DNA of 64,000 bases from Mycobacterium sp. Its GTDB lineage: Bacteria; Actinomycetota; Actinomycetes; Mycobacteriales; Mycobacteriaceae. Below the pieces are notes generated by a model. That model saw only the letters and a list, made by a program, of their open reading frames with translations, searched no databases and had not been told where the DNA came from. This document shows positions 1 to 64,000 of the stretch, piece by piece. The stretch spans positions 3,982 through 67,981 of the forward strand of contig NZ_DASQVQ010000059.1 in assembly GCF_035640695.1 (NCBI RefSeq). The letters run 5' to 3'. The position numbers and the translations under genes were made by a program. Numbering within the stretch: position 1 is the first letter of the stretch; each line of letters opens with the position of its first letter.

Positions 1-460
1 GCGTCAGGCTCTTGGACAGCATCAACGTGCTGCCGTTGTTGAGCCGCTGGGCCAGCACGCGCTGATGGTTGGCCGTTCGCAGCGATAGCAACAGATCGCC
101 GCTGACGACGTCCTTTTCCGGCTGACCGACCGGCAGGCTTTGGCCCTGCTGGTTGGCGGTGTAGATCGCTCGCCCGGGAATGAACAGCACCGCGTTGACA
201 TCCGAGTACGCGGTGCCCTCGATGGCCTTCCCGGGGTCCACGTCGAGCGAGCCGCTCTCGATCAGCAGCCGGGCGCGGCTTTGCAGTTGGTCGTCGACAT
301 TCCTGTACAGCGACGCCGAAACCACGATGAACGCGGCAACCGCGACCAGCACGACCACCATCACGACCAGCGACATGGCGAGCAGCATCACTCGCCAGCG
401 CAGCGACAGGGAGCTGGTCGCCGACAATGGTGCGTGCCGTCGTGGCCGGAAAAGCGACAT
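1..460 (-). CDS. mprB: Sensor histidine kinase MprB, 5' portion only (gene runs off window start)
   Basis: Reverse strand from ATG 460-458 reads [30 protein letters not shown]..., matching my memory of the Mtb MprB N-terminus. ATGA start/stop overlap with mprA. Absent from the ORF track because no stop lies in the window. Confidence 0.85.
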   Translation of the reverse strand, partial: MSLFRPRRHAPLSATSSLSLRWRVMLLAMSLVVMVVVLVAVAAFIVVSASLYRNVDDQLQSRARLLIESGSLDVDPGKAIEGTAYSDVNAVLFIPGRAIYTANQQGQSLPVGQPEKDVVSGDLLLSLRTANHQRVLAQRLNNGSTLMLSKSLT

Positions 461-1152
461 CAGGGAGGGGTTTCACGCAGCACGTAGCCGACCCCGCGCA
501 CGGTGTGGATCAGCCGCGGTTCGCCTTCGGCTTCGGTCTTGCGCCGCAGGTACCCGACGTAGACCTCGAGGGCGTTCCCGGAGGTCGGGAAGTCGAATCC
601 CCACACCTCCTCGAGGATGCGGCTTCGCGTCAGCACTCGCCGCGGGTTGGCGATCAGCATCTCCAGCAGCGCGAATTCGGTGCGGGTCAGGCTGATGCGC
701 CGCTGGCCGCGGGTGACTTCGCGGGTTACCGGATCGAGGCTGAGGTCCGAGAAGGTCATCGCGACCGATTCCGCGGTGTCGTCGGGCGTGGTGCGCCGCA
801 GCAGCGCACGCATGCGCGCCAGCAGCTCCTCCAACGCGAACGGCTTGGGCAGGTAGTCGTCGGCACCGGCGTCGAGACCCGCCACCCGCTCTGAGACGGA
901 GTCACGCGCGGTGAGCACCAAGATGGGCAGGTCATCGCCGGTGCTGCGCAGCTGGCGGCAGACCTCCAAGCCGTCGAGCCGCGGCATCATCACATCGAGG
1001 ACGAGGGCATCGGGACGGTCGCTGGCGATCGCATCGAGGGCCTCGACACCGTCTTGCGCCAGCGCCACCGAGTACCCGTTGAAGGACAGCGAGCGACGCA
1101 GCGACTCCCGTACGGCGCGATCGTCGTCAACGACTAATATCCGCACGGCCAC
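460..1152 (-). CDS. mprA: OmpR-family response regulator MprA
   Basis: 230 aa. [26 protein letters not shown]...[17 protein letters not shown] is near-identical to remembered Mtb MprA. REC plus winged-helix C-terminus. GTG start. Confidence 0.95.
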
Positions 1153-1169
1153 TAGTGTCTACGCATCCC

Positions 1170-1188
1170 CTGAGAGGCACCTGAGAGG
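1170..1188 (-). promoter_or_regulatory. Candidate MprA box (8-bp direct repeat, 3-nt spacer)
   Basis: Plus strand reads ctgagagg-cac-ctgagagg (coding strand CCTCTCAG-GTG-CCTCTCAG), 18-36 nt upstream of the mprA GTG. This 8-3-8 architecture matches the published MprA box description. Confidence 0.55.
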
Positions 1189-1217
1189 CGCGCCGGGTAG
1201 CGGGGTGACAGACCGCG

Positions 1218-1391
1218 TCAGCGTCGGTCGAGATCCAGCAGACCCAGCCGGGCAGCCTTCAGGAGACGGCGCGGCACCTTATGTTGCTGACCCGCAACGG
1301 TGACATTGACCAGCTCCGGGCGCTTCGCCTTCCACTGCGCGCGCCGACTACGAGTATTCGCACGCGACATCCTGCGCTTGGGCACGGCCAT
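1218..1391 (-). CDS. rpmF: 50S ribosomal protein L32
   Basis: [23 protein letters not shown]... is the canonical L32 N-terminus. Internal ATG of ORF 1218..1454, preceded by GAGAAGGAGAAG SD. Confidence 0.95.
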
Positions 1392-1582
1392 GATCGAGCT
1401 TCTCCTTCTCGGATGCTGCCGCGGGGACACGACTGCGGCGACAATTACCAGCAAGGATAGCTGGCAACCAGGTCGGATTCCAAAGTGCGGCCCGGCCGGG
1501 AGGAGGGCGCTGTGGTCCCCGGCACGCCGAGCGGTAACCTACCGGTTGGTCGGGACGACGATGCCGTCGGAGGGAGGTCCGG

Positions 1583-3352
1583 GTGAACCAGGAGGCTTCG
1601 GCGGGCAGGCGCGAAGCGACTCGGGGATCGAGTGCGGTCCGTATCGGCAACTGCTCTGGTTTCTACGGCGACCGGCTCGCCGCGATGCGCGAAATGCTGA
1701 CCGGCGGCGACCTGGACTACCTCACCGGCGATTATCTCGCCGAGCTGACGATGTTGATCCTGGCCCGCGACCGCGCCAAGGCGCCGGACCGCGGCTACGC
1801 CAAGACCTTCCTGACCCAGCTCGAGGACTGCCTCGGTCTTGCCCATGATCTTGGGGTGCGCATCGTCGCCAATGCCGGCGGGCTGAACCCGGCGGGGCTG
1901 GCCGACGCGGTGCGCAATCTGGCGGACAGGCTCGGCGTGCCGGCCCGCGTGGCCCACGTCGAGGGCGACGACCTGCTGCCCAGGGCGGCCGAATTAGGGC
2001 TCGCAGCCGGGGGGCCGGCGACATCTGGCGTCGGCACACCGCTGGCGGCCAACGCCTACCTCGGCGCGTGGGGCATCGTCGACTGTCTCAACAGCGGTGC
2101 CGACGTCGTAGTGACCGGACGCGTCACGGACGCCTCGGTGATCGTCGGGCCCGCCGCCGCGCACTTCGGCTGGGGGCGCACCGATTACGACCAACTCGCC
2201 GGCGCGGTGGCCGCGGGCCACATCATCGAATGCGGGGTGCAGACCACCGGCGGCAATTACGCGTTCTTCACCGAAATCTCGGATCTGACCCATGGCGGAT
2301 TCCCGATCGCCGAGGTACATGCCGACGGCTCGTCGGTGATCACCAAACATCCCGGCACCGGCGGGCAAGTCAGCGTCGGCACCGTGACCGCGCAACTGCT
2401 CTACGAGGTCACCGGCGCCCGTTACGCCAACCCCGATGTGACGCTGCGGATCGACACGATCGAGCTGAGCGACGACGGACCCGACCGCGTGTGGGTGCGC
2501 GGAGTCAAGGGTGAACCGCCGCCGCCCACGCTGAAAGTGTCGCTGAACACCATCGGCGGATTCCGCAACGAGATGACGTTCGTGCTGACCGGTTTGGACA
2601 TCGATGCCAAGGCCGAACTGGTGCGGCGCCAGCTCGAAACCGGGCTGACCGTCAAACCAGCGGAGCTTGAGTGGACGCTGGCGCGCACCGACCACCCCGA
2701 CGCCGACACCGAAGAGGCTGCCAGCGCGCTGCTGCGGTGCGTAGCGCGCGACCCGGATCCCGCTAACGTCGGCCGCCAATTCTCCAGCGCCGCTGTCGAA
2801 CTGGCTTTAGCGAGCTATCCGGGCTTCCACACGACCGCACCACCAGGCGACGGCCAGGTGTATGGCGTCTTCAACGCCGGCTGGGTGCCCGCCGACGCGG
2901 TGCCACATATTGCCGTTCATGCCGACGGTAGCCGCACCGAGATCCCTGCGGCCGCGGAGACCCGAGAGCTGCTGCCCGTCCCGCCCTTCGCGCTGCCCGA
3001 ACCGCTTCCCTTCGGGGAGACTCGACGGCTACCGCTCGGCGTGATCGCCGGCGCCCGCAGCGGCGACAAGGGCGGCAGCGCCAATGTCGGACTGTGGGTG
3101 CGCACCGGCGACCAATGGCGTTGGCTGGCCTACGCTTTGACGGTGGAGAAGCTGCGCGAGCTGTTGCCCGAGGCGGCGCACCTGCCGATCACCCGCCACG
3201 TGTTGCCGAACCTGCGGGCAGTCAACTTCGTCATCGAGGGCATTCTTGGTGCGGGCGTGGCTTATCAGGCTCGGTTCGACCCCCAGGCCAAGGGCCTCGG
3301 TGAATGGCTGCGCAGCCGACACGTCGACATACCGGAAACCCTGCTGCCATGA
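1583..3352 (+). CDS. AtuA-like (DUF1446) acyclic-terpene-utilisation family protein (Rv0976c-like)
   Basis: 589 aa, N-terminus IGNCSGFYGDRLAAMREML..GDLDYLTGDYLAELTM is typical of AtuA/DUF1446. GTG start after GGAGGGAGG. Stop overlaps the next gene start (ATGA). Confidence 0.85.
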   Translation: MNQEASAGRREATRGSSAVRIGNCSGFYGDRLAAMREMLTGGDLDYLTGDYLAELTMLILARDRAKAPDRGYAKTFLTQLEDCLGLAHDLGVRIVANAGGLNPAGLADAVRNLADRLGVPARVAHVEGDDLLPRAAELGLAAGGPATSGVGTPLAANAYLGAWGIVDCLNSGADVVVTGRVTDASVIVGPAAAHFGWGRTDYDQLAGAVAAGHIIECGVQTTGGNYAFFTEISDLTHGGFPIAEVHADGSSVITKHPGTGGQVSVGTVTAQLLYEVTGARYANPDVTLRIDTIELSDDGPDRVWVRGVKGEPPPPTLKVSLNTIGGFRNEMTFVLTGLDIDAKAELVRRQLETGLTVKPAELEWTLARTDHPDADTEEAASALLRCVARDPDPANVGRQFSSAAVELALASYPGFHTTAPPGDGQVYGVFNAGWVPADAVPHIAVHADGSRTEIPAAAETRELLPVPPFALPEPLPFGETRRLPLGVIAGARSGDKGGSANVGLWVRTGDQWRWLAYALTVEKLRELLPEAAHLPITRHVLPNLRAVNFVIEGILGAGVAYQARFDPQAKGLGEWLRSRHVDIPETLLP

Positions 3353-4500
3353 GCATTTGGTCGACGCCGGAACGCGAGCAGCTGCGAAAGACGGTGCGCG
3401 CCTTCGCCGAACGCGAAGTGCTGCCGCACATCGACGAGTGGGAACGCGTCGGCGAACTGCCACGCGATCTGCACCGGCGCGCCGGCGACGCGGGTCTGCT
3501 CGGCGCGGACCTGCCCGAATCGGTGGGTGGCGGAGGCGGGGATGGCGCCGACTCGGTGATCATCTGCGAGGAAATGCACTATGCCGGTACGCCGGGCGGT
3601 GTCTTTGCTTCGTTGTTCACCTGCGGCATCGCGGTGCCCCACATGATCGCCTCGGGCGATCAACGGTTCATCGACGAATTCGTTCGGCCCACGCTGCGCG
3701 GCGACAAGATCGGCGCGCTGGCGATCACCGAACCCGGCGGCGGGTCGGACGTCGGGCACCTGCGCACCAGCGCCCGACGCGACGGCGACGACTACATCAT
3801 CAACGGCGCCAAAACCTACATCACCTCGGGAGTGCGCGCCGACTACATCGTCACCGCCGCGCGCACCGGCGGGCAGGGCGCCGCCGGGGTATCGCTGATC
3901 GTTGTCGCAAAGGGCACCCCGGGATTTGAGGTGACCCGCAAACTCGACAAGATGGGTTGGCGGTCCTCGGACACCGCCGAACTGTCATACACCGACGTGC
4001 GGGTTCCGTCCGCCAACCTGATCGGCGGCGAGAACACCGGCTTTTCCCAGATCGCCGCCGCGTTTGTGTCCGAACGCGTCGGCCTTGCCGCGCAGGCGTA
4101 TTCGAGCGCGCAGCGCTGCCTCGACATCACCGTCCAGTGGTGTCGCGACCGGGAAACGTTCGGGCGACCGCTCATCTCGCGGCAGGCCGTGCAGAACACG
4201 CTGGCCGAGATGGCGCGTCGCATCGACGTCGCGCGGGTGTATACCCACCATGTCGTCGAGCGCCAACTCGCCGGCGACACCACCAACCTGATTCCGCACG
4301 TGTGCTTCGCCAAGAACACCGCGGTCGAGGCCGGCGAGTGGGTGGCCAACCAGGCCGTACAACTGTTCGGTGGCCTCGGCTACATGGCAGAAAGCGAAAT
4401 CGAGAGGCAATACCGCGACATGCGGATCCTCGGCATCGGCGGCGGAACCACTGAAATCCTCACCGCCCTCGCCGCCAAGACGCTCGGATACCAGTCATGA
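3349..4500 (+). CDS. fadE13: Acyl-CoA dehydrogenase (FadE13-like)
   Basis: MSIWSTPEREQLRKTVRAFAEREVLPHIDEWE...; ACAD C-terminus YRDMRILGIGGGTTEI. ATGA overlaps at both ends. Confidence 0.85.
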   Translation: MSIWSTPEREQLRKTVRAFAEREVLPHIDEWERVGELPRDLHRRAGDAGLLGADLPESVGGGGGDGADSVIICEEMHYAGTPGGVFASLFTCGIAVPHMIASGDQRFIDEFVRPTLRGDKIGALAITEPGGGSDVGHLRTSARRDGDDYIINGAKTYITSGVRADYIVTAARTGGQGAAGVSLIVVAKGTPGFEVTRKLDKMGWRSSDTAELSYTDVRVPSANLIGGENTGFSQIAAAFVSERVGLAAQAYSSAQRCLDITVQWCRDRETFGRPLISRQAVQNTLAEMARRIDVARVYTHHVVERQLAGDTTNLIPHVCFAKNTAVEAGEWVANQAVQLFGGLGYMAESEIERQYRDMRILGIGGGTTEILTALAAKTLGYQS

Positions 4501-6092
4501 CCGTGCTGCGGTCCACGCTGGACGCCGCCTCGCCGGCTTACCTGGAGGCGGCCGAGGCGATGACGGCCAAGCTCGCCGAGATCGACGCCGAGCACGCCAA
4601 GGCGCTGGCCGGCGGCGGTCCGAAGTACGTCGACCGCCACCACGCCCGCGGAAAATTGACCGCGCGCGAACGCATCGAACTGCTGCTCGACCCGGATTCG
4701 CCATTCCTCGAACTGAGCCCGCTGGCCGCGTGGGGCAGCGAATTTCAGGTCGGGGCGAGCGTAATCGTTGGAATCGGCTCGGTCAGCGGCGTCGAATGCA
4801 TGCTGGTCGCCAACGACCCCACCGTCAAGGGCGGCACCAGCAACCCGTGGACGCTGCGAAAGTCCTTGCGGGCCGACCAAATCGCCTTCGAGAACCGCTT
4901 ACCGGTGATCTCGCTGGTGGAATCCGGGGGCGCCGATCTGCCCACCCAGAAGGAAGTATTCATCCCCGGTGGCCAGATGTTCCGCGACCTGACCCGGCTG
5001 TCGGCCGCCGGTATTCCCACCATCGCGTTGGTGTTCGGCAACTCCACCGCGGGCGGCGCGTACATACCCGGCATGTCCGACCATGTGGTGATGATCAAGG
5101 AGCGATCGAAGGTGTTCCTCGCCGGGCCGCCCCTGGTGAAGATGGCCACCGGCGAGGAGTCCGATGACGAATCCCTCGGCGGCGCCGAAATGCACGCCCG
5201 CACTTCGGGTCTGGCCGACTACTTCGCCGTCGACGAGCTTGATGCGCTGCGCCTCGGTCGGCGCATTGTGGCCCGGCTGAACTGGAAGAAACAGGGCCCC
5301 ACACCGGGACCGGTCACCGAGCCGCAGGCCGACCCCGAGGAGTTGCTCGGCATCGTCCCGCCGGACCTGCGGATCCCGTTCGACCCGCGGGAGGCCATCG
5401 CCCGCATCGTCGACGGCTCCGAATTCGACGAATTCAAGGCACTTTACGGGTCGTCGCTGGTCACCGGCTGGGCGACGCTGCACGGCTATCCGATCGGCAT
5501 CCTCGCGAATGCCCGCGGCATCCTCTTCAGTGAGGAATCGCAGAAGGCCACGCAGTTCATCCAGCTGGCCAACCGCGCCGACACACCGTTGCTGTTCCTG
5601 CACAACACCACCGGCTACATGGTCGGAAAGCAGTACGAAGAGCGCGGCATGATCAAGCACGGCTCGATGATGATCAATGCCGTATCCAATTCCCGGGTGC
5701 CGCACCTGTCCCTGCTGATCGGCGCTTCCTACGGCGCAGGGCATTACGGGATGTGCGGGCGCGCGTACGATCCGCGGTTTCTGTTCGCCTGGCCCAGCGC
5801 CAAGGCCGCCGTCATGGGCGGCACCCAGCTCGCGGGCGTGATCTCGATCGTCAGCCGTGCCGCCGCCGAGGCGCGCGGCCAGCAGGTCGACGAACAGGCC
5901 GACGCGGCGCTGCGGGCCGCCATCGAAGCCCAGATCGAGGCCGAGTCGTTGCCGATGTTCCTGTCCGGGCGCCTCTACGACGACGGCGTCATCGACCCGC
6001 GCGACACCCGAACGGTGCTGGGCATGTGCCTGTCGGCCATCGCGAACGCGCCGATCAAGGGCACCTCCAACTTTGGCGTCTTCCGGATGTGA
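4497..6092 (+). CDS. accD2: Acyl-CoA carboxylase carboxyltransferase beta subunit (AccD2-like; MCCase/GCCase type)
   Basis: 531 aa. Carboxyltransferase motifs GKLTARERIELLLD, ANDPTVKGGT, FGNSTAGGAYIP. Confidence 0.9.
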   Translation: MTVLRSTLDAASPAYLEAAEAMTAKLAEIDAEHAKALAGGGPKYVDRHHARGKLTARERIELLLDPDSPFLELSPLAAWGSEFQVGASVIVGIGSVSGVECMLVANDPTVKGGTSNPWTLRKSLRADQIAFENRLPVISLVESGGADLPTQKEVFIPGGQMFRDLTRLSAAGIPTIALVFGNSTAGGAYIPGMSDHVVMIKERSKVFLAGPPLVKMATGEESDDESLGGAEMHARTSGLADYFAVDELDALRLGRRIVARLNWKKQGPTPGPVTEPQADPEELLGIVPPDLRIPFDPREAIARIVDGSEFDEFKALYGSSLVTGWATLHGYPIGILANARGILFSEESQKATQFIQLANRADTPLLFLHNTTGYMVGKQYEERGMIKHGSMMINAVSNSRVPHLSLLIGASYGAGHYGMCGRAYDPRFLFAWPSAKAAVMGGTQLAGVISIVSRAAAEARGQQVDEQADAALRAAIEAQIEAESLPMFLSGRLYDDGVIDPRDTRTVLGMCLSAIANAPIKGTSNFGVFRM

Positions 6093-8071
6093 TGGGCATG
6101 CGTACCGTGCTGGTAGCCAACCGCGGCGAGATTGCGCGCCGCGTCTTCGCGACGTGTCGCCGCCTCGGCATCGGCACCGTCGCGGTGTACACCGAACCCG
6201 ACGCCGAATCCCCCCACGTGGCCGAGGCCGACACCCGCGTGCGGCTGCCGGGCACCGGCGGGTACCTCGACGCCGACGCATTGATCGCCGCGGCGAAGGC
6301 GGCCGGCGCCGATGCCATTCACCCCGGCTATGGCTTCCTCTCGGAGAACGCGGAATTCGCCTCGGCGGTACCGGATGCGGGCCTGACCTGGATCGGGCCT
6401 CCCGCGGCTGCCGTCGCGGCGATGGGCAGCAAGATCGAGGCCAAGAAGATGATGTCGGCCGCCGGTGTGCCCGTGCTCGATGAACTCGACCCCGCCACCG
6501 TTGCCGAATCTCAGCTGCCGGTGCTGGTCAAGGCGTCGGCTGGCGGCGGCGGCCGCGGGATGCGGGTGGTCACCGCATTGGCCTCGCTGCCGGGCGAAGT
6601 CGCGGCCGCTCGGCGGGAAGCGGCCTCGGCGTTCGGCGACGAAACAGTGTTTTGCGAGCGTTATCTGCCCACCGGGCACCACATCGAGGTGCAGGTGCTG
6701 GCCGATGAGCACGGCACCGTGTGGGCGGTCGGCGAGCGCGAATGCTCCATCCAGCGCCGGCATCAGAAGGTCATCGAGGAGGCGCCGTCGCCGTTGGTGG
6801 AGCGCACCCCGGGCATGCGCGACAAGCTGTTCGACGCGGCCCGGCTGGCCGCGGCGGCAATCGGCTACACAGGCGCGGGCACAGTGGAGTTCCTCGCCGA
6901 CGACGACGGTGCTTTCTACTTCCTCGAGATGAATACCCGACTGCAGGTCGAGCACCCGGTCACCGAATGCGTCACCGGACTCGACCTTGTCGAGCTGCAG
7001 CTGCAGGTCGCCAGCGGTATTCACCTCCCGCCCGAACCACCTGGCGGGCAAGGGAATTCGATCGAAGCACGGCTCTACGCCGAAGACCCGGCGCGCGATT
7101 GGCGACCACAGGCCGGGACCATTCACCGGTTCGAGGTGTCGACGGCATCCACCGCGTTCGCGCCGCTGACCCATACCGGCGTGCGCGTGGACTCCGGCGT
7201 CGTCGACGGCTCGCAAGTGTCGATCTACTACGACCCGATGTTGGCGAAGGTCATTTCCTACGCACCCACCCGCAGCCAGGCCGCGGGGTTGCTGGCCGAC
7301 GCGCTGGCCCGCGCCCGTGTGCACGGTGTCCGCACCAACCGCGACCTCCTCGTCAACGTGCTGCGGCACCCGGCGTTCCTGGCAGGCCAAACCGACACCG
7401 CGTTCTTCGACACCCACGGGCTGGCGGGGCTCGCCGGTGCGCTTGCCACACCGTCGACCGTCCGACTTTCGGCCGTCGCAGCGGCCTTGGCGGACGCCGC
7501 CGAAAACCGCAACACCGCTATGGTGTTCAGGGCCGTTCCGTCCGGATGGCGCAATCTCGCATCGGGTTATCAGGTCAAGCATTTTCATCGCGCCGGCGCG
7601 GATGAGCACGTGATCCGATACCGCTTCAGCCGCAACGGCGTAGAGCTTCCCGACGACGACGGTGTGACGCTCGTCTCAGCGACGACCGACCGCGTGGTGC
7701 TGGCGGTCGATGGTGTCGAGCGGCCGTTCGGCGTGGCGCGCCACGGCGCCGAGGTCTACGTCGACTCGCCGCTGGGCCCGGTGCATCTGGCGGCGATTCC
7801 CCGGTTCCCCGAGCCCGGCAATGCGCTGGAGCCGGGTTCGCTGCTGGCCCCGATGCCGGGGTCCGTCGTCCGGATCGGCGCACAGGTCGGTGACACTGTC
7901 AGCGCCGGCCAGCCGGTGGTGTGGGTGGAGGCGATGAAGATGGAGCACACGATCACCGCACCCAGTGACGGTGTGCTCGCGGAGCTCAATGTGCAGGTCG
8001 GCCGGCAGGTCGACGTCGGCGCCGTGCTTGCCCGAGTGGAACCGGCGGAAGCTTCGGAAGCTTCGGATTAG
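6092..8071 (+). CDS. accA2: Biotin carboxylase / biotin carboxyl carrier alpha subunit (AccA2-like)
   Basis: MGMRTVLVANRGEIARRV..., ATP-grasp, C-terminal biotinyl motif EAMKMEH. ATG shares one nt with the accD2 TGA. The ORF-track start at 5753 is an upstream extension overlapping accD2. Confidence 0.9.
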   Translation: MGMRTVLVANRGEIARRVFATCRRLGIGTVAVYTEPDAESPHVAEADTRVRLPGTGGYLDADALIAAAKAAGADAIHPGYGFLSENAEFASAVPDAGLTWIGPPAAAVAAMGSKIEAKKMMSAAGVPVLDELDPATVAESQLPVLVKASAGGGGRGMRVVTALASLPGEVAAARREAASAFGDETVFCERYLPTGHHIEVQVLADEHGTVWAVGERECSIQRRHQKVIEEAPSPLVERTPGMRDKLFDAARLAAAAIGYTGAGTVEFLADDDGAFYFLEMNTRLQVEHPVTECVTGLDLVELQLQVASGIHLPPEPPGGQGNSIEARLYAEDPARDWRPQAGTIHRFEVSTASTAFAPLTHTGVRVDSGVVDGSQVSIYYDPMLAKVISYAPTRSQAAGLLADALARARVHGVRTNRDLLVNVLRHPAFLAGQTDTAFFDTHGLAGLAGALATPSTVRLSAVAAALADAAENRNTAMVFRAVPSGWRNLASGYQVKHFHRAGADEHVIRYRFSRNGVELPDDDGVTLVSATTDRVVLAVDGVERPFGVARHGAEVYVDSPLGPVHLAAIPRFPEPGNALEPGSLLAPMPGSVVRIGAQVGDTVSAGQPVVWVEAMKMEHTITAPSDGVLAELNVQVGRQVDVGAVLARVEPAEASEASD

Positions 8072-8083
8072 AGAGGACCAACC

Positions 8084-9250
8084 GTGACCGAAAACAGCTT
8101 CATCGAAAGTGAAGAACGCCAAGCGCTGCGCAAGTCGGTCGCCGCGCTGGTGGCCAATTACGGCCAGGACTACTACCTGGAAAAGGCCCGGGCTCACCAG
8201 CATACTGACGAATTGTGGAGCGAGGCGGGCAAACTCGGCTTCATCGGCGTCAACCTGCCCGAGCAGTATGGTGGCGGCGGCGCCGGCATGTATGAACTGT
8301 CGCTGGTGATGGAGGAAATGTCGGCCGCCGGCTGCGGGCTTCTGATGATGGTGGTGTCGCCGGCCATCAACGGGACCATCATCAGCAAGTACGGCACCGA
8401 CGATCAGAAGCAGCGTTGGCTGCCCGGCATCGCCGACGGCTCGATCACGATGGCGTTTGCGATCACCGAGCCCGACGCAGGTTCCAACTCGCACAAGATC
8501 ACCACCACCGCCCGCCGCGACGGCGGCGACTGGGTCCTCAATGGGCAGAAGGTCTTCATCTCCGGCGTAGACCAAGCGCAGGCCGTGCTCGTCGTCGGCC
8601 GCACCGAGGAAGCCAAGACCGGCAAGCTGCGGCCGGCGCTGTTTACCGTGCCCACGGACACGCCCGGTTTCACCTACACCCCGATCGAGATGGAATTGAT
8701 CAGCCCGGAGCGTCAGTTCCAGGTCTTCATCGACGACGTGCGGCTGCCCGCCGACGCGCTGGTCGGCTCCGAGGACGCCGCGATCGCCCAGCTGTTCGCC
8801 GGACTGAACCCGGAACGCATCATGGGCGCGGCGAGCGCCGTCGGCAGCGGCCGCTTCGCGCTGAACAAGGCCGTCGACTACGTCAAGAATCGCAAGGTGT
8901 GGTCCACGCCGATCGGCGCGCACCAGGGTCTATCTCATCCGTTGGCGCAGAACTACATTGAGATCGAGTTGGCCAAGCTGATGATGCAGAAGGCGGCAAC
9001 GTTGTACGACTCCGGTGACGACGTGGGCGCCGCCGAGGCGGCGAATATCGCCAAGTACGCGGCCGGTGAGGCCTCGGTTCGTGCGGTCGACCAAGCCGTG
9101 CAGTCGTTGGGTGGCAACGGGTTGACCAAGGAGTACGGGATTGCCGCGGCCGTCAACCTGTCCCGGCTCTCACGCATCGCGCCGGTGAGCCGTGAGATGG
9201 TGCTCAACTTTGTTGCCCAGACATCGCTGGGCCTGCCACGCTCGTATTGA
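8084..9250 (+). CDS. fadE12: Acyl-CoA dehydrogenase (FadE12-like)
   Basis: 388 aa, ACAD fold (GFIGVNLPEQYGGGG, ITEPDAGSN, QSLGGNG). GTG start. Confidence 0.85.
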   Translation: MTENSFIESEERQALRKSVAALVANYGQDYYLEKARAHQHTDELWSEAGKLGFIGVNLPEQYGGGGAGMYELSLVMEEMSAAGCGLLMMVVSPAINGTIISKYGTDDQKQRWLPGIADGSITMAFAITEPDAGSNSHKITTTARRDGGDWVLNGQKVFISGVDQAQAVLVVGRTEEAKTGKLRPALFTVPTDTPGFTYTPIEMELISPERQFQVFIDDVRLPADALVGSEDAAIAQLFAGLNPERIMGAASAVGSGRFALNKAVDYVKNRKVWSTPIGAHQGLSHPLAQNYIEIELAKLMMQKAATLYDSGDDVGAAEAANIAKYAAGEASVRAVDQAVQSLGGNGLTKEYGIAAAVNLSRLSRIAPVSREMVLNFVAQTSLGLPRSY

Positions 9251-10029
9251 TGAAGACACTGGTTCACTACACCGTCGAAGGCGCGGTTGCACGCATTACT
9301 CTGGACTCGCCGCACAACCGCAACGCACTGTCTTCGGGGCTGGTGGACCAGCTGCACCAAGCGTTGAGCGACTCGGCCGCCGAGCCGCATGTGCGTGCGG
9401 TGGTACTCGGTCACACCGGTGGCACGTTCTGCGCGGGCGCCGATCTGTCCGAGGCCAGCGGCCGGGACGCGTTCGAGGCCGCGGCAGAACGAGGAAGAGC
9501 GCTCACCGCGCTGCTGCGCGCGATCCTCGAGCTGCCGCTGCCGGTGGTGGCCGCCATCGACGGCCACGTCCGCGCCGGCGGGCTCGGGCTCGTCGGCGCC
9601 TGCGACATCGCGGTCGCGGGCCAACAGAGCACCTTCGCGTTGACCGAGGCACGCATCGGCGTCGCGCCGGGCATCATCTCGCTGACCCTGTTGCCGAAGA
9701 TGACCGCCCGCGCAGCCAGCCGTTATTCCCTCACCGGCGAGACATTCGGCCCAGCCGAAGCCGCGCGCATCGGGTTGGTAACGGTCGCGACCGACGACGT
9801 CGCGGCGACGGTCGCCGCGATCACCTCCGAACTCGTGCGCGGCTCACCGCAGGGGCTCGCGGCGTCGAAGGCGCTGACCACGAGGGCGATTCTCGAGGGA
9901 TTCGACCGTCGCGCCGAGGAGCTCAGCGTGCAGTCGGCCCGGCTGTTCCTCTCCGAAGAAGCGCGTGAGGGAATGCTTGCTTTCCTGCAGAAGCGGCCGC
10001 CCCGCTGGGCGCGCGACACCGGTTCATAA
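9250..10029 (+). CDS. echA7: Enoyl-CoA hydratase/isomerase (EchA7-like; AtuE/LiuC position)
   Basis: MKTLVHYTVEGAVARITLDSPHNRNAL...FCAGADL crotonase signature. ATG overlaps the fadE12 TGA (TGATG). Confidence 0.85.
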   Translation: MKTLVHYTVEGAVARITLDSPHNRNALSSGLVDQLHQALSDSAAEPHVRAVVLGHTGGTFCAGADLSEASGRDAFEAAAERGRALTALLRAILELPLPVVAAIDGHVRAGGLGLVGACDIAVAGQQSTFALTEARIGVAPGIISLTLLPKMTARAASRYSLTGETFGPAEAARIGLVTVATDDVAATVAAITSELVRGSPQGLAASKALTTRAILEGFDRRAEELSVQSARLFLSEEAREGMLAFLQKRPPRWARDTGS

Positions 10030-10827
10030 CCGCGGGCACGAAAGTACCGCCGCCACGCCGAAGTGGTCGCTCGGCCACGCGCCGCGGCGCGGCTCGTTGC
10101 ACACGACATCCGCGGACAGCACACGGCCCGCTCCGTCCGGAGTTCGCATTCCGACGAAGATGTAGTCGATTCGTCGGTCCGGGTTTTGATCGGCGGCCGC
10201 GAACGGGTTGGCATTGCTCCACGTGTAGCCGGGCCGCTCGGGGTGTGCGACCTCGAACGCATCCCAGAGGTGAAAGCTTCGGCCGTCCAGTGCGTGCAGG
10301 CCCTTGAGGAACCGCACTTCGGTGGCTGCCGCGGTGGCGTTGAAGTCGCCGCACAGTATCGCCGGAAAGTCATCTGAACCCATGCCGACGAAATCGGCAA
10401 TCTGTCGAACCTGTTGTTCTCGCGCCCAGCCGTCGTCGAAGCGATACGACAAGTGCGTCGAGGAAAACGACACCCGGCGACCACGGAGGTCGGCGTCGAC
10501 GGTCAGCACGCCGCGCGCCACGTCGCCGGGCGACCCGTCCGCGAGACGACGAGAGCGCGATCCGACGACCGAAAGCCGACTGAGCACCGCGTTGCCGAAC
10601 TCGGCACCGGAATGCCTGCCGGCGGCGGCGAAGATTCCCGTCATGTCAGTCTTCTCCGCGATCCACGTCGCCTGACACAGCCCGCTGAACCGGACCGCCT
10701 CTTGCAGCGCGAGGAGGTCGGGCCGGATGGCGTTTATCCAGTCGACAATCGCGTCGCGTCGCTCCTCCCACCGATGCATGTTCCAGATGTTTAGCGTCAT
10801 CACGGTGAGCTGGTCTCGCGTCGTCAC
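10024..10827 (-). CDS. Endonuclease/exonuclease/phosphatase (EEP) family protein
   Basis: LTVMTLNIWNMHRWEERRDAIVDWI..RPDLLALQEA and C-terminal SDHFGV are typical of the EEP fold. 6-nt convergent overlap with echA7. Confidence 0.8.
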   Translation of the reverse strand: MTTRDQLTVMTLNIWNMHRWEERRDAIVDWINAIRPDLLALQEAVRFSGLCQATWIAEKTDMTGIFAAAGRHSGAEFGNAVLSRLSVVGSRSRRLADGSPGDVARGVLTVDADLRGRRVSFSSTHLSYRFDDGWAREQQVRQIADFVGMGSDDFPAILCGDFNATAAATEVRFLKGLHALDGRSFHLWDAFEVAHPERPGYTWSNANPFAAADQNPDRRIDYIFVGMRTPDGAGRVLSADVVCNEPRRGAWPSDHFGVAAVLSCPRL

Positions 10828-10859
10828 GTAGCCATTTTGTGTGAAGCTACGCTCGCTGC

Positions 10860-11630
10860 ATGATGCGGCGCGTGTTGGTCACCGGCGGGACCGGCACACT
10901 GGGCCGACGCGTGGTCGCAGCCGCCGTCGCAGCCGGGCATGACGTTCGTGCGCTGAGCAGACACGATCGCACCGAAGAAACCAAGATCGATTGGCGCCGA
11001 GGCGATCTGTTTGCGGGTGTGGGCATCGACGACGCGGTCGACGGCGTCGACGTGGTTGTGCACTGCGCGACCCAGTTCGCCCGCGATAAGGATGTCGTGT
11101 CCACCCGACGCCTCATCGCCGCCGCGCACCGTGCAGGCGTGAAGCACATCATCTACGTTTCGATCGTGGGTATCGACCGCATCCCGCTGCCCTACTACCG
11201 GGTGAAGCTGTGCGTCGAGGAAGCGCTGGCTGGGTCGGGCCTTGGCCACACCATCGTGCGGGCGACCCAGTTTCACGACCTGGTCGCCGTAATCTTCGCG
11301 ATGCAGCGGTTCTCCCCCGTGTTGTGGGCGCTGCGCGGTGTGCGTTTCCAACCAATCGACACGCGCGACGTGGCGTCGCACTTGGTCTCGCTCGTCGACG
11401 CCGAGCCCGCCGGGCGCGTCGCCGACATCGGCGGGCCGGCGGTGCGTGAGCACATGGAGCTGGCGCACACTTACCTCGAGTCGCGAGGCGGCCGACGACA
11501 CGTGATCGGCGTCACGGCGCCGGGTCGGATTCTCGGCGGTTACCGCTCAGGTGCGAATTTGGCACCGGACAATCCGGTCGGTTCCATCACCTTCGAGGAC
11601 TACCTCGCAGAAGGCCATCATGCGCGCTAG
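10860..11630 (+). CDS. NAD(P)H-binding NmrA/atypical-SDR-like protein
   Basis: N-terminal Rossmann motif VLVTGGTGTLGRRVV, 256 aa. Confidence 0.75.
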   Translation: MMRRVLVTGGTGTLGRRVVAAAVAAGHDVRALSRHDRTEETKIDWRRGDLFAGVGIDDAVDGVDVVVHCATQFARDKDVVSTRRLIAAAHRAGVKHIIYVSIVGIDRIPLPYYRVKLCVEEALAGSGLGHTIVRATQFHDLVAVIFAMQRFSPVLWALRGVRFQPIDTRDVASHLVSLVDAEPAGRVADIGGPAVREHMELAHTYLESRGGRRHVIGVTAPGRILGGYRSGANLAPDNPVGSITFEDYLAEGHHAR

Positions 11631-11706
11631 CAGCAGTTCGCGGATGCTAGCGGCAAGTCGACGGTTCGGTGGGCATCATCGCGGCTTCGTCGTAGGCTCG
11701 CAACTG

Positions 11707-12294
11707 ATGACGAGCAATTCGCCACAGCGAAACGCACCGATAGGCCCCGCGGATACCGACCGTATCCAGGTGGCCCAGTTGCTTACCGACGCGGCCGCGC
11801 AGGGTCGGCTGCAGATGAGCGAATACGAAGACCGCCTAACGAAGGTTTACGCCGCCAAGACCAATGACGAGCTAGACCGGCTGAGTCGGGATCTGCCCGG
11901 CGCGTCGACCCGGCCCCGCCATCCGGATGGAGTGTGTCGACCGGCGCCGTCGACACTGTTGTTCGCGATCATGAGCGGCTTCGAACGCCGTGGCCGCTGG
12001 AACGTGCCGCGCCGCTTGACCACTCTTGCGCTGTGCGGCGGCGGCGTGGTCGACCTGCGGTATGCGGACTTCACTTCACCAGAAGTGGAGATCCATGCCT
12101 ATTCGATCATGGGCGGGCAGATCATCCTGGTGCCGCCCGAGGTGAACCTCGAAATACAGGGGCGTGGCGTCATGGGCGCCTTCGACCACAGCGCCAACGG
12201 TCAGGGCATGCCCGGCGCACCCCGTGTTGTGGTCAAGGGCTTCTCGCTGTGGGGCAATGTCGGCGTCAAGCGCAAGAAGCGCACGTACCACTGA
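11707..12294 (+). CDS. DUF1707 domain protein with LiaF-like C-terminal domain
   Basis: ADTDRIQVAQLLTDAAAQGRLQMSEYEDRLTKVYAAKTNDELDRLSRDLP is the DUF1707 signature. Internal ATG chosen, because the upstream part of ORF 11551 overlaps the previous gene. Confidence 0.7.
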   Translation: MTSNSPQRNAPIGPADTDRIQVAQLLTDAAAQGRLQMSEYEDRLTKVYAAKTNDELDRLSRDLPGASTRPRHPDGVCRPAPSTLLFAIMSGFERRGRWNVPRRLTTLALCGGGVVDLRYADFTSPEVEIHAYSIMGGQIILVPPEVNLEIQGRGVMGAFDHSANGQGMPGAPRVVVKGFSLWGNVGVKRKKRTYH

Positions 12295-12309
12295 GGCTGC
12301 GGTACTCAG

Positions 12310-14319
12310 CTACCGCTTGCGCGAGCGCAGATAGTCGCCCACCACGGCTGCGCCCAGTCCGTCCAGGTCGGGAACCACCACGCGGCCGTGCACGCGCCGC
12401 GCCACCTGGTCGATGAACCGCGCCAGACCGGGATCGCTGCCCAACCGGAAGATCGTCACCTGCGCGCCAAGCCGCGCCACCTCGTCGAAGCCCTTCACGG
12501 TGTGCGCGATTGTGCGCGGATGCGGCGGATAGTCGAAGAACACCTGCGCCGGTTCTGACCCCATATCTCGGTATCCCAGGCCGCCTTCGAGGTGGGCGGT
12601 CGGCTCGCCGTCGGTGACCACCAACACCACCGGCTGGGCGGTCGGGTGCCGGCGCAGATGACGGCCCGCCAACGCCAGCGCGTGGTGCAGGTTGGTGCCC
12701 TGCTCGTAGACGCCCTCCAGCCCGGTCAGCTCCTCGGCTGTGACCGTGCGTGCGTAGCGGCCGAACGCGATGATTTGTAGCGCGTCGGTGCGGAACCGCG
12801 TTCTGATCAAGTGATTGAGTGCGAGGGCCGTGCGTTTCATTGGCAGCCAACGGTTTTCCATCACCATCGAGAACGACGTGTCGACCAGCAACGCCACCGC
12901 GGCCTGCGACCGTGTCTCCGTTTCGGACACTTCGACGTCGTCGACGGTGATTTGGATGGCCGCGCTCGGTCCGTCCATCAAATTTCCACTGCCCGCCTGG
13001 CGCAGCACCGCGTTCGTCAGCGTCCGCGTGACGTTCCACGGCTCCGTATCCCCGAACTGCCATGGCCGCGTCGCACCCGTCAGCTCCCCGGCCGCGCCCG
13101 CGCGTTGGGTCTCACGCTCGCCGCGTCGGCCGGACAACTGCTGGGCGACATCGCGCAGCGCCGTCTGGCCCAACTGGCGCATCGCCTTCGGCGACAGCCG
13201 CCATTGGCCGTCGGGGGTGCGATCCAGGAAGCCCTGATTGAGCAGGGCGCGCTCAAGCTCGGCGAGGGTGCGCGCGTCGACGGCGGCCTGCTCCCCTAGC
13301 TGGCGGGCCAACGCATCCAGATCGACGTCGTCCATCGACGCGCCGGCGTAGCTCTGCGATAGCGCCTCGGCCAGCTGTTCGAGCTCGGCGATGTCCGACA
13401 GCGCCTGCGTGCCCTCGCCCATGCCCAGCGGGTCGTCGCCGGAAAACCGCGACGAACCGGTCCAGTCCTCGCCCGGGCGGGCCCCCTGCAGGTGCGCGTC
13501 CAGCCGGCCCAGCGCCTGCTGTAATGCGGGCGTCCCAAAGGCCTGTTGCGCCAACGTATCCAGCTCGGCCCGCTGGTCTGGGCTCAGGCTGTTGCGGAAC
13601 CGCTGCGCGGCGGCCGCCCGCTTGGCCAGCGAGTCGATCAGCTCCTCCACGTTGCGTGGATTTTCCGGGAAGAACTCGCCGTGCTTGGCCATGAAGTCGT
13701 CGAAGTCCTGCTGAGTGTCCTCACCGTGGGCGTGCTTGTCCAACAACTCGTTGAGGTCGTCGAGCATGTCGGTGACGCGCTGGCGATCTTCGTCGGTCGC
13801 GCCCTCCAGCGCCTGCTTCATGCCGGCGAAACGCTGGTCCAGCATTTCGCGGCCGAGCAAATCCTTTATCTGCTCGTACTTTTCGCGGGCTTCGGCGCTC
13901 CGCCAGTCGTAATCGGCCAATTCCTGCACGGCCTTGGCCGGCGACGGGGACAGCGCGTCGAGCTGCAGCTCACCGAAGCGCGCGTCGTCGTCCAGCGCTC
14001 GGGCCAGTTCCTTGCGCTCGGCCAGCACCGCCTCGTCAAGCAGCTTCTTGATCTCCTGCAAAGTGCCGTCAAGATTGTTGCGGGTCAACAACTCTCGACG
14101 GCGACGATTCGCCTCGGCCGCCAGTCGGTCGGCACCGCGCAGGCCCTTGGTTCCGCGCCGCAGCATCTCCGATAGCGCCCGGCGCGGTGAACTGCCCTCC
14201 ATCACGTCGCGGCCGATCTGCTCAAGCGCGTCGCGCAGGTCGACCGGCGGCGCCAACGGGTCGGGGCCGCCGGTGTAGGCCGAGTACCGCGAGGACCGGC
14301 CGTGCCGCTGGTTAGCCAT
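12310..14319 (-). CDS. von Willebrand factor A domain protein (Rv0959-like)
   Basis: Start MANQRHGRSSRY (ATG 14319) overlaps the upstream ATPase stop by 8 nt. Long charged helical region, then a C-terminal vWA with MIDAS VDTSFSM. Confidence 0.85.
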   Translation of the reverse strand: MANQRHGRSSRYSAYTGGPDPLAPPVDLRDALEQIGRDVMEGSSPRRALSEMLRRGTKGLRGADRLAAEANRRRRELLTRNNLDGTLQEIKKLLDEAVLAERKELARALDDDARFGELQLDALSPSPAKAVQELADYDWRSAEAREKYEQIKDLLGREMLDQRFAGMKQALEGATDEDRQRVTDMLDDLNELLDKHAHGEDTQQDFDDFMAKHGEFFPENPRNVEELIDSLAKRAAAAQRFRNSLSPDQRAELDTLAQQAFGTPALQQALGRLDAHLQGARPGEDWTGSSRFSGDDPLGMGEGTQALSDIAELEQLAEALSQSYAGASMDDVDLDALARQLGEQAAVDARTLAELERALLNQGFLDRTPDGQWRLSPKAMRQLGQTALRDVAQQLSGRRGERETQRAGAAGELTGATRPWQFGDTEPWNVTRTLTNAVLRQAGSGNLMDGPSAAIQITVDDVEVSETETRSQAAVALLVDTSFSMVMENRWLPMKRTALALNHLIRTRFRTDALQIIAFGRYARTVTAEELTGLEGVYEQGTNLHHALALAGRHLRRHPTAQPVVLVVTDGEPTAHLEGGLGYRDMGSEPAQVFFDYPPHPRTIAHTVKGFDEVARLGAQVTIFRLGSDPGLARFIDQVARRVHGRVVVPDLDGLGAAVVGDYLRSRKR

Positions 14320-15697
14320 ACACGGTCTCGCCGTCGCCGCTGACCTTGTCGATGCGCTTGGCCAGATACAAGGCCTCCAAAGCCAATTCGACGGCCGCGG
14401 CACGTTCGCCGTCGGACACCGCGCCCAGGCGCCGCTGGATCACCGCGATCGCCGGCACTTCGGGCACCGCCGCCAGCACATCCTTCGCCGACACCCGCTC
14501 GCCGGTCGTCACCGCCGAACCGTTCTCGATCGCGACCACCAGCGGCCCGACGTCGATGCCGCCGAGCAGCGTCTGCGCGGTGTCGGCGGTGGCCCTGCGC
14601 AGCAAATGCTCGAGCACGGCCTGTTCGCGGCCCTCCTCGCCGGATTCGAATTCGAGCTTGCCGCGCAGCACGTCGATCACTGTGCTCAGGTCGATGACCC
14701 GCGCGACCGGATCCTGTTCGCCGAGCACCGCGGCGCGGTGTCTGGCCGAGGCCGCGACGGTCTCGGCCGCCGCGATCGCGAACCGCGCCGACACGCCGGA
14801 GCGCTGGTCGATCGACCGCGACTCGCGCAGATAGCGGGCGAACCTGGCGAGGATCTGCGTCAGGTAATCCGGCACCTGCGCCGCGAGGTGCGCTTCCTGT
14901 CTGATGACGCCCACCTCGGCGTCCAACTCCAACGGGTAGTGGGTCCGGATCTCGGCGCCGAACCGGTCCTTCAGCGGCGTGATGATGCGGCCGCGGTTGG
15001 TGTAGTCCTCGGGATTCGCGCTGGCCACCACGAGCACGTCCAGCGGCAGCCGCAGCGTGTAGCCGCGCACCTGGATGTCGCGCTCCTCCATCACGTTCAG
15101 CATCGCCACCTGGATGCGCTCGGCAAGGTCGGGCAGCTCGTTGACCGCGACGACGCCGCGGTGCGCCCGCGGGATGAGCCCATAGGCGATGGTCTCCGGG
15201 TCGCCGAGGCTGCGGCCCTCGGCCACCTTGACCGGGTCGATGTCGCCGACTAGGTCGGCGACGCTGGTGTCGGGGGTGGCCAGCTTCTCGGTGTACCGCT
15301 CGCTGCGGTGCTTCCAGGTCACCGGCAGCGCGTCGCCGAGTTCGGCGGCCCGCCGGATCGAGCCCGGGGTGATCGGCCGGTACGGGTGTTCACCCAGCTC
15401 GGCGCCGGCGATCACCGGGGTCCACTCGTCAAGCAGCCCAACCAGCGCGCGCAGCAACCGGGTCTTGCCCTGTCCGCGCTCGCCGAGCAGCACCACGTCG
15501 TGCCCGGCGATCAGCGCGCGTTCCAGCTGCGGAAGCACGGTGTCCTCGAAACCCAGGATGCCCGGCCAGGTGTCCTCGTCCTCGGCGAGCGCCGTCAGTA
15601 GGTTTTCTCGGATTTCTTGTTTGACGCCCCGCTCGCGGTGGCCGGATGCGCGTAGCTCCCCCACCGTGCGGGGCAAGTCGTGAGGTTGGGTCACCAC
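14312..15697 (-). CDS. ChlI/MoxR-like AAA+ ATPase (Rv0958-like 'possible magnesium chelatase')
   Basis: 461 aa, Walker A GERGQGKT, Walker B region VVAVNELPD, ChlI-like core. Confidence 0.85.
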   Translation of the reverse strand: MVTQPHDLPRTVGELRASGHRERGVKQEIRENLLTALAEDEDTWPGILGFEDTVLPQLERALIAGHDVVLLGERGQGKTRLLRALVGLLDEWTPVIAGAELGEHPYRPITPGSIRRAAELGDALPVTWKHRSERYTEKLATPDTSVADLVGDIDPVKVAEGRSLGDPETIAYGLIPRAHRGVVAVNELPDLAERIQVAMLNVMEERDIQVRGYTLRLPLDVLVVASANPEDYTNRGRIITPLKDRFGAEIRTHYPLELDAEVGVIRQEAHLAAQVPDYLTQILARFARYLRESRSIDQRSGVSARFAIAAAETVAASARHRAAVLGEQDPVARVIDLSTVIDVLRGKLEFESGEEGREQAVLEHLLRRATADTAQTLLGGIDVGPLVVAIENGSAVTTGERVSAKDVLAAVPEVPAIAVIQRRLGAVSDGERAAAVELALEALYLAKRIDKVSGDGETVYG

Positions 15698-15810
15698 TCC
15701 ACGCTACGACTGCTGTCGAGTGAACGCCGGGTGTGCGGTTGTTGCCGAGCTCACTCGGGGCGCTCATTCGTTTGCGCACAGCAACGCCCGCGCTCGGCGA
15801 GGAAAGCGCG

Positions 15811-17382
15811 CTAGTGCGCGAAGTGGCGCGCACCCGTAAGGTAAAGCGTCACGCCGGCCTTGGCTGCGGCCTGCGTGACCATGTCGTCGCGCATCGATCC
15901 GCCGGGGTGCACGATCGCCCGCACGCCGGCGTCGGCGAGCACTTCCAGCCCATCCGGGAACGGGAAGAACGCGTCGGATGCGGCCACCGCTCCGCGAACC
16001 CGATCGCCGGCGCGGGCGACGGCCAGCCTCGCCGCGTCGACGCGGTTGACCTGTCCCATTCCGACGCCGACGGTGGCTCCGCCGGACGCGATGACGATTG
16101 CATTCGACTTGACCGCCCGGCAGGATCGCCACGCGAACTGCAAGTCCGCCCAGGTCTGCGGATCGGCCGATAGGCCCGCCGCCAGCGTCCAGTCGACCGG
16201 GTTGTCGCCGCGGGCATCGAGCGCATCCCGCTGCTGGAGCAGCAGCCCACCGCTCACCTGCCGGAACTCGATGCCGCCCTGCGGCGGCTGCACCGCCACC
16301 AGTACCCGAATGTTCTTCTTGCGCGCCAACACATCCACCGCGCCGGGCTCGTAGGCCGGCGCGATGATCACCTCGGTGAAGATGCCTGCGACGGTCTCTG
16401 CCATCTCGACGCTGACTTCGGTGTTCGTCGCGATCACGCCACCGAACGCGCTGATCGGGTCGCATTCGTGGGCCTTGCGGTGGGCGTCGGCCACCGACAC
16501 CGACGAGATCGCGATGCCACACGGGTTGGCGTGTTTGATGATCGCCACGCAGATCTCCTCGTGGTCGAACGCCGCCCGCCATGCCGCGTCGGCGTCGGTG
16601 AAGTTGTTGTAGGACATCTCTTTTCCGTGCAGCTGCTCGGCCTGCGCCAGACCAGGCCATGCGGAGTCGTTGCGATACACCGCCGCGTGCTGATGCGGGT
16701 TCTCGCCGTACCGCAGTGTCGCAGCGCGCCGCCACGTCGCGCCGACCCATGCCGGCAGAGGCTGCGCCGGTTCCTCCGGCGCCATCACCGATCCCATCCA
16801 GGACGCCACCGCTACGTCGTATTCGGCGGTGTGCCGAAAGGCCAACGATGCCAACCGCTTCCGCTCGGCCAGCGTGAAACCGCCCGCGCGGACGGCGGCG
16901 AGCACCCCGTCATAGCCGAGTGGCTCGACCACCACCGCGACGCTGGGGTAGTTCTTGGCCGCGGCGCGCACCATCGACGGGCCGCCGATGTCGATCTGCT
17001 CGACGCACTCGTCCACCGATGCCCCGGACGCGACAGTCTCGGTGAACGGGTAGAGGTTGACCACCACCAACTCGAACGGTGCGATGCCGAGTTCGTCTAG
17101 AGCACTGTGATGTTGGCGCTTGCGCAGGTCGGCGAGCAGCCCCGCGTGTACCGCGGGGTGCAGAGTCTTGACGCGGCCCTCGAGCACCTCGGGAAATCCG
17201 GTGACCTCTTCGACGGGCGTCACCGGAAAGCCAGCGGCGGCAATCGTTTTCGCCGTCGATCCGGTCGATACCATTTCCACGCCCACGTCGGCCAGACCGC
17301 GGGCCAGCTCCACCAGGCCGGTCTTGTCGTAGACACTGATCAGCGCGCGGCGGATCGGCCTGCGTCCATCGTTGCCGGTCAT
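15811..17382 (-). CDS. purH: Bifunctional AICAR transformylase / IMP cyclohydrolase
   Basis: 523 aa, [13 protein letters not shown]...STGSTAK...LHPAVHAG canonical PurH. ATGA overlap with purN. Confidence 0.97.
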
Positions 17383-18008
17383 CCTATGGTCGCCTTCCGT
17401 CCGGTCCAGGTCACGCCGCCGGTGGCCAGCGCGGCCAGGACATCCACAAGTAGCCGCCGTTCGACGACCTTGATGCGCTCATGCAGGGTGACCTCGTCGT
17501 CGCCGTCGAGCACCGGCACCACCTCCTGGGCCAGCACCGGGCCGGTGTCCGTGCCCGCGTCGACCAGGTGCACCGTGCAGCCGGTGACCTTCACCCCGTA
17601 CGCCAGCGACTCGCGCACCGCATGCGTCCCCGGGAAAGCAGGCAGCAGCGCCGGGTGGGTGTTGACGATGCGGCCCGGATACCGCGAAAGGAACTGCGGC
17701 CCGAGTATTTTCATGAACCCAGCGGAGACGATCCAGTCGGGTTCATGCTTCGCGGTGGCCTCGGTGATACCAGCATCCCACGCGGCGCGATCCGGATAAT
17801 CACTGAGCCGGACAGTGTATGTCGGCACCCCCGCGGCCGCGGCGATGTCGGCGGCGGGGCAGTCGCGGTCGACGCCGACGGCCACCACCCGGCCCGGATA
17901 CTCGCCGCGGGCGGCTTGCAGTAACGACGCGAGCAGCGAACCGGTCCCCGAGGCCAACACCACCAGCCGCGACGGTGCGCTGGGCGGCACGCGGAGCGGT
18001 TGCTGCAC
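17379..18008 (-). CDS. purN: Phosphoribosylglycinamide formyltransferase
   Basis: [26 protein letters not shown]...[12 protein letters not shown] is near-identical to remembered Mtb PurN. Confidence 0.95.
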
Positions 18009-18017
18009 GTGACGAGC

Positions 18018-19370
18018 CTAATCGGCGGGCTCGTTGCGCTCTTTGTCCCCCGCCGGTGGCAGCGGCGCCGACTCCTCGTCGTCGGCCGCCAACGCCGGAT
18101 CGCGCTCATCCGACACCGCCTCATCCGACATCGCCTCATCCGACCCCGCCTCATCCGACACCGCCTCGGGCTTCGGTGCCGGCCGCCGGCGGGTCGGCAA
18201 AATCACTCCGCCCGACATCCCCACCGTCACCGCACCAACGGCGAGGAACCAGAGGAACACCGCGGGCGCGAACGTCGACTGGTCCACCCCGACGTCCCCG
18301 AAGTTGCCGAGCGGACCGCCGGCGGCGTAGCCGAGCAGCGCCATCACCGCTGCCGACACCAATGCCGCCAGCAGCAGCTTCAACGCCGCCTGCCCGATCG
18401 GCAGCGGGCGGCGCGCACACTGTTGGCCCAGCGCGACACCGGCCGCCGCCGCCACAATCAGCAGCGCCACCCACACCGGCCCCAGCGGGGGCGTCGGCGA
18501 CGCCGCCAGCACCGGCAACGCCGGCACGTCGCCGCCGAACACCGTGAACGAACTGAACGTCGCAACGCCAACATGCACGCTCGATCCGACCGCCACCGCC
18601 GACGCGCCGACGATCACGTTCGGGATGTAGAGCACCGACAACAGCGTCAGGCTCAGCTGTCCGAACAGCGAATCGGTGATCGAGTACAGCTCGTGCATCG
18701 TCGACCAGTGCACGATCAACGACCCGGCCGTGAGCGCGCCGGACAAGCCGAACAACGCGAGCACTCCCACCGCGGCGGCGCGCACCGAATCGGCGATCCA
18801 GACCGGCAGCCGTGACGCGGCCAGCAGCCGGCGTCCCGTGCGCGTGCCGACGCCCACCGCGGCGCCGATCGCGTGCACGGCGAACACCCCGGCGAAGGCC
18901 CGCAGCGCGTCGGGCGTCTGCAATTCGGTGAGCACCGATGCGGCGTCGTGGATCACCGCCAGCGCGATCGCCGCGATCAGCAGTGGCCCGCCGAGCGCAG
19001 ACGCGACGATCCAGCGGATCACGAACCAGGAGCTCCGCGCCGGCATCGCATTCGCCGTCGACCGCGCCGTCCCCCAGACCATCGCCAGCACCGGAAGCAA
19101 CGGCATCACCCCGAGCTCGCGGCCGCCAATCGACACCGGGACCTGGTGCACGCCGAGCCACATGCTGGCGATCGCGCCGAGCGCCCCCGTCATGTCGCTG
19201 TTGGCGACGAGCAGTTGGACCAGCACCACCGCCGCGATGATGACCAGCGCCACCACCGAAGGGCCGAACGCGACCGTCAACAGGTCACGTGCCTGGCGCG
19301 TGCCGACCGTCGGCTGGTTGTCCCCCGGTCGCTGCGCCCTAGGCCGGCTGCCCTCCGCCACCCTTGTCAT
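18018..19370 (-). CDS. perM: Polytopic membrane protein, PerM (Rv0955)-like
   Basis: 450 aa, about 10 predicted TM helices, synteny upstream of purN. C-terminal acidic pentapeptide repeat tail. Confidence 0.8.
18106..18165. repeat. 4 x 15-bp tandem repeat inside the perM-like 3' end
   Basis: tcatccgacaccgcc / tcatccgacatcgcc / tcatccgaccccgcc / tcatccgacaccgcc. Encodes (A[VGM]SDE)x4 on the minus strand. Confidence 0.95.
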
Positions 19371-19401
19371 TCTGGGCGCAACCGGCGTTCCCGCCGGTTA
19401 T

Positions 19402-20238
19402 TTACGACGGCGCGGGCCCAGACTGCGCCGACGAGGGATTCTCGTGCTGCTGCTGCTGCTGCGGCGGCTGCTGTTGCTGCTGTGGCTGCTGTTGCGGCAT
19501 GGCCTGCGTCGGCGCAGACGGGCTGGCCGGCCCGTAGGTCGGGAAGCCGGTCGGCGGAGTCGGCGGCCCGGGCTGCCCGGGGAAGCCGCCCGCGGGCGGA
19601 CCGGACGGGTAGCCGCCGTACTGCGGATAGCCGCCACGCTGCTGGAAGTTCTGCTGCGGCTGCGGGGCGTGCTGCTGAGGCTGACCCGGTTGGCCGTAGT
19701 ACTGGCCGCCGTACCCCTGGAACTGGTCATACTTGGGCCGCGGCTGCGGCGCGGTGATGACGTCCGCGTCCAGCAGCAGCGCGCCGACGGCCGCGATGGC
19801 CTGCAGACCGGCGAGCACGACGATCGCGATCAGCGCCCAGCCGATGTTCAGGAAGCTCGGCTTGTTGATCAGTTCGGATAGCACCAGCAAGAAGCCAACC
19901 GAGGCGACCGCGGCCACGATCGCGGTGTAATTCCGCTGCTTGGGCAGCAGCCCGATCCCGGCCAGCAACGCGGCCAGCACCGGAGCCACGATCTCCAGGC
20001 TTCCGCCGGTGATGCTCGTGCCGCCGACCGAGCCCATCTCACTGGACTTCCACACCGGTCCGAAGCTGACCAGGTAGCAGGCGAGGCCGAACGCGACCAC
20101 CGCGGCGAGCAGATACACGGGCAGCTTGGTTTCGCCGTCGTCCTTGGTGAAATCCGGCTTGGCGAATTGCGTCGTCGGGGCGTACGGGCCATGCTGCTGC
20201 GCCGGCGGGTAGCTTTGCCCGCCTTGTGAGTAGGTCAT
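19402..20238 (-). CDS. Membrane protein with Pro/Gln/Gly-rich C-terminal tail (Rv0954-like)
   Basis: Start MTYSQGGQSYPP (ATG 20238, preceded by GGGAGAGG SD) matches the remembered Rv0954 MTYSPGNPGYP. Four TM helices, then a P/Q/G/Y low-complexity tail. Confidence 0.75.
   Translation of the reverse strand: MTYSQGGQSYPPAQQHGPYAPTTQFAKPDFTKDDGETKLPVYLLAAVVAFGLACYLVSFGPVWKSSEMGSVGGTSITGGSLEIVAPVLAALLAGIGLLPKQRNYTAIVAAVASVGFLLVLSELINKPSFLNIGWALIAIVVLAGLQAIAAVGALLLDADVITAPQPRPKYDQFQGYGGQYYGQPGQPQQHAPQPQQNFQQRGGYPQYGGYPSGPPAGGFPGQPGPPTPPTGFPTYGPASPSAPTQAMPQQQPQQQQQPPQQQQQHENPSSAQSGPAPS
19444..19496. repeat. CTG/CAG-rich trinucleotide tract (encodes poly-Q/P)
   Basis: gtgctgctgctgctgctgcggcggctgctgttgctgctgtggctgctgttg. 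Encodes QQQPQQQQQPPQQQQQ on the minus strand. Confidence 0.9.
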
Positions 20239-20369
20239 TGCCTCTCCCGTGCTGTTGGGTGCCGCTTGGGTGGGCAGCACTGCGTCGGATCGGTGATCGT
20301 GCACCACGCTAGCGCACCGGACTGAGGCCCGGCACTCGTCTACAATGAGGTTTGTCTGGCAATACCGCC

Positions 20370-20750
20370 TCAGGCCTGGGCAAGCGCCGACGCGTCGAAC
20401 GAATCTTGTTGCGCCGCTTCAATTTCCCACACGAACCGGAGCACCTGGCCGCCGGGGATATCATCCTGAAAATGCACGAAACCTGCCAGGATGCGGTCGA
20501 CGCCACGCGCGCGGTACCCGGCTATCCGCTCGGCAATCTGCTCGGGTGCGCCGATTAGCTGTTTGCGGAATCCACCGACCGGGATGCACGGCTCCGTAGC
20601 TGGCCTCGTAGCGGACCCGGCAGCGCCGAGTGTGCGGTTTCGTACGCGACACGCCGCGGCGGCGTACAAATTCGCACACTCGCGAGCGGCCACCACCCAC
20701 CCGTCAGCCACCAGACCCCGACCCCACCTTGCGGCGCCCAACTGAAACAC
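20370..20750 (-). pseudogene. Remnant (C-terminal third) of an LLM-class flavin/F420-dependent oxidoreductase
   Basis: The ORF contains LVADGWV and LIGAPEQIAERIAGYRARGVDRILAGF, typical of LLM C-termini. The N-terminal two thirds of the TIM barrel are absent. It lies in the otherwise unexplained 527-bp divergent spacer. Confidence 0.5.
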
Positions 20751-20765
20751 GTTCTAATTCTGGTC

Positions 20766-21614
20766 ATGGACTACGGATTGGTGTTGTTCACCAGCGACCG
20801 CGGCATCACGCCCGCCGCCGCGGCCAAGCTGGCCGAGGAGCACGGCTTTCGCACCTTCTACGTGCCCGAACACACCCACATCCCGGTCAAGCGCGAGGCT
20901 GCCCATCCGACGACGGGTGATGCGTCGTTGCCCGACGACCGCTACATGCGCACACTGGATCCCTGGGTCAGTCTCGGCACGGCCTGCGCGGTGACGTCAC
21001 GCATCCGGTTGTCCACCGCGGTGGCGCTGCCGGTCGAGCATGATCCGATCACCTTGGCCAAAGCCATTGCGACGCTGGATCACCTGTCCGGCGGCCGGGT
21101 CAGCGTCGGCGTCGGATTCGGTTGGAACACCGATGAACTCGCCGATCACGGCGTGCCCGCGGGCAAGCGCCGCACCGTGCTGCGCGAGTATCTCGAGGCG
21201 ATGCGGGCGCTGTGGACGCAGGAGGAAGCCGCCTACGACGGCGAGTTCGTCAAGTTCGGACCGAGCTGGGCCTGGCCGAAGCCCGTGCAGTCGCACATCC
21301 CGGTGCTGGTCGGCGCCGCAGGCAACGAGAAGAACTTCAAGTGGATCGCGCGCAGCGCCGACGGCTGGATCACCACGCCCCGCGACTTCGACATCGACGA
21401 ACCGGTCCGGTTGCTCCAACACACCTGGGCCGCGGCGGGCCGCGACGGCGCGCCGCAGATCGTCGCCCTTGACTTCAAGCCGGACGCCGAGAAGCTGGCC
21501 CGCTGGGCCGAGCTCGGTGTGACGGAAGTGCTGTTCGGCCTGCCCGACCGCGGCGAGGACGAGATCGCCGCCTACATCGAGCGGCTGGCCGGCAAGCTCG
21601 CCGCGACCGTCTAG
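20766..21614 (+). CDS. LLM-class F420-dependent oxidoreductase (Rv0953c-like)
   Basis: 282 aa, MDYGLVLFTSDRGITPAAAAKLAEEHGF..FYVPEHTHIP, ARSADGWITTP. Confidence 0.85.
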   Translation: MDYGLVLFTSDRGITPAAAAKLAEEHGFRTFYVPEHTHIPVKREAAHPTTGDASLPDDRYMRTLDPWVSLGTACAVTSRIRLSTAVALPVEHDPITLAKAIATLDHLSGGRVSVGVGFGWNTDELADHGVPAGKRRTVLREYLEAMRALWTQEEAAYDGEFVKFGPSWAWPKPVQSHIPVLVGAAGNEKNFKWIARSADGWITTPRDFDIDEPVRLLQHTWAAAGRDGAPQIVALDFKPDAEKLARWAELGVTEVLFGLPDRGEDEIAAYIERLAGKLAATV

Positions 21615-21643
21615 TGCGCGGCGCCGAAAGCGCAACCAGATTT

Positions 21644-22546
21644 CTACATGCTCTGCAGGATCGAACGGGCCAGCGACGCTGTCTCCGACGGCGTCTTGCC
21701 CACCTTCACGCCGGCCGCCTCCAGCGCTTGCTTCTTGGCGGCGGCGGTGCCGGACGACCCCGACACGATGGCCCCGGCGTGACCCATCGTCTTGCCCTCC
21801 GGCGCGGTGAAGCCCGCGACGTAGCCGATCACCGGCTTGGAGACGTTGGCCCTGATGTATTCGGCCGCGCGCTCCTCGGCGTCGCCGCCGATTTCACCGA
21901 TCAACACGATGATCTTGGTGTCGGGATCCTTCTCGAAGGCCTCGATCGCGTCGATATGCGTCGTGCCGATCACCGGGTCACCGCCGATGCCGATGGCCGT
22001 CGAGAAGCCTAAATCCCTGAGCTCGTACATCATTTGGTAGGTCAGAGTGCCAGACTTCGACACCAGCCCGATCGGCCCCGGCCCGGTGATGTTGGCAGGG
22101 GTGATGCCCGCCAACGCCTCGCCGGGCGTGATGACCCCCGGGCAGTTCGGCCCGATGATGCGTGTCTTCCTGCCCTTGTGCACGTTGTACGCCCACGCGT
22201 ACGCGGTGTCCTGCACCGGAATTCCCTCGGTGATGACCACCAGCAGCGGAATCTCGGCATCGACGGCCTCGATGATGGCGTCCTTGGCGAACCTCGGCGG
22301 CACGAACACGACGGACACGTCGGCGCCGGTCTCCTTCATCGCCTCGACGACGGTGCCGAACACCGGCAGCTCGATGTCGTTGTTGTCCTTGTCCTTATGT
22401 GCCACCGTGGTGCCGGCCTTGCGGGAATTTACGCCGCCGAGCAGCTGGGTGCCGGCCCTGAGCATCCGCGCGGTGTGGATGCCGCCCTCGTTGCCGGTGA
22501 TGCCCTGAACGATGACCTTGGAGTCCTTGTTCAAAAAGATCGCCAT
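21644..22546 (-). CDS. sucD: Succinyl-CoA ligase alpha subunit
   Basis: [21 protein letters not shown]..., catalytic His motif GHAGAIV. Confidence 0.97.
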
Positions 22547-22557
22547 GATGAGTCCTT

Positions 22558-23733
22558 TCAGGCGCTCGCGGCTTGGGCGGCCTTCGCGGCGGCGACATCG
22601 GCCGCTTCATCCATGGTGCCCACCTCCGTCACCAACGGGTGATCGGCGTCGGCGAGGATGCGACGGCCTTCCTCGACGTTGTTGCCGTCGAGTCGCACCA
22701 CCAACGGCTTGGTTGCGGTGTCGCCCAATATCTTCAGCGCGTTGACGATGCCGTTGGCCACCGCGTCGCACGCCGTGATGCCGCCGAAGACGTTGACGAA
22801 CACGCTTTTGACCTGCTGATCGCCGAGCACCACGTCGAGTCCGGCGGCCATCACCTCGGCCGACGCGCCACCGCCGATGTCCAAGAAGTTGGCGGGCTTG
22901 ACACCGCCGTGCTTCTCCCCCGCGTAGGCCACCACGTCCAGCGTCGACATCACCAGGCCCGCTCCGTTGCCGATGATGCCGACCTCGCCGTCGAGCTTGA
23001 CGTAGTTGAGGTCGTGCTCCTTGGCCTTGAGCTCGAGGGGATCGGTGGCGTCGCGGTCCTCGAACTGCTCGTGGTCGGGATGGCGGAAGTCGGCGTTTCC
23101 GTCGAGCGTGATCTTGGCGTCGAGGGCGAGGATTTGGTCGTCCGGCGTCCGCACCAGCGGGTTGACCTCAACCAGCGTCGCATCCTCGGCGACGAACAGC
23201 TCCCAGAGCTTGTGGATCGTCACCGCGGCGGCGTCGAGCACCTCGGTGGGCAGATGGCCTTGCTCGGCGATGGATCGGGCGAAGGCAAGGTCGACGCCGT
23301 TGACCGCGTCGACGGGCACCTTGGCCAGCCGCTCGGGCTTGGTCGCGGCCACCTCTTCGATGTCCATGCCGCCCTCGACCGAGCACATCGCCAGGTAGGT
23401 GCGGTTCGCACGGTCGAGCAGGAACGAAACGTAATACTCCTCGGCGATGTCGCTGGCCTCCGACACCAGCAGCTTCTTGACGATGTGGCCCTTGATATCC
23501 AGGCCGAGGATGTTGCCGGCGTGATTGAACGCATCGTCGGGCGTCGCCGCGTACTTCACGCCGCCCGCCTTGCCACGGCCACCGGTCTTGACCTGGGCCT
23601 TCACCATCACCGGCTTGCCGATCTCCGCGGCGATCTCGCGGGCGCCCTCGGGGCTGTCGGTCACCCGGCCGGGCGTCGAGGGCACGTAGTGCTTGGCGAA
23701 CAGCTCCTTCGCCTGGTACTCGAAGAGATCCAT
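22558..23733 (-). CDS. sucC: Succinyl-CoA ligase beta subunit
   Basis: [34 protein letters not shown] canonical SucC. Confidence 0.97.
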
Positions 23734-23848
23734 GAGCTCACTGTCTGTCTGCTTTGACTTCGAACGTTTCGGCCGAATGGCTCGTGGGAACTGTATCGAG
23801 AGCGGCCGGTGAGGCCGTCACCGCATACCAGACATGTGGTACATCTCA

Positions 23849-23888
23849 CCGCCGGAGTTCAGGTGATTCAAATCACAATCTCCGGCGG
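23849..23888. promoter_or_regulatory. Nested inverted repeat in the sucC / M23-peptidase divergent region
   Basis: Outer arms ccgccggag (23849-57) and ctccggcgg (23880-88) are perfect 9-bp complements. Inner palindrome gtgatt-ca-aatcac (23863-76). Lies in a locally AT-richer stretch. Confidence 0.4.
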
Positions 23889-23902
23889 AATTCTCCCACG
23901 GC

Positions 23903-25054
23903 TTGCGACTCGGTTGCGCCGTTCGTTACCGTGCTCCGGAGTTCGATAACGTTCTGGTCACGGTAGAAGGAAATTCCAGGTTGGCGCAGCACCGTTCGTC
24001 CCGCTCTCCTGATACAGGAGTCTCGACGAACTCTCGCGGCGGCTGGGTCGAACCGTCGGCTGCTGAAATCACCGACATCATTCCGTTCAACGAGTTCGGC
24101 AACCTCGACGACCTGGAGTTTTGCTACAACTCCGCGTTCGACACCGAAGTGCAGGTGCTGCTGGCACCCGAGCTCGACGACCTAAACGACGTCACCGAGC
24201 CGACACCCTTGCGGCTGCTTGTGCCGGCCGAGTTCCGGGCCGATCCCGGCGAGCCGCGCGACCCGCGTCACCGTTACCAAGCTGCTGGTCGCCCAGATCG
24301 CCTGGGTCCTGACGACGACATCACCGACGTTGTCCCGATTCGCCGCGGCAACCATCGCAAGGCGACCGGCGCTGCCGATGCCATCAAGGGTCGATTGCTG
24401 ATCGCGGCGATGGCTACCGGCGCCGCTGCGGCTGCCGCCCACGCGGCCGCACACACCGCCGACGCAAAGTCCTCCCCGACCGTGCTGGCGGCCGACGAGT
24501 CCGCGATGAACGGCGGCTCGATCGAGACGACCAAGGGCGTCCAGCTGGTCGCCGTCACGCCGGTCGTGAATTCGTCCGTGCACACCGAGGAGCTAGCCAA
24601 AGGCGCGGCGTTCGCGCACGAGCGCGCCGAGCGCGAGGCGCGGCTACAGCGGCCGCTGTACGTCATGCCGACGTCGGGGATCCCGACGTCGGGATTCGGC
24701 TACCGGTGGGGCGTGCTGCACGGCGGCATCGACCTCGCCAACTCGATCGGCACGCCGATCTACGCCGTCGCCGACGGTGTCGTAATCGACGCGGGGCCGG
24801 CCGCCGGTTTCGGGATGTGGGTCAAGCTGCGGCACGCCGACGGCACGGTCACGCTGTATGGGCACGTCAACACCGCAACGGTCAACGTGGGCCAGCGCGT
24901 GATGGCTGGCGACCAGATCGCGACGATGGGCAACCGCGGCAACTCCACGGGTCCCCACCTGCACTTCGAGGTGCTGCTCAACGGCACCAACCGGGTCGAT
25001 CCGGTGCCGTGGCTGGCCAAGCGTGGACTAAACGTCGGCGGGTTCAGCGGCTGA
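23903..25054 (+). CDS. M23 family metallopeptidase (Rv0950c-like); start uncertain
   Basis: C-terminal LytM/M23 motifs HGGIDLA, GNRGNSTGPHLHFEV. The first 26-40 codons have poor GC3, and TTG at 23981 behind GAAGGAAA is a plausible alternative start. Confidence 0.8.
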   Translation: MRLGCAVRYRAPEFDNVLVTVEGNSRLAQHRSSRSPDTGVSTNSRGGWVEPSAAEITDIIPFNEFGNLDDLEFCYNSAFDTEVQVLLAPELDDLNDVTEPTPLRLLVPAEFRADPGEPRDPRHRYQAAGRPDRLGPDDDITDVVPIRRGNHRKATGAADAIKGRLLIAAMATGAAAAAAHAAAHTADAKSSPTVLAADESAMNGGSIETTKGVQLVAVTPVVNSSVHTEELAKGAAFAHERAEREARLQRPLYVMPTSGIPTSGFGYRWGVLHGGIDLANSIGTPIYAVADGVVIDAGPAAGFGMWVKLRHADGTVTLYGHVNTATVNVGQRVMAGDQIATMGNRGNSTGPHLHFEVLLNGTNRVDPVPWLAKRGLNVGGFSG

Positions 25055-25076
25055 CGATTTAACTCCAGCGCCGGGT

Positions 25077-25154
25077 CCCGCCGCGACACGCAGTAACCGC
25101 CGCGACGCCCATTAACCCACCGCGACACCCAATGACCCGGCGCGACGCGGAATA
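25077..25154. repeat. 4 tandem direct repeats (19-20 bp) with CGCGAC core
   Basis: cccgccgcgacacgcagtaa / ccgccgcgacgcccattaa / cccaccgcgacacccaatga / cccggcgcgacgcggaata. Between the M23 stop (25054) and the next gene start (25164). Confidence 0.9.
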
Positions 25155-25163
25155 CTCGGACTA

Positions 25164-25877
25164 GTGAATGAAAACGAGTCGCACGACGAGGCGTCCGGGG
25201 GCCGGCAGCCAAGCGAACCCGCAACCAGCACAGGTGAATCGTTACGCGCGAGGCAAGACTCCAGCGGCCCGATCGAAACACCGGCCGACGACACCCGAAC
25301 CCACATCATCCAGCGCGAACCGAGCGGGCCGATTCCCACGCCGCCAGCCGACGACACCCGCACCAGCATCATCCGGCGCCATCCCACCGGCCCGATTCCC
25401 GAGGTAACCGACGCGCCGACGAGCCTTGTCAAAGAGGCGCCCGCCGACGAGCTGGCCACCGGCATCATCCGCCAAGCGCCACGACGCATCGCGAGAACGC
25501 CGGGACCGCCCAGCCCGGTAAGCGCGATGGCGGCGACCACGCTCAGCATCCTCAACGGCTGGGCCACCGCGGTCATTGCCACCGACCTGATCACCGGGTG
25601 GTGGCGAAGCGACCGGCTGTTTTGCGTCGGCGTTGGCTTTCTCGCCGCGGTGTGCGGCGCCAGCATCATTGCCGGTGTTATCCAGCTGTTGTTGCGCCGC
25701 CGCGCCGGCATCTACCTGACGATCGTCGGCTCCGTGCTGGCGGTGCTGATCTTCGCCGGCATCTTCGTCACCGGGGCCCACGTGGGCGGGTTGGTTCGCG
25801 CGATGCCGGCCATCCCCGCCGCCGCGGCGCTATTCGCCGTGCTGCCGCCGACGTGGCGCTGGACCCGACGCGACTGA
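25164..25877 (+). CDS. Hypothetical membrane protein with N-terminal tandem peptide repeats
   Basis: 237 aa, GTG start. Repeats SGPIETPADDTRTHIIQREP / SGPIPTPPADDTRTSIIRRHP / TGPIPEV..., then 4 predicted TM helices. No family recognised. Confidence 0.6.
   Translation: MNENESHDEASGGRQPSEPATSTGESLRARQDSSGPIETPADDTRTHIIQREPSGPIPTPPADDTRTSIIRRHPTGPIPEVTDAPTSLVKEAPADELATGIIRQAPRRIARTPGPPSPVSAMAATTLSILNGWATAVIATDLITGWWRSDRLFCVGVGFLAAVCGASIIAGVIQLLLRRRAGIYLTIVGSVLAVLIFAGIFVTGAHVGGLVRAMPAIPAAAALFAVLPPTWRWTRRD
25261..25450 (+). repeat. In-frame repeats of about 63 bp (2 good copies plus 1 degenerate)
   Basis: ccagcggcccgatcgaaacaccggccgacgacacccgaacccacatcatccagcgcgaac versus cgagcgggccgattcccacgccgccagccgacgacacccgcaccagcatcatccggcgcc. 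Confidence 0.8.
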
Positions 25878-25906
25878 ATTGGTCCACGGGCGGGTCCGGC
25901 CGCCAC

Positions 25907-26040
25907 CTCGCTCCCCGCGCGCCAGCTCGCCCCCCCGCGCGCCAGCTCACCTCCCGTCCACGGCTCGCTCCGTGTCCCCGGCGCGCTCCGCGATCCCCGC
26001 ATCCGCGGCTCGGCCCGCGGTCTCCGCGTCGCTCCCAACC
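25907..26040. repeat. Degenerate C-rich tandem repeats (period about 19-23 bp) filling a convergent intergenic region
   Basis: ctcgctccccgcgcgccag / ctcgcccccccgcgcgccag / ctcacctcccgtccacgg / ctcgctccgtgtccccggcgcg / ctccgcgatccccgcatccgcgg ... Lies between stops at 25877 (+) and 26044 (-). Confidence 0.75.
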
Positions 26041-26043
26041 AGG

Positions 26044-28395
26044 TCAAATCTTCTGCACCGGCGCGTGGTTGTGCATCAGCTTGACCCGGCCGGCGCTGCC
26101 GAAGTCGATCAGCGACATCGCCGACTCGCCGACGCCGGAGACCTCCTCGACGCGGCCGAGCCCGTACTTGTCGTGGGTGACCCGGTCGCCCGGTTCGAGG
26201 ACCAGCAGCGGGCGCTTTCCGGCGGCCGCCCGTGACGGCGACGGACGCGGGCGGCCGAACCGACCGGCGCCGCTGACCGGCGCGCTAAGCGTTGGCGTCG
26301 GATCAATGCGCCGCCAGTCCATCAGGTGCTGGGGGATCTCCTTCAAAAACCGCGACTCCGGGTTCATCATCGGCTGACCCCATGATGAACGGACCTTCGC
26401 CCTGCTGAGGTAGAGGCGCTGCCGCGCACGGGTGAGCCCGACGTAGGCCAGCCGCCGCTCCTCGGACAGTTCGGCCGGATCGCCCAGCGCCCGCATGTGC
26501 GGGAACATGCCGTCCTCCCACCCGGTGACGAACACCACCGGGAACTCCAGGCCCTTGGCGGTGTGCAACGTCATCAGCGTGACGACCCCGGCATCATGCT
26601 CCGGCAACTCGTCGGCGTCGGCCACCAGCGAGACACGCTCCAAAAACTCCGCCAACACCCCGGTGTCGGGCACGTCCTCGTCGGCCGGAAGGTCCAGGTC
26701 GGTTTCCAGCGCCGCGGCGTTGGCCCGGTCCGTGCTGAATTCATGCGCGACGCTGACCAATTCGTTCAGATTGTCCAACCGCGCCAGGTCTTGTGGGTCG
26801 CTGGACGACTCCAGCTCGGCACGGTACCCGGTGCGGTCCAGCACCGCTTCGACGAGATCGCCGAGATCGTCGTCCAGCCGCGACCGCAGATCGTCGAGCA
26901 ACTCGACGAATCCGGCAATCGCCTTCTCCGAGCGGGTATTCAGCATCGGCACCTTGCCTTCGGCGGCGGCCTCCAGCGCGTCGGCGAAGCTGGCGCCGGT
27001 GTTTTCGGCGTATACCGCGACGCAGGCCACCGCCCGGTCGCCGATGCCGCGCCGCGGCGTGTTCAGGACTCGCCGCATGCTCACCGAGTCACCGGGGTTG
27101 TCGAGCACTCGCAGATAGGCAACGATGTCGCGAATCTCCCTGCGCTCGTAGAACCTAACACCGCCGACCACCTTGTACGGAATGCCGGTGCGGATGAACA
27201 CCTCTTCCAGGGATCGCGACGAGTTGTTGGTCCGGTAGAACACCGCGACGTCGTTGTAGGTGATGCCGCCGGGCCCACCGCCGGCCCCAATACCGCCCCC
27301 ACTGCCAGCGTCGACGAGCCGGTCGATTTCGCTTGCGACGAAGGCGGCTTCGTCGTGCTCGTTGTCGGCGACGTAACCGACGATCAACTCGCCGTCGCCG
27401 GCGTCGGTCCAGAGCCGCTTCTCCCGGCGGCCGCTGTTGCGCGAGATCACCGAGTTGGCCGCCGACAGGATGTTCTGCGTGGACCGGTAATTTTGCTCGA
27501 GCAGAATCGTGGTGGCGTTCGGGTAATCTCGTTCGAAATCTTCGATATTGCGAATCGTCGCGCCGCGGAACGCATAGATGGATTGGTCGGCGTCGCCGAC
27601 CACGCACAGCTCTGCCGGCGGAATCCCGTCGTCGCTGTCGCGGCCGACGAGTTCGCGCACCAGGACGTACTGGGCGTGGTTGGTGTCCTGATACTCGTCG
27701 ACGAGGATGTGCCGGAATCGCCGCCGGTAGTACTGCGCTATTTGCGGAAAACGTTGCAGCACAGCGACTGTCTCGCCGATCAGGTCGTCGAAGTCCAACG
27801 CATTGGCGGCGCGCAGCCTGCGCTGGTATTCGCTGTAAACATCGGCCACGATGCGGTTGAGCTCGTCGGTGCTCTCCGAGATGTCTGCGGCCGCCTGCTC
27901 GGGATCGATCAGCTCGTTCTTCAGGTTGGAGATGCAGTTGGCCAGCAGCCGCGGCGAGTACCGCCGGGTGTCGAGCCCCAAGTCCTTGCCGATCATCAGC
28001 AGCAGTCGGCGGGAATCGTCGGCGTCATAGATCGAGAAGTTGGAGTTCAGCCCCGGCAGCAGTGATGCCTGGTTGCGCAGGATCCGTACGCAGCTGGAAT
28101 GAAACGTCGCCACCCACATCGAGCGTGCCCGGGGTCCGACCAGCGCGACCACCCGCTCGCGCATCTCAGCGGCCGCCTTGTTGGTGAATGTGATGGCCAG
28201 TACCTGGCCGGGGGTGACGTCGCGAGCCGCCAGCAGATAGGCGATTCGGCGCGTCAGCACCGCGGTCTTACCCGACCCAGCCCCGGCAACGATCAGCAGT
28301 GGCGTGCCCTCATGCAGCACGGCCTGGCGTTGCTGCGGGTTGAGGCCCTCGAGGAGTTCGTCGGCGGCCACCGATTCGGAAAGATGCGCGGTCAT
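26044..28395 (-). CDS. uvrD1: ATP-dependent DNA helicase UvrD1/PcrA
   Basis: LNPQQRQAVLHEGTPLLIVAGAGSGKT, VDEYQDTNHAQY, C-terminal Tudor-like GDRVTHDKYGLGRVEEV. Near-identical to remembered Mtb UvrD1. Start taken at MTAHLSE (ATG 28395). Confidence 0.95.
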   Translation of the reverse strand: MTAHLSESVAADELLEGLNPQQRQAVLHEGTPLLIVAGAGSGKTAVLTRRIAYLLAARDVTPGQVLAITFTNKAAAEMRERVVALVGPRARSMWVATFHSSCVRILRNQASLLPGLNSNFSIYDADDSRRLLLMIGKDLGLDTRRYSPRLLANCISNLKNELIDPEQAAADISESTDELNRIVADVYSEYQRRLRAANALDFDDLIGETVAVLQRFPQIAQYYRRRFRHILVDEYQDTNHAQYVLVRELVGRDSDDGIPPAELCVVGDADQSIYAFRGATIRNIEDFERDYPNATTILLEQNYRSTQNILSAANSVISRNSGRREKRLWTDAGDGELIVGYVADNEHDEAAFVASEIDRLVDAGSGGGIGAGGGPGGITYNDVAVFYRTNNSSRSLEEVFIRTGIPYKVVGGVRFYERREIRDIVAYLRVLDNPGDSVSMRRVLNTPRRGIGDRAVACVAVYAENTGASFADALEAAAEGKVPMLNTRSEKAIAGFVELLDDLRSRLDDDLGDLVEAVLDRTGYRAELESSSDPQDLARLDNLNELVSVAHEFSTDRANAAALETDLDLPADEDVPDTGVLAEFLERVSLVADADELPEHDAGVVTLMTLHTAKGLEFPVVFVTGWEDGMFPHMRALGDPAELSEERRLAYVGLTRARQRLYLSRAKVRSSWGQPMMNPESRFLKEIPQHLMDWRRIDPTPTLSAPVSGAGRFGRPRPSPSRAAAGKRPLLVLEPGDRVTHDKYGLGRVEEVSGVGESAMSLIDFGSAGRVKLMHNHAPVQKI

Positions 28396-28405
28396 GACGC
28401 GCCCC

Positions 28406-28428
28406 AATTTACCGCTGGATGACGACAC
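28406..28428 (-). promoter_or_regulatory. Candidate RecA-NDp / PafBC-type DNA-damage promoter motif upstream of uvrD1
   Basis: Minus strand reads gTGTCGtca-tccagcgg-TAAATT. This fits the remembered motif tTGTCRgtg-N8-TAnnnT with exact 8-nt spacing. The -10 ends 10 nt before the ATG. Confidence 0.4.
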
Positions 28429-28599
28429 TTTTTGCGCTGGCACGGCCGGAGATGGCACACTCTTAAACGTGCTGACCGAGCAGCGTCGATTTTTCTACGG
28501 GTACCCGCGCGCGGTGCCCGTGGTTTAGCTGCTTGATTCAGAGCCCCGCGGTCCGCTTCCGGATCCGGGGCTCGTCTCTTGTGTGAGGCCGGTGAAGGA

Positions 28600-28911
28600 A
28601 TGATCCGCAATCGCAAACAACCCCACACGGAGAATTCGGAGCAACCAATGCCTGTAGAAACCGACCAGCCAGCCGACATCGACGACCTTCGTCAGGAGAT
28701 CGACCGGCTGGACGCCGAGATCCTCGCCGCCGTCCGGCGGCGCAGCGAGGTATCCCAGGCCATCGGCAAAGCCAGGATGGCCAACGGCGGCACCCGCCTG
28801 GTGCACAGCCGCGAGATGAAGGTCATCGAGCGCTACAGCGAGCTGGGTCCCGACGGCAAGGACCTCGCGATGCTGTTACTGCGCCTGGGCCGCGGCCGCC
28901 TCGGCCACTAA
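28600..28911 (+). CDS. Chorismate mutase (AroQ class, Rv0948c-like)
   Basis: IDDLRQEIDRLDAEILAAVRRRSEVSQAIGKARMANGGTRLVHSREMKVIERYSELGPDGKDLAMLLLRLGRGRLGH is near-identical to remembered Mtb CM. ATG 28600 behind GAAGGA, with other in-frame starts possible. Confidence 0.9.
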   Translation: MIRNRKQPHTENSEQPMPVETDQPADIDDLRQEIDRLDAEILAAVRRRSEVSQAIGKARMANGGTRLVHSREMKVIERYSELGPDGKDLAMLLLRLGRGRLGH

Positions 28912-28984
28912 GCCCTACGACGGCCACTAAGCCCGGACACGGCCACCACGCACCTCGCCGCCCACGGCCACCACGCCCGACGAC
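28903..28984. repeat. 4 imperfect C-rich tandem repeats spanning stop-to-stop
   Basis: ggccacTAAgccctacgac / ggccactaagcccggacac / ggccaccacgcacctcgccgcccac / ggccaccacgcccgacgac. The first unit contains the CM stop codon and the last nt belongs to the acyltransferase stop. C 41 versus G 19 of 82 nt. Confidence 0.85.
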
Positions 28985-31038
28985 TACCGCAAGGCGTCCA
29001 GCAGCCACGGTGTCAGCCACTTCACCGCGTCCGGCGTCGGATGGACGCCGTCGCTGCGCACCAGCACGCCGTTGATTTTGGCCGTGTACGCCCCGTCCGG
29101 GGCCAGCTTCTCGTTCAGGTCCAGCAGTGTGACGTTTGGCCGTTGCCCAATGGCGCGGCGCAGCAAAGCATTCCAGTGGTCGACTCGGTCCGGTTGATCC
29201 TCGGGATACCAGCTGCCGTCTGGCTGTTCACCACGCCGGTTGTACGGCTCTGTGGTCACCACCAGTCGAGCCCCGGTGGCCCCGAGGATGTCCAGCGCCT
29301 GTTTGAGCTCACCGGACACGTACGCGTCGAAGGCCGGGTCGCCGATGTGGGTCCACCGGCCCTGATAAACCCGATCCATCGTCTCCCAGCGCCCGATCAC
29401 GAGCAGTACCGCGTCGGGCCGGTCGTGCGCGACGCGGTTCGACCATCGGCTGGGCCACGTGTCGCACTCCGGTTTCTGGTCCAGGGTCTGACCGAAATAC
29501 CGGTACGGGCCGCCGCGGACAATGCCGCACCCGATGACGGTGTGGTCGCTGAACTCGAACCCGGGTGTCGGCGGAAGGTAGCGCATCACCGTCCACGCGA
29601 TCGAGTCACCGAACACCGAGACGACGCGTACGCCATTCGGACTCCGAAGCGCGACGCCTGCCGGACGCGGCGTTTCAACCGGCGACTCAACAGCGGCCGG
29701 AGAAACACCAGGCGGCAGGTCGGCCGTTCCCGGCCTGGCGCCGACCGGAACAACGAGCACGATGACGGCGACGGCCGTCGCAACGGTGGCGGCGGCCAGC
29801 CTCAGTTGCGGAACGATCACCGGTCGCCATCGCCGGACCGGCTGCTCGATCAACCACCAGGACGCGGTGGCCACCGCCAGCGTGACGATGCACCGGACGA
29901 TGAACAGCGGAAATCCGGTCCACCCGGTACGTTCTCCGTCGATGACCAGAAACACCGGCCAGTGCCATAGGTAGACGCCGTAGGAGATGGCGCCCAGCCA
30001 CACCAGCGGACGCCAGGACACCACGCGGGCAACCGGGCCAGCCTGGTCCAGCGCCACCCCGGCAATCACCGTGACGGCCGCAAGCGCAACGGCGATCAGC
30101 AGGCCGTCACGAAACTCGCGCGCATCGCCGGTCGTGTAATGGACCGCCGCTCCCAACATCGCCAGACCGATCACCGGCAGAATGCGGGCCACCCACTTGC
30201 CCCATCGCGACCGAATCACCGGCCCGCCGAGCATCAGCGCCGACCAGTCCCGCACCAGCAGCGCCGACGCGGCGGCGCCGACCAGCAAGGCCTGGGCGCG
30301 GGTGTCGGTGCCGAAGTACACCCGATTGAGCGAGGCGTCCGTTGCATCCGAAGCCAGCACGATCGCCGCGCCCGCGGAGGCCATCGCGCCGGCCGCTGCG
30401 ACCACGAAGACGGCCAACCTGACCGCACCGGGTTTTGCCAAACCCCCTCGGCGCCTGGCGATGACGGCGAGCAGCACGGCGGCGGCGATCAGCAGCAGCG
30501 GCCACCCGAAGTAGTACTGCTCTTCCACGCCGAGCGACCACGTGTGCTGCAGCGGCGACGACGTGCCGCCCTGCGTGAAGTAATCGGTCTTGCGGGCGAC
30601 GAAGCTCCAGTTCGCCACCCAGAAAAACGCGGCAATGGCGTCATCGCGCAGCGCGGCAACGGCGTCCGGCGCGAAGAATTCGTGCGCGAACCCGACGGCG
30701 AGCACCATCACCATCAGCGCGGGCAGCAGCCGTCGCGCCCGGCGGATCCAGAAGCCGGTCAAGTCAATTCGTCCGGTACGCCCCAGCTCCTCGAGCAACA
30801 GCGACGTGATCAGGAAGCCGCTCAGCACGAAGAAGACGTCGACGCCGATGAATCCGCCCGACACCCCGGGAATGCCGCCGTGGTCGACGAGCACGAGTGC
30901 GACGGCGATCGCGCGGATTCCGTCGAGCGCCGGGATACCCCGACCCTGGGCCCGCGTCGACCTTCCGGTGCGCGCGGCACGCGGGACGGCCGCGACCCAA
31001 CGCCGCCGTTCAGCGGAGCACACCGGCGCTGAAGTCAC
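28984..31038 (-). CDS. Acyltransferase-3 (10-TM) fused to an SGNH hydrolase domain (OafA-like O-acyltransferase)
   Basis: 684 aa. N-terminus LDGIRAIAVALVLVDHGG and multiple TM helices, C-terminus VFGDSIA...GVHPT SGNH motifs. Confidence 0.85.
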   Translation of the reverse strand: MTSAPVCSAERRRWVAAVPRAARTGRSTRAQGRGIPALDGIRAIAVALVLVDHGGIPGVSGGFIGVDVFFVLSGFLITSLLLEELGRTGRIDLTGFWIRRARRLLPALMVMVLAVGFAHEFFAPDAVAALRDDAIAAFFWVANWSFVARKTDYFTQGGTSSPLQHTWSLGVEEQYYFGWPLLLIAAAVLLAVIARRRGGLAKPGAVRLAVFVVAAAGAMASAGAAIVLASDATDASLNRVYFGTDTRAQALLVGAAASALLVRDWSALMLGGPVIRSRWGKWVARILPVIGLAMLGAAVHYTTGDAREFRDGLLIAVALAAVTVIAGVALDQAGPVARVVSWRPLVWLGAISYGVYLWHWPVFLVIDGERTGWTGFPLFIVRCIVTLAVATASWWLIEQPVRRWRPVIVPQLRLAAATVATAVAVIVLVVPVGARPGTADLPPGVSPAAVESPVETPRPAGVALRSPNGVRVVSVFGDSIAWTVMRYLPPTPGFEFSDHTVIGCGIVRGGPYRYFGQTLDQKPECDTWPSRWSNRVAHDRPDAVLLVIGRWETMDRVYQGRWTHIGDPAFDAYVSGELKQALDILGATGARLVVTTEPYNRRGEQPDGSWYPEDQPDRVDHWNALLRRAIGQRPNVTLLDLNEKLAPDGAYTAKINGVLVRSDGVHPTPDAVKWLTPWLLDALR

Positions 31039-31100
31039 GTCAATGCCTCCCTATGGGATCCGAGCAAGTGAGTTTAGATGCGACTCACCCGGATCAAGGG

Positions 31101-31146
31101 AAGGCGCGACGGCGCAACGCCGACAAGGCGCGACGGCGCAACGCCG
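31101..31146. repeat. 2 x 22-bp perfect direct repeat (24-bp period)
   Basis: aaggcgcgacggcgcaacgccg-ac-aaggcgcgacggcgcaacgccg. Between the gabD-like stop (31160) and the acyltransferase start (31038). Confidence 0.95.
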
Positions 31147-31159
31147 GCGAGCCGCAAAG

Positions 31160-32608
31160 CTACTTCGTCAACGCGATGTACTTGGTTTCGAGATACTCCT
31201 CGATGCCTTCGAAACCACCCTCACGGCCGAAGCCGGATTCCTTGACACCGCCGAAAGGCGCGGCGGCATCAGAGATCACGCCGCGGTTGACGCCGACCAT
31301 ACCGGACTCGATGCCCTCCGAAACGCGCAGCGCCCGGTCCAGCGAGCGGGTGTACACGTAGGCGACCAGACCGAACTCGGTGTCGTTGGCCGCCGCCAGC
31401 GCCTCCTCCTCGGTGTCGAAGCCGACGATCGGCGCCACCGGGCCGAACACCTCTTCGCGAAGAATGCGCGCGGAACTTGGAACGTCGGTCAGCACGGTCG
31501 CCGGATAGAAGTAACCCGGCCCGTCTGGCGCATCCCCGCCGATCGCGACCGTCGCGCCCTTCGAGACGGCGTCGTCCACCAACTCCTTGACCTTGTCGAG
31601 CTGGTCCTGGTTGATCAGCGGGCCAAGGCTGGCCGACGAGTCCAGACCGCTGCCGAGTGTGAACTCGCTCATCCGCTTGACCAGCTTCTCGGTGAACTCC
31701 TCGCGCACGGCGTTGGCGACGTGGAAGCGGTTCGCCGCCGTGCATGCCTCGCCGCCGTTCCGCATCTTCGCCAGAATCGCGCCGTCCACCGCCGCGTCGA
31801 CGTCGGCGTCGTCGAAGACCACAAACGGGGCGTTGCCGCCGAGCTCCATCGACAGCCGCAGCAGCTTGTCGGAGCCCTGCTTGGCCAGCGCCTTACCGAC
31901 GGTGGTGGACCCGGTGAAGGTCAGCTTGCGCAGCCGCCCGTCGTCGATCAGCGCAGCGGTCACACCCTTCGGATCACTTGTCGGCAGCACCGACAGCACA
32001 CCCTTGGGCAGCCCCGCCTCGTCCATCAGCTTGGCCAGCAACAGCATCGTCAGCGGCGTTTCCTGGGCCGGCTTGACGATCATCGTGCAGCCGGCGGCCA
32101 TCGCCGGCCCGATCTTGCGGGTGCCCATCGCGAGCGGGAAATTCCACGGCGTGATCGCGTAGCAGGGGCCGACCGGCTGCTTGGTGACGACGATGCGGCC
32201 ATTGCCAAGCGGAGCGGGTGCGAACCGACCGTGGATGCGTGCCGCCTCTTCGGAGAACCACCGGAAAAACTCCGCGCCGTATGTGACTTCGCCCTTGCTT
32301 TCCGGAACAACCTTTCCCATTTCCAGCGTCATCAGGGTGGCGACGTCGTCGGCCCGGGCGGTGATCGCGTCGAACACCGCGCGCAGAATCTCGCCGCGCT
32401 CACGGCCGGGCGTGGCCGCCCACTCGTGCTGCACAGCGGCCGCGGCGTCCAATGCGGCGATGGCGTCTTCCGCGGTGGCGTCGGCCACTGAAGTGATCAC
32501 GTGATCGTCGGACGGGTCACGCACGTCGAACGTGGCGGAGCCCTTGCGCTCCTCGCCCCCGATCCAAAGTCCGGTTGGTACTGACGACAACAGCTTGGCG
32601 GTGTCCAT
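31160..32608 (-). CDS. gabD: NAD(P)-dependent succinate-semialdehyde / aldehyde dehydrogenase
   Basis: Start MDTAKLLSSVPTGLWIGGEE (ATG 32608). ALDH motifs ITPWNFP, ELGGNAP, GGEACTAANR. Confidence 0.85.
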   Translation of the reverse strand: MDTAKLLSSVPTGLWIGGEERKGSATFDVRDPSDDHVITSVADATAEDAIAALDAAAAVQHEWAATPGRERGEILRAVFDAITARADDVATLMTLEMGKVVPESKGEVTYGAEFFRWFSEEAARIHGRFAPAPLGNGRIVVTKQPVGPCYAITPWNFPLAMGTRKIGPAMAAGCTMIVKPAQETPLTMLLLAKLMDEAGLPKGVLSVLPTSDPKGVTAALIDDGRLRKLTFTGSTTVGKALAKQGSDKLLRLSMELGGNAPFVVFDDADVDAAVDGAILAKMRNGGEACTAANRFHVANAVREEFTEKLVKRMSEFTLGSGLDSSASLGPLINQDQLDKVKELVDDAVSKGATVAIGGDAPDGPGYFYPATVLTDVPSSARILREEVFGPVAPIVGFDTEEEALAAANDTEFGLVAYVYTRSLDRALRVSEGIESGMVGVNRGVISDAAAPFGGVKESGFGREGGFEGIEEYLETKYIALTK

Positions 32609-32656
32609 ACTCCACCATTTACACCTTTGGACAACCGCCCGCACTAGTGTCAAGGC

Positions 32657-34324
32657 ATGACCGCCGACATCTCCCAGGTTGGGGATATCTCAACGTCACC
32701 CGCCTGGAACGCGCTGGACCGACATCACCACCAGATCGGCACCAAACACCTGCGCGAGTTCTTCGCCGAAGACCCCGAACGCGGTCGCGAGTTGACGGTA
32801 ACGGTGGGCGATCTCTACATCGACTACAGCAAGCACCGGGTGACTCGGGAGACGCTGGCGCTCCTGGTGGACCTGGCCATGGCGGCCCAGCTCGAGCGGC
32901 ACCGCGACGAGATGTTCACCGGGGCGCACATCAACACGTCGGAGGACCGGGCCGTGCTGCACACGGCGCTGCGGCGGCCACCCGGTGCGGAGCTGTTCGT
33001 CGACGGACAGGACGTCGGTGCCGACGTGCAAGAGGTGCTGCGGCGGATGGGCGAGTTCACCGATCGGCTGCGCAGCGGCGAGTGGACCGGAGCCACCGGC
33101 CATCGCATCACGACGGTGGTCAACATCGGCATCGGCGGATCGGATCTCGGCCCGGTGATGGTTTACCAGGCGCTGCGCCACTACGTCGACGCCGGTATTT
33201 CGTGCAGGTTCGTCTCCAATGTCGATCCGGCAGATCTGGTGGCCAAGCTCGACGGCCTCGACCCGGCAAGCACATTGTTCATCGTCGCGTCGAAGACGTT
33301 CTCGACGCTGGAGACGCTGACCAACGCGACGGCGGCGCGACGGTGGCTGACCGACGCTCTCGGCGATGCCGCGGTGTCAAAGCATTTCGTCGCGGTGTCG
33401 ACGAACGCGCGGCTGGTCGACGACTTCGGCATCGACACCAATAACATGTTCGGTTTCTGGGACTGGGTCGGCGGCCGGTACTCGGTGGACTCGGCGATCG
33501 GGTTGGCTGTGATGGCAGCGATCGGCCGAGAGCGATTCAGCGAGTTCCTGGCCGGATTCCATGTTGTCGACGAGCATTTCAGGTCCGCACCGTTGGCCGC
33601 CAACGCGCCGGTACTGCTTGGGCTGCTGGGCATTTGGTACAACGACTTCTTCGGCGCAGAGACGCGCGCCGTGCTGCCGTACTCCAACGACATGGCTCGG
33701 TTTCCCGCGTATCTGCAACAGCTGACGATGGAATCCAACGGCAAGTCGGTGCGGGCCGACGGCACGCCGGTCACGGTCAATACCGGCGAAATCTATTGGG
33801 GTGAGCCCGGAACCAACGGCCAGCACGCGTTCTACCAACTGCTGCATCAGGGCACCCGCCTGGTCCCGGCCGATTTCATCGGCTTCAGCCAGCCCACCGA
33901 CGACCTGCCCACGGCCGACGGCACCGGCAGCATGCACGACCTGTTGGTGAGCAATCTGTTCGCCCAGACGCAGGTGCTGGCGTTCGGCAAGACCGCCGCC
34001 GAGATCGCGGCTGAAGGCACCCCCGCGGCGGTCGTGCCGCACAAGGTGATGCCGGGCAATCGCCCGAGCACCACGATCCTTGCCACCAGGTTGACGCCAT
34101 CGGTTGTCGGGCAGTTGATCGCGCTCTACGAGCACATCGTGTTCACCGAGGGCGTGATCTGGGGCATCGACTCGTTCGATCAGTGGGGCGTCGAGCTCGG
34201 CAAGACACAGGCCAAGGCGCTGCTGCCGGTGCTTACCGGTGACGCACCGCCGGCCCCGCAATCGGACACGTCCACCGACGCGTTGGTCCGCCGCTACCGC
34301 ACCGAGCGCGGCCGCTCGGCTTAG
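32657..34324 (+). CDS. pgi: Glucose-6-phosphate isomerase
   Basis: 555 aa, [39 protein letters not shown]. Canonical PGI, Mtb-like. Confidence 0.97.
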
Positions 34325-34370
34325 CCGGCCCCAACGCCCGCCGGCCCCAACGCCCGCCGGCCCCAACGCC
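34324..34370. repeat. 3 x 16-bp tandem repeat occupying the whole pgi/SDR convergent spacer
   Basis: (gccggccccaacgccc)x2 plus gccggccccaacgcc. It starts at the G of the pgi TAG and ends at the first nt of the SDR stop. The minus strand reads GGCGTTGGGGCCGGCGGGCGTTGGGGCCGGCGGGCGTTGGGGCCGGC. Confidence 0.97.
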
Positions 34371-35122
34371 TACCGGTTGAAACGGCCGGCGATTTCCGGC
34401 GGCAGCAGCTTGATCAGCAGCATCAGCGGTTCCCACGGCCACCACGGCACCGTGGCGCGGCCGGGCTCGCGCTCGATCGCTTCCACCATGGCCTGCACGC
34501 CGGTGTCGGTGTCCACCATGAGCATCGTCGACTCCGCCTTGGCCGTCATCTCCGACTCGATGTAACCGGGCTGCAGCGTCGTGACCTTGATCGGCCCGTT
34601 GTGGTATTCGGCCCGCAGCGATTCGCCGAGCGACGTCAGTCCCGCCTTGCTCGCCGCGTAGGCGGCCTTGACGCCCGGCGGCCCCTTCACACCGGCCACC
34701 GACGAGACCAGCACGAGGTGTCCGCCGCCGGATTTCTTGAACATCTCGATCGCAGTCTCGATCTGCACCAGCGCGGCCACCAGGTTGGTCTCGACGGTCG
34801 CCTTGTTGGCCCACAATTTGCCCGACCCGAGCGGGGCGCCCTTGCCGATGCCGGCGTTGATGATGATGCGGTCGACACCGCCGAGCTCTTCGCTTAACGC
34901 AGCGAACACCTTGGGCACCTGGTCGTGGTCGTTGACGTCGAGCTCGGCGACGGCGACGGTGATGCCCGGATACCGCGCCGTCAGCTCGACCTTCAGTTCA
35001 TCGAGCCGGTCGGCACGACGCGCGCACAGCGCGAGGTCGCGGCCCTTGGCGGCGAACCGACGCGCCATGCCCGCGCCGAGGCCCGAGCTCGCGCCGGTGA
35101 TCAGTATCTTCTGACGAGTCAC
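34370..35122 (-). CDS. Short-chain dehydrogenase/reductase (Rv0945-like)
   Basis: ILITGASSGLGAGMAR, YAASKAG catalytic motif, 250 aa. Confidence 0.85.
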   Translation of the reverse strand: MTRQKILITGASSGLGAGMARRFAAKGRDLALCARRADRLDELKVELTARYPGITVAVAELDVNDHDQVPKVFAALSEELGGVDRIIINAGIGKGAPLGSGKLWANKATVETNLVAALVQIETAIEMFKKSGGGHLVLVSSVAGVKGPPGVKAAYAASKAGLTSLGESLRAEYHNGPIKVTTLQPGYIESEMTAKAESTMLMVDTDTGVQAMVEAIEREPGRATVPWWPWEPLMLLIKLLPPEIAGRFNR

Positions 35123-35177
35123 CTATGCAGCCTAACGGGAGCCAACACCGCATAATCTCCCCAGAGAGGGTGAATGG

Positions 35178-38100
35178 GTGGTCAGCGACTATTGGCCTGA
35201 CTCCGGACATGAGTCCGTTCGGAACTGCACCGCGTGCGGACATGATTTGCGGCCCGCGGCGCGATTCTGCGATGCCTGCGGTTCGCCGGTCAACCCAATG
35301 GGCGCCGTCGGCGAGCGCAAGCAGGTGACGGTGTTGTTCGGTGATGTCGTCGGTTCGATGAGACTGGCGGCGGCGTTAGATCCCGAGCGGCTTCGGGAAA
35401 TAATGTACGAGCTGTTCAACAAGTCGGCGGCGATCGTGCAGCGCTATCGGGGCACGGTGGACAAGTTCACCGGTGATGGCCTGATGGCCCTGTTCGGCGC
35501 GCCGGTAGCGCTCGAAGACCACGCCATGCGTGCATGCATCACGGCACTGGAAATCCAGGCGGCGGCAGAGAAACTCGCCGCCGAAGTGCGCCGTCGCGAC
35601 AACGTCGAGCTGAAGGTCCGGGTAGGGCTCAATTCCGGTGAGGTGGTCGCTGGCGAAATCGGCCGCGGGCCAGGGCGTTACACCGCTGTGGGCCACAGCG
35701 TTGGCATGGCGCAGCGGATGGAGGCAGCCGCGCCACCCGGTACCGTCCTGTGCTCGGAATCGACGGCACGACTCGTTGAGGGTCGCGCACAACTTGGCCC
35801 GACCAATTCCGTGGCCGTCAAGGGTGAGACCCGGCTGATACCGGCACGGCGCCTGTTGTCGGTTCCCGTTCAAGAGACGGTCGTGGGCCGCGACGCGGGC
35901 CCAATGCTTGGCCGCGACGCCGAATTACAAGAAATTATGCGGGTTTTCGATTCGGGAGATGCCTCAGTCATCGGCGTCGTCGGCGAGCCCGGAATCGGTA
36001 AGAGCAGACTCATCCGCGAATTCGCCGCCCGTGTGAGGCGGAAAGAAGCCGACGTCGTCGTCGCTCGGTGCGACGCACACACCGCAGACGTTCCGCTGTG
36101 GGCCTTATCGCGAATGCTGCGCGCGATGTTCGGCGTCAGTCGATTGGATGACCCGGCGGCTCGCGCCCAAGTACTCGAGCGGCTGCCGATTACTGCGCAT
36201 TCCGACGGGGCCCGCGTACTGTTCGATCTACTCGGCATCACGGAGCCGGGTAGCGCACCCGTCGAGCTGAGCCTCGACGCTAGGCACCGCCGACTCGTCG
36301 ACGCCATGATCAAGGCGACCGAATTTCGTTCCCGCCGAGCGGTGTTCATACTCGAGGACGCGCACTGGATCGACGCAGCCAGTGAAGCCACGCTCAGCGA
36401 ATTCGCCGCTTCGCTCTCCGCGCTCCAGTCGACGCTCGTGACCACATACCGCCCCGAATACCGGGGCCCCCTACGCGACCAGCCCGATACCACGATCACG
36501 CTGAGCCCGTTGACCGATGATACAGCGGTCGCAATGGCGGAAGGGCTCATCGGTCACGACCCGACGGTCGGCGGCATCGCCGACCTCATCGCGCGATCGG
36601 CCGCCGGCAATCCTTTCTTCGTCGAGGAGATGGTGCGCGATCTGGCCGACCGCGGCGTGTTGGCAGGCAGTCGGGGCTGCTACCGGCGCCAGGGCGATGT
36701 CGATCCGAGCACGGTGCCGGCAACCGTGCACACAGTCGTCGCCGCGCGCATCGATCGGCTTCCGCCGCAAGCCAAGTGGATCCTCAACGCGGCCGCGGTG
36801 ATCGGGTCATCGTTCGATGTCGATAGGGTGCAGACACTGCTGCCGAACACCGATCGGGATGACCTGGCCGATCTCGTCTCCATGGAACTGATTGATCAAA
36901 TCGAATTCCTGCCTCGCGCACGATACTGCTTTCGGCATCCGCTGATCAGGAAAGTGGCTTACGAATCGCAATTGACCGCCACTCGTGCCGGCGCACACCG
37001 CCGGCTCGCAAGCGCTCTTCAAACACTGCACCCGCCGGCGGTCGACGACAACGCGGCATTGATCGCCACCCATCTGGAGGCCGCCGGCGACCTAAAGCCC
37101 GCCTACGACTGGCACATGCGGGCGGCAAATTGGCTGAAGACGCGCGATATGGTTGCCGCGCGTACCAGCTGGGAACGAGCGCGGCGCATCGCCGACCGAC
37201 TCCCGTCCGAACAGCCGGGAAGCATGGCATTGAGGGCCGCGCCACGAACAATGTTGGTGTGGACGGATTGGTTGGTCGGCGCCGACCCCGACGCCGATAC
37301 GTGCTACGACGAGCTGCGGGCACTCACGGAGCAATCCGGTGACACCCTTTCGCTGGCAATCGGTATGGCCGGGCGGGTGACCGCGTGGTGCGAGAACTAC
37401 AGCCGACCCGTCGCGGCCGCAGCCCTGGCCGCGGAGCTTGCGGGAATGATTGATGACGTCCGTGCCGATCCGATGTCGAAGGCCGACCTGCTGTTCGCCG
37501 TCACGTGGGCACAGTTTGTGGTGTGCGACTTCGAGGCCGTGCTGCGGAACGCCGACCGGATACGGCTCATCGCCGGAAGCGCCGTGACCGGTTCGATCGC
37601 GAGGGCCAATGCGGTGTGCGGGGTGAGCAGGATCCTCAGGGGAGACGTCCGGAGCGGTCGGCGAGAGCTGGCGATCGCAATCGAGCAGGCGCGCCAACTC
37701 GATCCTGTCACCCACGCGGCTGTGATGACGCTGAAGTGCGGTCTGGCCGCCATTGGACTCGAAATTCCCGAAGACACGACGCTCCAGGACGCGCGCGAAG
37801 CACTGAACCGAGCAGAGGAGTTCGGCGACAGGTTCGCGCTCGCGTGCGCGCTGTGGGCCTGCGGGACCCTGCTGCTGCGGATGGAGCGTCATTCCGTAGC
37901 CACCGCGGTTGATTACCTCGAGCGAGCGCGAAGCATCATTACCAAGCACCGGACTGTCACAATTGCGCTGGCACCGATCGAGGCCGACTTGGCCATCGCG
38001 GCCGCGCGCGCCGGGGATCGAGATGTTGCGATTGATTCGGTACGCGCAGCCCTAATCCGCCAATATGAGAATTTCGACTTCATGTTTCTCGGCGTCACGA

Positions 38101-38360
38101 CCACCGCGCTCGTCCAACTTCTCGTCGACAGGAGCGGCGCCGACGACATCGCCGAGGCCACGGCATGGGCGCAACGACTCGAAGGCCAAGCCTCACAATT
38201 GACACTGCCGACATTCGAGTTGTCCGCGGCCTTCTGTCGAATCGTGATCACCCGCTCAGGCGGGGACGCGGCGCTATCGACGGCCCAGTATCTGGACATT
38301 GCCCAACGACTCGACGCCCGAGGGAAATTCCTGGTGCTGCATCCGGTAGCGACGACCTGA
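35178..38360 (+). CDS. Zinc-ribbon - class III adenylate/guanylate cyclase - STAND/AAA ATPase - TPR-like repeat protein (no HTH)
   Basis: 1060 aa. CTACGHDL..FCDACG; cyclase motifs VTVLFGDVVGS, DKFTGDGLMALFG; P-loop GEPGIGKSRL; long helical repeat C-terminus ending without a LuxR-type HTH. Confidence 0.85.
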   Translation: MVSDYWPDSGHESVRNCTACGHDLRPAARFCDACGSPVNPMGAVGERKQVTVLFGDVVGSMRLAAALDPERLREIMYELFNKSAAIVQRYRGTVDKFTGDGLMALFGAPVALEDHAMRACITALEIQAAAEKLAAEVRRRDNVELKVRVGLNSGEVVAGEIGRGPGRYTAVGHSVGMAQRMEAAAPPGTVLCSESTARLVEGRAQLGPTNSVAVKGETRLIPARRLLSVPVQETVVGRDAGPMLGRDAELQEIMRVFDSGDASVIGVVGEPGIGKSRLIREFAARVRRKEADVVVARCDAHTADVPLWALSRMLRAMFGVSRLDDPAARAQVLERLPITAHSDGARVLFDLLGITEPGSAPVELSLDARHRRLVDAMIKATEFRSRRAVFILEDAHWIDAASEATLSEFAASLSALQSTLVTTYRPEYRGPLRDQPDTTITLSPLTDDTAVAMAEGLIGHDPTVGGIADLIARSAAGNPFFVEEMVRDLADRGVLAGSRGCYRRQGDVDPSTVPATVHTVVAARIDRLPPQAKWILNAAAVIGSSFDVDRVQTLLPNTDRDDLADLVSMELIDQIEFLPRARYCFRHPLIRKVAYESQLTATRAGAHRRLASALQTLHPPAVDDNAALIATHLEAAGDLKPAYDWHMRAANWLKTRDMVAARTSWERARRIADRLPSEQPGSMALRAAPRTMLVWTDWLVGADPDADTCYDELRALTEQSGDTLSLAIGMAGRVTAWCENYSRPVAAAALAAELAGMIDDVRADPMSKADLLFAVTWAQFVVCDFEAVLRNADRIRLIAGSAVTGSIARANAVCGVSRILRGDVRSGRRELAIAIEQARQLDPVTHAAVMTLKCGLAAIGLEIPEDTTLQDAREALNRAEEFGDRFALACALWACGTLLLRMERHSVATAVDYLERARSIITKHRTVTIALAPIEADLAIAAARAGDRDVAIDSVRAALIRQYENFDFMFLGVTTTALVQLLVDRSGADDIAEATAWAQRLEGQASQLTLPTFELSAAFCRIVITRSGGDAALSTAQYLDIAQRLDARGKFLVLHPVATT

Positions 38361-38362
38361 AC

Positions 38363-39226
38363 TCACTTGAGCAACCGCGACAGCCGCCGGTCGGCCAGGA
38401 TCTTGCCGCCGGTCTGGCAGGTCGGGCAGTACTGAAACGACTTGTCGGCGAACGACACCTCACGCACGGTGTCGCCGCACACCGGGCACGGCAGGCCGGT
38501 GCGGTCGTGCACCCGCAGTCCGGATCGCTTCTCGCCCTTCAACGTTGCGGCCTGCTGACCGACGGAGCGGGTGACGGCATCGTTCAGCACCGAAACCATC
38601 GCATCGTGCAGCGCGCCAAGCTGATCCGGCGTGAGCTTGCCCGCCGTCGCGAACGGCGAAATCTTGGCCACATGCAAGATTTCATCGCTGTACGCGTTGC
38701 CGATTCCGGCGATCACCTTCTGATCGGTGATCACCGTCTTGATACGTCCGCCGTTGTCTGCCAGCACCGCCGCCAGGTCCTCCGGTGTCAGCTCGAGCGC
38801 GTCGGGACCGAGCGCCGCGATGCCGGGAACCGTCCAGGGGTCGGTGACCAGCCACACCGCCAACCGCTTCTGCGTGCCGGCCTCGGTGAGGTCGAATCCC
38901 GGCGCCTCACCCGGGGTTCCCAGGTGTACCCGCAGCGCGATCGGCCCCTTGCCCGGCCTCAGTGGCGCGGCCGCCAGCCTGTCCGACCAGCGCAGCCAGC
39001 CGGCCCGCGACAGGTGGGTGATCAGGTGCAGGTCGCCGGCCTCGAGACCGAGGTACTTGCCCCAGCGGTTGGCGCCGGTGACGGCCCGGCCGCGCAACGC
39101 CGTCGGCGGCGGATCGAAGGTCTTGAGCACTTGCAGGGCCGCCACGTCGACGCGGCCGACCGGCAGGCCGACGGCGTGCTGTCGCAGATAGTCGGCGAGC
39201 GCCTCTACCTCGGGCAATTCGGGCAT
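38363..39226 (-). CDS. Fpg/Nei family DNA glycosylase/AP lyase, full length (Rv0944/fpg2 position)
   Basis: MPELPEVEAL N-terminal catalytic motif, H2TH, C-terminal zinc finger CPVCG..CPTCQ. 287 aa. Confidence 0.9.
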   Translation of the reverse strand: MPELPEVEALADYLRQHAVGLPVGRVDVAALQVLKTFDPPPTALRGRAVTGANRWGKYLGLEAGDLHLITHLSRAGWLRWSDRLAAAPLRPGKGPIALRVHLGTPGEAPGFDLTEAGTQKRLAVWLVTDPWTVPGIAALGPDALELTPEDLAAVLADNGGRIKTVITDQKVIAGIGNAYSDEILHVAKISPFATAGKLTPDQLGALHDAMVSVLNDAVTRSVGQQAATLKGEKRSGLRVHDRTGLPCPVCGDTVREVSFADKSFQYCPTCQTGGKILADRRLSRLLK

Positions 39227-39267
39227 GCCTTCAGTCTGCCCGAACCGCCAACAGTGGGCAGTGAGCG

Positions 39268-39669
39268 CTACCTGCTCGCGGCGCGCCTGACATCACGAGT
39301 CACCAGCGAGAGCAGCCAGCTCACCACCGACAAAACGATCGCGGCCCAAATGGCCGTCCACCAGAAGTGGTCGATCTCTAGCCCCCAATGGGTGGTGTGC
39401 CGCGTGATCCACGCGGTGATCCACAGCATGAACGCGTTGATCACGATGTGAATAAGCCCGAGAGTCACGATGTAGAGCGGGATCGACACGATCTGCACGA
39501 CCGGTTTGATGAAAGCGTTCACGAGACCGAAGATCACCGCGACGACGAAGACGATGCCGATCTTCTCCAACGTCGTGTTGCCGCCGACGAAGCTCAGCCC
39601 CGGCACCAGCAGCGTGACGATCCACAGCGCGACCCCGGTCACCGCGGCGCGGAGCAGAAATGGCCCCAT
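39268..39669 (-). CDS. Phage_holin_4_2 (mycobacterial 4-TMS holin superfamily IV) membrane protein
   Basis: MGPFLLRAAVTGVALWIVTLLVPGLSF...FGLVNAFIKPVVQIVSIPLYIVTLGLIHIVINAFMLWITAWI fits the family pattern. Only the last 133 codons of ORF 39268..40314 are used. Confidence 0.75.
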   Translation of the reverse strand: MGPFLLRAAVTGVALWIVTLLVPGLSFVGGNTTLEKIGIVFVVAVIFGLVNAFIKPVVQIVSIPLYIVTLGLIHIVINAFMLWITAWITRHTTHWGLEIDHFWWTAIWAAIVLSVVSWLLSLVTRDVRRAASR

Positions 39670-39707
39670 GGCGCCGATCTTCCCACGGTTCTCTGCCGGC
39701 GCGCCGA

Positions 39708-40484
39708 CTAAGCCGGTCGCAAGACGTACGTGTCCATGATCCAGCCGCGCCGGGCGCGCGCGTCGGCACGCAACGACACGATCTTTTCGCCCACTTCGCC
39801 GACCGTGCCGGACACCAAAAGCTCGTGCGGCGTACCCAGATACGCGCCCCACCAAATCCGGGTGTCCGGTGGGCAGGTCCGAAACGCGCAGTCGCCGTCG
39901 AGCATCACCACCGCCGTGCCGGTCAACCCGTCGCCGGCCAGCCGCCTGCCGGTGGTGATCAGCACCGGTTCGCCAATGTCGTTGAGCGGGATGCGATGAC
40001 GGGCGGTGAGTGCCTGGATGGCGGTGATGCCGGGTATCACGTCGTAGTCGATGTCGACCCGCCGCGCGACCGCGTCGAGGATCCGCAGCGTGCTGTCGTA
40101 CAGCGACGGGTCGCCCCACGCCAAGAAAGCGCCGACGCCGTCCGGCGCAAGCTCGCGTTCGATGGCCCCGGCCCACAGCCGCGCCCGTGCCGCATGCCAC
40201 TCGGTCACACCCGCGCGATAGTCGCCGTCGGGGGCACGCTTGGGGTCGGGTAACTCGACGAAGCGATAGCTCCCCGGCGTCGTGATGAACCGCGCGCAGA
40301 TGTCCCGCCGCCACCGCACCAAATCGCTCTTCGCCTCGCCCTTGTCACTGCCGAAGAAGACCTGCGTGGCGTTGAGCGCCCCGACTGCCGCCTGGGTCAA
40401 GTAGCCCGGGTCACCTGCGCCGATGCCGATGATGTGGATGTAACGCACACGGGGAGCGTAATCGCCCGAGTGTACGGTACTCAA
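39708..40484 (-). CDS. cobF: Precorrin-6A synthase (deacetylating), CobF
   Basis: IHIIGIGAGDPGYLT, LAWGDPSLYDS, VIPGITAIQAL tetrapyrrole methylase motifs. The length fits CobF, and the true start may be the internal GTG (VRYIHII). Confidence 0.85.
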   Translation of the reverse strand: MSTVHSGDYAPRVRYIHIIGIGAGDPGYLTQAAVGALNATQVFFGSDKGEAKSDLVRWRRDICARFITTPGSYRFVELPDPKRAPDGDYRAGVTEWHAARARLWAGAIERELAPDGVGAFLAWGDPSLYDSTLRILDAVARRVDIDYDVIPGITAIQALTARHRIPLNDIGEPVLITTGRRLAGDGLTGTAVVMLDGDCAFRTCPPDTRIWWGAYLGTPHELLVSGTVGEVGEKIVSLRADARARRGWIMDTYVLRPA

Positions 40485-40504
40485 AGTACCCGGTACCCGA
40501 GGTA

Positions 40505-40533
40505 TTGACTAAACCCCTGAGCCGACTTAGCTT
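40505..40533 (+). promoter_or_regulatory. Candidate SigA-type promoter for the diiron oxygenase gene
   Basis: TTGACT (40505-10), 17-nt spacer, TAGCTT (40528-33), which matches TANNNT. Lies 33 nt upstream of the ATG with a GAAGGGCGG SD between. Confidence 0.3.
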
Positions 40534-40565
40534 CGGATAGACGGCACTTTCGAAGGGCGGCAACG

Positions 40566-41765
40566 ATGACTCCCTCAGTCAAGGCTTTAACCCGGGAAGA
40601 GTTCTCCGAGCGCTTGCTCAAGGGCTCGGTCAAGAAGTCCTACGCGCCGATCGTCGACATCGACTGGGACGCACCCCTGGACCCCGACAAGTTCTTCCTG
40701 CCGCCGAAAACCATCTCGCTGTATGGCTCGCCGCTGTGGCAGAAGATGACCCGCGCACAGCGAATCGAGCTGTCCCGCCAGGAATTCGTCAACACGTTGT
40801 CTGCGGGCATCTGGTTCGAGAACCTCCTCAACCAGTCGCTGCTGCGCGACATGATGCATAGGGATCCCACCTCCCCGGAAACGCACTACAAGCTCACCGA
40901 ACTCGGCGACGAAACCCGGCACATGGTCATGTTCGGCATGGCGATCGAACGCGTCGGTGCCAAGCCGGTGCGGCCCCGGCTGTACCAGCGCATGATCATC
41001 AACGCGCTGCCATTGGTGTTCCGTGGGTCGCTGCTGTGGGTCGCCGCGCTGATCGGCGAGGAGATCTTCGACGCGTTGCAGCGCCAGATGATGGACGACC
41101 CGGAGCTGCAGCCGATGGTGCGGCGGCTCATGCGAATTCACGTCACCGAGGAGGCTCGCCACATCCAATTCGCCCGCGACGGGGTGCGCAGGCGCGTCGA
41201 TCACATGCCGCGCCTCAACAAGATCTGGGTTGCCAACCTCAACGGCGCCGGCGGCCCGTTCTTCCGCTACCTGTTCACCAATCCCGTTCCGTACCGCCGC
41301 GCGGGTCTGGATGTGCGGCAGGCACGTCGGGCTGCCCGTAACAACCCGCACTACCACGACACCCAACGAATCGGCTTCGCGCCGCTCGCCGCGTTCCTCG
41401 AAGACATCGGCCTGATGGGGCCGATCGCCCGCAGGCTGTGGCGGCGCAGCAAGTTCCTGCCGTCAAAGTCGCATTCAGCTCCCGGCGAGCCGCTCCACGA
41501 CGAGGTGTACGACGGATCCGCCGTGCTGACCGTCGGTGCCGACGGGCACGACGTGCGCGTGCGGCTGACCGGCCATTTAGACCCGATCGACGGCCGATAC
41601 CATTGGCAGGGAACAGTTTTCGACGTACCGACGATACTCAAGGCCGCACAGCCGGTGACATTGACCATCGGTGAACGGCGTGCCCCCGCGCGCATCACCG
41701 AAGAAACCCCGTGGGGAAGCTATTCGATCGCCGGCGTCGGGATGCCGCCGTACGACCTCCATTAA
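40566..41765 (+). CDS. AurF-like diiron oxygenase fused to a C-terminal DUF4873 domain
   Basis: Two E..H ligand pairs (LGDETRHMVMF, HVTEEARHIQF) within a helical bundle of about 300 aa. The C-terminal 90 aa (LTGHLDPIDGRYHWQGTVF...) resemble DUF4873. Confidence 0.75.
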   Translation: MTPSVKALTREEFSERLLKGSVKKSYAPIVDIDWDAPLDPDKFFLPPKTISLYGSPLWQKMTRAQRIELSRQEFVNTLSAGIWFENLLNQSLLRDMMHRDPTSPETHYKLTELGDETRHMVMFGMAIERVGAKPVRPRLYQRMIINALPLVFRGSLLWVAALIGEEIFDALQRQMMDDPELQPMVRRLMRIHVTEEARHIQFARDGVRRRVDHMPRLNKIWVANLNGAGGPFFRYLFTNPVPYRRAGLDVRQARRAARNNPHYHDTQRIGFAPLAAFLEDIGLMGPIARRLWRRSKFLPSKSHSAPGEPLHDEVYDGSAVLTVGADGHDVRVRLTGHLDPIDGRYHWQGTVFDVPTILKAAQPVTLTIGERRAPARITEETPWGSYSIAGVGMPPYDLH

Positions 41766-42721
41766 CCGACGTAGCGGCTCAACCAGTCGTTGAGCCGCTT
41801 CCACGCATCGGCCGATGCGGCGGCGTTGTACCGCGGCCCCGTGTCGTTGAAGAACGCGTGGTCGGCGTTCTGCTCCACGACCAGATCGCTGATCATGCCG
41901 GCCCGGTCCAGCGCCGCCTTTGCGGCTTGTTCGCTCGATGTGACGCGGGTGTCCAGTGAGCCGTAGAACGCCAGCACCGCCGCCTGCTTGGAGCCGGAGA
42001 AGTCCGGATTGTCCGGCAGCGGGCCGTAAAACGGAACGGCTGCGGCCAGCCGCGGTTCACCGGAGGCCAGCAGCCGCCAGACGAGTCCGCCGCCGAAGCA
42101 GAAGCCCACCACGGCGAGTTTCTTGTCGGGGACCCGGCGCTGCACCTCGTCGACGCCGGACTTCAGGTCGGCGACGAACCTCTCGGGCGGGACATTGCCC
42201 AGCGCCGCGGTCGCCTGCGCCGGGTCGGTAAAGGTTGCGGTGCCGCCCTCTTCGGAGAGCAAGTCGATGGCCAACGCCGAATAGCCTGCGCCGGCTAGTC
42301 GTGCCGCCACCGAGCGCACCCAGTCGTTGAGTCCCCTGTTCTCGTGAATGACCAGAACGCCGCCGCGGGCGTTCGAAGCCTCGGCCCAGGCACCGGACAG
42401 TTCGCCGTTCGGGCCCGGCCATTTCACCGCCACCGTCGGCACGGTGTGCTCCGCACCTGGCGGCGGTGCGGGCGGCCCGCTGGTTGTTGAGGGCTCCGGC
42501 GTCGTCTTCTTCTCCTCGCCACAGGCGGCGATCAGAGCCGTGGCCGCCGCCGTGCCGACCCCGAGCAGAGCCAGTCGACGCAGAGCCTCACGGCGCGAAA
42601 GCAGCCCGTCGACGTGATCGGTGGCGATTTCTTCGGCGATATAGCGCTGCAGTGGTGTCACGTTGGCGAGTATGCGCCTACAACCTCGCGCGTCAATGTG
42701 TATTGAATCTGGCGGTTTCAT
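41762..42721 (-). CDS. Dienelactone hydrolase family protein with Tat/lipoprotein-type signal
   Basis: SRREALRRLALLGVGTAAATALIAACG signal, VLVIHENRGLNDW, nucleophile motif GFCFGG. Confidence 0.8.
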   Translation of the reverse strand: MKPPDSIHIDARGCRRILANVTPLQRYIAEEIATDHVDGLLSRREALRRLALLGVGTAAATALIAACGEEKKTTPEPSTTSGPPAPPPGAEHTVPTVAVKWPGPNGELSGAWAEASNARGGVLVIHENRGLNDWVRSVAARLAGAGYSALAIDLLSEEGGTATFTDPAQATAALGNVPPERFVADLKSGVDEVQRRVPDKKLAVVGFCFGGGLVWRLLASGEPRLAAAVPFYGPLPDNPDFSGSKQAAVLAFYGSLDTRVTSSEQAAKAALDRAGMISDLVVEQNADHAFFNDTGPRYNAAASADAWKRLNDWLSRYVG

Positions 42722-42725
42722 CCGT

Positions 42726-42737
42726 CACCGGCCGGTG
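42726..42737. promoter_or_regulatory. Perfect 12-bp palindrome in the DLH / cheB-like divergent spacer
   Basis: caccggccggtg is self-complementary. A second inverted repeat, ttaccc-N7-gggtaa (42765-42783), lies 10 nt upstream of the cheB-like ATG. Confidence 0.3.
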
Positions 42738-42792
42738 CCATGCTGAGTGCATGAAGAAGGTTGCTTACCCGCCGCGTGGGTAACCAAAAACA

Positions 42793-43824
42793 ATGACCAG
42801 CTCGTCGACCGCAGGACCTTCCACACCACGAGGCGTGGTAGCGGTCGGCGCGTCGGCGGGCGGCGTTGAGGCGCTGACCGACTTCGCCTCCGGCCTGCCT
42901 CGCGACCTTCCATATGCGGTCCTGGTCGTCTTGCACATACCACCCGACGCGCCCAGCGTGCTGGCAAAGATACTGGACCGCAGCGGGCCGTTGCCCGCGG
43001 TACCCGCCACGCACGGCGCCGAGCTTGAGCCCGGCACAATCCACGTCGCCGTACCCGATCGTCACCTGCTTATCCACGACCACCGGGTGGTCCTGTCGGA
43101 TGGCCCCACCGAGAACGGTCACCGCCCGGCTATCAACGCGCTGTTTCGATCCGTCGCCCTCGGCTACGCCCAGCGCGCGGTGGGGATACTGCTGTCAGGT
43201 GTCCTCGATGATGGGGTGCTGGGATCGGCGGCAATCCGCAGTCGAGGGGGGACGACTATCGCGCAGCAGCCTTCCGGCGCCATGTTTTCGGGGCTGCCGC
43301 TCAACGCTGTCCAGGCCGGCGTGATCGATCACGAGATACCGGCCGCAGAGATGGGAGGTCTTCTCAAAGAGCTGGCCGATCGGGAATTCGAGGAGCGAGA
43401 AATGGAACCCGACCCGCGCATGGAACTAGAGAACCGAATCGCCATGGAAAAGCGATTCTCTACCTCATTCGACGCCGGGGCGTTGGGTCCGCCGTCGGGA
43501 TACACCTGCCCGGACTGCAACGGCGGCCTCATGGTCGTCAGCGACGGCAACTTCAGATGCTGGGTCGGCCATGCGTGGACCGCCAATTCATTGCTGCGCG
43601 CACGTGATGCCGAGGTAGAGTCGGCCCTCTGGATCGCCGTGCGCAGCCTGCAGGAAAAGGCCAAACTGTCACGACGGCTGGCCGAAAGCATTGGTCCCAG
43701 CGGGCTATCCCGAAGATACAGTGCGATGGCGGACGAGGCCGAACACGCCGTGTCGGTGCTCAGCGATCGCCTCTCCGAGGCGTACGGAGACATGGGTGAA
43801 TCGGGGGGCGTAAGTGCCAGTTGA
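42793..43824 (+). CDS. CheB-type protein-glutamate methylesterase catalytic domain (no REC) with C-terminal zinc-ribbon/helical extension
   Basis: Catalytic triad context GASAGG (Ser), VVLHIPP (His), LSGVLDDG (Asp). C-terminus CPDCNGGL..FRCWVGHAW. Confidence 0.85.
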   Translation: MTSSSTAGPSTPRGVVAVGASAGGVEALTDFASGLPRDLPYAVLVVLHIPPDAPSVLAKILDRSGPLPAVPATHGAELEPGTIHVAVPDRHLLIHDHRVVLSDGPTENGHRPAINALFRSVALGYAQRAVGILLSGVLDDGVLGSAAIRSRGGTTIAQQPSGAMFSGLPLNAVQAGVIDHEIPAAEMGGLLKELADREFEEREMEPDPRMELENRIAMEKRFSTSFDAGALGPPSGYTCPDCNGGLMVVSDGNFRCWVGHAWTANSLLRARDAEVESALWIAVRSLQEKAKLSRRLAESIGPSGLSRRYSAMADEAEHAVSVLSDRLSEAYGDMGESGGVSAS

Positions 43825-44575
43825 TCGAGGACATTCGCTGGTCGTGTCCGAGACGCTCACCGCGGGCACCCACGTTCTGGTCGCGCAGGGTGTCCTGGAC
43901 AGCGCCACGTATCTCGGGCTGCGGGACCGAATCATCAAGGCGGCGCTCGATGATGCCCGCGCGGTGATCATCGACGTGACCGAGCTGGGGATTCCGGCCG
44001 AGTCTGCGCTGGCGGTGTTCACCAGCGCCCGGTGGCATGTGGGCCAATGGTCGAATGTGCCGATCGCGCTGGTGTGCTCGACGCGGTCGGGCCGACATGC
44101 CATCGGGCGCAATGGCATTACCCGGTATGTGCCCGTTTACCCGACCGTCGGGACCGCCCTCGACGAGCTGTCGCACGACGACCGTCGGCTCCTTCGGCGC
44201 CGGGCCCGCACCAAACTGCCCGCGATCACCGCCAGCGTCGCCCACTCGCGAGAGTTTGTGGCCGAGTGGCTGACATATTGGCAGCAGGCCGAGTTCATCG
44301 CTGTGGCCAAGATGATCGTGACCGTCTTCGTCGAGAATGTGCTGGCCCACACCGACAGCGAGCCGGCGATCCGCCTCGAGACCGACGGCGCGACAGTGAC
44401 TGTCGCCGTCGACGACGGCAGCACCATCCGGGCCGGCCGCCGGGAGGAGCCGGACGGCCGTGAGCGAGTATCGGGCCTCGCCATTGTCGCCGCGTTGAGC
44501 CGGCGCTGGGGTAACGCGCCAACTCCGACTGGCAAAACGGTCTGGGCCGTGATCGGTCCTGAAAATCGCCTCTGA
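43814..44575 (+). CDS. STAS (anti-sigma antagonist) domain fused to an RsbW/SpoIIAB-like HATPase_c domain
   Basis: N-terminal STAS-like beta-alpha pattern (VLVAQGVLDSATYLGLRDRI...AVIIDVTEL). C-terminal N-box FVENVLAHT, G1 VDDGS, G2 SGLAIVAAL..WG. GTG start overlaps cheB-like by 11 nt. Confidence 0.75.
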   Translation: MPVDRGHSLVVSETLTAGTHVLVAQGVLDSATYLGLRDRIIKAALDDARAVIIDVTELGIPAESALAVFTSARWHVGQWSNVPIALVCSTRSGRHAIGRNGITRYVPVYPTVGTALDELSHDDRRLLRRRARTKLPAITASVAHSREFVAEWLTYWQQAEFIAVAKMIVTVFVENVLAHTDSEPAIRLETDGATVTVAVDDGSTIRAGRREEPDGRERVSGLAIVAALSRRWGNAPTPTGKTVWAVIGPENRL

Positions 44576-44624
44576 GCGCGAGTAAAGTTCCGTCCGCGGC
44601 AGTGTTGTCGGGCGGACGGGACGC

Positions 44625-46463
44625 ATGAACGGCGAAAACGACGAGGCATTTGAAGCCCTTTTGCGCTACCTGAGGGATTCGCGCGGATTCGACTTCACCG
44701 GTTACAAGCGCAACTCGCTGATGCGTCGGGTGCGGCACCGGATGGAGCAGGGCGGACACGAGTCATTTGAGCAATACCTCGACGTGCTCCAGGCCAGCTC
44801 GGACGAGTTCGCCGCGTTGTTCAACACGATTTTGATCAACGTCACGGACTTCTTCCGCGATCCCCCGGCGTGGGACTACCTCCGGCAACAGATCATCCCG
44901 TCGATGCTCGCCGAACGCGGCCCCAACGACCCGATTCGGGTGTGGAGCGCGGGCTGCGCGTCCGGCCAGGAGGCCTACACGTTGGCGATGGTGTTGGCCG
45001 AGGCACTCGAGCCGGACGCCTTCCGCCAACGCGTCAAGATCTATGCGACCGACGTTGACGAGGAGGCGCTCACCGAGGCGCGGGCCGCGTCCTACGAAGC
45101 CAAGGCCGTCGAATCGGTGCCCGAGGAACTGCTCGAGCGGTACTTCGAAAACAGCGGCGGGCGCTACGTCTTTCGCAGCGACCTTCGCCGAGCAGTGATC
45201 TTCGGCCGCAACGACCTGGTGAAGGACGCGCCGATTTCTCGGGTGGATCTGCTGGTCTGCCGCAACACCTTGATGTACCTGAACGCCGAGACGCAGCAAA
45301 CTGTCTTGGGGCGCTTGCATTTCGCTCTGGCAGCCAGTGGGATACTGTTCCTTGGCCACGCCGAGATGTTGCTCAGTCACACCGATCGGTTCATACCGCT
45401 GAACCTCAAGCATCGCTTTTTCCGCAAGGCCGCGGGCTCTCATCGTATCGAGTGGTTTGACCCGGCGATGGCATTGGCGGACCGCCACGGCGACCTAGTT
45501 GGGCTTGACCCACTTCGCGACATGGCGTTCCGGGCCAGCCCGGTCGCGCAGATCGTGGTGACCGCCGATGACACCGTCGCGATGATCAACCAGCACGCCG
45601 AAAGCATGTTCGGGCTCTCGGCACGTGACATCGGCCGCCTGCTGCGAGATCTTGAGGTGTCGTACCGGCCGGTCGAACTGCGTGCCTACATCGAGCAGGC
45701 AAAGTCGGAGCGACGGTCCCCCCGTATCCAGGACGTGAAGTGGCAGCGACCGGGCACAGACACCGTATGGTTCGAAATCCACGTCAATCCGCTGATCGAC
45801 GCCGAGCGCGGGCTGCTGGGTGTGTCGATTGTGTTTTTCGACGTCACCGCGACCAGGGCGCTGCTGGACAAGGTCGTCCAGACCAATCGCCAGCTCGAGG
45901 CGGCCTACGAGGAGTTGCAGTCCACCAACGAAGAGCTCGAAACCACGAACGAGGAGCTGCAGTCGACCGTCGAGGAGCTCGAAACCACCAACGAGGAGCT
46001 GCAGTCGACCAACGAAGAGCTCGAGACGATGAACGAGGAGCTGCAGTCGACCAACGACGAACTGCACACCATCAACGACGCGCTGCGGGAACGCAGTTCC
46101 GAGCTCGATGACGCCCGGAACTTCCTCCGTTCACTGGTTGATTCTGTCCATCTCGGCATGGTCGTGGTGGACCGCGAGATGCGAGTGGTGGTGTGGAACC
46201 AGCGATCCGAAGAACTCTGGGGACTGCGCGCGGACGAAGCGACGGGCTCGGACCTCACCGGATTGGACATCGGGCTGCCGGTCAGTGAAATCCGGCCGCT
46301 CATCGGCAATTCCTTCGTCGATCCGAACAACGCCGGCGAAGCCGTGGTCGACGCGGTGAATCGGCGTGGCCGGCCGATCCGCGTCCGCGTCACCTGCGCG
46401 GCGTTTCGGGCCGACGAGCAGGCGGTCAACGGCGCGTTGTTGCTGATGGAAGTTCAACGGTAG
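44625..46463 (+). CDS. CheR-type SAM-dependent methyltransferase - PAS - heptad coiled coil - PAS (no output domain)
   Basis: CheR_N FDFTGYKRNSLMRRV, SAM site IRVWSAGCASGQEAYTLAM. Two PAS-like segments flank EELQSTNEELETTNEEL... 612 aa. Confidence 0.85.
   Translation: MNGENDEAFEALLRYLRDSRGFDFTGYKRNSLMRRVRHRMEQGGHESFEQYLDVLQASSDEFAALFNTILINVTDFFRDPPAWDYLRQQIIPSMLAERGPNDPIRVWSAGCASGQEAYTLAMVLAEALEPDAFRQRVKIYATDVDEEALTEARAASYEAKAVESVPEELLERYFENSGGRYVFRSDLRRAVIFGRNDLVKDAPISRVDLLVCRNTLMYLNAETQQTVLGRLHFALAASGILFLGHAEMLLSHTDRFIPLNLKHRFFRKAAGSHRIEWFDPAMALADRHGDLVGLDPLRDMAFRASPVAQIVVTADDTVAMINQHAESMFGLSARDIGRLLRDLEVSYRPVELRAYIEQAKSERRSPRIQDVKWQRPGTDTVWFEIHVNPLIDAERGLLGVSIVFFDVTATRALLDKVVQTNRQLEAAYEELQSTNEELETTNEELQSTVEELETTNEELQSTNEELETMNEELQSTNDELHTINDALRERSSELDDARNFLRSLVDSVHLGMVVVDREMRVVVWNQRSEELWGLRADEATGSDLTGLDIGLPVSEIRPLIGNSFVDPNNAGEAVVDAVNRRGRPIRVRVTCAAFRADEQAVNGALLLMEVQR
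45909..46097 (+). repeat. 9 x 21-bp (heptad) in-frame tandem repeat, 42-bp super-period
   Basis: gaggagttgcagtccaccaac gaagagctcgaaaccacgaac gaggagctgcagtcgaccgtc ... Encodes EELQSTN EELETTN EELQSTV EELETTN EELQSTN EELETMN EELQSTN DELHTIN DALRERS. Confidence 0.95.
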
Positions 46464-46474
46464 CGGGCGCTACC
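46459..46474. terminator. Short GC hairpin spanning both convergent stop codons (possible bidirectional terminator)
   Basis: ggtagc-gggc-gctacc: 6-bp stem (7 if g-c closes), containing TAG of the cheR-like gene and CTA of the minus-strand ORF. No U-tract. Confidence 0.25.
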
Positions 46475-46853
46475 GGCTCTCTCGCTCGTCGACTTGCGCC
46501 GCCGCCTCGTGAAGTTCGGCCAGGTCTCGGTGGCGGGCGGCTGCTTCTTGACGGGAGTTGCCCTCGCCGTCGCCGGCGTGGATGGCCGCCTGCTCATGGG
46601 CGGCCGCGGCCAATCGGTGGGCTCGCCCGGCGTCCCTGTGCTTTGCCGCGGCCGCTCCATGGGCACGCTTGGCACGTGTGAGTGCCTCGTCAAGGCGCTG
46701 GCGCGCCAAGTTCAGCGACTCCGGGGTGGCCGCTATGCCCTGCGCCAGCTCAGCTCGCCGACGCTGCAACTCGTCGGCCCTGGCCTTCGCCGAGGCTGCC
46801 CGGTCGGCTGGACCTTCGGCGCTCTCGCCCCGCTGAGGCGGCGCGGTGGTCAT
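46470..46853 (-). CDS. Hypothetical Ala/Arg/Glu-rich helical protein
   Basis: 127-aa ORF with no recognisable family. Coding status rests only on ORF length and position between annotated genes. Confidence 0.4.
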   Translation of the reverse strand: MTTAPPQRGESAEGPADRAASAKARADELQRRRAELAQGIAATPESLNLARQRLDEALTRAKRAHGAAAAKHRDAGRAHRLAAAAHEQAAIHAGDGEGNSRQEAAARHRDLAELHEAAAQVDERESR

Positions 46854-46943
46854 CGCGGCGGCTCACTTGCGTGGCGGGCTCGCACGACGGCATGCGTCAG
46901 CGCCACGACTCGCGGGCGTGTGGATTCGCGCGGTTCAGCTACC

Positions 46944-47180
46944 ATGGCGCTCACCTCGATGGATGACCTGCCACAACGGTACGCGCATTTGGTCGGCGCC
47001 GGGAGAAAAAATCGGCCGCGTACCCTTGCTCGGTACAGCCTCGTCGTCATCGGCTGGATGTGGGCGCTGAAGTTCGCCTCGTATGAACAGTCGCTGGTGT
47101 CAGAGCGCCCGCTGCGGCTTTCCGGCGTTGTCGTTTAACGGCGAATTCCTGATCAAAGATGTTGCGCTGTGGGAATTTCG
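46944..47180 (+). pseudogene. DUF417 (YkgB-like) membrane protein remnant with internal deletion/frameshift
   Basis: Frame 0: ARYSLVVIGWMWALKFASYEQSLV resembles the DUF417 N-terminus (E. coli YkgB ..FMWIGLLKFVPYEADSI). After a stop at 47138, another frame reads GEFLIKDVALW, like the family C-terminus (GRLVLKDTLML). About 110 central residues are missing. Confidence 0.55.
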
Positions 47181-47211
47181 GTGTGAACGCTGCCCGACTC
47201 GATCGCCGCGA

Positions 47212-48423
47212 TCAGCCGCGCCGCTTCCGAGGAGTCGTGATCAGCGTGGCATCGATCACCGCGGCGCTGAGCACATGATCCAGAACCATCGTGGCGCTTC
47301 CGACGACGCCGGACTGGTCGCCGTAGGTGGACGGAACCACCTGAAGTACCCGGGTGGCCAGAGCCGTTGCGTTGCCATACAACGTTTCCCTCAGGCCGGC
47401 GACGAAGACGTCGTACGCCTTGGCCATGTCACCGGCGACCACCAGGACCGCGGGGTTCAGCAGATTCACCGCGCCGGCGACGACTTCGCCAACATGGCGA
47501 CCGCTCTCCCGGATCATCCGGCGGGCGTCTGAGTCGCCGCTGTTGGCGAGTTCCACGACATCCCGGATGTGTCCTACGGCGCGGCCCTGCCGCTGAAGTG
47601 CCCGCACCAGGGCCCAGCCCCCGGCGACAGCCTCGAGGCAACCCGTATCCCCGCAGCGGCACGGCACTCCGGCGGCCGCAGGGATCTTGTTGTGACCGAG
47701 TTCTCCGGCGGCTTCGACGGCGCCATGTTGTAGCACCCCGCCGCAGATGATGCCGGCACCAAGGCCGGTGGACGCCTTGAGTACCAGCAGGTTTTCGAAA
47801 GCCCTTCGATCACCACGGCTTTCGGCCAACGCGATGACATTGGCGTCGTTGTCGGCGATCACGCGCGCCTCGGTCAGCTCGCCGAAGTACGGCGCTAACG
47901 GGACGCCGTCCCAGCCACTCATGATCGGCGAACTGAGGCTGCACGCGCGCTCACGGTCGACGGTGCCGGGCAGCGACAGACCGACGCCATAAATACGGTC
48001 GCCGCGGTGACCCGATTCCTCCAACAACACATCGAGCCGCTTGACCACGTCGGGCATCAAATCGTCCGCTCCAATGCCCGGCTCCTGGTCGATGTCGGCG
48101 AGCACCAAAACTTCACCGGCGAGGTTGCATACGGCAAGGCGGGTGCGGCTCCGACCGATCGCGGCGGACAACACCACGCCCCCGTCGGCGTTGAACGTCA
48201 ACAGCGTCGCCGGCCGACCCCCGGTGGACGGTGCTTGCTCACGCTCGATCACAAGCCCTCGGTCGGTGAGCGGCGACAAACGCGCCGACACCGCCGTGCG
48301 CGACAGACCGGTGAGTTGACCGATCTCAGCGCGGGTAGTGGCCTGCCGGTGCCGGATCAGCGCATAGATGTCGCCCGCAGTCGTCGCCGACGCATATGTC
48401 CTGGATAAGGCCATGCCAACCAT
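47212..48423 (-). CDS. ROK family transcriptional regulator
   Basis: N-terminal wHTH (TTRAEIGQLTGLSRTAVSARLSPL), sugar-kinase-like fold, ROK zinc motif H..CRCGDTGCLE. Confidence 0.85.
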   Translation of the reverse strand: MVGMALSRTYASATTAGDIYALIRHRQATTRAEIGQLTGLSRTAVSARLSPLTDRGLVIEREQAPSTGGRPATLLTFNADGGVVLSAAIGRSRTRLAVCNLAGEVLVLADIDQEPGIGADDLMPDVVKRLDVLLEESGHRGDRIYGVGLSLPGTVDRERACSLSSPIMSGWDGVPLAPYFGELTEARVIADNDANVIALAESRGDRRAFENLLVLKASTGLGAGIICGGVLQHGAVEAAGELGHNKIPAAAGVPCRCGDTGCLEAVAGGWALVRALQRQGRAVGHIRDVVELANSGDSDARRMIRESGRHVGEVVAGAVNLLNPAVLVVAGDMAKAYDVFVAGLRETLYGNATALATRVLQVVPSTYGDQSGVVGSATMVLDHVLSAAVIDATLITTPRKRRG

Positions 48424-48503
48424 TCAAGCAAGTCGCAAGCCGGTCTGGCAAGAAACGTAACTCCCATCACTTTTGTATTGGAAATACCCAAGTTGGTTTG
48501 TTC

Positions 48504-48516
48504 GACTTCAGAAGTC
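48504..48516. promoter_or_regulatory. Perfect 13-bp palindrome in the ROK / zwf divergent spacer (candidate operator)
   Basis: gacttc-a-gaagtc. Also a 7-bp stem atggtgg (48522-28) / ccaccat (48545-51) directly 5' of the zwf SD GAGGAGG. Confidence 0.35.
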
Positions 48517-48563
48517 TCGCTATGGTGGCGAAGGTCCGACGAAACCACCATCGAGGAGGCCAG

Positions 48564-50036
48564 ATGGAGACCACAGCCGCGGTTGACCACTGCGACTTCG
48601 TGATCTTCGGGGGCACCGGTGACCTGGCGGTAAGAAAGCTGCTGCCGGCACTGTTTCTTCGCGACCGCGACGGTCAGCTGAGCAACCACACCCGCATCAT
48701 CGGCGTCGCCCGAGCCGGCCTCGACGAGCCAGGGTATCGCGACAAAGTCCGCGCCGAGATCGGCCGATTCGTCGCCTCCGAGTTGCTCGAGGCCGACACC
48801 GTGGACCGCTTCCTGGCTCGACTGCGGTTCGTCAGCATCGACTTCGCCGAGCCCGCCGACTTCGTTGCCCTCAACGATGTCCTTGCCGCCCCGGCCGCCG
48901 GGATCCGGGTGTTCTACCTGGCCTGCGCGCCCGCGCTGTTCGGGCCGATATGCAGTGCGCTCGGCCGGCGAGGCCTGGTGACGCCGACGGCGCGTGTGGT
49001 GCTGGAGAAGCCGATCGGCCACGACCTCGCGTCCGCGCAGGCCGTCAACGACGCCGTCGGCGCCGTGTTCGACGAGCGGCAGATCTTCCGGATCGACCAC
49101 TACCTCGGCAAGGAGAGCGTGCAGAACCTGCTCGTCACCAGGTTCGCGAACACACTGCTCGAACCGTTGTGGAACTCGAGCTGGATCGACCACGTCCAGA
49201 TCACGGCCGCCGAATCGCTCGGCGTCGGAGCTCGAGGCGACTACTACGACAAGTCCGGCGCGCTGCGCGACATGCTGCAGAACCATCTGCTGCAGGTGCT
49301 GTGCCTGGTCGCGATGGAACCCCCGACCTACGTGGACCGCGAAACCGTGCGCGACGAGAAACTCAAGGTGCTGCAGGCCTTGAAACCGCTCTCGGTCGAC
49401 GAGATCAAGCGGCACACCGTCACCGGTCAGTACGGGCCCGGCCTCGTCGGCGACGAGGCCGTCGCCGGCTACCGCGAGGACGCCGAAAACCCCGACAGTT
49501 CAACAGAAACGTTCGTCGCGGTGAAGGCCCAGGTCAACAACTGGCGGTGGGCCGGTGTGCCGTTCTACCTACGTACCGGGAAGCGGATGCCGCAGCGATA
49601 CTCCGAGATCGTCGTCCAGTTCAAACCCGTTCCGCTGCCGCTGTTTCCCGGCAACGACGCCGCCGAGCCCAACCGGCTCGTCATCAAGCTGCAGCCGGAT
49701 GAGGAGATGCGGCTGGAAATGATCGCCAAAGAGCCTGGGCCAGGCGGGATTCGGATTCGCCCGGTGTCGCTGAAGCTCAACTACACCGAGGCCTTTCAGC
49801 GACGCTCTCCCGATGCCTATGAGCGGCTGCTGATGGATGTCGTTCGCGGAAATCCGACCCTCTTCATGCGCCGCGACGAGGTGGAAGCGGCGTGGGCGTG
49901 GGTCGAGCCGATTCTGCTGGAGTGGCAGACCTCCGGCCGCGTGCCGCGGCCATATCCGGCCGGCACTGACGGGCCGATCGATGCCGCGACGCTGATCGAG
50001 CGAGACGGTCGGCACTGGCACGAGCAGGCCGCATGA
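48564..50036 (+). CDS. zwf: Glucose-6-phosphate 1-dehydrogenase
   Basis: FVIFGGTGDLAVRKLLPAL, RIDHYLGKE, NHLLQVLCLVAME canonical G6PD motifs. ATG 48564 behind GAGGAGG. Confidence 0.95.
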   Translation: METTAAVDHCDFVIFGGTGDLAVRKLLPALFLRDRDGQLSNHTRIIGVARAGLDEPGYRDKVRAEIGRFVASELLEADTVDRFLARLRFVSIDFAEPADFVALNDVLAAPAAGIRVFYLACAPALFGPICSALGRRGLVTPTARVVLEKPIGHDLASAQAVNDAVGAVFDERQIFRIDHYLGKESVQNLLVTRFANTLLEPLWNSSWIDHVQITAAESLGVGARGDYYDKSGALRDMLQNHLLQVLCLVAMEPPTYVDRETVRDEKLKVLQALKPLSVDEIKRHTVTGQYGPGLVGDEAVAGYREDAENPDSSTETFVAVKAQVNNWRWAGVPFYLRTGKRMPQRYSEIVVQFKPVPLPLFPGNDAAEPNRLVIKLQPDEEMRLEMIAKEPGPGGIRIRPVSLKLNYTEAFQRRSPDAYERLLMDVVRGNPTLFMRRDEVEAAWAWVEPILLEWQTSGRVPRPYPAGTDGPIDAATLIERDGRHWHEQAA

Positions 50037-50082
50037 CGCGCGACAACTCACCAGTCCCAACGCAGCGAAAGCCTAGATCCCC

Positions 50083-51315
50083 GTGACCGTTTCACTCGAT
50101 CGTCCATCCGCGCCGGTTGCCGTCGTCGCCCCCGCCCCGGAGCTGCGCTGGTTGGCGGTGTTCGCACTCGCCATCGGCGGGTTCGGCATCGGCACCACCG
50201 AGTTCGTCGCGATGGGTCTGCTTCCCGAGATCGCCTCCGGCTTGCACATCACCGAACCGACCGCCGGACACGTCATTTCGGCGTATGCGCTCGGCGTCGT
50301 CGTCGGGGCGCCATCGATCGCGGCACTCACCGCACGAGTGCCCCGCAGGACTCTGCTGCTGGGCCTGATGGCTGTTTTCACGGCGGGCAACCTTGCCAGT
50401 GCGCTGGCCCCCTCCTATCAGCTCTTGCTGGCGGCACGCTTCATCGCGGGGCTGCCCCACGGCGCGTTCTTCGGCGTCGCCGCCCTGGTCGCCGCGCATT
50501 TGATGGGCCCAGGCAACCGGGCCAAGGCCGCCGCGCATGTGATGACCGGCTTGACGGTGGCCACCGTCGCCGGCGTGCCTGTGGCATCGTCGTTGGGCCA
50601 AACGATGGGCTGGCGCAGCGCTTTCGGGCTCGTGGTCGCGATCGGCGTGGCCACCTTGACCGCGATCTGGTGCTGGATGCCCGGACTTCGCTCGATGCAC
50701 GCCACCAGTCCGCTGACGGAGCTCGGCGCGCTGAAGCGGGTGCAAGTGTGGCTGGCGGTGTTCGTGGGGATGATCGGCTTCGGCGGAATGTTCGCGGTAT
50801 ACACCTATGTCAGCACGACGCTGACCGGCGTCGCGGGCCTTCACCGCGCGTTAGTTCCAGTCGCGCTGATGATCTTCGGCATCGGGATGGTGATGGGCAA
50901 CCTGGTCGGTGGCCGGATGGCCGACATCTCGGTGATCCGCGGACTCTATGTATCGATCGGCGCGCTAGGCCTCGTGCTGGCGATGTTCGTCATCCTCGCG
51001 CACAATCCGTGGACGGCGTTGGTGGGCTTGTTCGCCGTCGGCGCGGCGGGCTCGGCGATCGCGCCGGCACTGCAGACACGACTGATGGACGTCGCCCACG
51101 GCGCCCAAACATTGGCGGCCGCACTGAATCACTCCGCGCTCAACATTGCCAACGCGACCGGGGCGTGGATCGGCGGGCTGGTGATCGCCGCCGGCTACGG
51201 CTACACCGCACCAGCGGCCGCCGGTGCCCTGCTGGCCGTCGCGGGACTGACGGTGCTGACGATCTCGGTGCTTGCCGAGCGCCGCAGTCGCCGCCGACGC
51301 CGCCGACGCGGCTGA
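50083..51315 (+). CDS. MFS transporter (AraJ/NepI-like efflux type)
   Basis: 410 aa, 12 predicted TM helices, GIGTTEFVAMGLLPEIA motif. GTG start. Confidence 0.85.
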   Translation: MTVSLDRPSAPVAVVAPAPELRWLAVFALAIGGFGIGTTEFVAMGLLPEIASGLHITEPTAGHVISAYALGVVVGAPSIAALTARVPRRTLLLGLMAVFTAGNLASALAPSYQLLLAARFIAGLPHGAFFGVAALVAAHLMGPGNRAKAAAHVMTGLTVATVAGVPVASSLGQTMGWRSAFGLVVAIGVATLTAIWCWMPGLRSMHATSPLTELGALKRVQVWLAVFVGMIGFGGMFAVYTYVSTTLTGVAGLHRALVPVALMIFGIGMVMGNLVGGRMADISVIRGLYVSIGALGLVLAMFVILAHNPWTALVGLFAVGAAGSAIAPALQTRLMDVAHGAQTLAAALNHSALNIANATGAWIGGLVIAAGYGYTAPAAAGALLAVAGLTVLTISVLAERRSRRRRRRRG

Positions 51316-51384
51316 CGCCGATAGAAGCCACGCGCTTCACGAAATGCGGCCGTCATTCGTGCGCGCCGGGCATAGGGTGCGGGC

Positions 51385-53139
51385 ATGGGGTTCATGAAGC
51401 CGGACCTTCCGGACGTCGATCACGACACCTTCCTCACGCTTCCCCGTTGGCAGCGGCTGCAGACCATGACCCGGCACTGGGTGGAAAACGGCTTCGGCAC
51501 GCCGTACGCGGTGTATCTGCTCTACGTCGTCAAGATCGCCGTGTACGTCGCCAGCGCCGCGGCCGTGATCTCGTTGACCCCCGGCCTTGGTGGACTCACC
51601 CACATCGCGTCGTGGTGGACGCAGCCGATCGTCTATCAGAAGGTCGTCCTCTTCACCATTCTGTTCGAGGTGCTTGGACTGGGCTGCGGCTCCGGTCCCC
51701 TGACACTGCGGTTCGTCCCGCCGTTCGGCGGTTTCCTGTACTGGCTGCGGCCTGGCACGGTGCGCCTCGCGCCATGGCCGGACAAGATTCCGTTCACCGG
51801 CGGTGACACCCGCACGGCGTTCGATGTCGCGCTGTATGCAGTCGTGCTGGTCTCCGGCGTCTGGGCGTTGCTTTCTCCCGGCGCGGGTGGCCCGGTCACG
51901 ACGAGCGGCGACGTCGGGCTGATCTCCCCGACGCGCGTCATACCGCTGATCGTCGCCCTGGCCGTGCTCGGTCTGCGCGACAAGACGATCTTCCTGGCCG
52001 CCCGCGCCGAGCATTACTGGCTGACGCTGTTCGTGTTCTTCTTCCCGTTCACCGATCAGATCGCGGCCTACAAGATCATCTTGCTGGGGCTGTGGTGGGG
52101 TGCGGCGACGTCGAAGCTCAACCACCACTTCCCGTATGTCGTCGGCGCGATGATGAGCAACAGCCCGGTATTGCGGAGCAAGTGGGTGAAGCGCAAGCTC
52201 TACCGCGACCCGGTCAACGACCTTCGCCCCTCCCGGCTGCCACAGCTGATGGCCCACGTCGGCGGTACCACGGCGGAATTCCTTGTGCCACTGATACTGG
52301 TGTTCTTCGCCGACGGTCAACCGTGGGTATGGATACCGATCGCGTTCATGGTGCTCTTCCACCTCAACATCATTTCGACCATCCCCTTGGGAGTGCCGCT
52401 GGAGTGGAACGTCTTCTTCATCTTCTCGTTGTTCTACCTCTTCGGGCACTACGGCTCGATCACGGTCTACGACCTGAACTCGCCGCTGCTACTGGCGATC
52501 CTGATCGTGGGGCTGGCGATAATTCCGATTGCGGGAAACCTGTTTCCCAAACAGATTTCTTTCCTGCCCGCAATGCGCTACTACGCGGGCAACTGGGCCA
52601 CCAGCGCATGGTGCTTACGGCCCGGCGCCGAGGACAAGATCGAGGCAAACGTCAACAAGGTGTCGGCCCTCGCCAACAGGCAACTCGCCCGGCTCTACGG
52701 TCCAGCGACCGCGGAGATCATGATCGAAAAGATCATGGGCTGGCGGGCCATCCATTCACACGGCCGGGCGCTCAACGGCCTGGTGCGACGCGCAGTCGAC
52801 AACGAATCCGCCTACGTGATCCGCGACGGCGAATACATCGCTGGACCGATCCTGGGCTGGAATTTCGGCGAGGGTCACCTACACAACGAACAACTGTTGG
52901 CCGCGCTGCAGCGCCGTTGTCACTTCGACGAGGGCGAGGTCCGTGTCGTCATCCTGGAAAGCCAACCGATCCATCGCCAGCGGCAGGCCTACCGCATCGT
53001 CGACGCCAAGACCGGCCTGATCGAGGAGGGCTACGTCGACGTGGCCGACCTGCTCACCCGGCCGCCCTGGCCCGAGCCCGATGACGATTTTCCCGTCCAC
53101 CTGACCGGCGATCACGCCGAGCCGCACGGTCGGCGATGA
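51385..53139 (+). CDS. DUF3556 family polytopic membrane protein
   Basis: 584 aa (the family is about 575-585 aa as I recall), N-terminal half with multiple TM helices and a soluble C-terminal part. Assignment from memory of family length/architecture only. Confidence 0.65.
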   Translation: MGFMKPDLPDVDHDTFLTLPRWQRLQTMTRHWVENGFGTPYAVYLLYVVKIAVYVASAAAVISLTPGLGGLTHIASWWTQPIVYQKVVLFTILFEVLGLGCGSGPLTLRFVPPFGGFLYWLRPGTVRLAPWPDKIPFTGGDTRTAFDVALYAVVLVSGVWALLSPGAGGPVTTSGDVGLISPTRVIPLIVALAVLGLRDKTIFLAARAEHYWLTLFVFFFPFTDQIAAYKIILLGLWWGAATSKLNHHFPYVVGAMMSNSPVLRSKWVKRKLYRDPVNDLRPSRLPQLMAHVGGTTAEFLVPLILVFFADGQPWVWIPIAFMVLFHLNIISTIPLGVPLEWNVFFIFSLFYLFGHYGSITVYDLNSPLLLAILIVGLAIIPIAGNLFPKQISFLPAMRYYAGNWATSAWCLRPGAEDKIEANVNKVSALANRQLARLYGPATAEIMIEKIMGWRAIHSHGRALNGLVRRAVDNESAYVIRDGEYIAGPILGWNFGEGHLHNEQLLAALQRRCHFDEGEVRVVILESQPIHRQRQAYRIVDAKTGLIEEGYVDVADLLTRPPWPEPDDDFPVHLTGDHAEPHGRR

Positions 53140-54554
53140 GCACCGCGATCATCGTCGGATCCGGCCCCAACGGTCTGGCTGCGGCGATTACCTTGGCCGA
53201 AAACGGCGTCGAAGTAACGGTTTTGGAAGCCAAGCCCACCATCGGCGGCGGCACCCGCACCAGCGAACTCACGCTTCCGGGGCTGCTACACGACGACTGC
53301 TCGGCGGTGCATCCGATGACCGCGGCGTCGCCGTTCATCCAGTCGCAGCGTCTCGAAAACTACGGGCTGCGTTGGCGATACCCCGAGATCGATATGGCGC
53401 ATCCTTTCGATGACGGCAACGCCGCAACCCTGCACACGTCGATCGACGCCACCGCCAACCAGTTCCCCGACCACGATGCCCGCGCCTGGCGCAAGGTATT
53501 CGCACCGTTGGCACAACGGTTCGATCGGCTGCGCGACGACGTGTTCCGCCCGATCGTTCATTTTCCCGAACATCCTTTCGCGTTGGCCGGCTTGGGAATC
53601 CAGTCGATGCTGCCGGCCACCGTGCTGGCCCGCCGATGGCGCACCGCGCAGGCCCGTGCATTGTTCGGCGGCGTGGCCGCACACATCTACTACCCGCTGA
53701 GCCGGCCAGCGACCTCCGCGGTCGGGCTGATGATCACCGCGGCCGGGCACCGCTACGGCTGGCCCGTCGCCGAGGGCGGGTCGCGCTCGGTCTCCGACGC
53801 AATGGCGAAGCGGCTGGCCGAGCTGGAAGCCAACATCGAAACCGGCGTGACCGTCGAATCGCTGAGCGACCTGGCCGCCGATGTCGTGATGCTGGATCTT
53901 GCGCCGCGGGCGGTCGCGGGGATCGCCGGGGACAAGCTGCCGGCACGGGTGCGCCGCGCCTACCGGCGATACCGGCACGGTCCCGGGGCCTATAAGCTCG
54001 ATATCGCACTCGACGGCGACATCCCGTGGCGCAACCCGGCATGCCGACGCGCCGGCACCGTGCACGTCGGCGGAACATTCGAAGAAATCGTTGCCGCAGA
54101 GCGAGATATCGCCAACGGCGTTATGCCACGCCGGCCGTTCGTGTTGGTCGGGCAACAATATCTCGCCGACCCGACCCGCAGCTCTGCCGGACGCAACCCG
54201 GTCTGGGCCTACGCCCATGTCCCGCACGGCTACACCGGCGACGCGACAGAGGCGACCCTGGCCCAAATCGAGCGCTTCGCGCCCGGCTTCAAAGAGCGGG
54301 TGCTCGCCGTCCATGTTCGTACACCGGCGGACTTGGCGGCCTACAACCCCAACTACATTGGAGGCGACATCCTCACCGGACGCAACGACCCGCTGCAGGT
54401 CCTCCTGCGGCCACGGGTGAGCACGGATCCTTACCGGACCGCGATACCCGGCACGTATATCTGCTCGGCGGCCACTCCACCCGGGACGGGAGTGCACGGG
54501 ATGTGCGGGCACAACGCCGCCCTATCCGCGCTGCGCTACTTGCAACGGATCTGA
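53136..54554 (+). CDS. Phytoene-desaturase (CrtI)-family NAD(P)/FAD-dependent oxidoreductase
   Basis: N-terminal dinucleotide fold IIVGSGPNGLAAAITLAENG..V.VLEA...GGG. C-terminus ICSAATPPGTGVHGMCG. ATGA overlap with the DUF3556 gene. Confidence 0.8.
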   Translation: MSTAIIVGSGPNGLAAAITLAENGVEVTVLEAKPTIGGGTRTSELTLPGLLHDDCSAVHPMTAASPFIQSQRLENYGLRWRYPEIDMAHPFDDGNAATLHTSIDATANQFPDHDARAWRKVFAPLAQRFDRLRDDVFRPIVHFPEHPFALAGLGIQSMLPATVLARRWRTAQARALFGGVAAHIYYPLSRPATSAVGLMITAAGHRYGWPVAEGGSRSVSDAMAKRLAELEANIETGVTVESLSDLAADVVMLDLAPRAVAGIAGDKLPARVRRAYRRYRHGPGAYKLDIALDGDIPWRNPACRRAGTVHVGGTFEEIVAAERDIANGVMPRRPFVLVGQQYLADPTRSSAGRNPVWAYAHVPHGYTGDATEATLAQIERFAPGFKERVLAVHVRTPADLAAYNPNYIGGDILTGRNDPLQVLLRPRVSTDPYRTAIPGTYICSAATPPGTGVHGMCGHNAALSALRYLQRI

Positions 54555-54567
54555 CGAAGGGTTGACG

Positions 54568-56364
54568 ATGAAGTCCGATCTACTCTCCCGACGCGATCTC
54601 GATTTTCTGCTGTTCGAGTGGCTGCGAATCGACGAGCTCACCAAGCGCGAACGGTTCGCCGAGCATTCCCGCGAAACGTTCGCCGATGTGCTCGACCTCT
54701 GCGAACAGTTGGCGACGCGCTACTTCGCGACGCACAACAAGGAAAGTGATGCGCACGAGCCGACTTTCGACGGCACGCGCGTGACCGTCATTCCACAGGT
54801 CAAGCAGGCGCTGGACGCATTCGCCAAGGCCGACCTGCTGAGCATCAGCATGGATCACGAGCTCGGCGGGGCCCAACTTCCGACGACGGTCACCGGAGCC
54901 GGCTTCGCATGGTTCCAGGCCGCCAATATCAGCACGTCCGGATATCCGATGCTGACGCTTGCGAACGCGAACCTGCTCGCCAAGTACGCGACCCGACAGC
55001 AGATCGACGCGTTCGTCAAGCCGATGCTCGCCGGCCGCTTCTCTGGGACGATGTGCCTTTCCGAAACGCAGGCCGGGTCGTCGCTGGCCGATATCGTCAC
55101 CCGCGCGGAACCGCGTGAGGACGGTACCTACCGCCTGTTCGGTTCGAAGATGTGGATTTCGGGCGGCGATCACGAGCTGACCGACAACATCATCCATCTC
55201 GTCCTCGCTAAAATCCCGGGCGGTCCGCCCGGCACGAAGGGCATCTCGTTGTTCATCGTGCCAAGGTTCCTCGTCGACGCCAATGGCGCTGTCGGCGAGC
55301 GCAACGACGTGGTGCTGGCCGGGCTGAACCACAAGATGGGCATGCGCGGAATCACCAACACCGTGTTGAACTTTGGCGAGGGCCGCTTCCGTCCCGGCGG
55401 CGAGGCCGGCGCGGTCGGATATCTCGTCGGTGAACCGCACCGCGGCATCGCTTACATGTTCCACATGATGAATGAGGCGCGTCTCGGCGTGGGCATGGGC
55501 GCCGTCGCACTCGGCTACACCGGCTACCTCAAGTCGCTCGAATATGCACGTGAGCGGCCGCAGGGCAGGCCGGTGACAGCCAAGGACCCGTCCACGCCGC
55601 AGATACCGATCATCGAGCACCCCGACGTGAAGCGAATGCTATTGGCGCAGAAGTCGTATGTGGAGGGCGCACTGGCACTTGCGCTGTATTGCGGCAGACT
55701 CGTCGACATCCAGCACAGCGCGGACTCCGACGATGAGTTCGACTCGGCGACACTGCTGCTCGACATCCTCACACCGGTCGCCAAGAGTTGGCCGTCGCAA
55801 TGGTGCTTGGAGGCCAACAGCCTGGCGATCCAGGTACACGGTGGCTACGGCTACACGCGCGAGTACGACGTCGAGCAGCATTATCGCGACAACCGTCTCA
55901 ACCCCATCCACGAGGGCACCCACGGCATCCAAAGCCTCGACCTGTTGGGCCGAAAAGTTGTTCAGCGCAACGGCGCAAGCCTGATGGTGATGAATTCGGC
56001 GGTGAACGACAATGTGTCGGCGGCCAAGGCGTTGGGCGGTGAGCTCGCCGTGCTGGCAGCACAGTTGGATTCGACCTGGCAGCGCCTCGTCGCGGTCACG
56101 GCGGCGATGTTCGGATCGGGTGACGTGGAGGCCGCCCTCGCCAACAGCGTCGTCTATCTGGAGACGTTCGGGCACATCGCCATCGCTTGGATGTGGCTCG
56201 AGCAGATGTGTGCGGCGCACGGTCAGACCGGCGACTTCTACGACGGTAAGCGGCAAGCCGGCCGCTACTTCTTCCGCTACGAGTTGCCGAAGACCGCGCC
56301 CCAACTCGATCTGCTCGAAAGCCTCGATCGCACCACGCTCGACATGCGAAGCAACTGGTTCTGA
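54568..56364 (+). CDS. Long acyl-CoA dehydrogenase with C-terminal helical extension (FadE5/AidB-like architecture)
   Basis: About 598 aa. LSETQAGSSLADI, ISLFIVP, EYARERPQG, VHGGYGYTREYDVEQHYRD. ATG 54568 behind GAAGGG (TTG 54562 possible). Confidence 0.85.
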   Translation: MKSDLLSRRDLDFLLFEWLRIDELTKRERFAEHSRETFADVLDLCEQLATRYFATHNKESDAHEPTFDGTRVTVIPQVKQALDAFAKADLLSISMDHELGGAQLPTTVTGAGFAWFQAANISTSGYPMLTLANANLLAKYATRQQIDAFVKPMLAGRFSGTMCLSETQAGSSLADIVTRAEPREDGTYRLFGSKMWISGGDHELTDNIIHLVLAKIPGGPPGTKGISLFIVPRFLVDANGAVGERNDVVLAGLNHKMGMRGITNTVLNFGEGRFRPGGEAGAVGYLVGEPHRGIAYMFHMMNEARLGVGMGAVALGYTGYLKSLEYARERPQGRPVTAKDPSTPQIPIIEHPDVKRMLLAQKSYVEGALALALYCGRLVDIQHSADSDDEFDSATLLLDILTPVAKSWPSQWCLEANSLAIQVHGGYGYTREYDVEQHYRDNRLNPIHEGTHGIQSLDLLGRKVVQRNGASLMVMNSAVNDNVSAAKALGGELAVLAAQLDSTWQRLVAVTAAMFGSGDVEAALANSVVYLETFGHIAIAWMWLEQMCAAHGQTGDFYDGKRQAGRYFFRYELPKTAPQLDLLESLDRTTLDMRSNWF

Positions 56365-56380
56365 AACTGGAGGACGCCAC

Positions 56381-57142
56381 ATGGGGGTGCTGGACAAGTT
56401 TCGACTCGACGGCAAGGTCGTGATCGTCACCGGCGCCTCCTCTGGCCTTGGCGTGTCGTTCGCCGAAGCTTGCGCCCAAGCCGGGGCGGACGTGGTGCTG
56501 GCCGCACGTCGTGCCGAAAAGCTCGCCGAGACAGCGGAACTGGTCAAGTCGGCCGGCCGTCGCGCGCTGACCGTGGCCACCGACGTGACCGATCCGGCGC
56601 AGTGTAAGGCGATGGTGGACGCCGCGGTTGACGAATACGGGCGTGTCGATGTGCTGGTCAACAACGCCGGCGTCGGTACCGCGGTTCCGGCCACCCGTGA
56701 GACTCCAGAACAATTTCGTTCGGTGGTCGACATCAACCTGCACGGCTCCTACTGGGCCGCCCAGGCGTGCGCCCGTGTCATGCGGCCGGGGAGTTCGATT
56801 GTCAACATCTCCAGCATTCTCGCCCTGACCACGGCCGGGCTACCGCAGGCGGCGTACAGCGCGAGCAAGGCCGCGGTGATCGGGCTGACACGTGATCTCG
56901 CTCAGCAGTGGGGGTCTCGGAAAGGCATCCGTGTCAACGCCATTGCGCCGGGTTTCTTCGAATCGGAGATGACCGGCCAGTACAAGCCGGGATATGTCGA
57001 GAGCCTCACACCACGAGTGCTGCTGCAGCGGATGGGCGATCCGATGGAGTTGGCCGCGACGCTTGTCTGGCTGGTTTCGGACGCCGGCGGTTACGTCACC
57101 GGCCAGACGATCGTCGTCGACGGCGGCGTGAGCATCACGTAG
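56381..57142 (+). CDS. SDR family oxidoreductase (FabG-like)
   Basis: MGVLDKFRLDGKVVIVTGASSGLG, NNAG, YSASKAA. GGAGGA SD. Confidence 0.85.
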   Translation: MGVLDKFRLDGKVVIVTGASSGLGVSFAEACAQAGADVVLAARRAEKLAETAELVKSAGRRALTVATDVTDPAQCKAMVDAAVDEYGRVDVLVNNAGVGTAVPATRETPEQFRSVVDINLHGSYWAAQACARVMRPGSSIVNISSILALTTAGLPQAAYSASKAAVIGLTRDLAQQWGSRKGIRVNAIAPGFFESEMTGQYKPGYVESLTPRVLLQRMGDPMELAATLVWLVSDAGGYVTGQTIVVDGGVSIT

Positions 57143-57558
57143 TGGCACAGCCCGGCTTTTGGATTCGTTCGATTGGTCGGGTCGAGTCGACTCTCACCGA
57201 TTGTGCCACGGCTCCGCGCCAAGGCGACGAGGGTTCTCCCGACAGCTGGCTGGTGTTCGATCCCGACGTGCGGGCGGCGCTCGCCGGTCTGCACCCCGGG
57301 GACGACATCGTGGTAATCACGTGGTTGCACCTCGCCGACAGAGACGTTCGCCAAGTGCATCCGCGCGGTGACCGAGACCGACCGATGCAGGGCGTATTTG
57401 CCACCCGATCGCCGGATCGGCCAAATCCGCTCGGGCTTCACGTGGTGACCATTCTTGCGGTCGAAGACCTGCGCGTCCGGGTGCGAAACCTCGAGGCGAT
57501 CGACCGCACGCCCGTCGTTGACATCAAACCTGTGCTGGGGCCCCGCCGGGAACGCTAG
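57142..57558 (+). CDS. TsaA/TrmO-like (UPF0066) domain protein, short form
   Basis: IRSIGRVES......FDPDVRAALAGLHPGDDIVVITWLH...GVFATRSPDRPNPLGLHVV..L......L.V..L.A.D.TPVVDIKP matches the TrmO N-domain pattern. GTG shares one nt with the SDR TAG. Confidence 0.7.
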   Translation: MAQPGFWIRSIGRVESTLTDCATAPRQGDEGSPDSWLVFDPDVRAALAGLHPGDDIVVITWLHLADRDVRQVHPRGDRDRPMQGVFATRSPDRPNPLGLHVVTILAVEDLRVRVRNLEAIDRTPVVDIKPVLGPRRER

Positions 57559-57600
57559 CTTTGATCGCATGCAATCACCCGGAGCCAGAACGTTGCCTAC

Positions 57601-57936
57601 ATGCACGGCTTCGGTGACTTCCTCGGCAATTTTTTGCAAGACACCAGAGTGACGCCGGCGTCACGATCGATCACAGTCGACATCTTTCTGTTCGGCCTCG
57701 CGGCCACGATCTGGATGGTGATCGAGGCGAGGAAGCACGGCGTCAGGTTCGTGTGGGCCTATGTCGTAGGTGGATTCCTCATCGCAATCAGCGTGACGTT
57801 TCCGTTGTTTCTGCTGGCGCGTGAACTTCGCCTGGACAAGTCGGACACCACACAGCTGCGTGCCGCAGACACCGTCCTGCTGGTTGTAATCGCCGCGGCA
57901 ACGGCCGCCATGGTCATCTGGGTCGACATGGTCTAA
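57601..57936 (+). CDS. DUF2834 family small membrane protein
   Basis: 111 aa, 3-4 TM helices, VDIFLFGLAATIWMVIEARKHGV..PLFLLAREL pattern remembered for DUF2834. Confidence 0.6.
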   Translation: MHGFGDFLGNFLQDTRVTPASRSITVDIFLFGLAATIWMVIEARKHGVRFVWAYVVGGFLIAISVTFPLFLLARELRLDKSDTTQLRAADTVLLVVIAAATAAMVIWVDMV

Positions 57937-57985
57937 ACCGCCCGAGACAAGGAGATTCGGGTGATCAAGATCGTGATCGACGACC

Positions 57986-60298
57986 TCACTCCTGCGCGAC
58001 ATCGGCGGGGCTCTTGTCCGGTCGCAGCCCACGCCAGCTCGGGTGACGCAGCCGGCCGTCACCCGTCCATTCGCTGTAACGCACCTCACCGACGAGCTTC
58101 GGCTCAACGAATGTCACGCCCTTGGCGTCCTGCGTGGGAAGCCTTGCCGTGAACGGTGATTCGTCGGTTTCCAGCGGCCCCAAGACCTTCTTGAGCCGCG
58201 CAAGCTCGCGTTCGGTGAAACCGGTACCGACGCGCCCGACGTACTGCAGCCGCCCATTGTCGGGAATGCCCATCACCAAGGAGCCGATGCCGCTGGTGCG
58301 GCCGCCGGTTCCCTCTTTCCAACCGCCGATCACGACTTCCTGGGTGTTCCAGTTCTTGTCTTTGACCCACGACTGCGACCGCCGACCCGGCTGATACGTC
58401 GAGTCCCACCGCTTGGCCACGACCCCTTCCCAGCCGCGCCTGCGCGATTCCTCGAGCGCCTCGGCGCCGTCGCCGGTGAGCAGGTCCTTGACGATGAGCT
58501 CGTCGCGGTCGCCAGCCAGTGCCTCAAGGATGCGGCGCCGATCGCGGTATTTGGCGCGCACCAGCGACCGCCCGTCGAGTTCAAGCACATCAAACGCCCA
58601 GTACTCGATGCGCGTCGCGCGGGCGCGGTTCTGCATCTCACCGAAGCTGGGCACACCGGACTCGTCGAGCGCGACAACCTCGCCGTCGAGCAGCACGTGG
58701 TGGTCGAACAGTGCGTTGACGACCTGCCGCAGCTGCGGATACTCATGGGTGACATCACGACCGCTGCGCGACTGCAGGCACATGCTGCCGTGGTCCGCGA
58801 CCATCAGCAGTCGATAGCCGTCCCACTTGCCATCGAACGCCCACTGCGCGGCCCTCAGCTTGGTCACCGACCCAGGCGTTGCCAGCATCGGTGCGAGATC
58901 TTGCGGCGTCGGCGACTTTTGGTCCTTCATCCGATGGGCCAGCCACTGATCGCCGTTCGTCTGGATGAGTGCGTAGCGGCCGGACACCCGGTTGCCGTGC
59001 AGGTTGACGATCACCTCGTTGTCGCGGAATTTCTCCGCGTCATAGGTCCCGGTGTCCCAGACGATCATCTTGCCCGCGCCGTACTCACCCTTCGGGATCG
59101 TCCCCTCGAACGTCAGATACTCCAGCGGGTGGTCCTCGGTATGTACCGCAAGATGATTCACCGCGGGCGTCTCGGGCAGATTCTTCGGCACCGCCCAGCT
59201 GACCAGCACGCCGTCGCGCTCCAGCCGCAGGTCGTAATGCAGCCGCCTGGCGTGATGTTCCTGGATGACGAACACATTGTTCTTTCCCGCCTTGGGCGCC
59301 GAGCCGGGCACGGGCTCCGGTGTTTTCGACGCGTCCCGCATGCTTCGGTACCTCGTCAGCCGGTCCTCTTGCGCGATGTCCGCATCGAGCGCCTCCAGCA
59401 GATCACCATCGCGCGCCACGCGGGCCAGCACCTCGTCATAACGCAGATGCCGCAGCCTGTCGTCATCGAGTTCCGCCCATGTCCGGGGCGCGGCCACGGT
59501 CGGCTGCTCCCTTCCGCGCAGCGAGTACGGCGCGATCGTGGTTTTCGAAGCGTTGTTCTGACTCCAGTCGACGAACACCTTCCCCGCCCGAAGCTTCTTG
59601 GTCATTGTCGAGGTCACCAGCTTCGGCGTGGCCTGTTCCAGCTGCTGGGCGACCCGTCGCGCCAGTGTCACCGCGCCCTGCGAGCTGACCGGCTTGTCCA
59701 GCGGCACGTACAGGTGAATACCCTTGCTGCCGCTGGTGACGGGGTAGGTAGTCAAGCCGATATCGGTGAACAGGTCCCGTATCGTGCGCGCCACATCGGC
59801 GAGCTGCGACATCGTCACGCCCTCACCGGGATCGAGGTCGAACACCAAACGCGTTGCAGGGCCAGGCTTTCCGTCGACGAATCGCCATTGCGGCACGTGC
59901 ACCTCGAGCGCTGCCTGCTGGGCGATCCACGCCAGCCCAACGGAGTCGTCGATCACCGGATAGGTGGTCGTTCCGGACCGGTGCACGACGGACTCGCGGT
60001 GCAGCCAGTCGGGCGCCGACTCGGCGAGTTGCTTTTCGAAGAACGACGGTTCCTCGACGCCGTTGGGCCAACGTTTGCGGGTGACGGCGCGGCCGGCGAT
60101 GTGGGGAACCATCACCTCGGCGATGCTGGTGTAGTAGCCGAAGACGTCTTCCTTGGTCGTGCCGGTTGCCGGATAGAGCACCTTGTCGGCGTTGCTGAGG
60201 CGAACCTGCGGCCCCGAGGTCACCCCCGGTGGCCATTCGTGCGGTACGCGCTTCATTTCGACGGGATTCCCTGACATTCGCACTGATGAACGTTCCAA
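57986..60298 (-). CDS. ligD: Multifunctional NHEJ ligase LigD (polymerase/primase - phosphoesterase - ATP ligase)
   Basis: LSNADKVLYPATGTTK, FVIQEHHARRLHYDLRLE, ligase C-terminus. Collinear with remembered Mtb Rv0938. The true start may be an internal Met (60277 or 60256). Confidence 0.95.
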   Translation of the reverse strand: MERSSVRMSGNPVEMKRVPHEWPPGVTSGPQVRLSNADKVLYPATGTTKEDVFGYYTSIAEVMVPHIAGRAVTRKRWPNGVEEPSFFEKQLAESAPDWLHRESVVHRSGTTTYPVIDDSVGLAWIAQQAALEVHVPQWRFVDGKPGPATRLVFDLDPGEGVTMSQLADVARTIRDLFTDIGLTTYPVTSGSKGIHLYVPLDKPVSSQGAVTLARRVAQQLEQATPKLVTSTMTKKLRAGKVFVDWSQNNASKTTIAPYSLRGREQPTVAAPRTWAELDDDRLRHLRYDEVLARVARDGDLLEALDADIAQEDRLTRYRSMRDASKTPEPVPGSAPKAGKNNVFVIQEHHARRLHYDLRLERDGVLVSWAVPKNLPETPAVNHLAVHTEDHPLEYLTFEGTIPKGEYGAGKMIVWDTGTYDAEKFRDNEVIVNLHGNRVSGRYALIQTNGDQWLAHRMKDQKSPTPQDLAPMLATPGSVTKLRAAQWAFDGKWDGYRLLMVADHGSMCLQSRSGRDVTHEYPQLRQVVNALFDHHVLLDGEVVALDESGVPSFGEMQNRARATRIEYWAFDVLELDGRSLVRAKYRDRRRILEALAGDRDELIVKDLLTGDGAEALEESRRRGWEGVVAKRWDSTYQPGRRSQSWVKDKNWNTQEVVIGGWKEGTGGRTSGIGSLVMGIPDNGRLQYVGRVGTGFTERELARLKKVLGPLETDESPFTARLPTQDAKGVTFVEPKLVGEVRYSEWTGDGRLRHPSWRGLRPDKSPADVAQE

Positions 60299-60382
60299 TC
60301 CGGTATACGCGAAAAGCTTGCCCGAAGCGTCGCCACCAGCGCCCGCGGTTTCGGATCAGGCCAGGTGGGCCATACTTGCCGT

Positions 60383-61306
60383 ATGCGTTCCATCTGGAAG
60401 GGCTCGCTTTCGTTCGGGTTGGTGAACGTCCCGGTCAAGGTGTACAGCGCGACCGAGGACCATGATGTGAAGTTTCACCAGGTCCACGCGAAGGACAACG
60501 GGCGGATTCGCTACAAGCGGGTGTGCGAGGTCTGTGGCGAGGTCGTCGACTATCGCGATATCGCCCGGGCTTACGAATCCGATGACGGGCGCATGGTCGT
60601 CATCACCGACGACGACATTGCGACGTTGCCCGAGGAGCGCAGCCGGGAGATCGAGGTCCTGGAATTCGTGCCCGCTAGCGAGATCGATCCGTTGATGTAC
60701 GACCGTAGCTACTATCTCGAGCCGGATTCGAAGTCGACAAAGTCCTACGTTTTACTTGCGAAGACACTCGAGCAGACCGATCGGGTCGCGATCGTGCACT
60801 TCGCGCTGCGCAACAAGACGCGGCTTGCCGCTTTGCGGGTCAAGGATTTCAGCAAGCGCGAAGTCATGGTGATCCACACGCTGCTGTGGCCCGACGAGAT
60901 CCGTGATCCGGACTTCCCGGTACTGGACAAAAAGGTTGAAATAAAACCGGCCGAACTCAAGATGGCCAGTCAGGTTGTCGAGTCGATGGCCGACGATTTC
61001 AATCCCGATCGCTACCACGACACCTATCAGGAAGAGCTACGCGAACTCGTCGAGGCGAAACTGGAAGGTGGTGAAGCGTTTACCACCGAAGAGCAGCCCA
61101 AGGAGCTTGAGCCCACCGAAGATGTCTCGGACTTGTTGGCCGCGCTCGAAGCCAGCGTGAAGCGCCGCCGCTCCGAGGCCCGCGAAACTCCCGCCAAGAA
61201 AGCACCTGCCAAGAACGCCCCCGCCAAGAAGTCTGCCGCGAAGAAGGCGCCGGCGAAAAAAGCATCCAGCAAGGCTCCCGCCAAGAAGGCCGCGGCCAAG
61301 AAGTAG
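60383..61306 (+). CDS. ku: NHEJ DNA end-binding protein Ku with Lys/Ala/Pro-rich C-terminal tail
   Basis: MRSIWKGSLSFGLVNVPVKVYSATEDHD canonical bacterial Ku. Tail PAKKAPAKNAPAKKSAAKKAPAKKASSKAPAKKAAAKK. Confidence 0.95.
   Translation: MRSIWKGSLSFGLVNVPVKVYSATEDHDVKFHQVHAKDNGRIRYKRVCEVCGEVVDYRDIARAYESDDGRMVVITDDDIATLPEERSREIEVLEFVPASEIDPLMYDRSYYLEPDSKSTKSYVLLAKTLEQTDRVAIVHFALRNKTRLAALRVKDFSKREVMVIHTLLWPDEIRDPDFPVLDKKVEIKPAELKMASQVVESMADDFNPDRYHDTYQEELRELVEAKLEGGEAFTTEEQPKELEPTEDVSDLLAALEASVKRRRSEARETPAKKAPAKNAPAKKSAAKKAPAKKASSKAPAKKAAAKK
61190..61303 (+). repeat. PAKKA-type low-complexity repeat tract (Ku tail)
   Basis: Repeated cccgccaagaa / gcgccggcgaaaaa units encoding (P/S)AKK(A) motifs. 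Confidence 0.85.
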
Positions 61307-61374
61307 GTTCCACCCCGAACCCGCTCGCCACCCGTGACGTGTACACCGCGAACGGCAATCGCTAGTCTGCCCGC

Positions 61375-62166
61375 GTGATCCTTGACAAATTCCGGCTGGA
61401 CGACCGGGTCGCCGTCATCACGGGTGCGGGCCGCGGCCTCGGCGCCGCTATCGCGCTTGCGTTCGCCGAAGCCGGCGCCGACGTAGTCATCTCGTCTCGC
61501 ACCCAATCCGAGCTCGATGGTGTCGCCGACCAGATCCGCAGCGTGGGCCGCCGCGCCCACGTCGTCGCCGCCGACCTCGCGCATCCTGATGCGACGGCAA
61601 CGCTGGCAGGCGCCGCGGTGGCGACATTTAACCGACTCGACATCGTCGTCAACAATGTCGGCGGCACGATGCCAAACCTTTTGTTGAACACCAGCACAAA
61701 GGACTTGAAGGACGCATTCACTTTCAACGTCGTCACCGCGCACGCGCTGACCACCGCGGCGGCGCCGCTCATGCTCGAGCACTCTGGCGGTGGCAGCATC
61801 ATCAACATCACCTCGACGATGGGCCGGCTATCCGGGCGGGGATTCGCCGCCTACGGAACCGCGAAGGCCGCGCTCGCTCACTACACCCGCCTGGCGGCGT
61901 TAGATCTCTGCCCCCGCATCCGCGTGAACGCGATCGCGCCCGGGTCGATACTCACCTCTGCGCTCGAAGTGGTCGCAGGCAACGACGAGCTGCGCAAGCC
62001 GATGGAGAACGCCACGCCATTGCGCCGGCTCGGCGAACCTGCGGACATCGCCGCCGCGGCACTCTATCTCGCGTCTCCTGCGGGGTCCTTCCTGACCGGC
62101 AAGACGCTCGAGGTCGACGGTGGACTGGTCGCACCCAACCTCGACCTGCCCATCCCAGACTTGTGA
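61375..62166 (+). CDS. SDR family oxidoreductase (Rv0927c-like)
   Basis: [30 protein letters not shown]. Paralogous N-terminus to the SDR at 56381. Confidence 0.85.
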
Positions 62167-62176
62167 GGACACATCC

Positions 62177-63253
62177 ATGACCATTCGAGTCGCCCAGATC
62201 GGCACCGGCAACGTCGGCCGCCACGCGCTTACCGGCATCGTCGCCAGCCCCGAGCTTGAGCTCGCCGCCGTGTGGGTCGCTTCGCAGCAGAAGGCCGGCC
62301 GCGACGCGGCCGAGCTTGCCGGCCTGCCCGCGCCGACCGGCGTCAAGGCGACGAATGATCTCGCGGAAGTGATTGCCGCCAACCCCGATTGCGCCGTCTA
62401 CACCGCGATGGCAGACAATCGGCTGCCCGAAGCGCTGGAGGATTACCGCCGGCTGCTGGCGGCCGGCATCAACGTCGTCGGCAGCGGGCCGGTGTTTCTG
62501 CAGTACCCGTGGCAGGTGATTCCCGGAGAGCTGATCTCGCCACTGGAAGAGGCCACGCGGCAAGGCAATTCGAGCTTATTCGTCAACGGCATCGACCCCG
62601 GCTTCGCCAACGACCTGCTGCCGCTGGCCCTGGCCGGGACGTGCCAGCGCATCCAGCAGGTGCGCTGCATGGAGATCGTCGACTACGCCACCTACGACAG
62701 CGCGACCGTGATGTTCGACATCATGGGATTCGGCAAGCCGCTTGACGAGATACCCATCCTGCTGCAGCCCGGCGTGCTGAGCCTGGCGTGGGGTTCGGTG
62801 GTGCGGCAACTGGCGGCGGGCCTTGGCATCGCGCTGGACGAAGTCGTCGATGTCTACTTCCGCGAACCCGCCCCGGAGGACTTCGAAATCGCCTCCGGGT
62901 TCGTGCCGAAAGGCACCGCGGCCGGGCTGCGGTTCGAGGTGCGCGGCCTCGTCGACGAGCGGCCCGCCGTCGTCCTCGAACACGTCACCCGGCTGCGCGG
63001 GGACCTGTGCCCCGATTGGCCGCAGCCGGCTCAGCCCGGCGGCTCGTACCGGGTCGAAATCACCGGCGAGCCGTCATATGCCATGGACATCTGCCTGAGC
63101 AGCCGCAATGGGGATCACAATCACGCCGGCCTGGTGGCCACCGCGATGCGCGTCGTCAACGCCATCCCCGCTGTGGTGGCCGCCGAGCCCGGTATCCGCA
63201 CCACGCTGGATCTGCCCCTCATCACTGGCAAAGGGCTGTACGCTCCCTTTTAG
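62177..63253 (+). CDS. DapB-like / NAD(P)H-dependent amine dehydrogenase family protein (Rv0926c-like)
   Basis: MTIRVAQIGTGNVGRHAL Rossmann N-terminus, 358 aa. Confidence 0.75.
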   Translation: MTIRVAQIGTGNVGRHALTGIVASPELELAAVWVASQQKAGRDAAELAGLPAPTGVKATNDLAEVIAANPDCAVYTAMADNRLPEALEDYRRLLAAGINVVGSGPVFLQYPWQVIPGELISPLEEATRQGNSSLFVNGIDPGFANDLLPLALAGTCQRIQQVRCMEIVDYATYDSATVMFDIMGFGKPLDEIPILLQPGVLSLAWGSVVRQLAAGLGIALDEVVDVYFREPAPEDFEIASGFVPKGTAAGLRFEVRGLVDERPAVVLEHVTRLRGDLCPDWPQPAQPGGSYRVEITGEPSYAMDICLSSRNGDHNHAGLVATAMRVVNAIPAVVAAEPGIRTTLDLPLITGKGLYAPF

Positions 63254-63277
63254 AGACCACCGTTCGGGAGGATCGCT

Positions 63278-63541
63278 ATGGTGATTCGACATGCTCATCT
63301 GGCTCCTTTGCTCGTTGCGGCCGGCGCCGCGGCTGCAATCATGTTGTGCCCCAATGCCATAGCGCAGCCGGACTGCACTAATGTACCCGGTGCCAGCGAA
63401 TGTTCCTCGCCCGGCAACGTGCAGATAAATGCGACGCCGACTACGGAGCCGTTCACCCTTCCGTACTGGGATGAGGTCTTCGGCGGCGGCGCATACACCG
63501 GCGGGCCGTATCCGGTGCCGTACGCCGAAGGCAGCCGCTAG
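63278..63541 (+). CDS. Small secreted Cys-pair protein (possibly 'Ibp1-like' mycobacterial family)
   Basis: Signal peptide ..LLVAAGAAAAIMLCPNAIA, then DCTNVPGASECSSPGNVQINATP. 87 aa. Confidence 0.55.
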   Translation: MVIRHAHLAPLLVAAGAAAAIMLCPNAIAQPDCTNVPGASECSSPGNVQINATPTTEPFTLPYWDEVFGGGAYTGGPYPVPYAEGSR

Positions 63542-63550
63542 GCAGCGGAC

Positions 63551-63811
63551 ATGAAGGCAACGCCGCACTACCTGACACCGCTACTGGCGGCCGGCGTTGT
63601 CGCGTCCGTTGTCGCCGCGCCGGCGGCAGCGGCGGCGCCCAAATGCACCAGCACCACCCGGACGACCACTCAATGTGAGCGCGGCGGCGGCAGTACCGCC
63701 ATCGTCACCGGGCCGGGTTCGTATGCCGACAATGCCGCGTTCCCGTTCCCTGAATATCCGTGGGGCACCGGCGGGATCGGCGGGCCGATCCTTGGCAAAG
63801 GTGGAATCTGA
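63551..63811 (+). CDS. Small secreted Cys-pair protein, paralogue of the preceding gene
   Basis: Signal peptide ..LLAAGVVASVVAAPAAAAA, then KCTSTTRTTTQCERGGGSTAIVTGP. 86 aa, Gly-rich C-terminus. Confidence 0.55.
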   Translation: MKATPHYLTPLLAAGVVASVVAAPAAAAAPKCTSTTRTTTQCERGGGSTAIVTGPGSYADNAAFPFPEYPWGTGGIGGPILGKGGI

Positions 63812-63863
63812 CCGCCCGAAACCGGCGTAGGCTCTGTGTAGGTTGGGCGCCGGAAGGATGCCT

Positions 63864-64000
63864 ATGGGAGCGGCACAGCTACTTGACGACTGGTGCACGC
63901 GACGTCGCCGCCACAAGCTCACCTCGGATGGTTTATTGCTTTTCCTCATAACGGTTTTCGGGGCGAGCGGCGTAGCCCTTGCGCCGACGGCCGCGGCCAC
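63864..64000 (+). CDS. Possible 5' end of a membrane protein gene (runs off window end)
   Basis: ATG behind GGAAGGA. Open frame MGAAQLLDDWCTRRRRHKLTSDGLLLFLITVFGASGVALAP.. to the window end. No family recognised and GC3 is only moderate. Confidence 0.3.
   Translation, partial: MGAAQLLDDWCTRRRRHKLTSDGLLLFLITVFGASGVALAPTAAA

Follow-up and report, generated by a model that had tools for sequence, protein, structure and literature searches.

The three genes at positions 42793–46463 of the window (the whole stretch of 64,000 nucleotides of Mycobacterium sp. DNA that was analysed) are best explained as a working signalling operon that operates without chemoreceptors and is ancient in the Mycobacteriales, rather than as a remnant. 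The genes and their domains, with gene coordinates from the ORF list, are as follows.

42793..43824, + strand: gene 1, protein-glutamate methylesterase/glutaminase of the REC-less CheB type with a C-terminal tail, 343 aa
42832..43377, + strand: CheB catalytic domain, aa 14–195, triad S21/H48/D140 (alignment to 1A2O/1CHD)
43489..43581, + strand: CCCH zinc-ribbon-like element of the CheB tail, aa 233–263 (C239, C242, C256, H260)
43582..43788, + strand: helical hairpin of the CheB tail, aa 264–332 (AF2 model)
43814..44575, + strand: gene 2, Rv0941c-type fusion of STAS and SpoIIAB/RsbW-fold (GHKL) domains, 253 aa
43841..44173, + strand: STAS domain of gene 2, aa 10–120, with S64 at the N-terminus of helix 3
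44195..44572, + strand: anti-sigma-factor-like GHKL domain of gene 2, aa 128–253, with degenerate ATP-binding motifs
44625..46463, + strand: gene 3, CheR_N, CheR methyltransferase, PAS, coiled coil and PAS, 612 aa
44646..45413, + strand: CheR_N helical domain and SAM-dependent methyltransferase domain, aa 8–263
45525..45854, + strand: PAS domain 1, aa 301–410 (Pfam PAS, PAS_9, PAS_4, PAS_10)
45903..46091, + strand: nine-heptad coiled coil, aa 427–489, of [ST]-N-E-E-L-x-[ST] repeats, the candidate methyl-accepting segment
46119..46460, + strand: PAS domain 2, aa 499–612 (Pfam PAS, PAS_8)

The 11 nt overlap of genes 1 and 2 and the 49 nt spacing between genes 2 and 3, both given in a first-pass annotation of this DNA, are exact. 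Gene 2 starts with GTG, a start backed by its homologues, which begin at the same position; one gene caller places the start 10 codons downstream (P0001, 243 aa). The gene 2 locus is syntenic with the Fpg/SDR/PGI/LigD/Ku region, and the ORF downstream of the operon (46494–47138) looks spurious. A Pfam scan of the 48 ORFs called in the 64 kb window agreed with the earlier claim that chemosensory, flagellar and sigma-factor genes are absent from it: no MCPsignal, CheW, CheA, single-domain CheY, flagellar or sigma-factor domain was detected, and the sole REC protein is an OmpR-type regulator at 460–1152.

Both enzymes carry intact catalytic domains on alignment. Gene 1 matches Pfam CheB_methylest over residues 16–189 (E 1.9e-50), has no REC domain by Pfam and resembles CheB catalytic domains in Foldseek (TMt 0.86–0.88). 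Its S21/H48/D140 align with S164/H190/D286 of Salmonella CheB (1CHD/1A2O), and this triad is invariant in 27 orthologues. The zinc-ribbon/helical tail proposed in the first-pass annotation was likewise borne out. C239, C242, C256 and H260 are all invariant in the 27 orthologues, and the AF2 model predicts beta-hairpins at residues 245–263 (pLDDT 50–65) and two long helices at 264–300 and 304–332 (pLDDT 50–75), the helical hairpin containing a motif conserved in the orthologue alignment (SLQEKAKLSRRLA). The zinc-ribbon-like element has no Pfam family match; the tail recurs in over 2000 clusters (50 % identity) of CheBs of approximately 340 aa. Gene 3 matches CheR_N (3.3e-15) and CheR (1.1e-54), with profile positions 1–193 of 195 covered; it matches CheR structures in the PDB (5ftw, 4e-35; 1af7, 7e-27) and its CheR_N–CheR part aligns along its own length with the B. 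subtilis and P. aeruginosa CheR proteins. The basic helix of CheR_N is retained (YKRNSLMRRVRHR), and the corresponding face in Salmonella CheR is the one that touches the acidic methylation helices. Pfam reveals no output domain in gene 3, in agreement with the architecture first described for it, and its orthologues across the Mycobacteriaceae are about 80 % identical (CheR part, 79–80 %; PAS domain 1, median 83 %; PAS domain 2, median 67 %).

The triplet is also co-conserved as a unit, as the module originally proposed implied. Of about 80 Mycobacteriaceae species loci, 38 have the three genes intact with their order unchanged, and the order recurs in Amycolatopsis, where gene 2 is 35 % identical, as well as in eight soil-metagenome contigs whose gene 2 homologues are divergent; in Nocardia a gene 2 homologue still lies beside CheB–CheR in a rearranged order, and the neighbourhood has therefore outlasted rearrangement. 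CheB and CheR are linked to each other, in that across 80 species loci neither is intact where the other is traceless, the nearest exception being a locus (L023) where CheB is intact and CheR is reduced to residues 1–44. All three genes are under purifying selection, with approximate dN/dS values, given that dS is near saturation (1.1–1.4), of 0.18 for gene 1, 0.29 for gene 2 and 0.14 for gene 3. It is thus highly improbable that the operon is merely what is left of an ancestral chemosensory system, in decay and without present function. CheB and CheR have indeed been lost or degraded many times independently in Mycobacteriaceae loci, leaving fragments and frameshifted copies, the CheB of M. 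smegmatis has a premature stop, and a receptor is absent. However, the three ORFs are intact here and in 38 other species, with invariant catalytic residues and dN/dS of 0.14–0.29, and this module occurs widely in other phyla, again without Che genes. Moreover, MCP, CheA and CheW are absent from the recurrent neighbours of the 38 triplet loci and from annotated loci, and no remnants of these genes flank the operon there.

Gene 2, which has 1973 homologues, is not new as a fusion. Its chromosomal neighbourhood matches that of M. tuberculosis Rv0941c when Pfam-level gene order is set beside the H37Rv map, on which Rv0941c presumably stands alone, without CheB or CheR; orthology of the two genes is a matter of synteny and architecture rather than of direct sequence comparison. 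Rv0941c, known but uncharacterized, was described in 2007 as carrying both a STAS and a SpoIIAB-like domain (PMC1847690), and this description, together with its position, rules out gene 2 as a novel fusion. The STAS half of gene 2 is recognized by Pfam (1.5e-6, residues 19–115), gives profile matches to RsfB and 4qtp and, in the AlphaFold (AF2) model (pLDDT 85), resembles RsfB (8ih8), SpoIIAA (1th8_B) and RsbV (Foldseek, TMt about 0.8). The C-terminal half has no Pfam HATPase match at E<=0.01, and NCBIfam RsbA_anti_sig matches gene 2 at only 2.5e-4; nevertheless the SpoIIAB/RsbW fold assigned to it in the first-pass annotation holds, because the model matches SpoIIAB (1l0o_A, TMt 0.69), UsfX (8jzt_B) and the RsbW domain of Rv1364c (3ke6_B) in Foldseek.

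The G1 (DDGS) and G2 (GLAIV) motifs claimed for this domain did not survive alignment to SpoIIAB by hhalign. N175, H179 and D201 align with SpoIIAB N50, H54 and D81, but the catalytic E46 is replaced by V171 and G83 by S203, and the G2 GxG motif reads G-L-A. The general-base Glu position is occupied by V, T, A or S in the Mycobacteriaceae, the G1 and G2 glycines are lacking throughout the family, and the lid is short. Phosphotransfer to the STAS serine is therefore unlikely, and, with its kinase motifs degenerate, gene 2 is probably a pseudokinase and not the serine kinase first supposed. The opposite reading, in which gene 2 would be an active kinase of the RsbW type, acting on its own STAS serine in a reaction gated by methylation, is improbable, even though the fold and the three retained residues are consistent with it. 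S64 occupies the position of SpoIIAA S58 and is nearly invariant (S in 65 and T in 5 of 70 sequences), the N-box Glu is kept in non-mycobacterial homologues (ELVENV), and the related multidomain Rv1364c is reported, in work cited by PMC7693655, to autophosphorylate its own STAS domain. Set against these points, besides the degenerate motifs and the missing HATPase match, are the Pro at the S64 position of the Nocardia homologue and the failure of Rv0941c to phosphorylate Rv0516c (unpublished data cited in PMC1847690), a substrate that differs from the STAS domain of gene 2.

Gene 2 occurs without CheB and CheR in at least 24 species, and presumably in M. tuberculosis also. Its constraint is unchanged in these solo species and no residue of gene 2 is conserved only in triplet-bearing species, which argues that its core function needs neither enzyme. 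An unlikely alternative is that gene 2 is independent, for instance one of several STAS/anti-sigma paralogues in the SigF network, and is only co-transcribed with an unrelated CheB/CheR-PAS sensor, the output of which is elsewhere or involves no protein partner in the operon. CheB/CheR-PAS pairs elsewhere lack gene 2, and MSMEG_5551 and Rv0941c have been treated only as STAS/anti-sigma paralogues (10.1101/2020.01.15.907535; PMC1847690). Yet two lineages in which gene 2 is only 35 % identical both keep it between the CheB and CheR genes, with a stop/start overlap, and it is adjacent to them again in Nocardia after rearrangement; chance co-transcription would not last across such divergence.

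With no receptor nearby, the target of CheB and CheR is most likely the glutamate-rich coil of the methyltransferase protein itself. The first-pass annotation had named gene 3 as one possible methyl acceptor, and sequence conservation lends that suggestion support: the coil is the best-conserved segment of the operon (93 % identical among mycobacteria), 59 of its residues (428–486) are 100 % identical to Amycolatopsis, and it is kept in nine of nine non-mycobacterial CheR-PAS proteins adjoining a tail-type CheB. Its six E-E-x-x-[ST]-[ST] motifs, spaced seven residues apart, resemble the MCP methylation motif, although they fit the classical E-E-x-x-A-S/T form only if Ser or Thr is allowed where that form has Ala, and the stricter pattern [ASTG]2-x2-[EQ]2-x2-[ASTG]2 has no match in the coil. 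MCPsignal matches the coil weakly (E 4e-4), below the Pfam cut-off and amid dozens of unrelated coiled-coil hits. That the substrate is instead gene 2 or an unlinked protein, the coil being only a dimerization or signalling helix, we regard as distinctly unlikely. The misfit to the strict pattern is in line with it, as are the invariant Glu residues of gene 2 (E174, E189, E211, E250), and the first-pass annotation had offered the STAS fusion as the other candidate. However, gene 2 contains no paired Glu-Glu heptads and is unchanged where it stands without the enzymes; the coil, conserved far beyond the needs of dimerization, accompanies CheR in all relatives, also where gene 2 is missing.

Our working hypothesis, in which a receptor-free operon methylates its own coil and is read out through an Rv0941c-type protein, is a tentative one as a whole, and its steps are extrapolated from sequence. 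In a dimer, the CheR domain would methylate the second Glu of the E-E-x-x-S/T-T repeats in the Glu-Glu heptads of the CheR-PAS protein itself, and the tail of the REC-less CheB would dock it on gene 3, where the methyl groups would be removed. By analogy with MCP methylation helices, neutralization of Glu charge might tune the coil between the two PAS sensors in its stability or register, since each heptad presents two surface Glu and, by our register assignment, an Asn in the core. In proteobacterial relatives a histidine kinase, fused or adjacent, may read the state of the coil; in the Mycobacteriales the reader would be the Rv0941c-type protein, acting through protein–protein partner switching and not as a kinase. 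The STAS domain of gene 2 would then compete with, or release, its own anti-sigma-like domain for a partner, possibly a sigma factor such as SigF. The persistence of gene 2 where CheB and CheR are lost suggests that it also has a role of its own.

A tail-type CheB with a CheR-PAS-coil protein is a widespread two-gene methylation module without MCP, CheA or CheW, which rules out the pair as a mycobacterial oddity. Proteobacterial pairs are usually wired to histidine kinases: a Rhizobium etli relative has a fused HWE_HK, an Azospirillum relative adjoins a PAS-HisKA-HATPase protein and a response regulator, and a Methylocystis relative has an ATP-binding protein as output; some tail-type CheB/CheR-PAS loci have no kinase in the vicinity and no gene 2 either, which counts against the proposed readout. 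The sensor family bears the JGI product name 'CheB/CheR fusion protein', and we take it to be KEGG K13924. In the literature we found no functional description of this family or of the three-gene operon.

Compared with canonical CheR and CheB acting on the MCPs of E. coli and Salmonella (1AF7, 1A2O), the operon has homologous catalytic domains, with the Ser-His-Asp triad and the SAM-binding domain intact, and the proposed chemistry would be the same, namely reversible methyl-esterification of paired Glu at heptad spacing in a helical coiled coil. In contrast, the operon lacks MCP, CheA, CheW and CheY in a non-motile host, its CheB carries a zinc-ribbon/helical tail instead of REC, and its CheR is fused to PAS-coil-PAS. 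With the 'CheB/CheR fusion protein' family it shares the CheR-PAS-NEEL-coil-PAS core and the pairing with a tail-type CheB of approximately 340 aa, as in the 1324-aa CheB-CheR-PAS-HWE_HK protein of Rhizobium etli p42f, which a tail-type CheB adjoins. Unlike that family, whose members carry or adjoin histidine kinases and response regulators, the operon has no kinase output and places an Rv0941c-type STAS/anti-sigma-fold protein between its two enzymes. M. tuberculosis Rv0941c, and probably also M. smegmatis MSMEG_5551, is like gene 2 a two-domain STAS and SpoIIAB-like fusion. The folds of both halves of gene 2 match SpoIIAA/SpoIIAB, RsbV/RsbW and Rv1364c (Foldseek), and Rv1364c likewise has kinase-fold and STAS domains in one chain. 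Gene 2 differs from these systems in the order STAS then GHKL and in its degenerate ATP-binding motifs, and the operon in having no PP2C phosphatase or adjacent sigma factor and in its proposed input, which would be methylation rather than phosphorylation.

The module consists of three co-directional ORFs, the first two overlapping by 11 nt and the third following after a 49-nt gap, and ORF calling reproduced the layout described in the first-pass annotation:

42793–43824, + strand: gene 1, ORF encoding CheB
43814–44575, + strand: gene 2, ORF encoding a STAS domain joined to a SpoIIAB-fold domain
44625–46463, + strand: gene 3, ORF encoding CheR-PAS-coil-PAS

The triplet is flanked by unrelated genes, for a divergent dienelactone hydrolase upstream and a convergent ROK regulator downstream, and farther away in the window lie genes for AurF, a tetrapyrrole methylase, Fpg, an SDR, PGI, an adenylate cyclase with AAA_16, G6PD and LigD/Ku. 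Pfam searches of the 48 ORFs called in the 64-kb window agreed with the earlier statement that MCPsignal, CheW, CheA, single-domain CheY, flagellar and sigma-factor domains are absent, the sole receiver protein being an OmpR-type regulator (460–1152). An ORF at 46494–47138 was considered as a fourth gene and rejected, its translation being Arg-rich, noise-like and without a family; a scan of 42300–47300 for promoter and terminator consensus sequences gave no signal above shuffled expectation. Elsewhere in the window, the + strand encodes, about 4.4 kb upstream of the triplet (35178–38360), a 1060-aa protein in which a zinc ribbon at the N-terminus is combined with adenylate/guanylate cyclase and AAA_16 ATPase domains. 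At 57986–61306 the divergent genes for Ku and for a LigD with primase-polymerase, phosphoesterase and ligase domains form a non-homologous end-joining locus that is syntenic with other mycobacterial loci, and two adjoining ORFs of 215 and 97 aa at 14606–15601, with a first-codon-position GC of 0.90–0.93 and no Pfam family, may encode Gly/Ala/Pro-rich proteins.

The gene 1 product contains a CheB_methylest domain (PF01339, E 1.9e-50, residues 16–189), and alignment to 1A2O and 1CHD places S21, H48 and D140 at the positions of the Salmonella CheB triad S164, H190 and D286; all three residues are invariant in 27 orthologues. Foldseek aligns its predicted structure with CheB catalytic domains at TM 0.86–0.88. 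No Response_reg match was found with Pfam or NCBIfam, the catalytic domain standing at the very start of the protein, and the NCBIfam CheB models score it well under their cut-off (128 vs 342 bits). Past the catalytic domain are about 150 residues that belong to no family, in which C239, C242, C256 and H260 are invariant. In the structural model these residues lie in short beta-hairpins, after which come two long helices running antiparallel (264–300 and 304–332), at a modest pLDDT of 50–75. The tail has no match in Pfam or the PDB, and Foldseek with the whole model found the catalytic domain only. A search of 1.84 billion cluster representatives returned 2036 clusters matching gene 1 at E<1e-30, of which the best 150 are mostly about 340 aa long, with near full-length matches at 36–55% identity, and members of this tail-type CheB group occur in Amycolatopsis, Nocardia, cyanobacteria, Azospirillum, Rhizobium, Paraburkholderia and Methylocystis. 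The CheB-plus-tail architecture of about 340 aa is thus one that reaches beyond mycobacteria. A second, short and tail-less CheB_methylest protein (about 195–211 aa) is encoded besides the tail-type CheB in Amycolatopsis (L090:7327–7962) and at one further locus (L095:1731–2318).

Gene 3 encodes CheR_N (PF03705, 3.3e-15) and CheR (PF01739, 1.1e-54, profile positions 1–193 of 195) domains, and the methyltransferase part aligns along its full length with CheR structures (5ftw, 4e-35; 1af7, 7e-27). A coiled coil flanked by two PAS domains follows, and neither Pfam nor NCBIfam shows an output domain; unlike the Rhizobium and Azospirillum relatives considered below, neither gene 3 nor its neighbours carry HisKA, HWE_HK or HATPase_c. 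Across Mycobacteriaceae, M. smegmatis, M. fortuitum, M. colombiense and M. kyorinense among them, the orthologues share about 80% identity and bear the JGI product name 'CheB/CheR fusion protein'.

The coil comprises nine heptads (residues 427–489) of the pattern [ST]-N-E-E-L-x-[ST], in which E-E-x-x-[ST]-[ST] occurs six times at an exact spacing of seven residues. The coil motif resembles Glu-Glu-x-x-Ala-Ser/Thr, the motif classically methylated in MCPs; the stricter pattern [ASTG]2-x2-[EQ]2-x2-[ASTG]2 was not found in the coil. No segment of the operon is as conserved as the coil: its median identity to 38 orthologues is 93%, vs 80% for the CheR domain, 83% for the first PAS and 67% for the second, and residues 428–486 are identical in an Amycolatopsis protein whose overall identity is only 63%. 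The NEEL repeat is present in all nine of the non-mycobacterial CheR-PAS proteins found adjoining a tail-type CheB, and the coil is common to proteins from Azospirillum, Rhizobium, Methylocystis, Amycolatopsis and Nocardia and to three metagenome proteins. With CheR followed by PAS and a NEEL-heptad coil, and with a paired CheB, gene 3 belongs to what may be called a CheB/CheR-PAS sensor family. Two matches of the protein were set aside: one of the coil to MCPsignal (E 4e-4, 20.7 bits vs a cut-off of 34.6), because about 50 unrelated coiled-coil families score similarly, and PF28159 in the precomputed matches, which is CEP89 and was taken as coiled-coil noise.

In the gene 2 product, Pfam identifies a STAS domain at residues 19–115 (1.5e-6), whereas the C-terminal half gives only a weak RsbA_anti_sig match in NCBIfam (2.5e-4) and no Pfam HATPase match at E<=0.01; a profile search against PDB sequences likewise recovered the STAS half only, through a match to RsfB. 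An AlphaFold model built with 26 homologues (mean pLDDT 85) was compared with the PDB using Foldseek. The N-terminal half resembles the anti-sigma-factor antagonists M. tuberculosis RsfB, SpoIIAA and RsbV (TM about 0.8), and the C-terminal half resembles GHKL-fold anti-sigma factors, namely SpoIIAB (1l0o_A, TM 0.69; 1th8_A), UsfX (8jzt_B) and the RsbW domain of Rv1364c (3ke6_B). The fusion of STAS to an RsbW/SpoIIAB-like domain proposed in the first-pass annotation is thus borne out by fold match for both halves. A full-length alignment of the model (298 columns) was also obtained with LvrC (9qih), a Leptospira response regulator; the fit is poor (TM about 0.35, rmsd 14), and LvrC may be another STAS-GHKL protein.

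The kinase boxes assigned in the first-pass annotation are degenerate when placed in the register of SpoIIAB. This register was taken from an hhalign alignment that is not significant (E 0.21) and was used for register alone; it agreed with the fold match, and the SpoIIAB sequence was verified in the PDB. N175, H179 and D201 correspond to SpoIIAB N50, H54 and D81, and the general base E46 is replaced by V171, the position being V, T, A or S across Mycobacteriaceae. The G1-box glycine G83 becomes S203, the G2 box reads G-L-A without the GxG glycines, and the lid is short. Homologues from Amycolatopsis and Nocardia retain the Glu (ELVENV), with the glycines missing too. That gene 2 is an active serine kinase, as first suggested, could appeal to the retained Asn, His and Asp and to the Glu of these relatives; with the base and glycines replaced in the window copy, we consider it improbable. 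From the alignment, the most economical description would be a pseudokinase that retains its binding surfaces. The candidate phosphorylatable residue, S64, occupies the position of SpoIIAA S58, where helix 3 begins; it is S or T in 70 of 70 Mycobacteriaceae sequences, S in Amycolatopsis and Pro in Nocardia.

Gene 2 lies between the Fpg/SDR/PGI block and LigD/Ku, a position which on the H37Rv map we take to be that of Rv0941c. Architecture and Pfam-level synteny agree, and the two are putative orthologues. Rv0941c is itself a STAS plus SpoIIAB-like fusion, noted in 2007 (Greenstein et al., PMC1847690). It is not known to have been given a role since. A preprint lists the uncharacterised STAS protein MSMEG_5551 as a possible input to SigF control (10.1101/2020.01.15.907535).

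A scan with one genome per species confirmed 418 gene 2 relatives, the best 80 of which are all from Mycobacteriaceae; the counts that follow cover these best 80 loci and three others. The triplet is intact and in the same order at 38 loci, so that the three genes are co-conserved; M. fortuitum and M. colombiense are among the species with an intact triplet. Gene 2 stands alone at 24, and at about 20 there are fragments, frameshifts or truncations at contig ends, some loci keeping clear remnants, as at L001 and L007, where the last 76 CheB codons abut gene 2. In the species loci examined, neither CheB nor CheR is ever intact where the other has left no trace, the nearest exception being L023, where CheB is intact and CheR is reduced to its first 44 codons. 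On the gene 2 tree solo and triplet species are intermixed, so CheB/CheR have been lost many times. Clustering of all flanking ORFs of the 38 loci, with annotation of the recurrent clusters, identified genes for a luciferase-like monooxygenase, AurF, a tetrapyrrole methylase, AraC, Fpg, an SDR, a holin-like protein, an MFS protein and a GAF-ANTAR regulator. No chemosensory component was among them, so these homologues are not as a rule neighbours of MCP, CheA or CheW genes. MCP, CheA and CheW were not found encoded with CheB/CheR in the window, among the recurrent neighbours of the 38 loci or at the annotated loci, nor was a sigma-factor gene found in the window or the conserved neighbourhood. 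Values of dN/dS against the 38 orthologues were 0.18 for CheB, 0.29 for gene 2 and 0.14 for CheR-PAS, which are approximate, dS being near saturation at 1.1–1.4. The fragmentary loci might be read as showing the triplet to be a decaying remnant; set against the dN/dS values and the 38 intact loci, this seems to us very improbable.

In one M. smegmatis assembly (GCA_024085085.1), an in-frame stop near the position of window residue Y124 divides CheB (L083:8195–9208) into two ORFs of 119 and 214 aa, while gene 2 and CheR-PAS (81% identical) are intact; this species may be without the esterase. The GAF-ANTAR regulator gene, which the window lacks, is the convergent downstream neighbour of CheR-PAS in 10 of the 38 intact loci and in M. 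smegmatis (L062:11000–11773; L083:12212–12928), and at a metagenome locus (L095:4165–5920) CheR-PAS is separated from the tail-type CheB by ANTAR and GAF-ANTAR genes; the module may have a second recurrent partner in this regulator. In 19 of the 38 loci CheR-PAS is followed immediately, on the other strand, by a conserved ORF of 134 aa that matches no Pfam family and is likewise missing from the window (L057:10627–11028 and equivalents).

The homologue lists were dominated by close mycobacterial orthologues (all Mycobacterium or Mycolicibacterium, identity 57–84%), and more distant relatives were found through 50%-identity representatives and plasmid records. Amycolatopsis sp. cg9 encodes a tail-type CheB, a 248-aa gene 2 homologue (35% identity, E 1e-30) and CheR-PAS in the same order with a 4-nt overlap. 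In Nocardia arthritidis CheB adjoins CheR-PAS, and a full-length gene 2 homologue (37% identity, profile E 5e-56) is convergent just downstream; a separate 132-aa STAS-only protein is encoded next to the latter (L091:8923–10269). A metagenome scan seeded with divergent homologues yielded eight contigs in the order CheB-gene 2-CheR, with gene 2 30–42% identical to the window copy, and seven contigs with informative flanks that lack both enzymes. The triplet neighbourhood therefore survives deep divergence and a rearrangement, and because it does so we take gene 2 to be functionally tied to the enzymes; this is our strongest evidence for the tie. The main counter-evidence is the equality of gene 2 in solo and triplet species: its mean conservation is 0.68 in both groups, and no columns conserved solely in triplet-bearing species were found. 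Gene 2 clearly has a role for which CheB/CheR are not needed. That it is independent of CheB/CheR-PAS and merely co-transcribed with them is nevertheless unlikely in our judgement, given the conserved neighbourhood.

The comparative data present intact enzymes under selection with no receptor encoded nearby, a coil that is the most constrained element and goes with CheR everywhere, and a gene 2 product made of two partner-switching folds with degenerate ATP-site motifs. We propose that the coil would be the methyl acceptor, modified in cis or across a dimer, and that the CheB tail would serve as a docking device in place of the receiver domain and pentapeptide tether. By our own register assignment the core position is Asn in each heptad, and methylation would neutralize two surface Glu residues per heptad, a change that could alter the stability or register of the coil and thereby link the reader with the PAS sensors. 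Gene 2 would then read the state of the coil by binding, not by phosphorylation, and relay it through STAS/anti-sigma partner exchange. We give this combination of coil methylation, tail docking and gene 2 as a binding reader a little less than an even chance. CheB and CheR might instead act on a different substrate, gene 2 itself included; the stricter methylation pattern is missing from the coil, the coil is the segment that accompanies CheR throughout, and we hold such a substrate to be rather unlikely. A more specific form of the coil proposal, in which gene 3 would be a soluble self-methylating receptor whose own CheR writes on the Glu-Glu heptads and whose tail-anchored CheB erases, the methylation level setting the affinity for an Rv0941c-type STAS/pseudokinase that holds or releases a sigma factor, also strikes us as unlikely as a whole.

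CheR and CheB are textbook enzymes with chemoreceptors as their single known class of substrate, and the hosts of this operon are not known to have flagella or chemoreceptors. The two enzymes have been kept under selection over long evolutionary time in bacteria without chemotaxis, beside an Rv0941c-type regulator. Should the coil prove to be the substrate, reversible methylation of glutamate would be a general means of tuning soluble PAS sensors, beyond chemotaxis, and thousands of 'CheB/CheR fusion' proteins in the databases would gain a testable mechanism. If the self-methylating receptor is real, a methylation-based memory would feed sigma-factor partner switching in non-motile actinobacteria, and both Rv0941c and the large family of 'CheB/CheR fusion' sensors would have their first assigned function. 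For specialists, the interest lies in CheR/CheB at work without chemotaxis, in a context for Rv0941c and in the possibility of a direct biochemical test. Triplet species, regulator-only species and M. smegmatis with its broken esterase together provide a natural experiment. A non-exhaustive literature search found no description of the function of the triplet or of the CheB/CheR-PAS family, or of the coil as a substrate, and returned domain-level mentions of Rv0941c/MSMEG_5551 and a passing reference to 'CheB/CheR HK' only.

In Proteobacteria the tail-type CheB is found beside large CheR-PAS-coil proteins that have kinase outputs. On Rhizobium etli p42f the tail-type CheB adjoins a 1324-aa CheB-CheR-PAS-HWE_HK protein flanked by response regulators, an arrangement shared by Rhizobium sp. 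N731. Azospirillum has a 754-aa CheR-PAS-coil-PAS protein with the architecture of gene 3 beside a PAS-HisKA-HATPase kinase and a response regulator, Methylocystis has a 1034-aa fusion beside an ATP-binding protein, and at two metagenome loci the tail-type CheB/CheR-PAS pair stands alone. The picture is one of a portable methylation core, made up of the tail-type CheB, CheR, PAS and the EE-heptad coil, with interchangeable readers, the reader position in Mycobacteriales being taken by the Rv0941c-type protein. Each of the parts comes from a family already known, and the chemistry we propose is the one at work in chemoreceptor adaptation.
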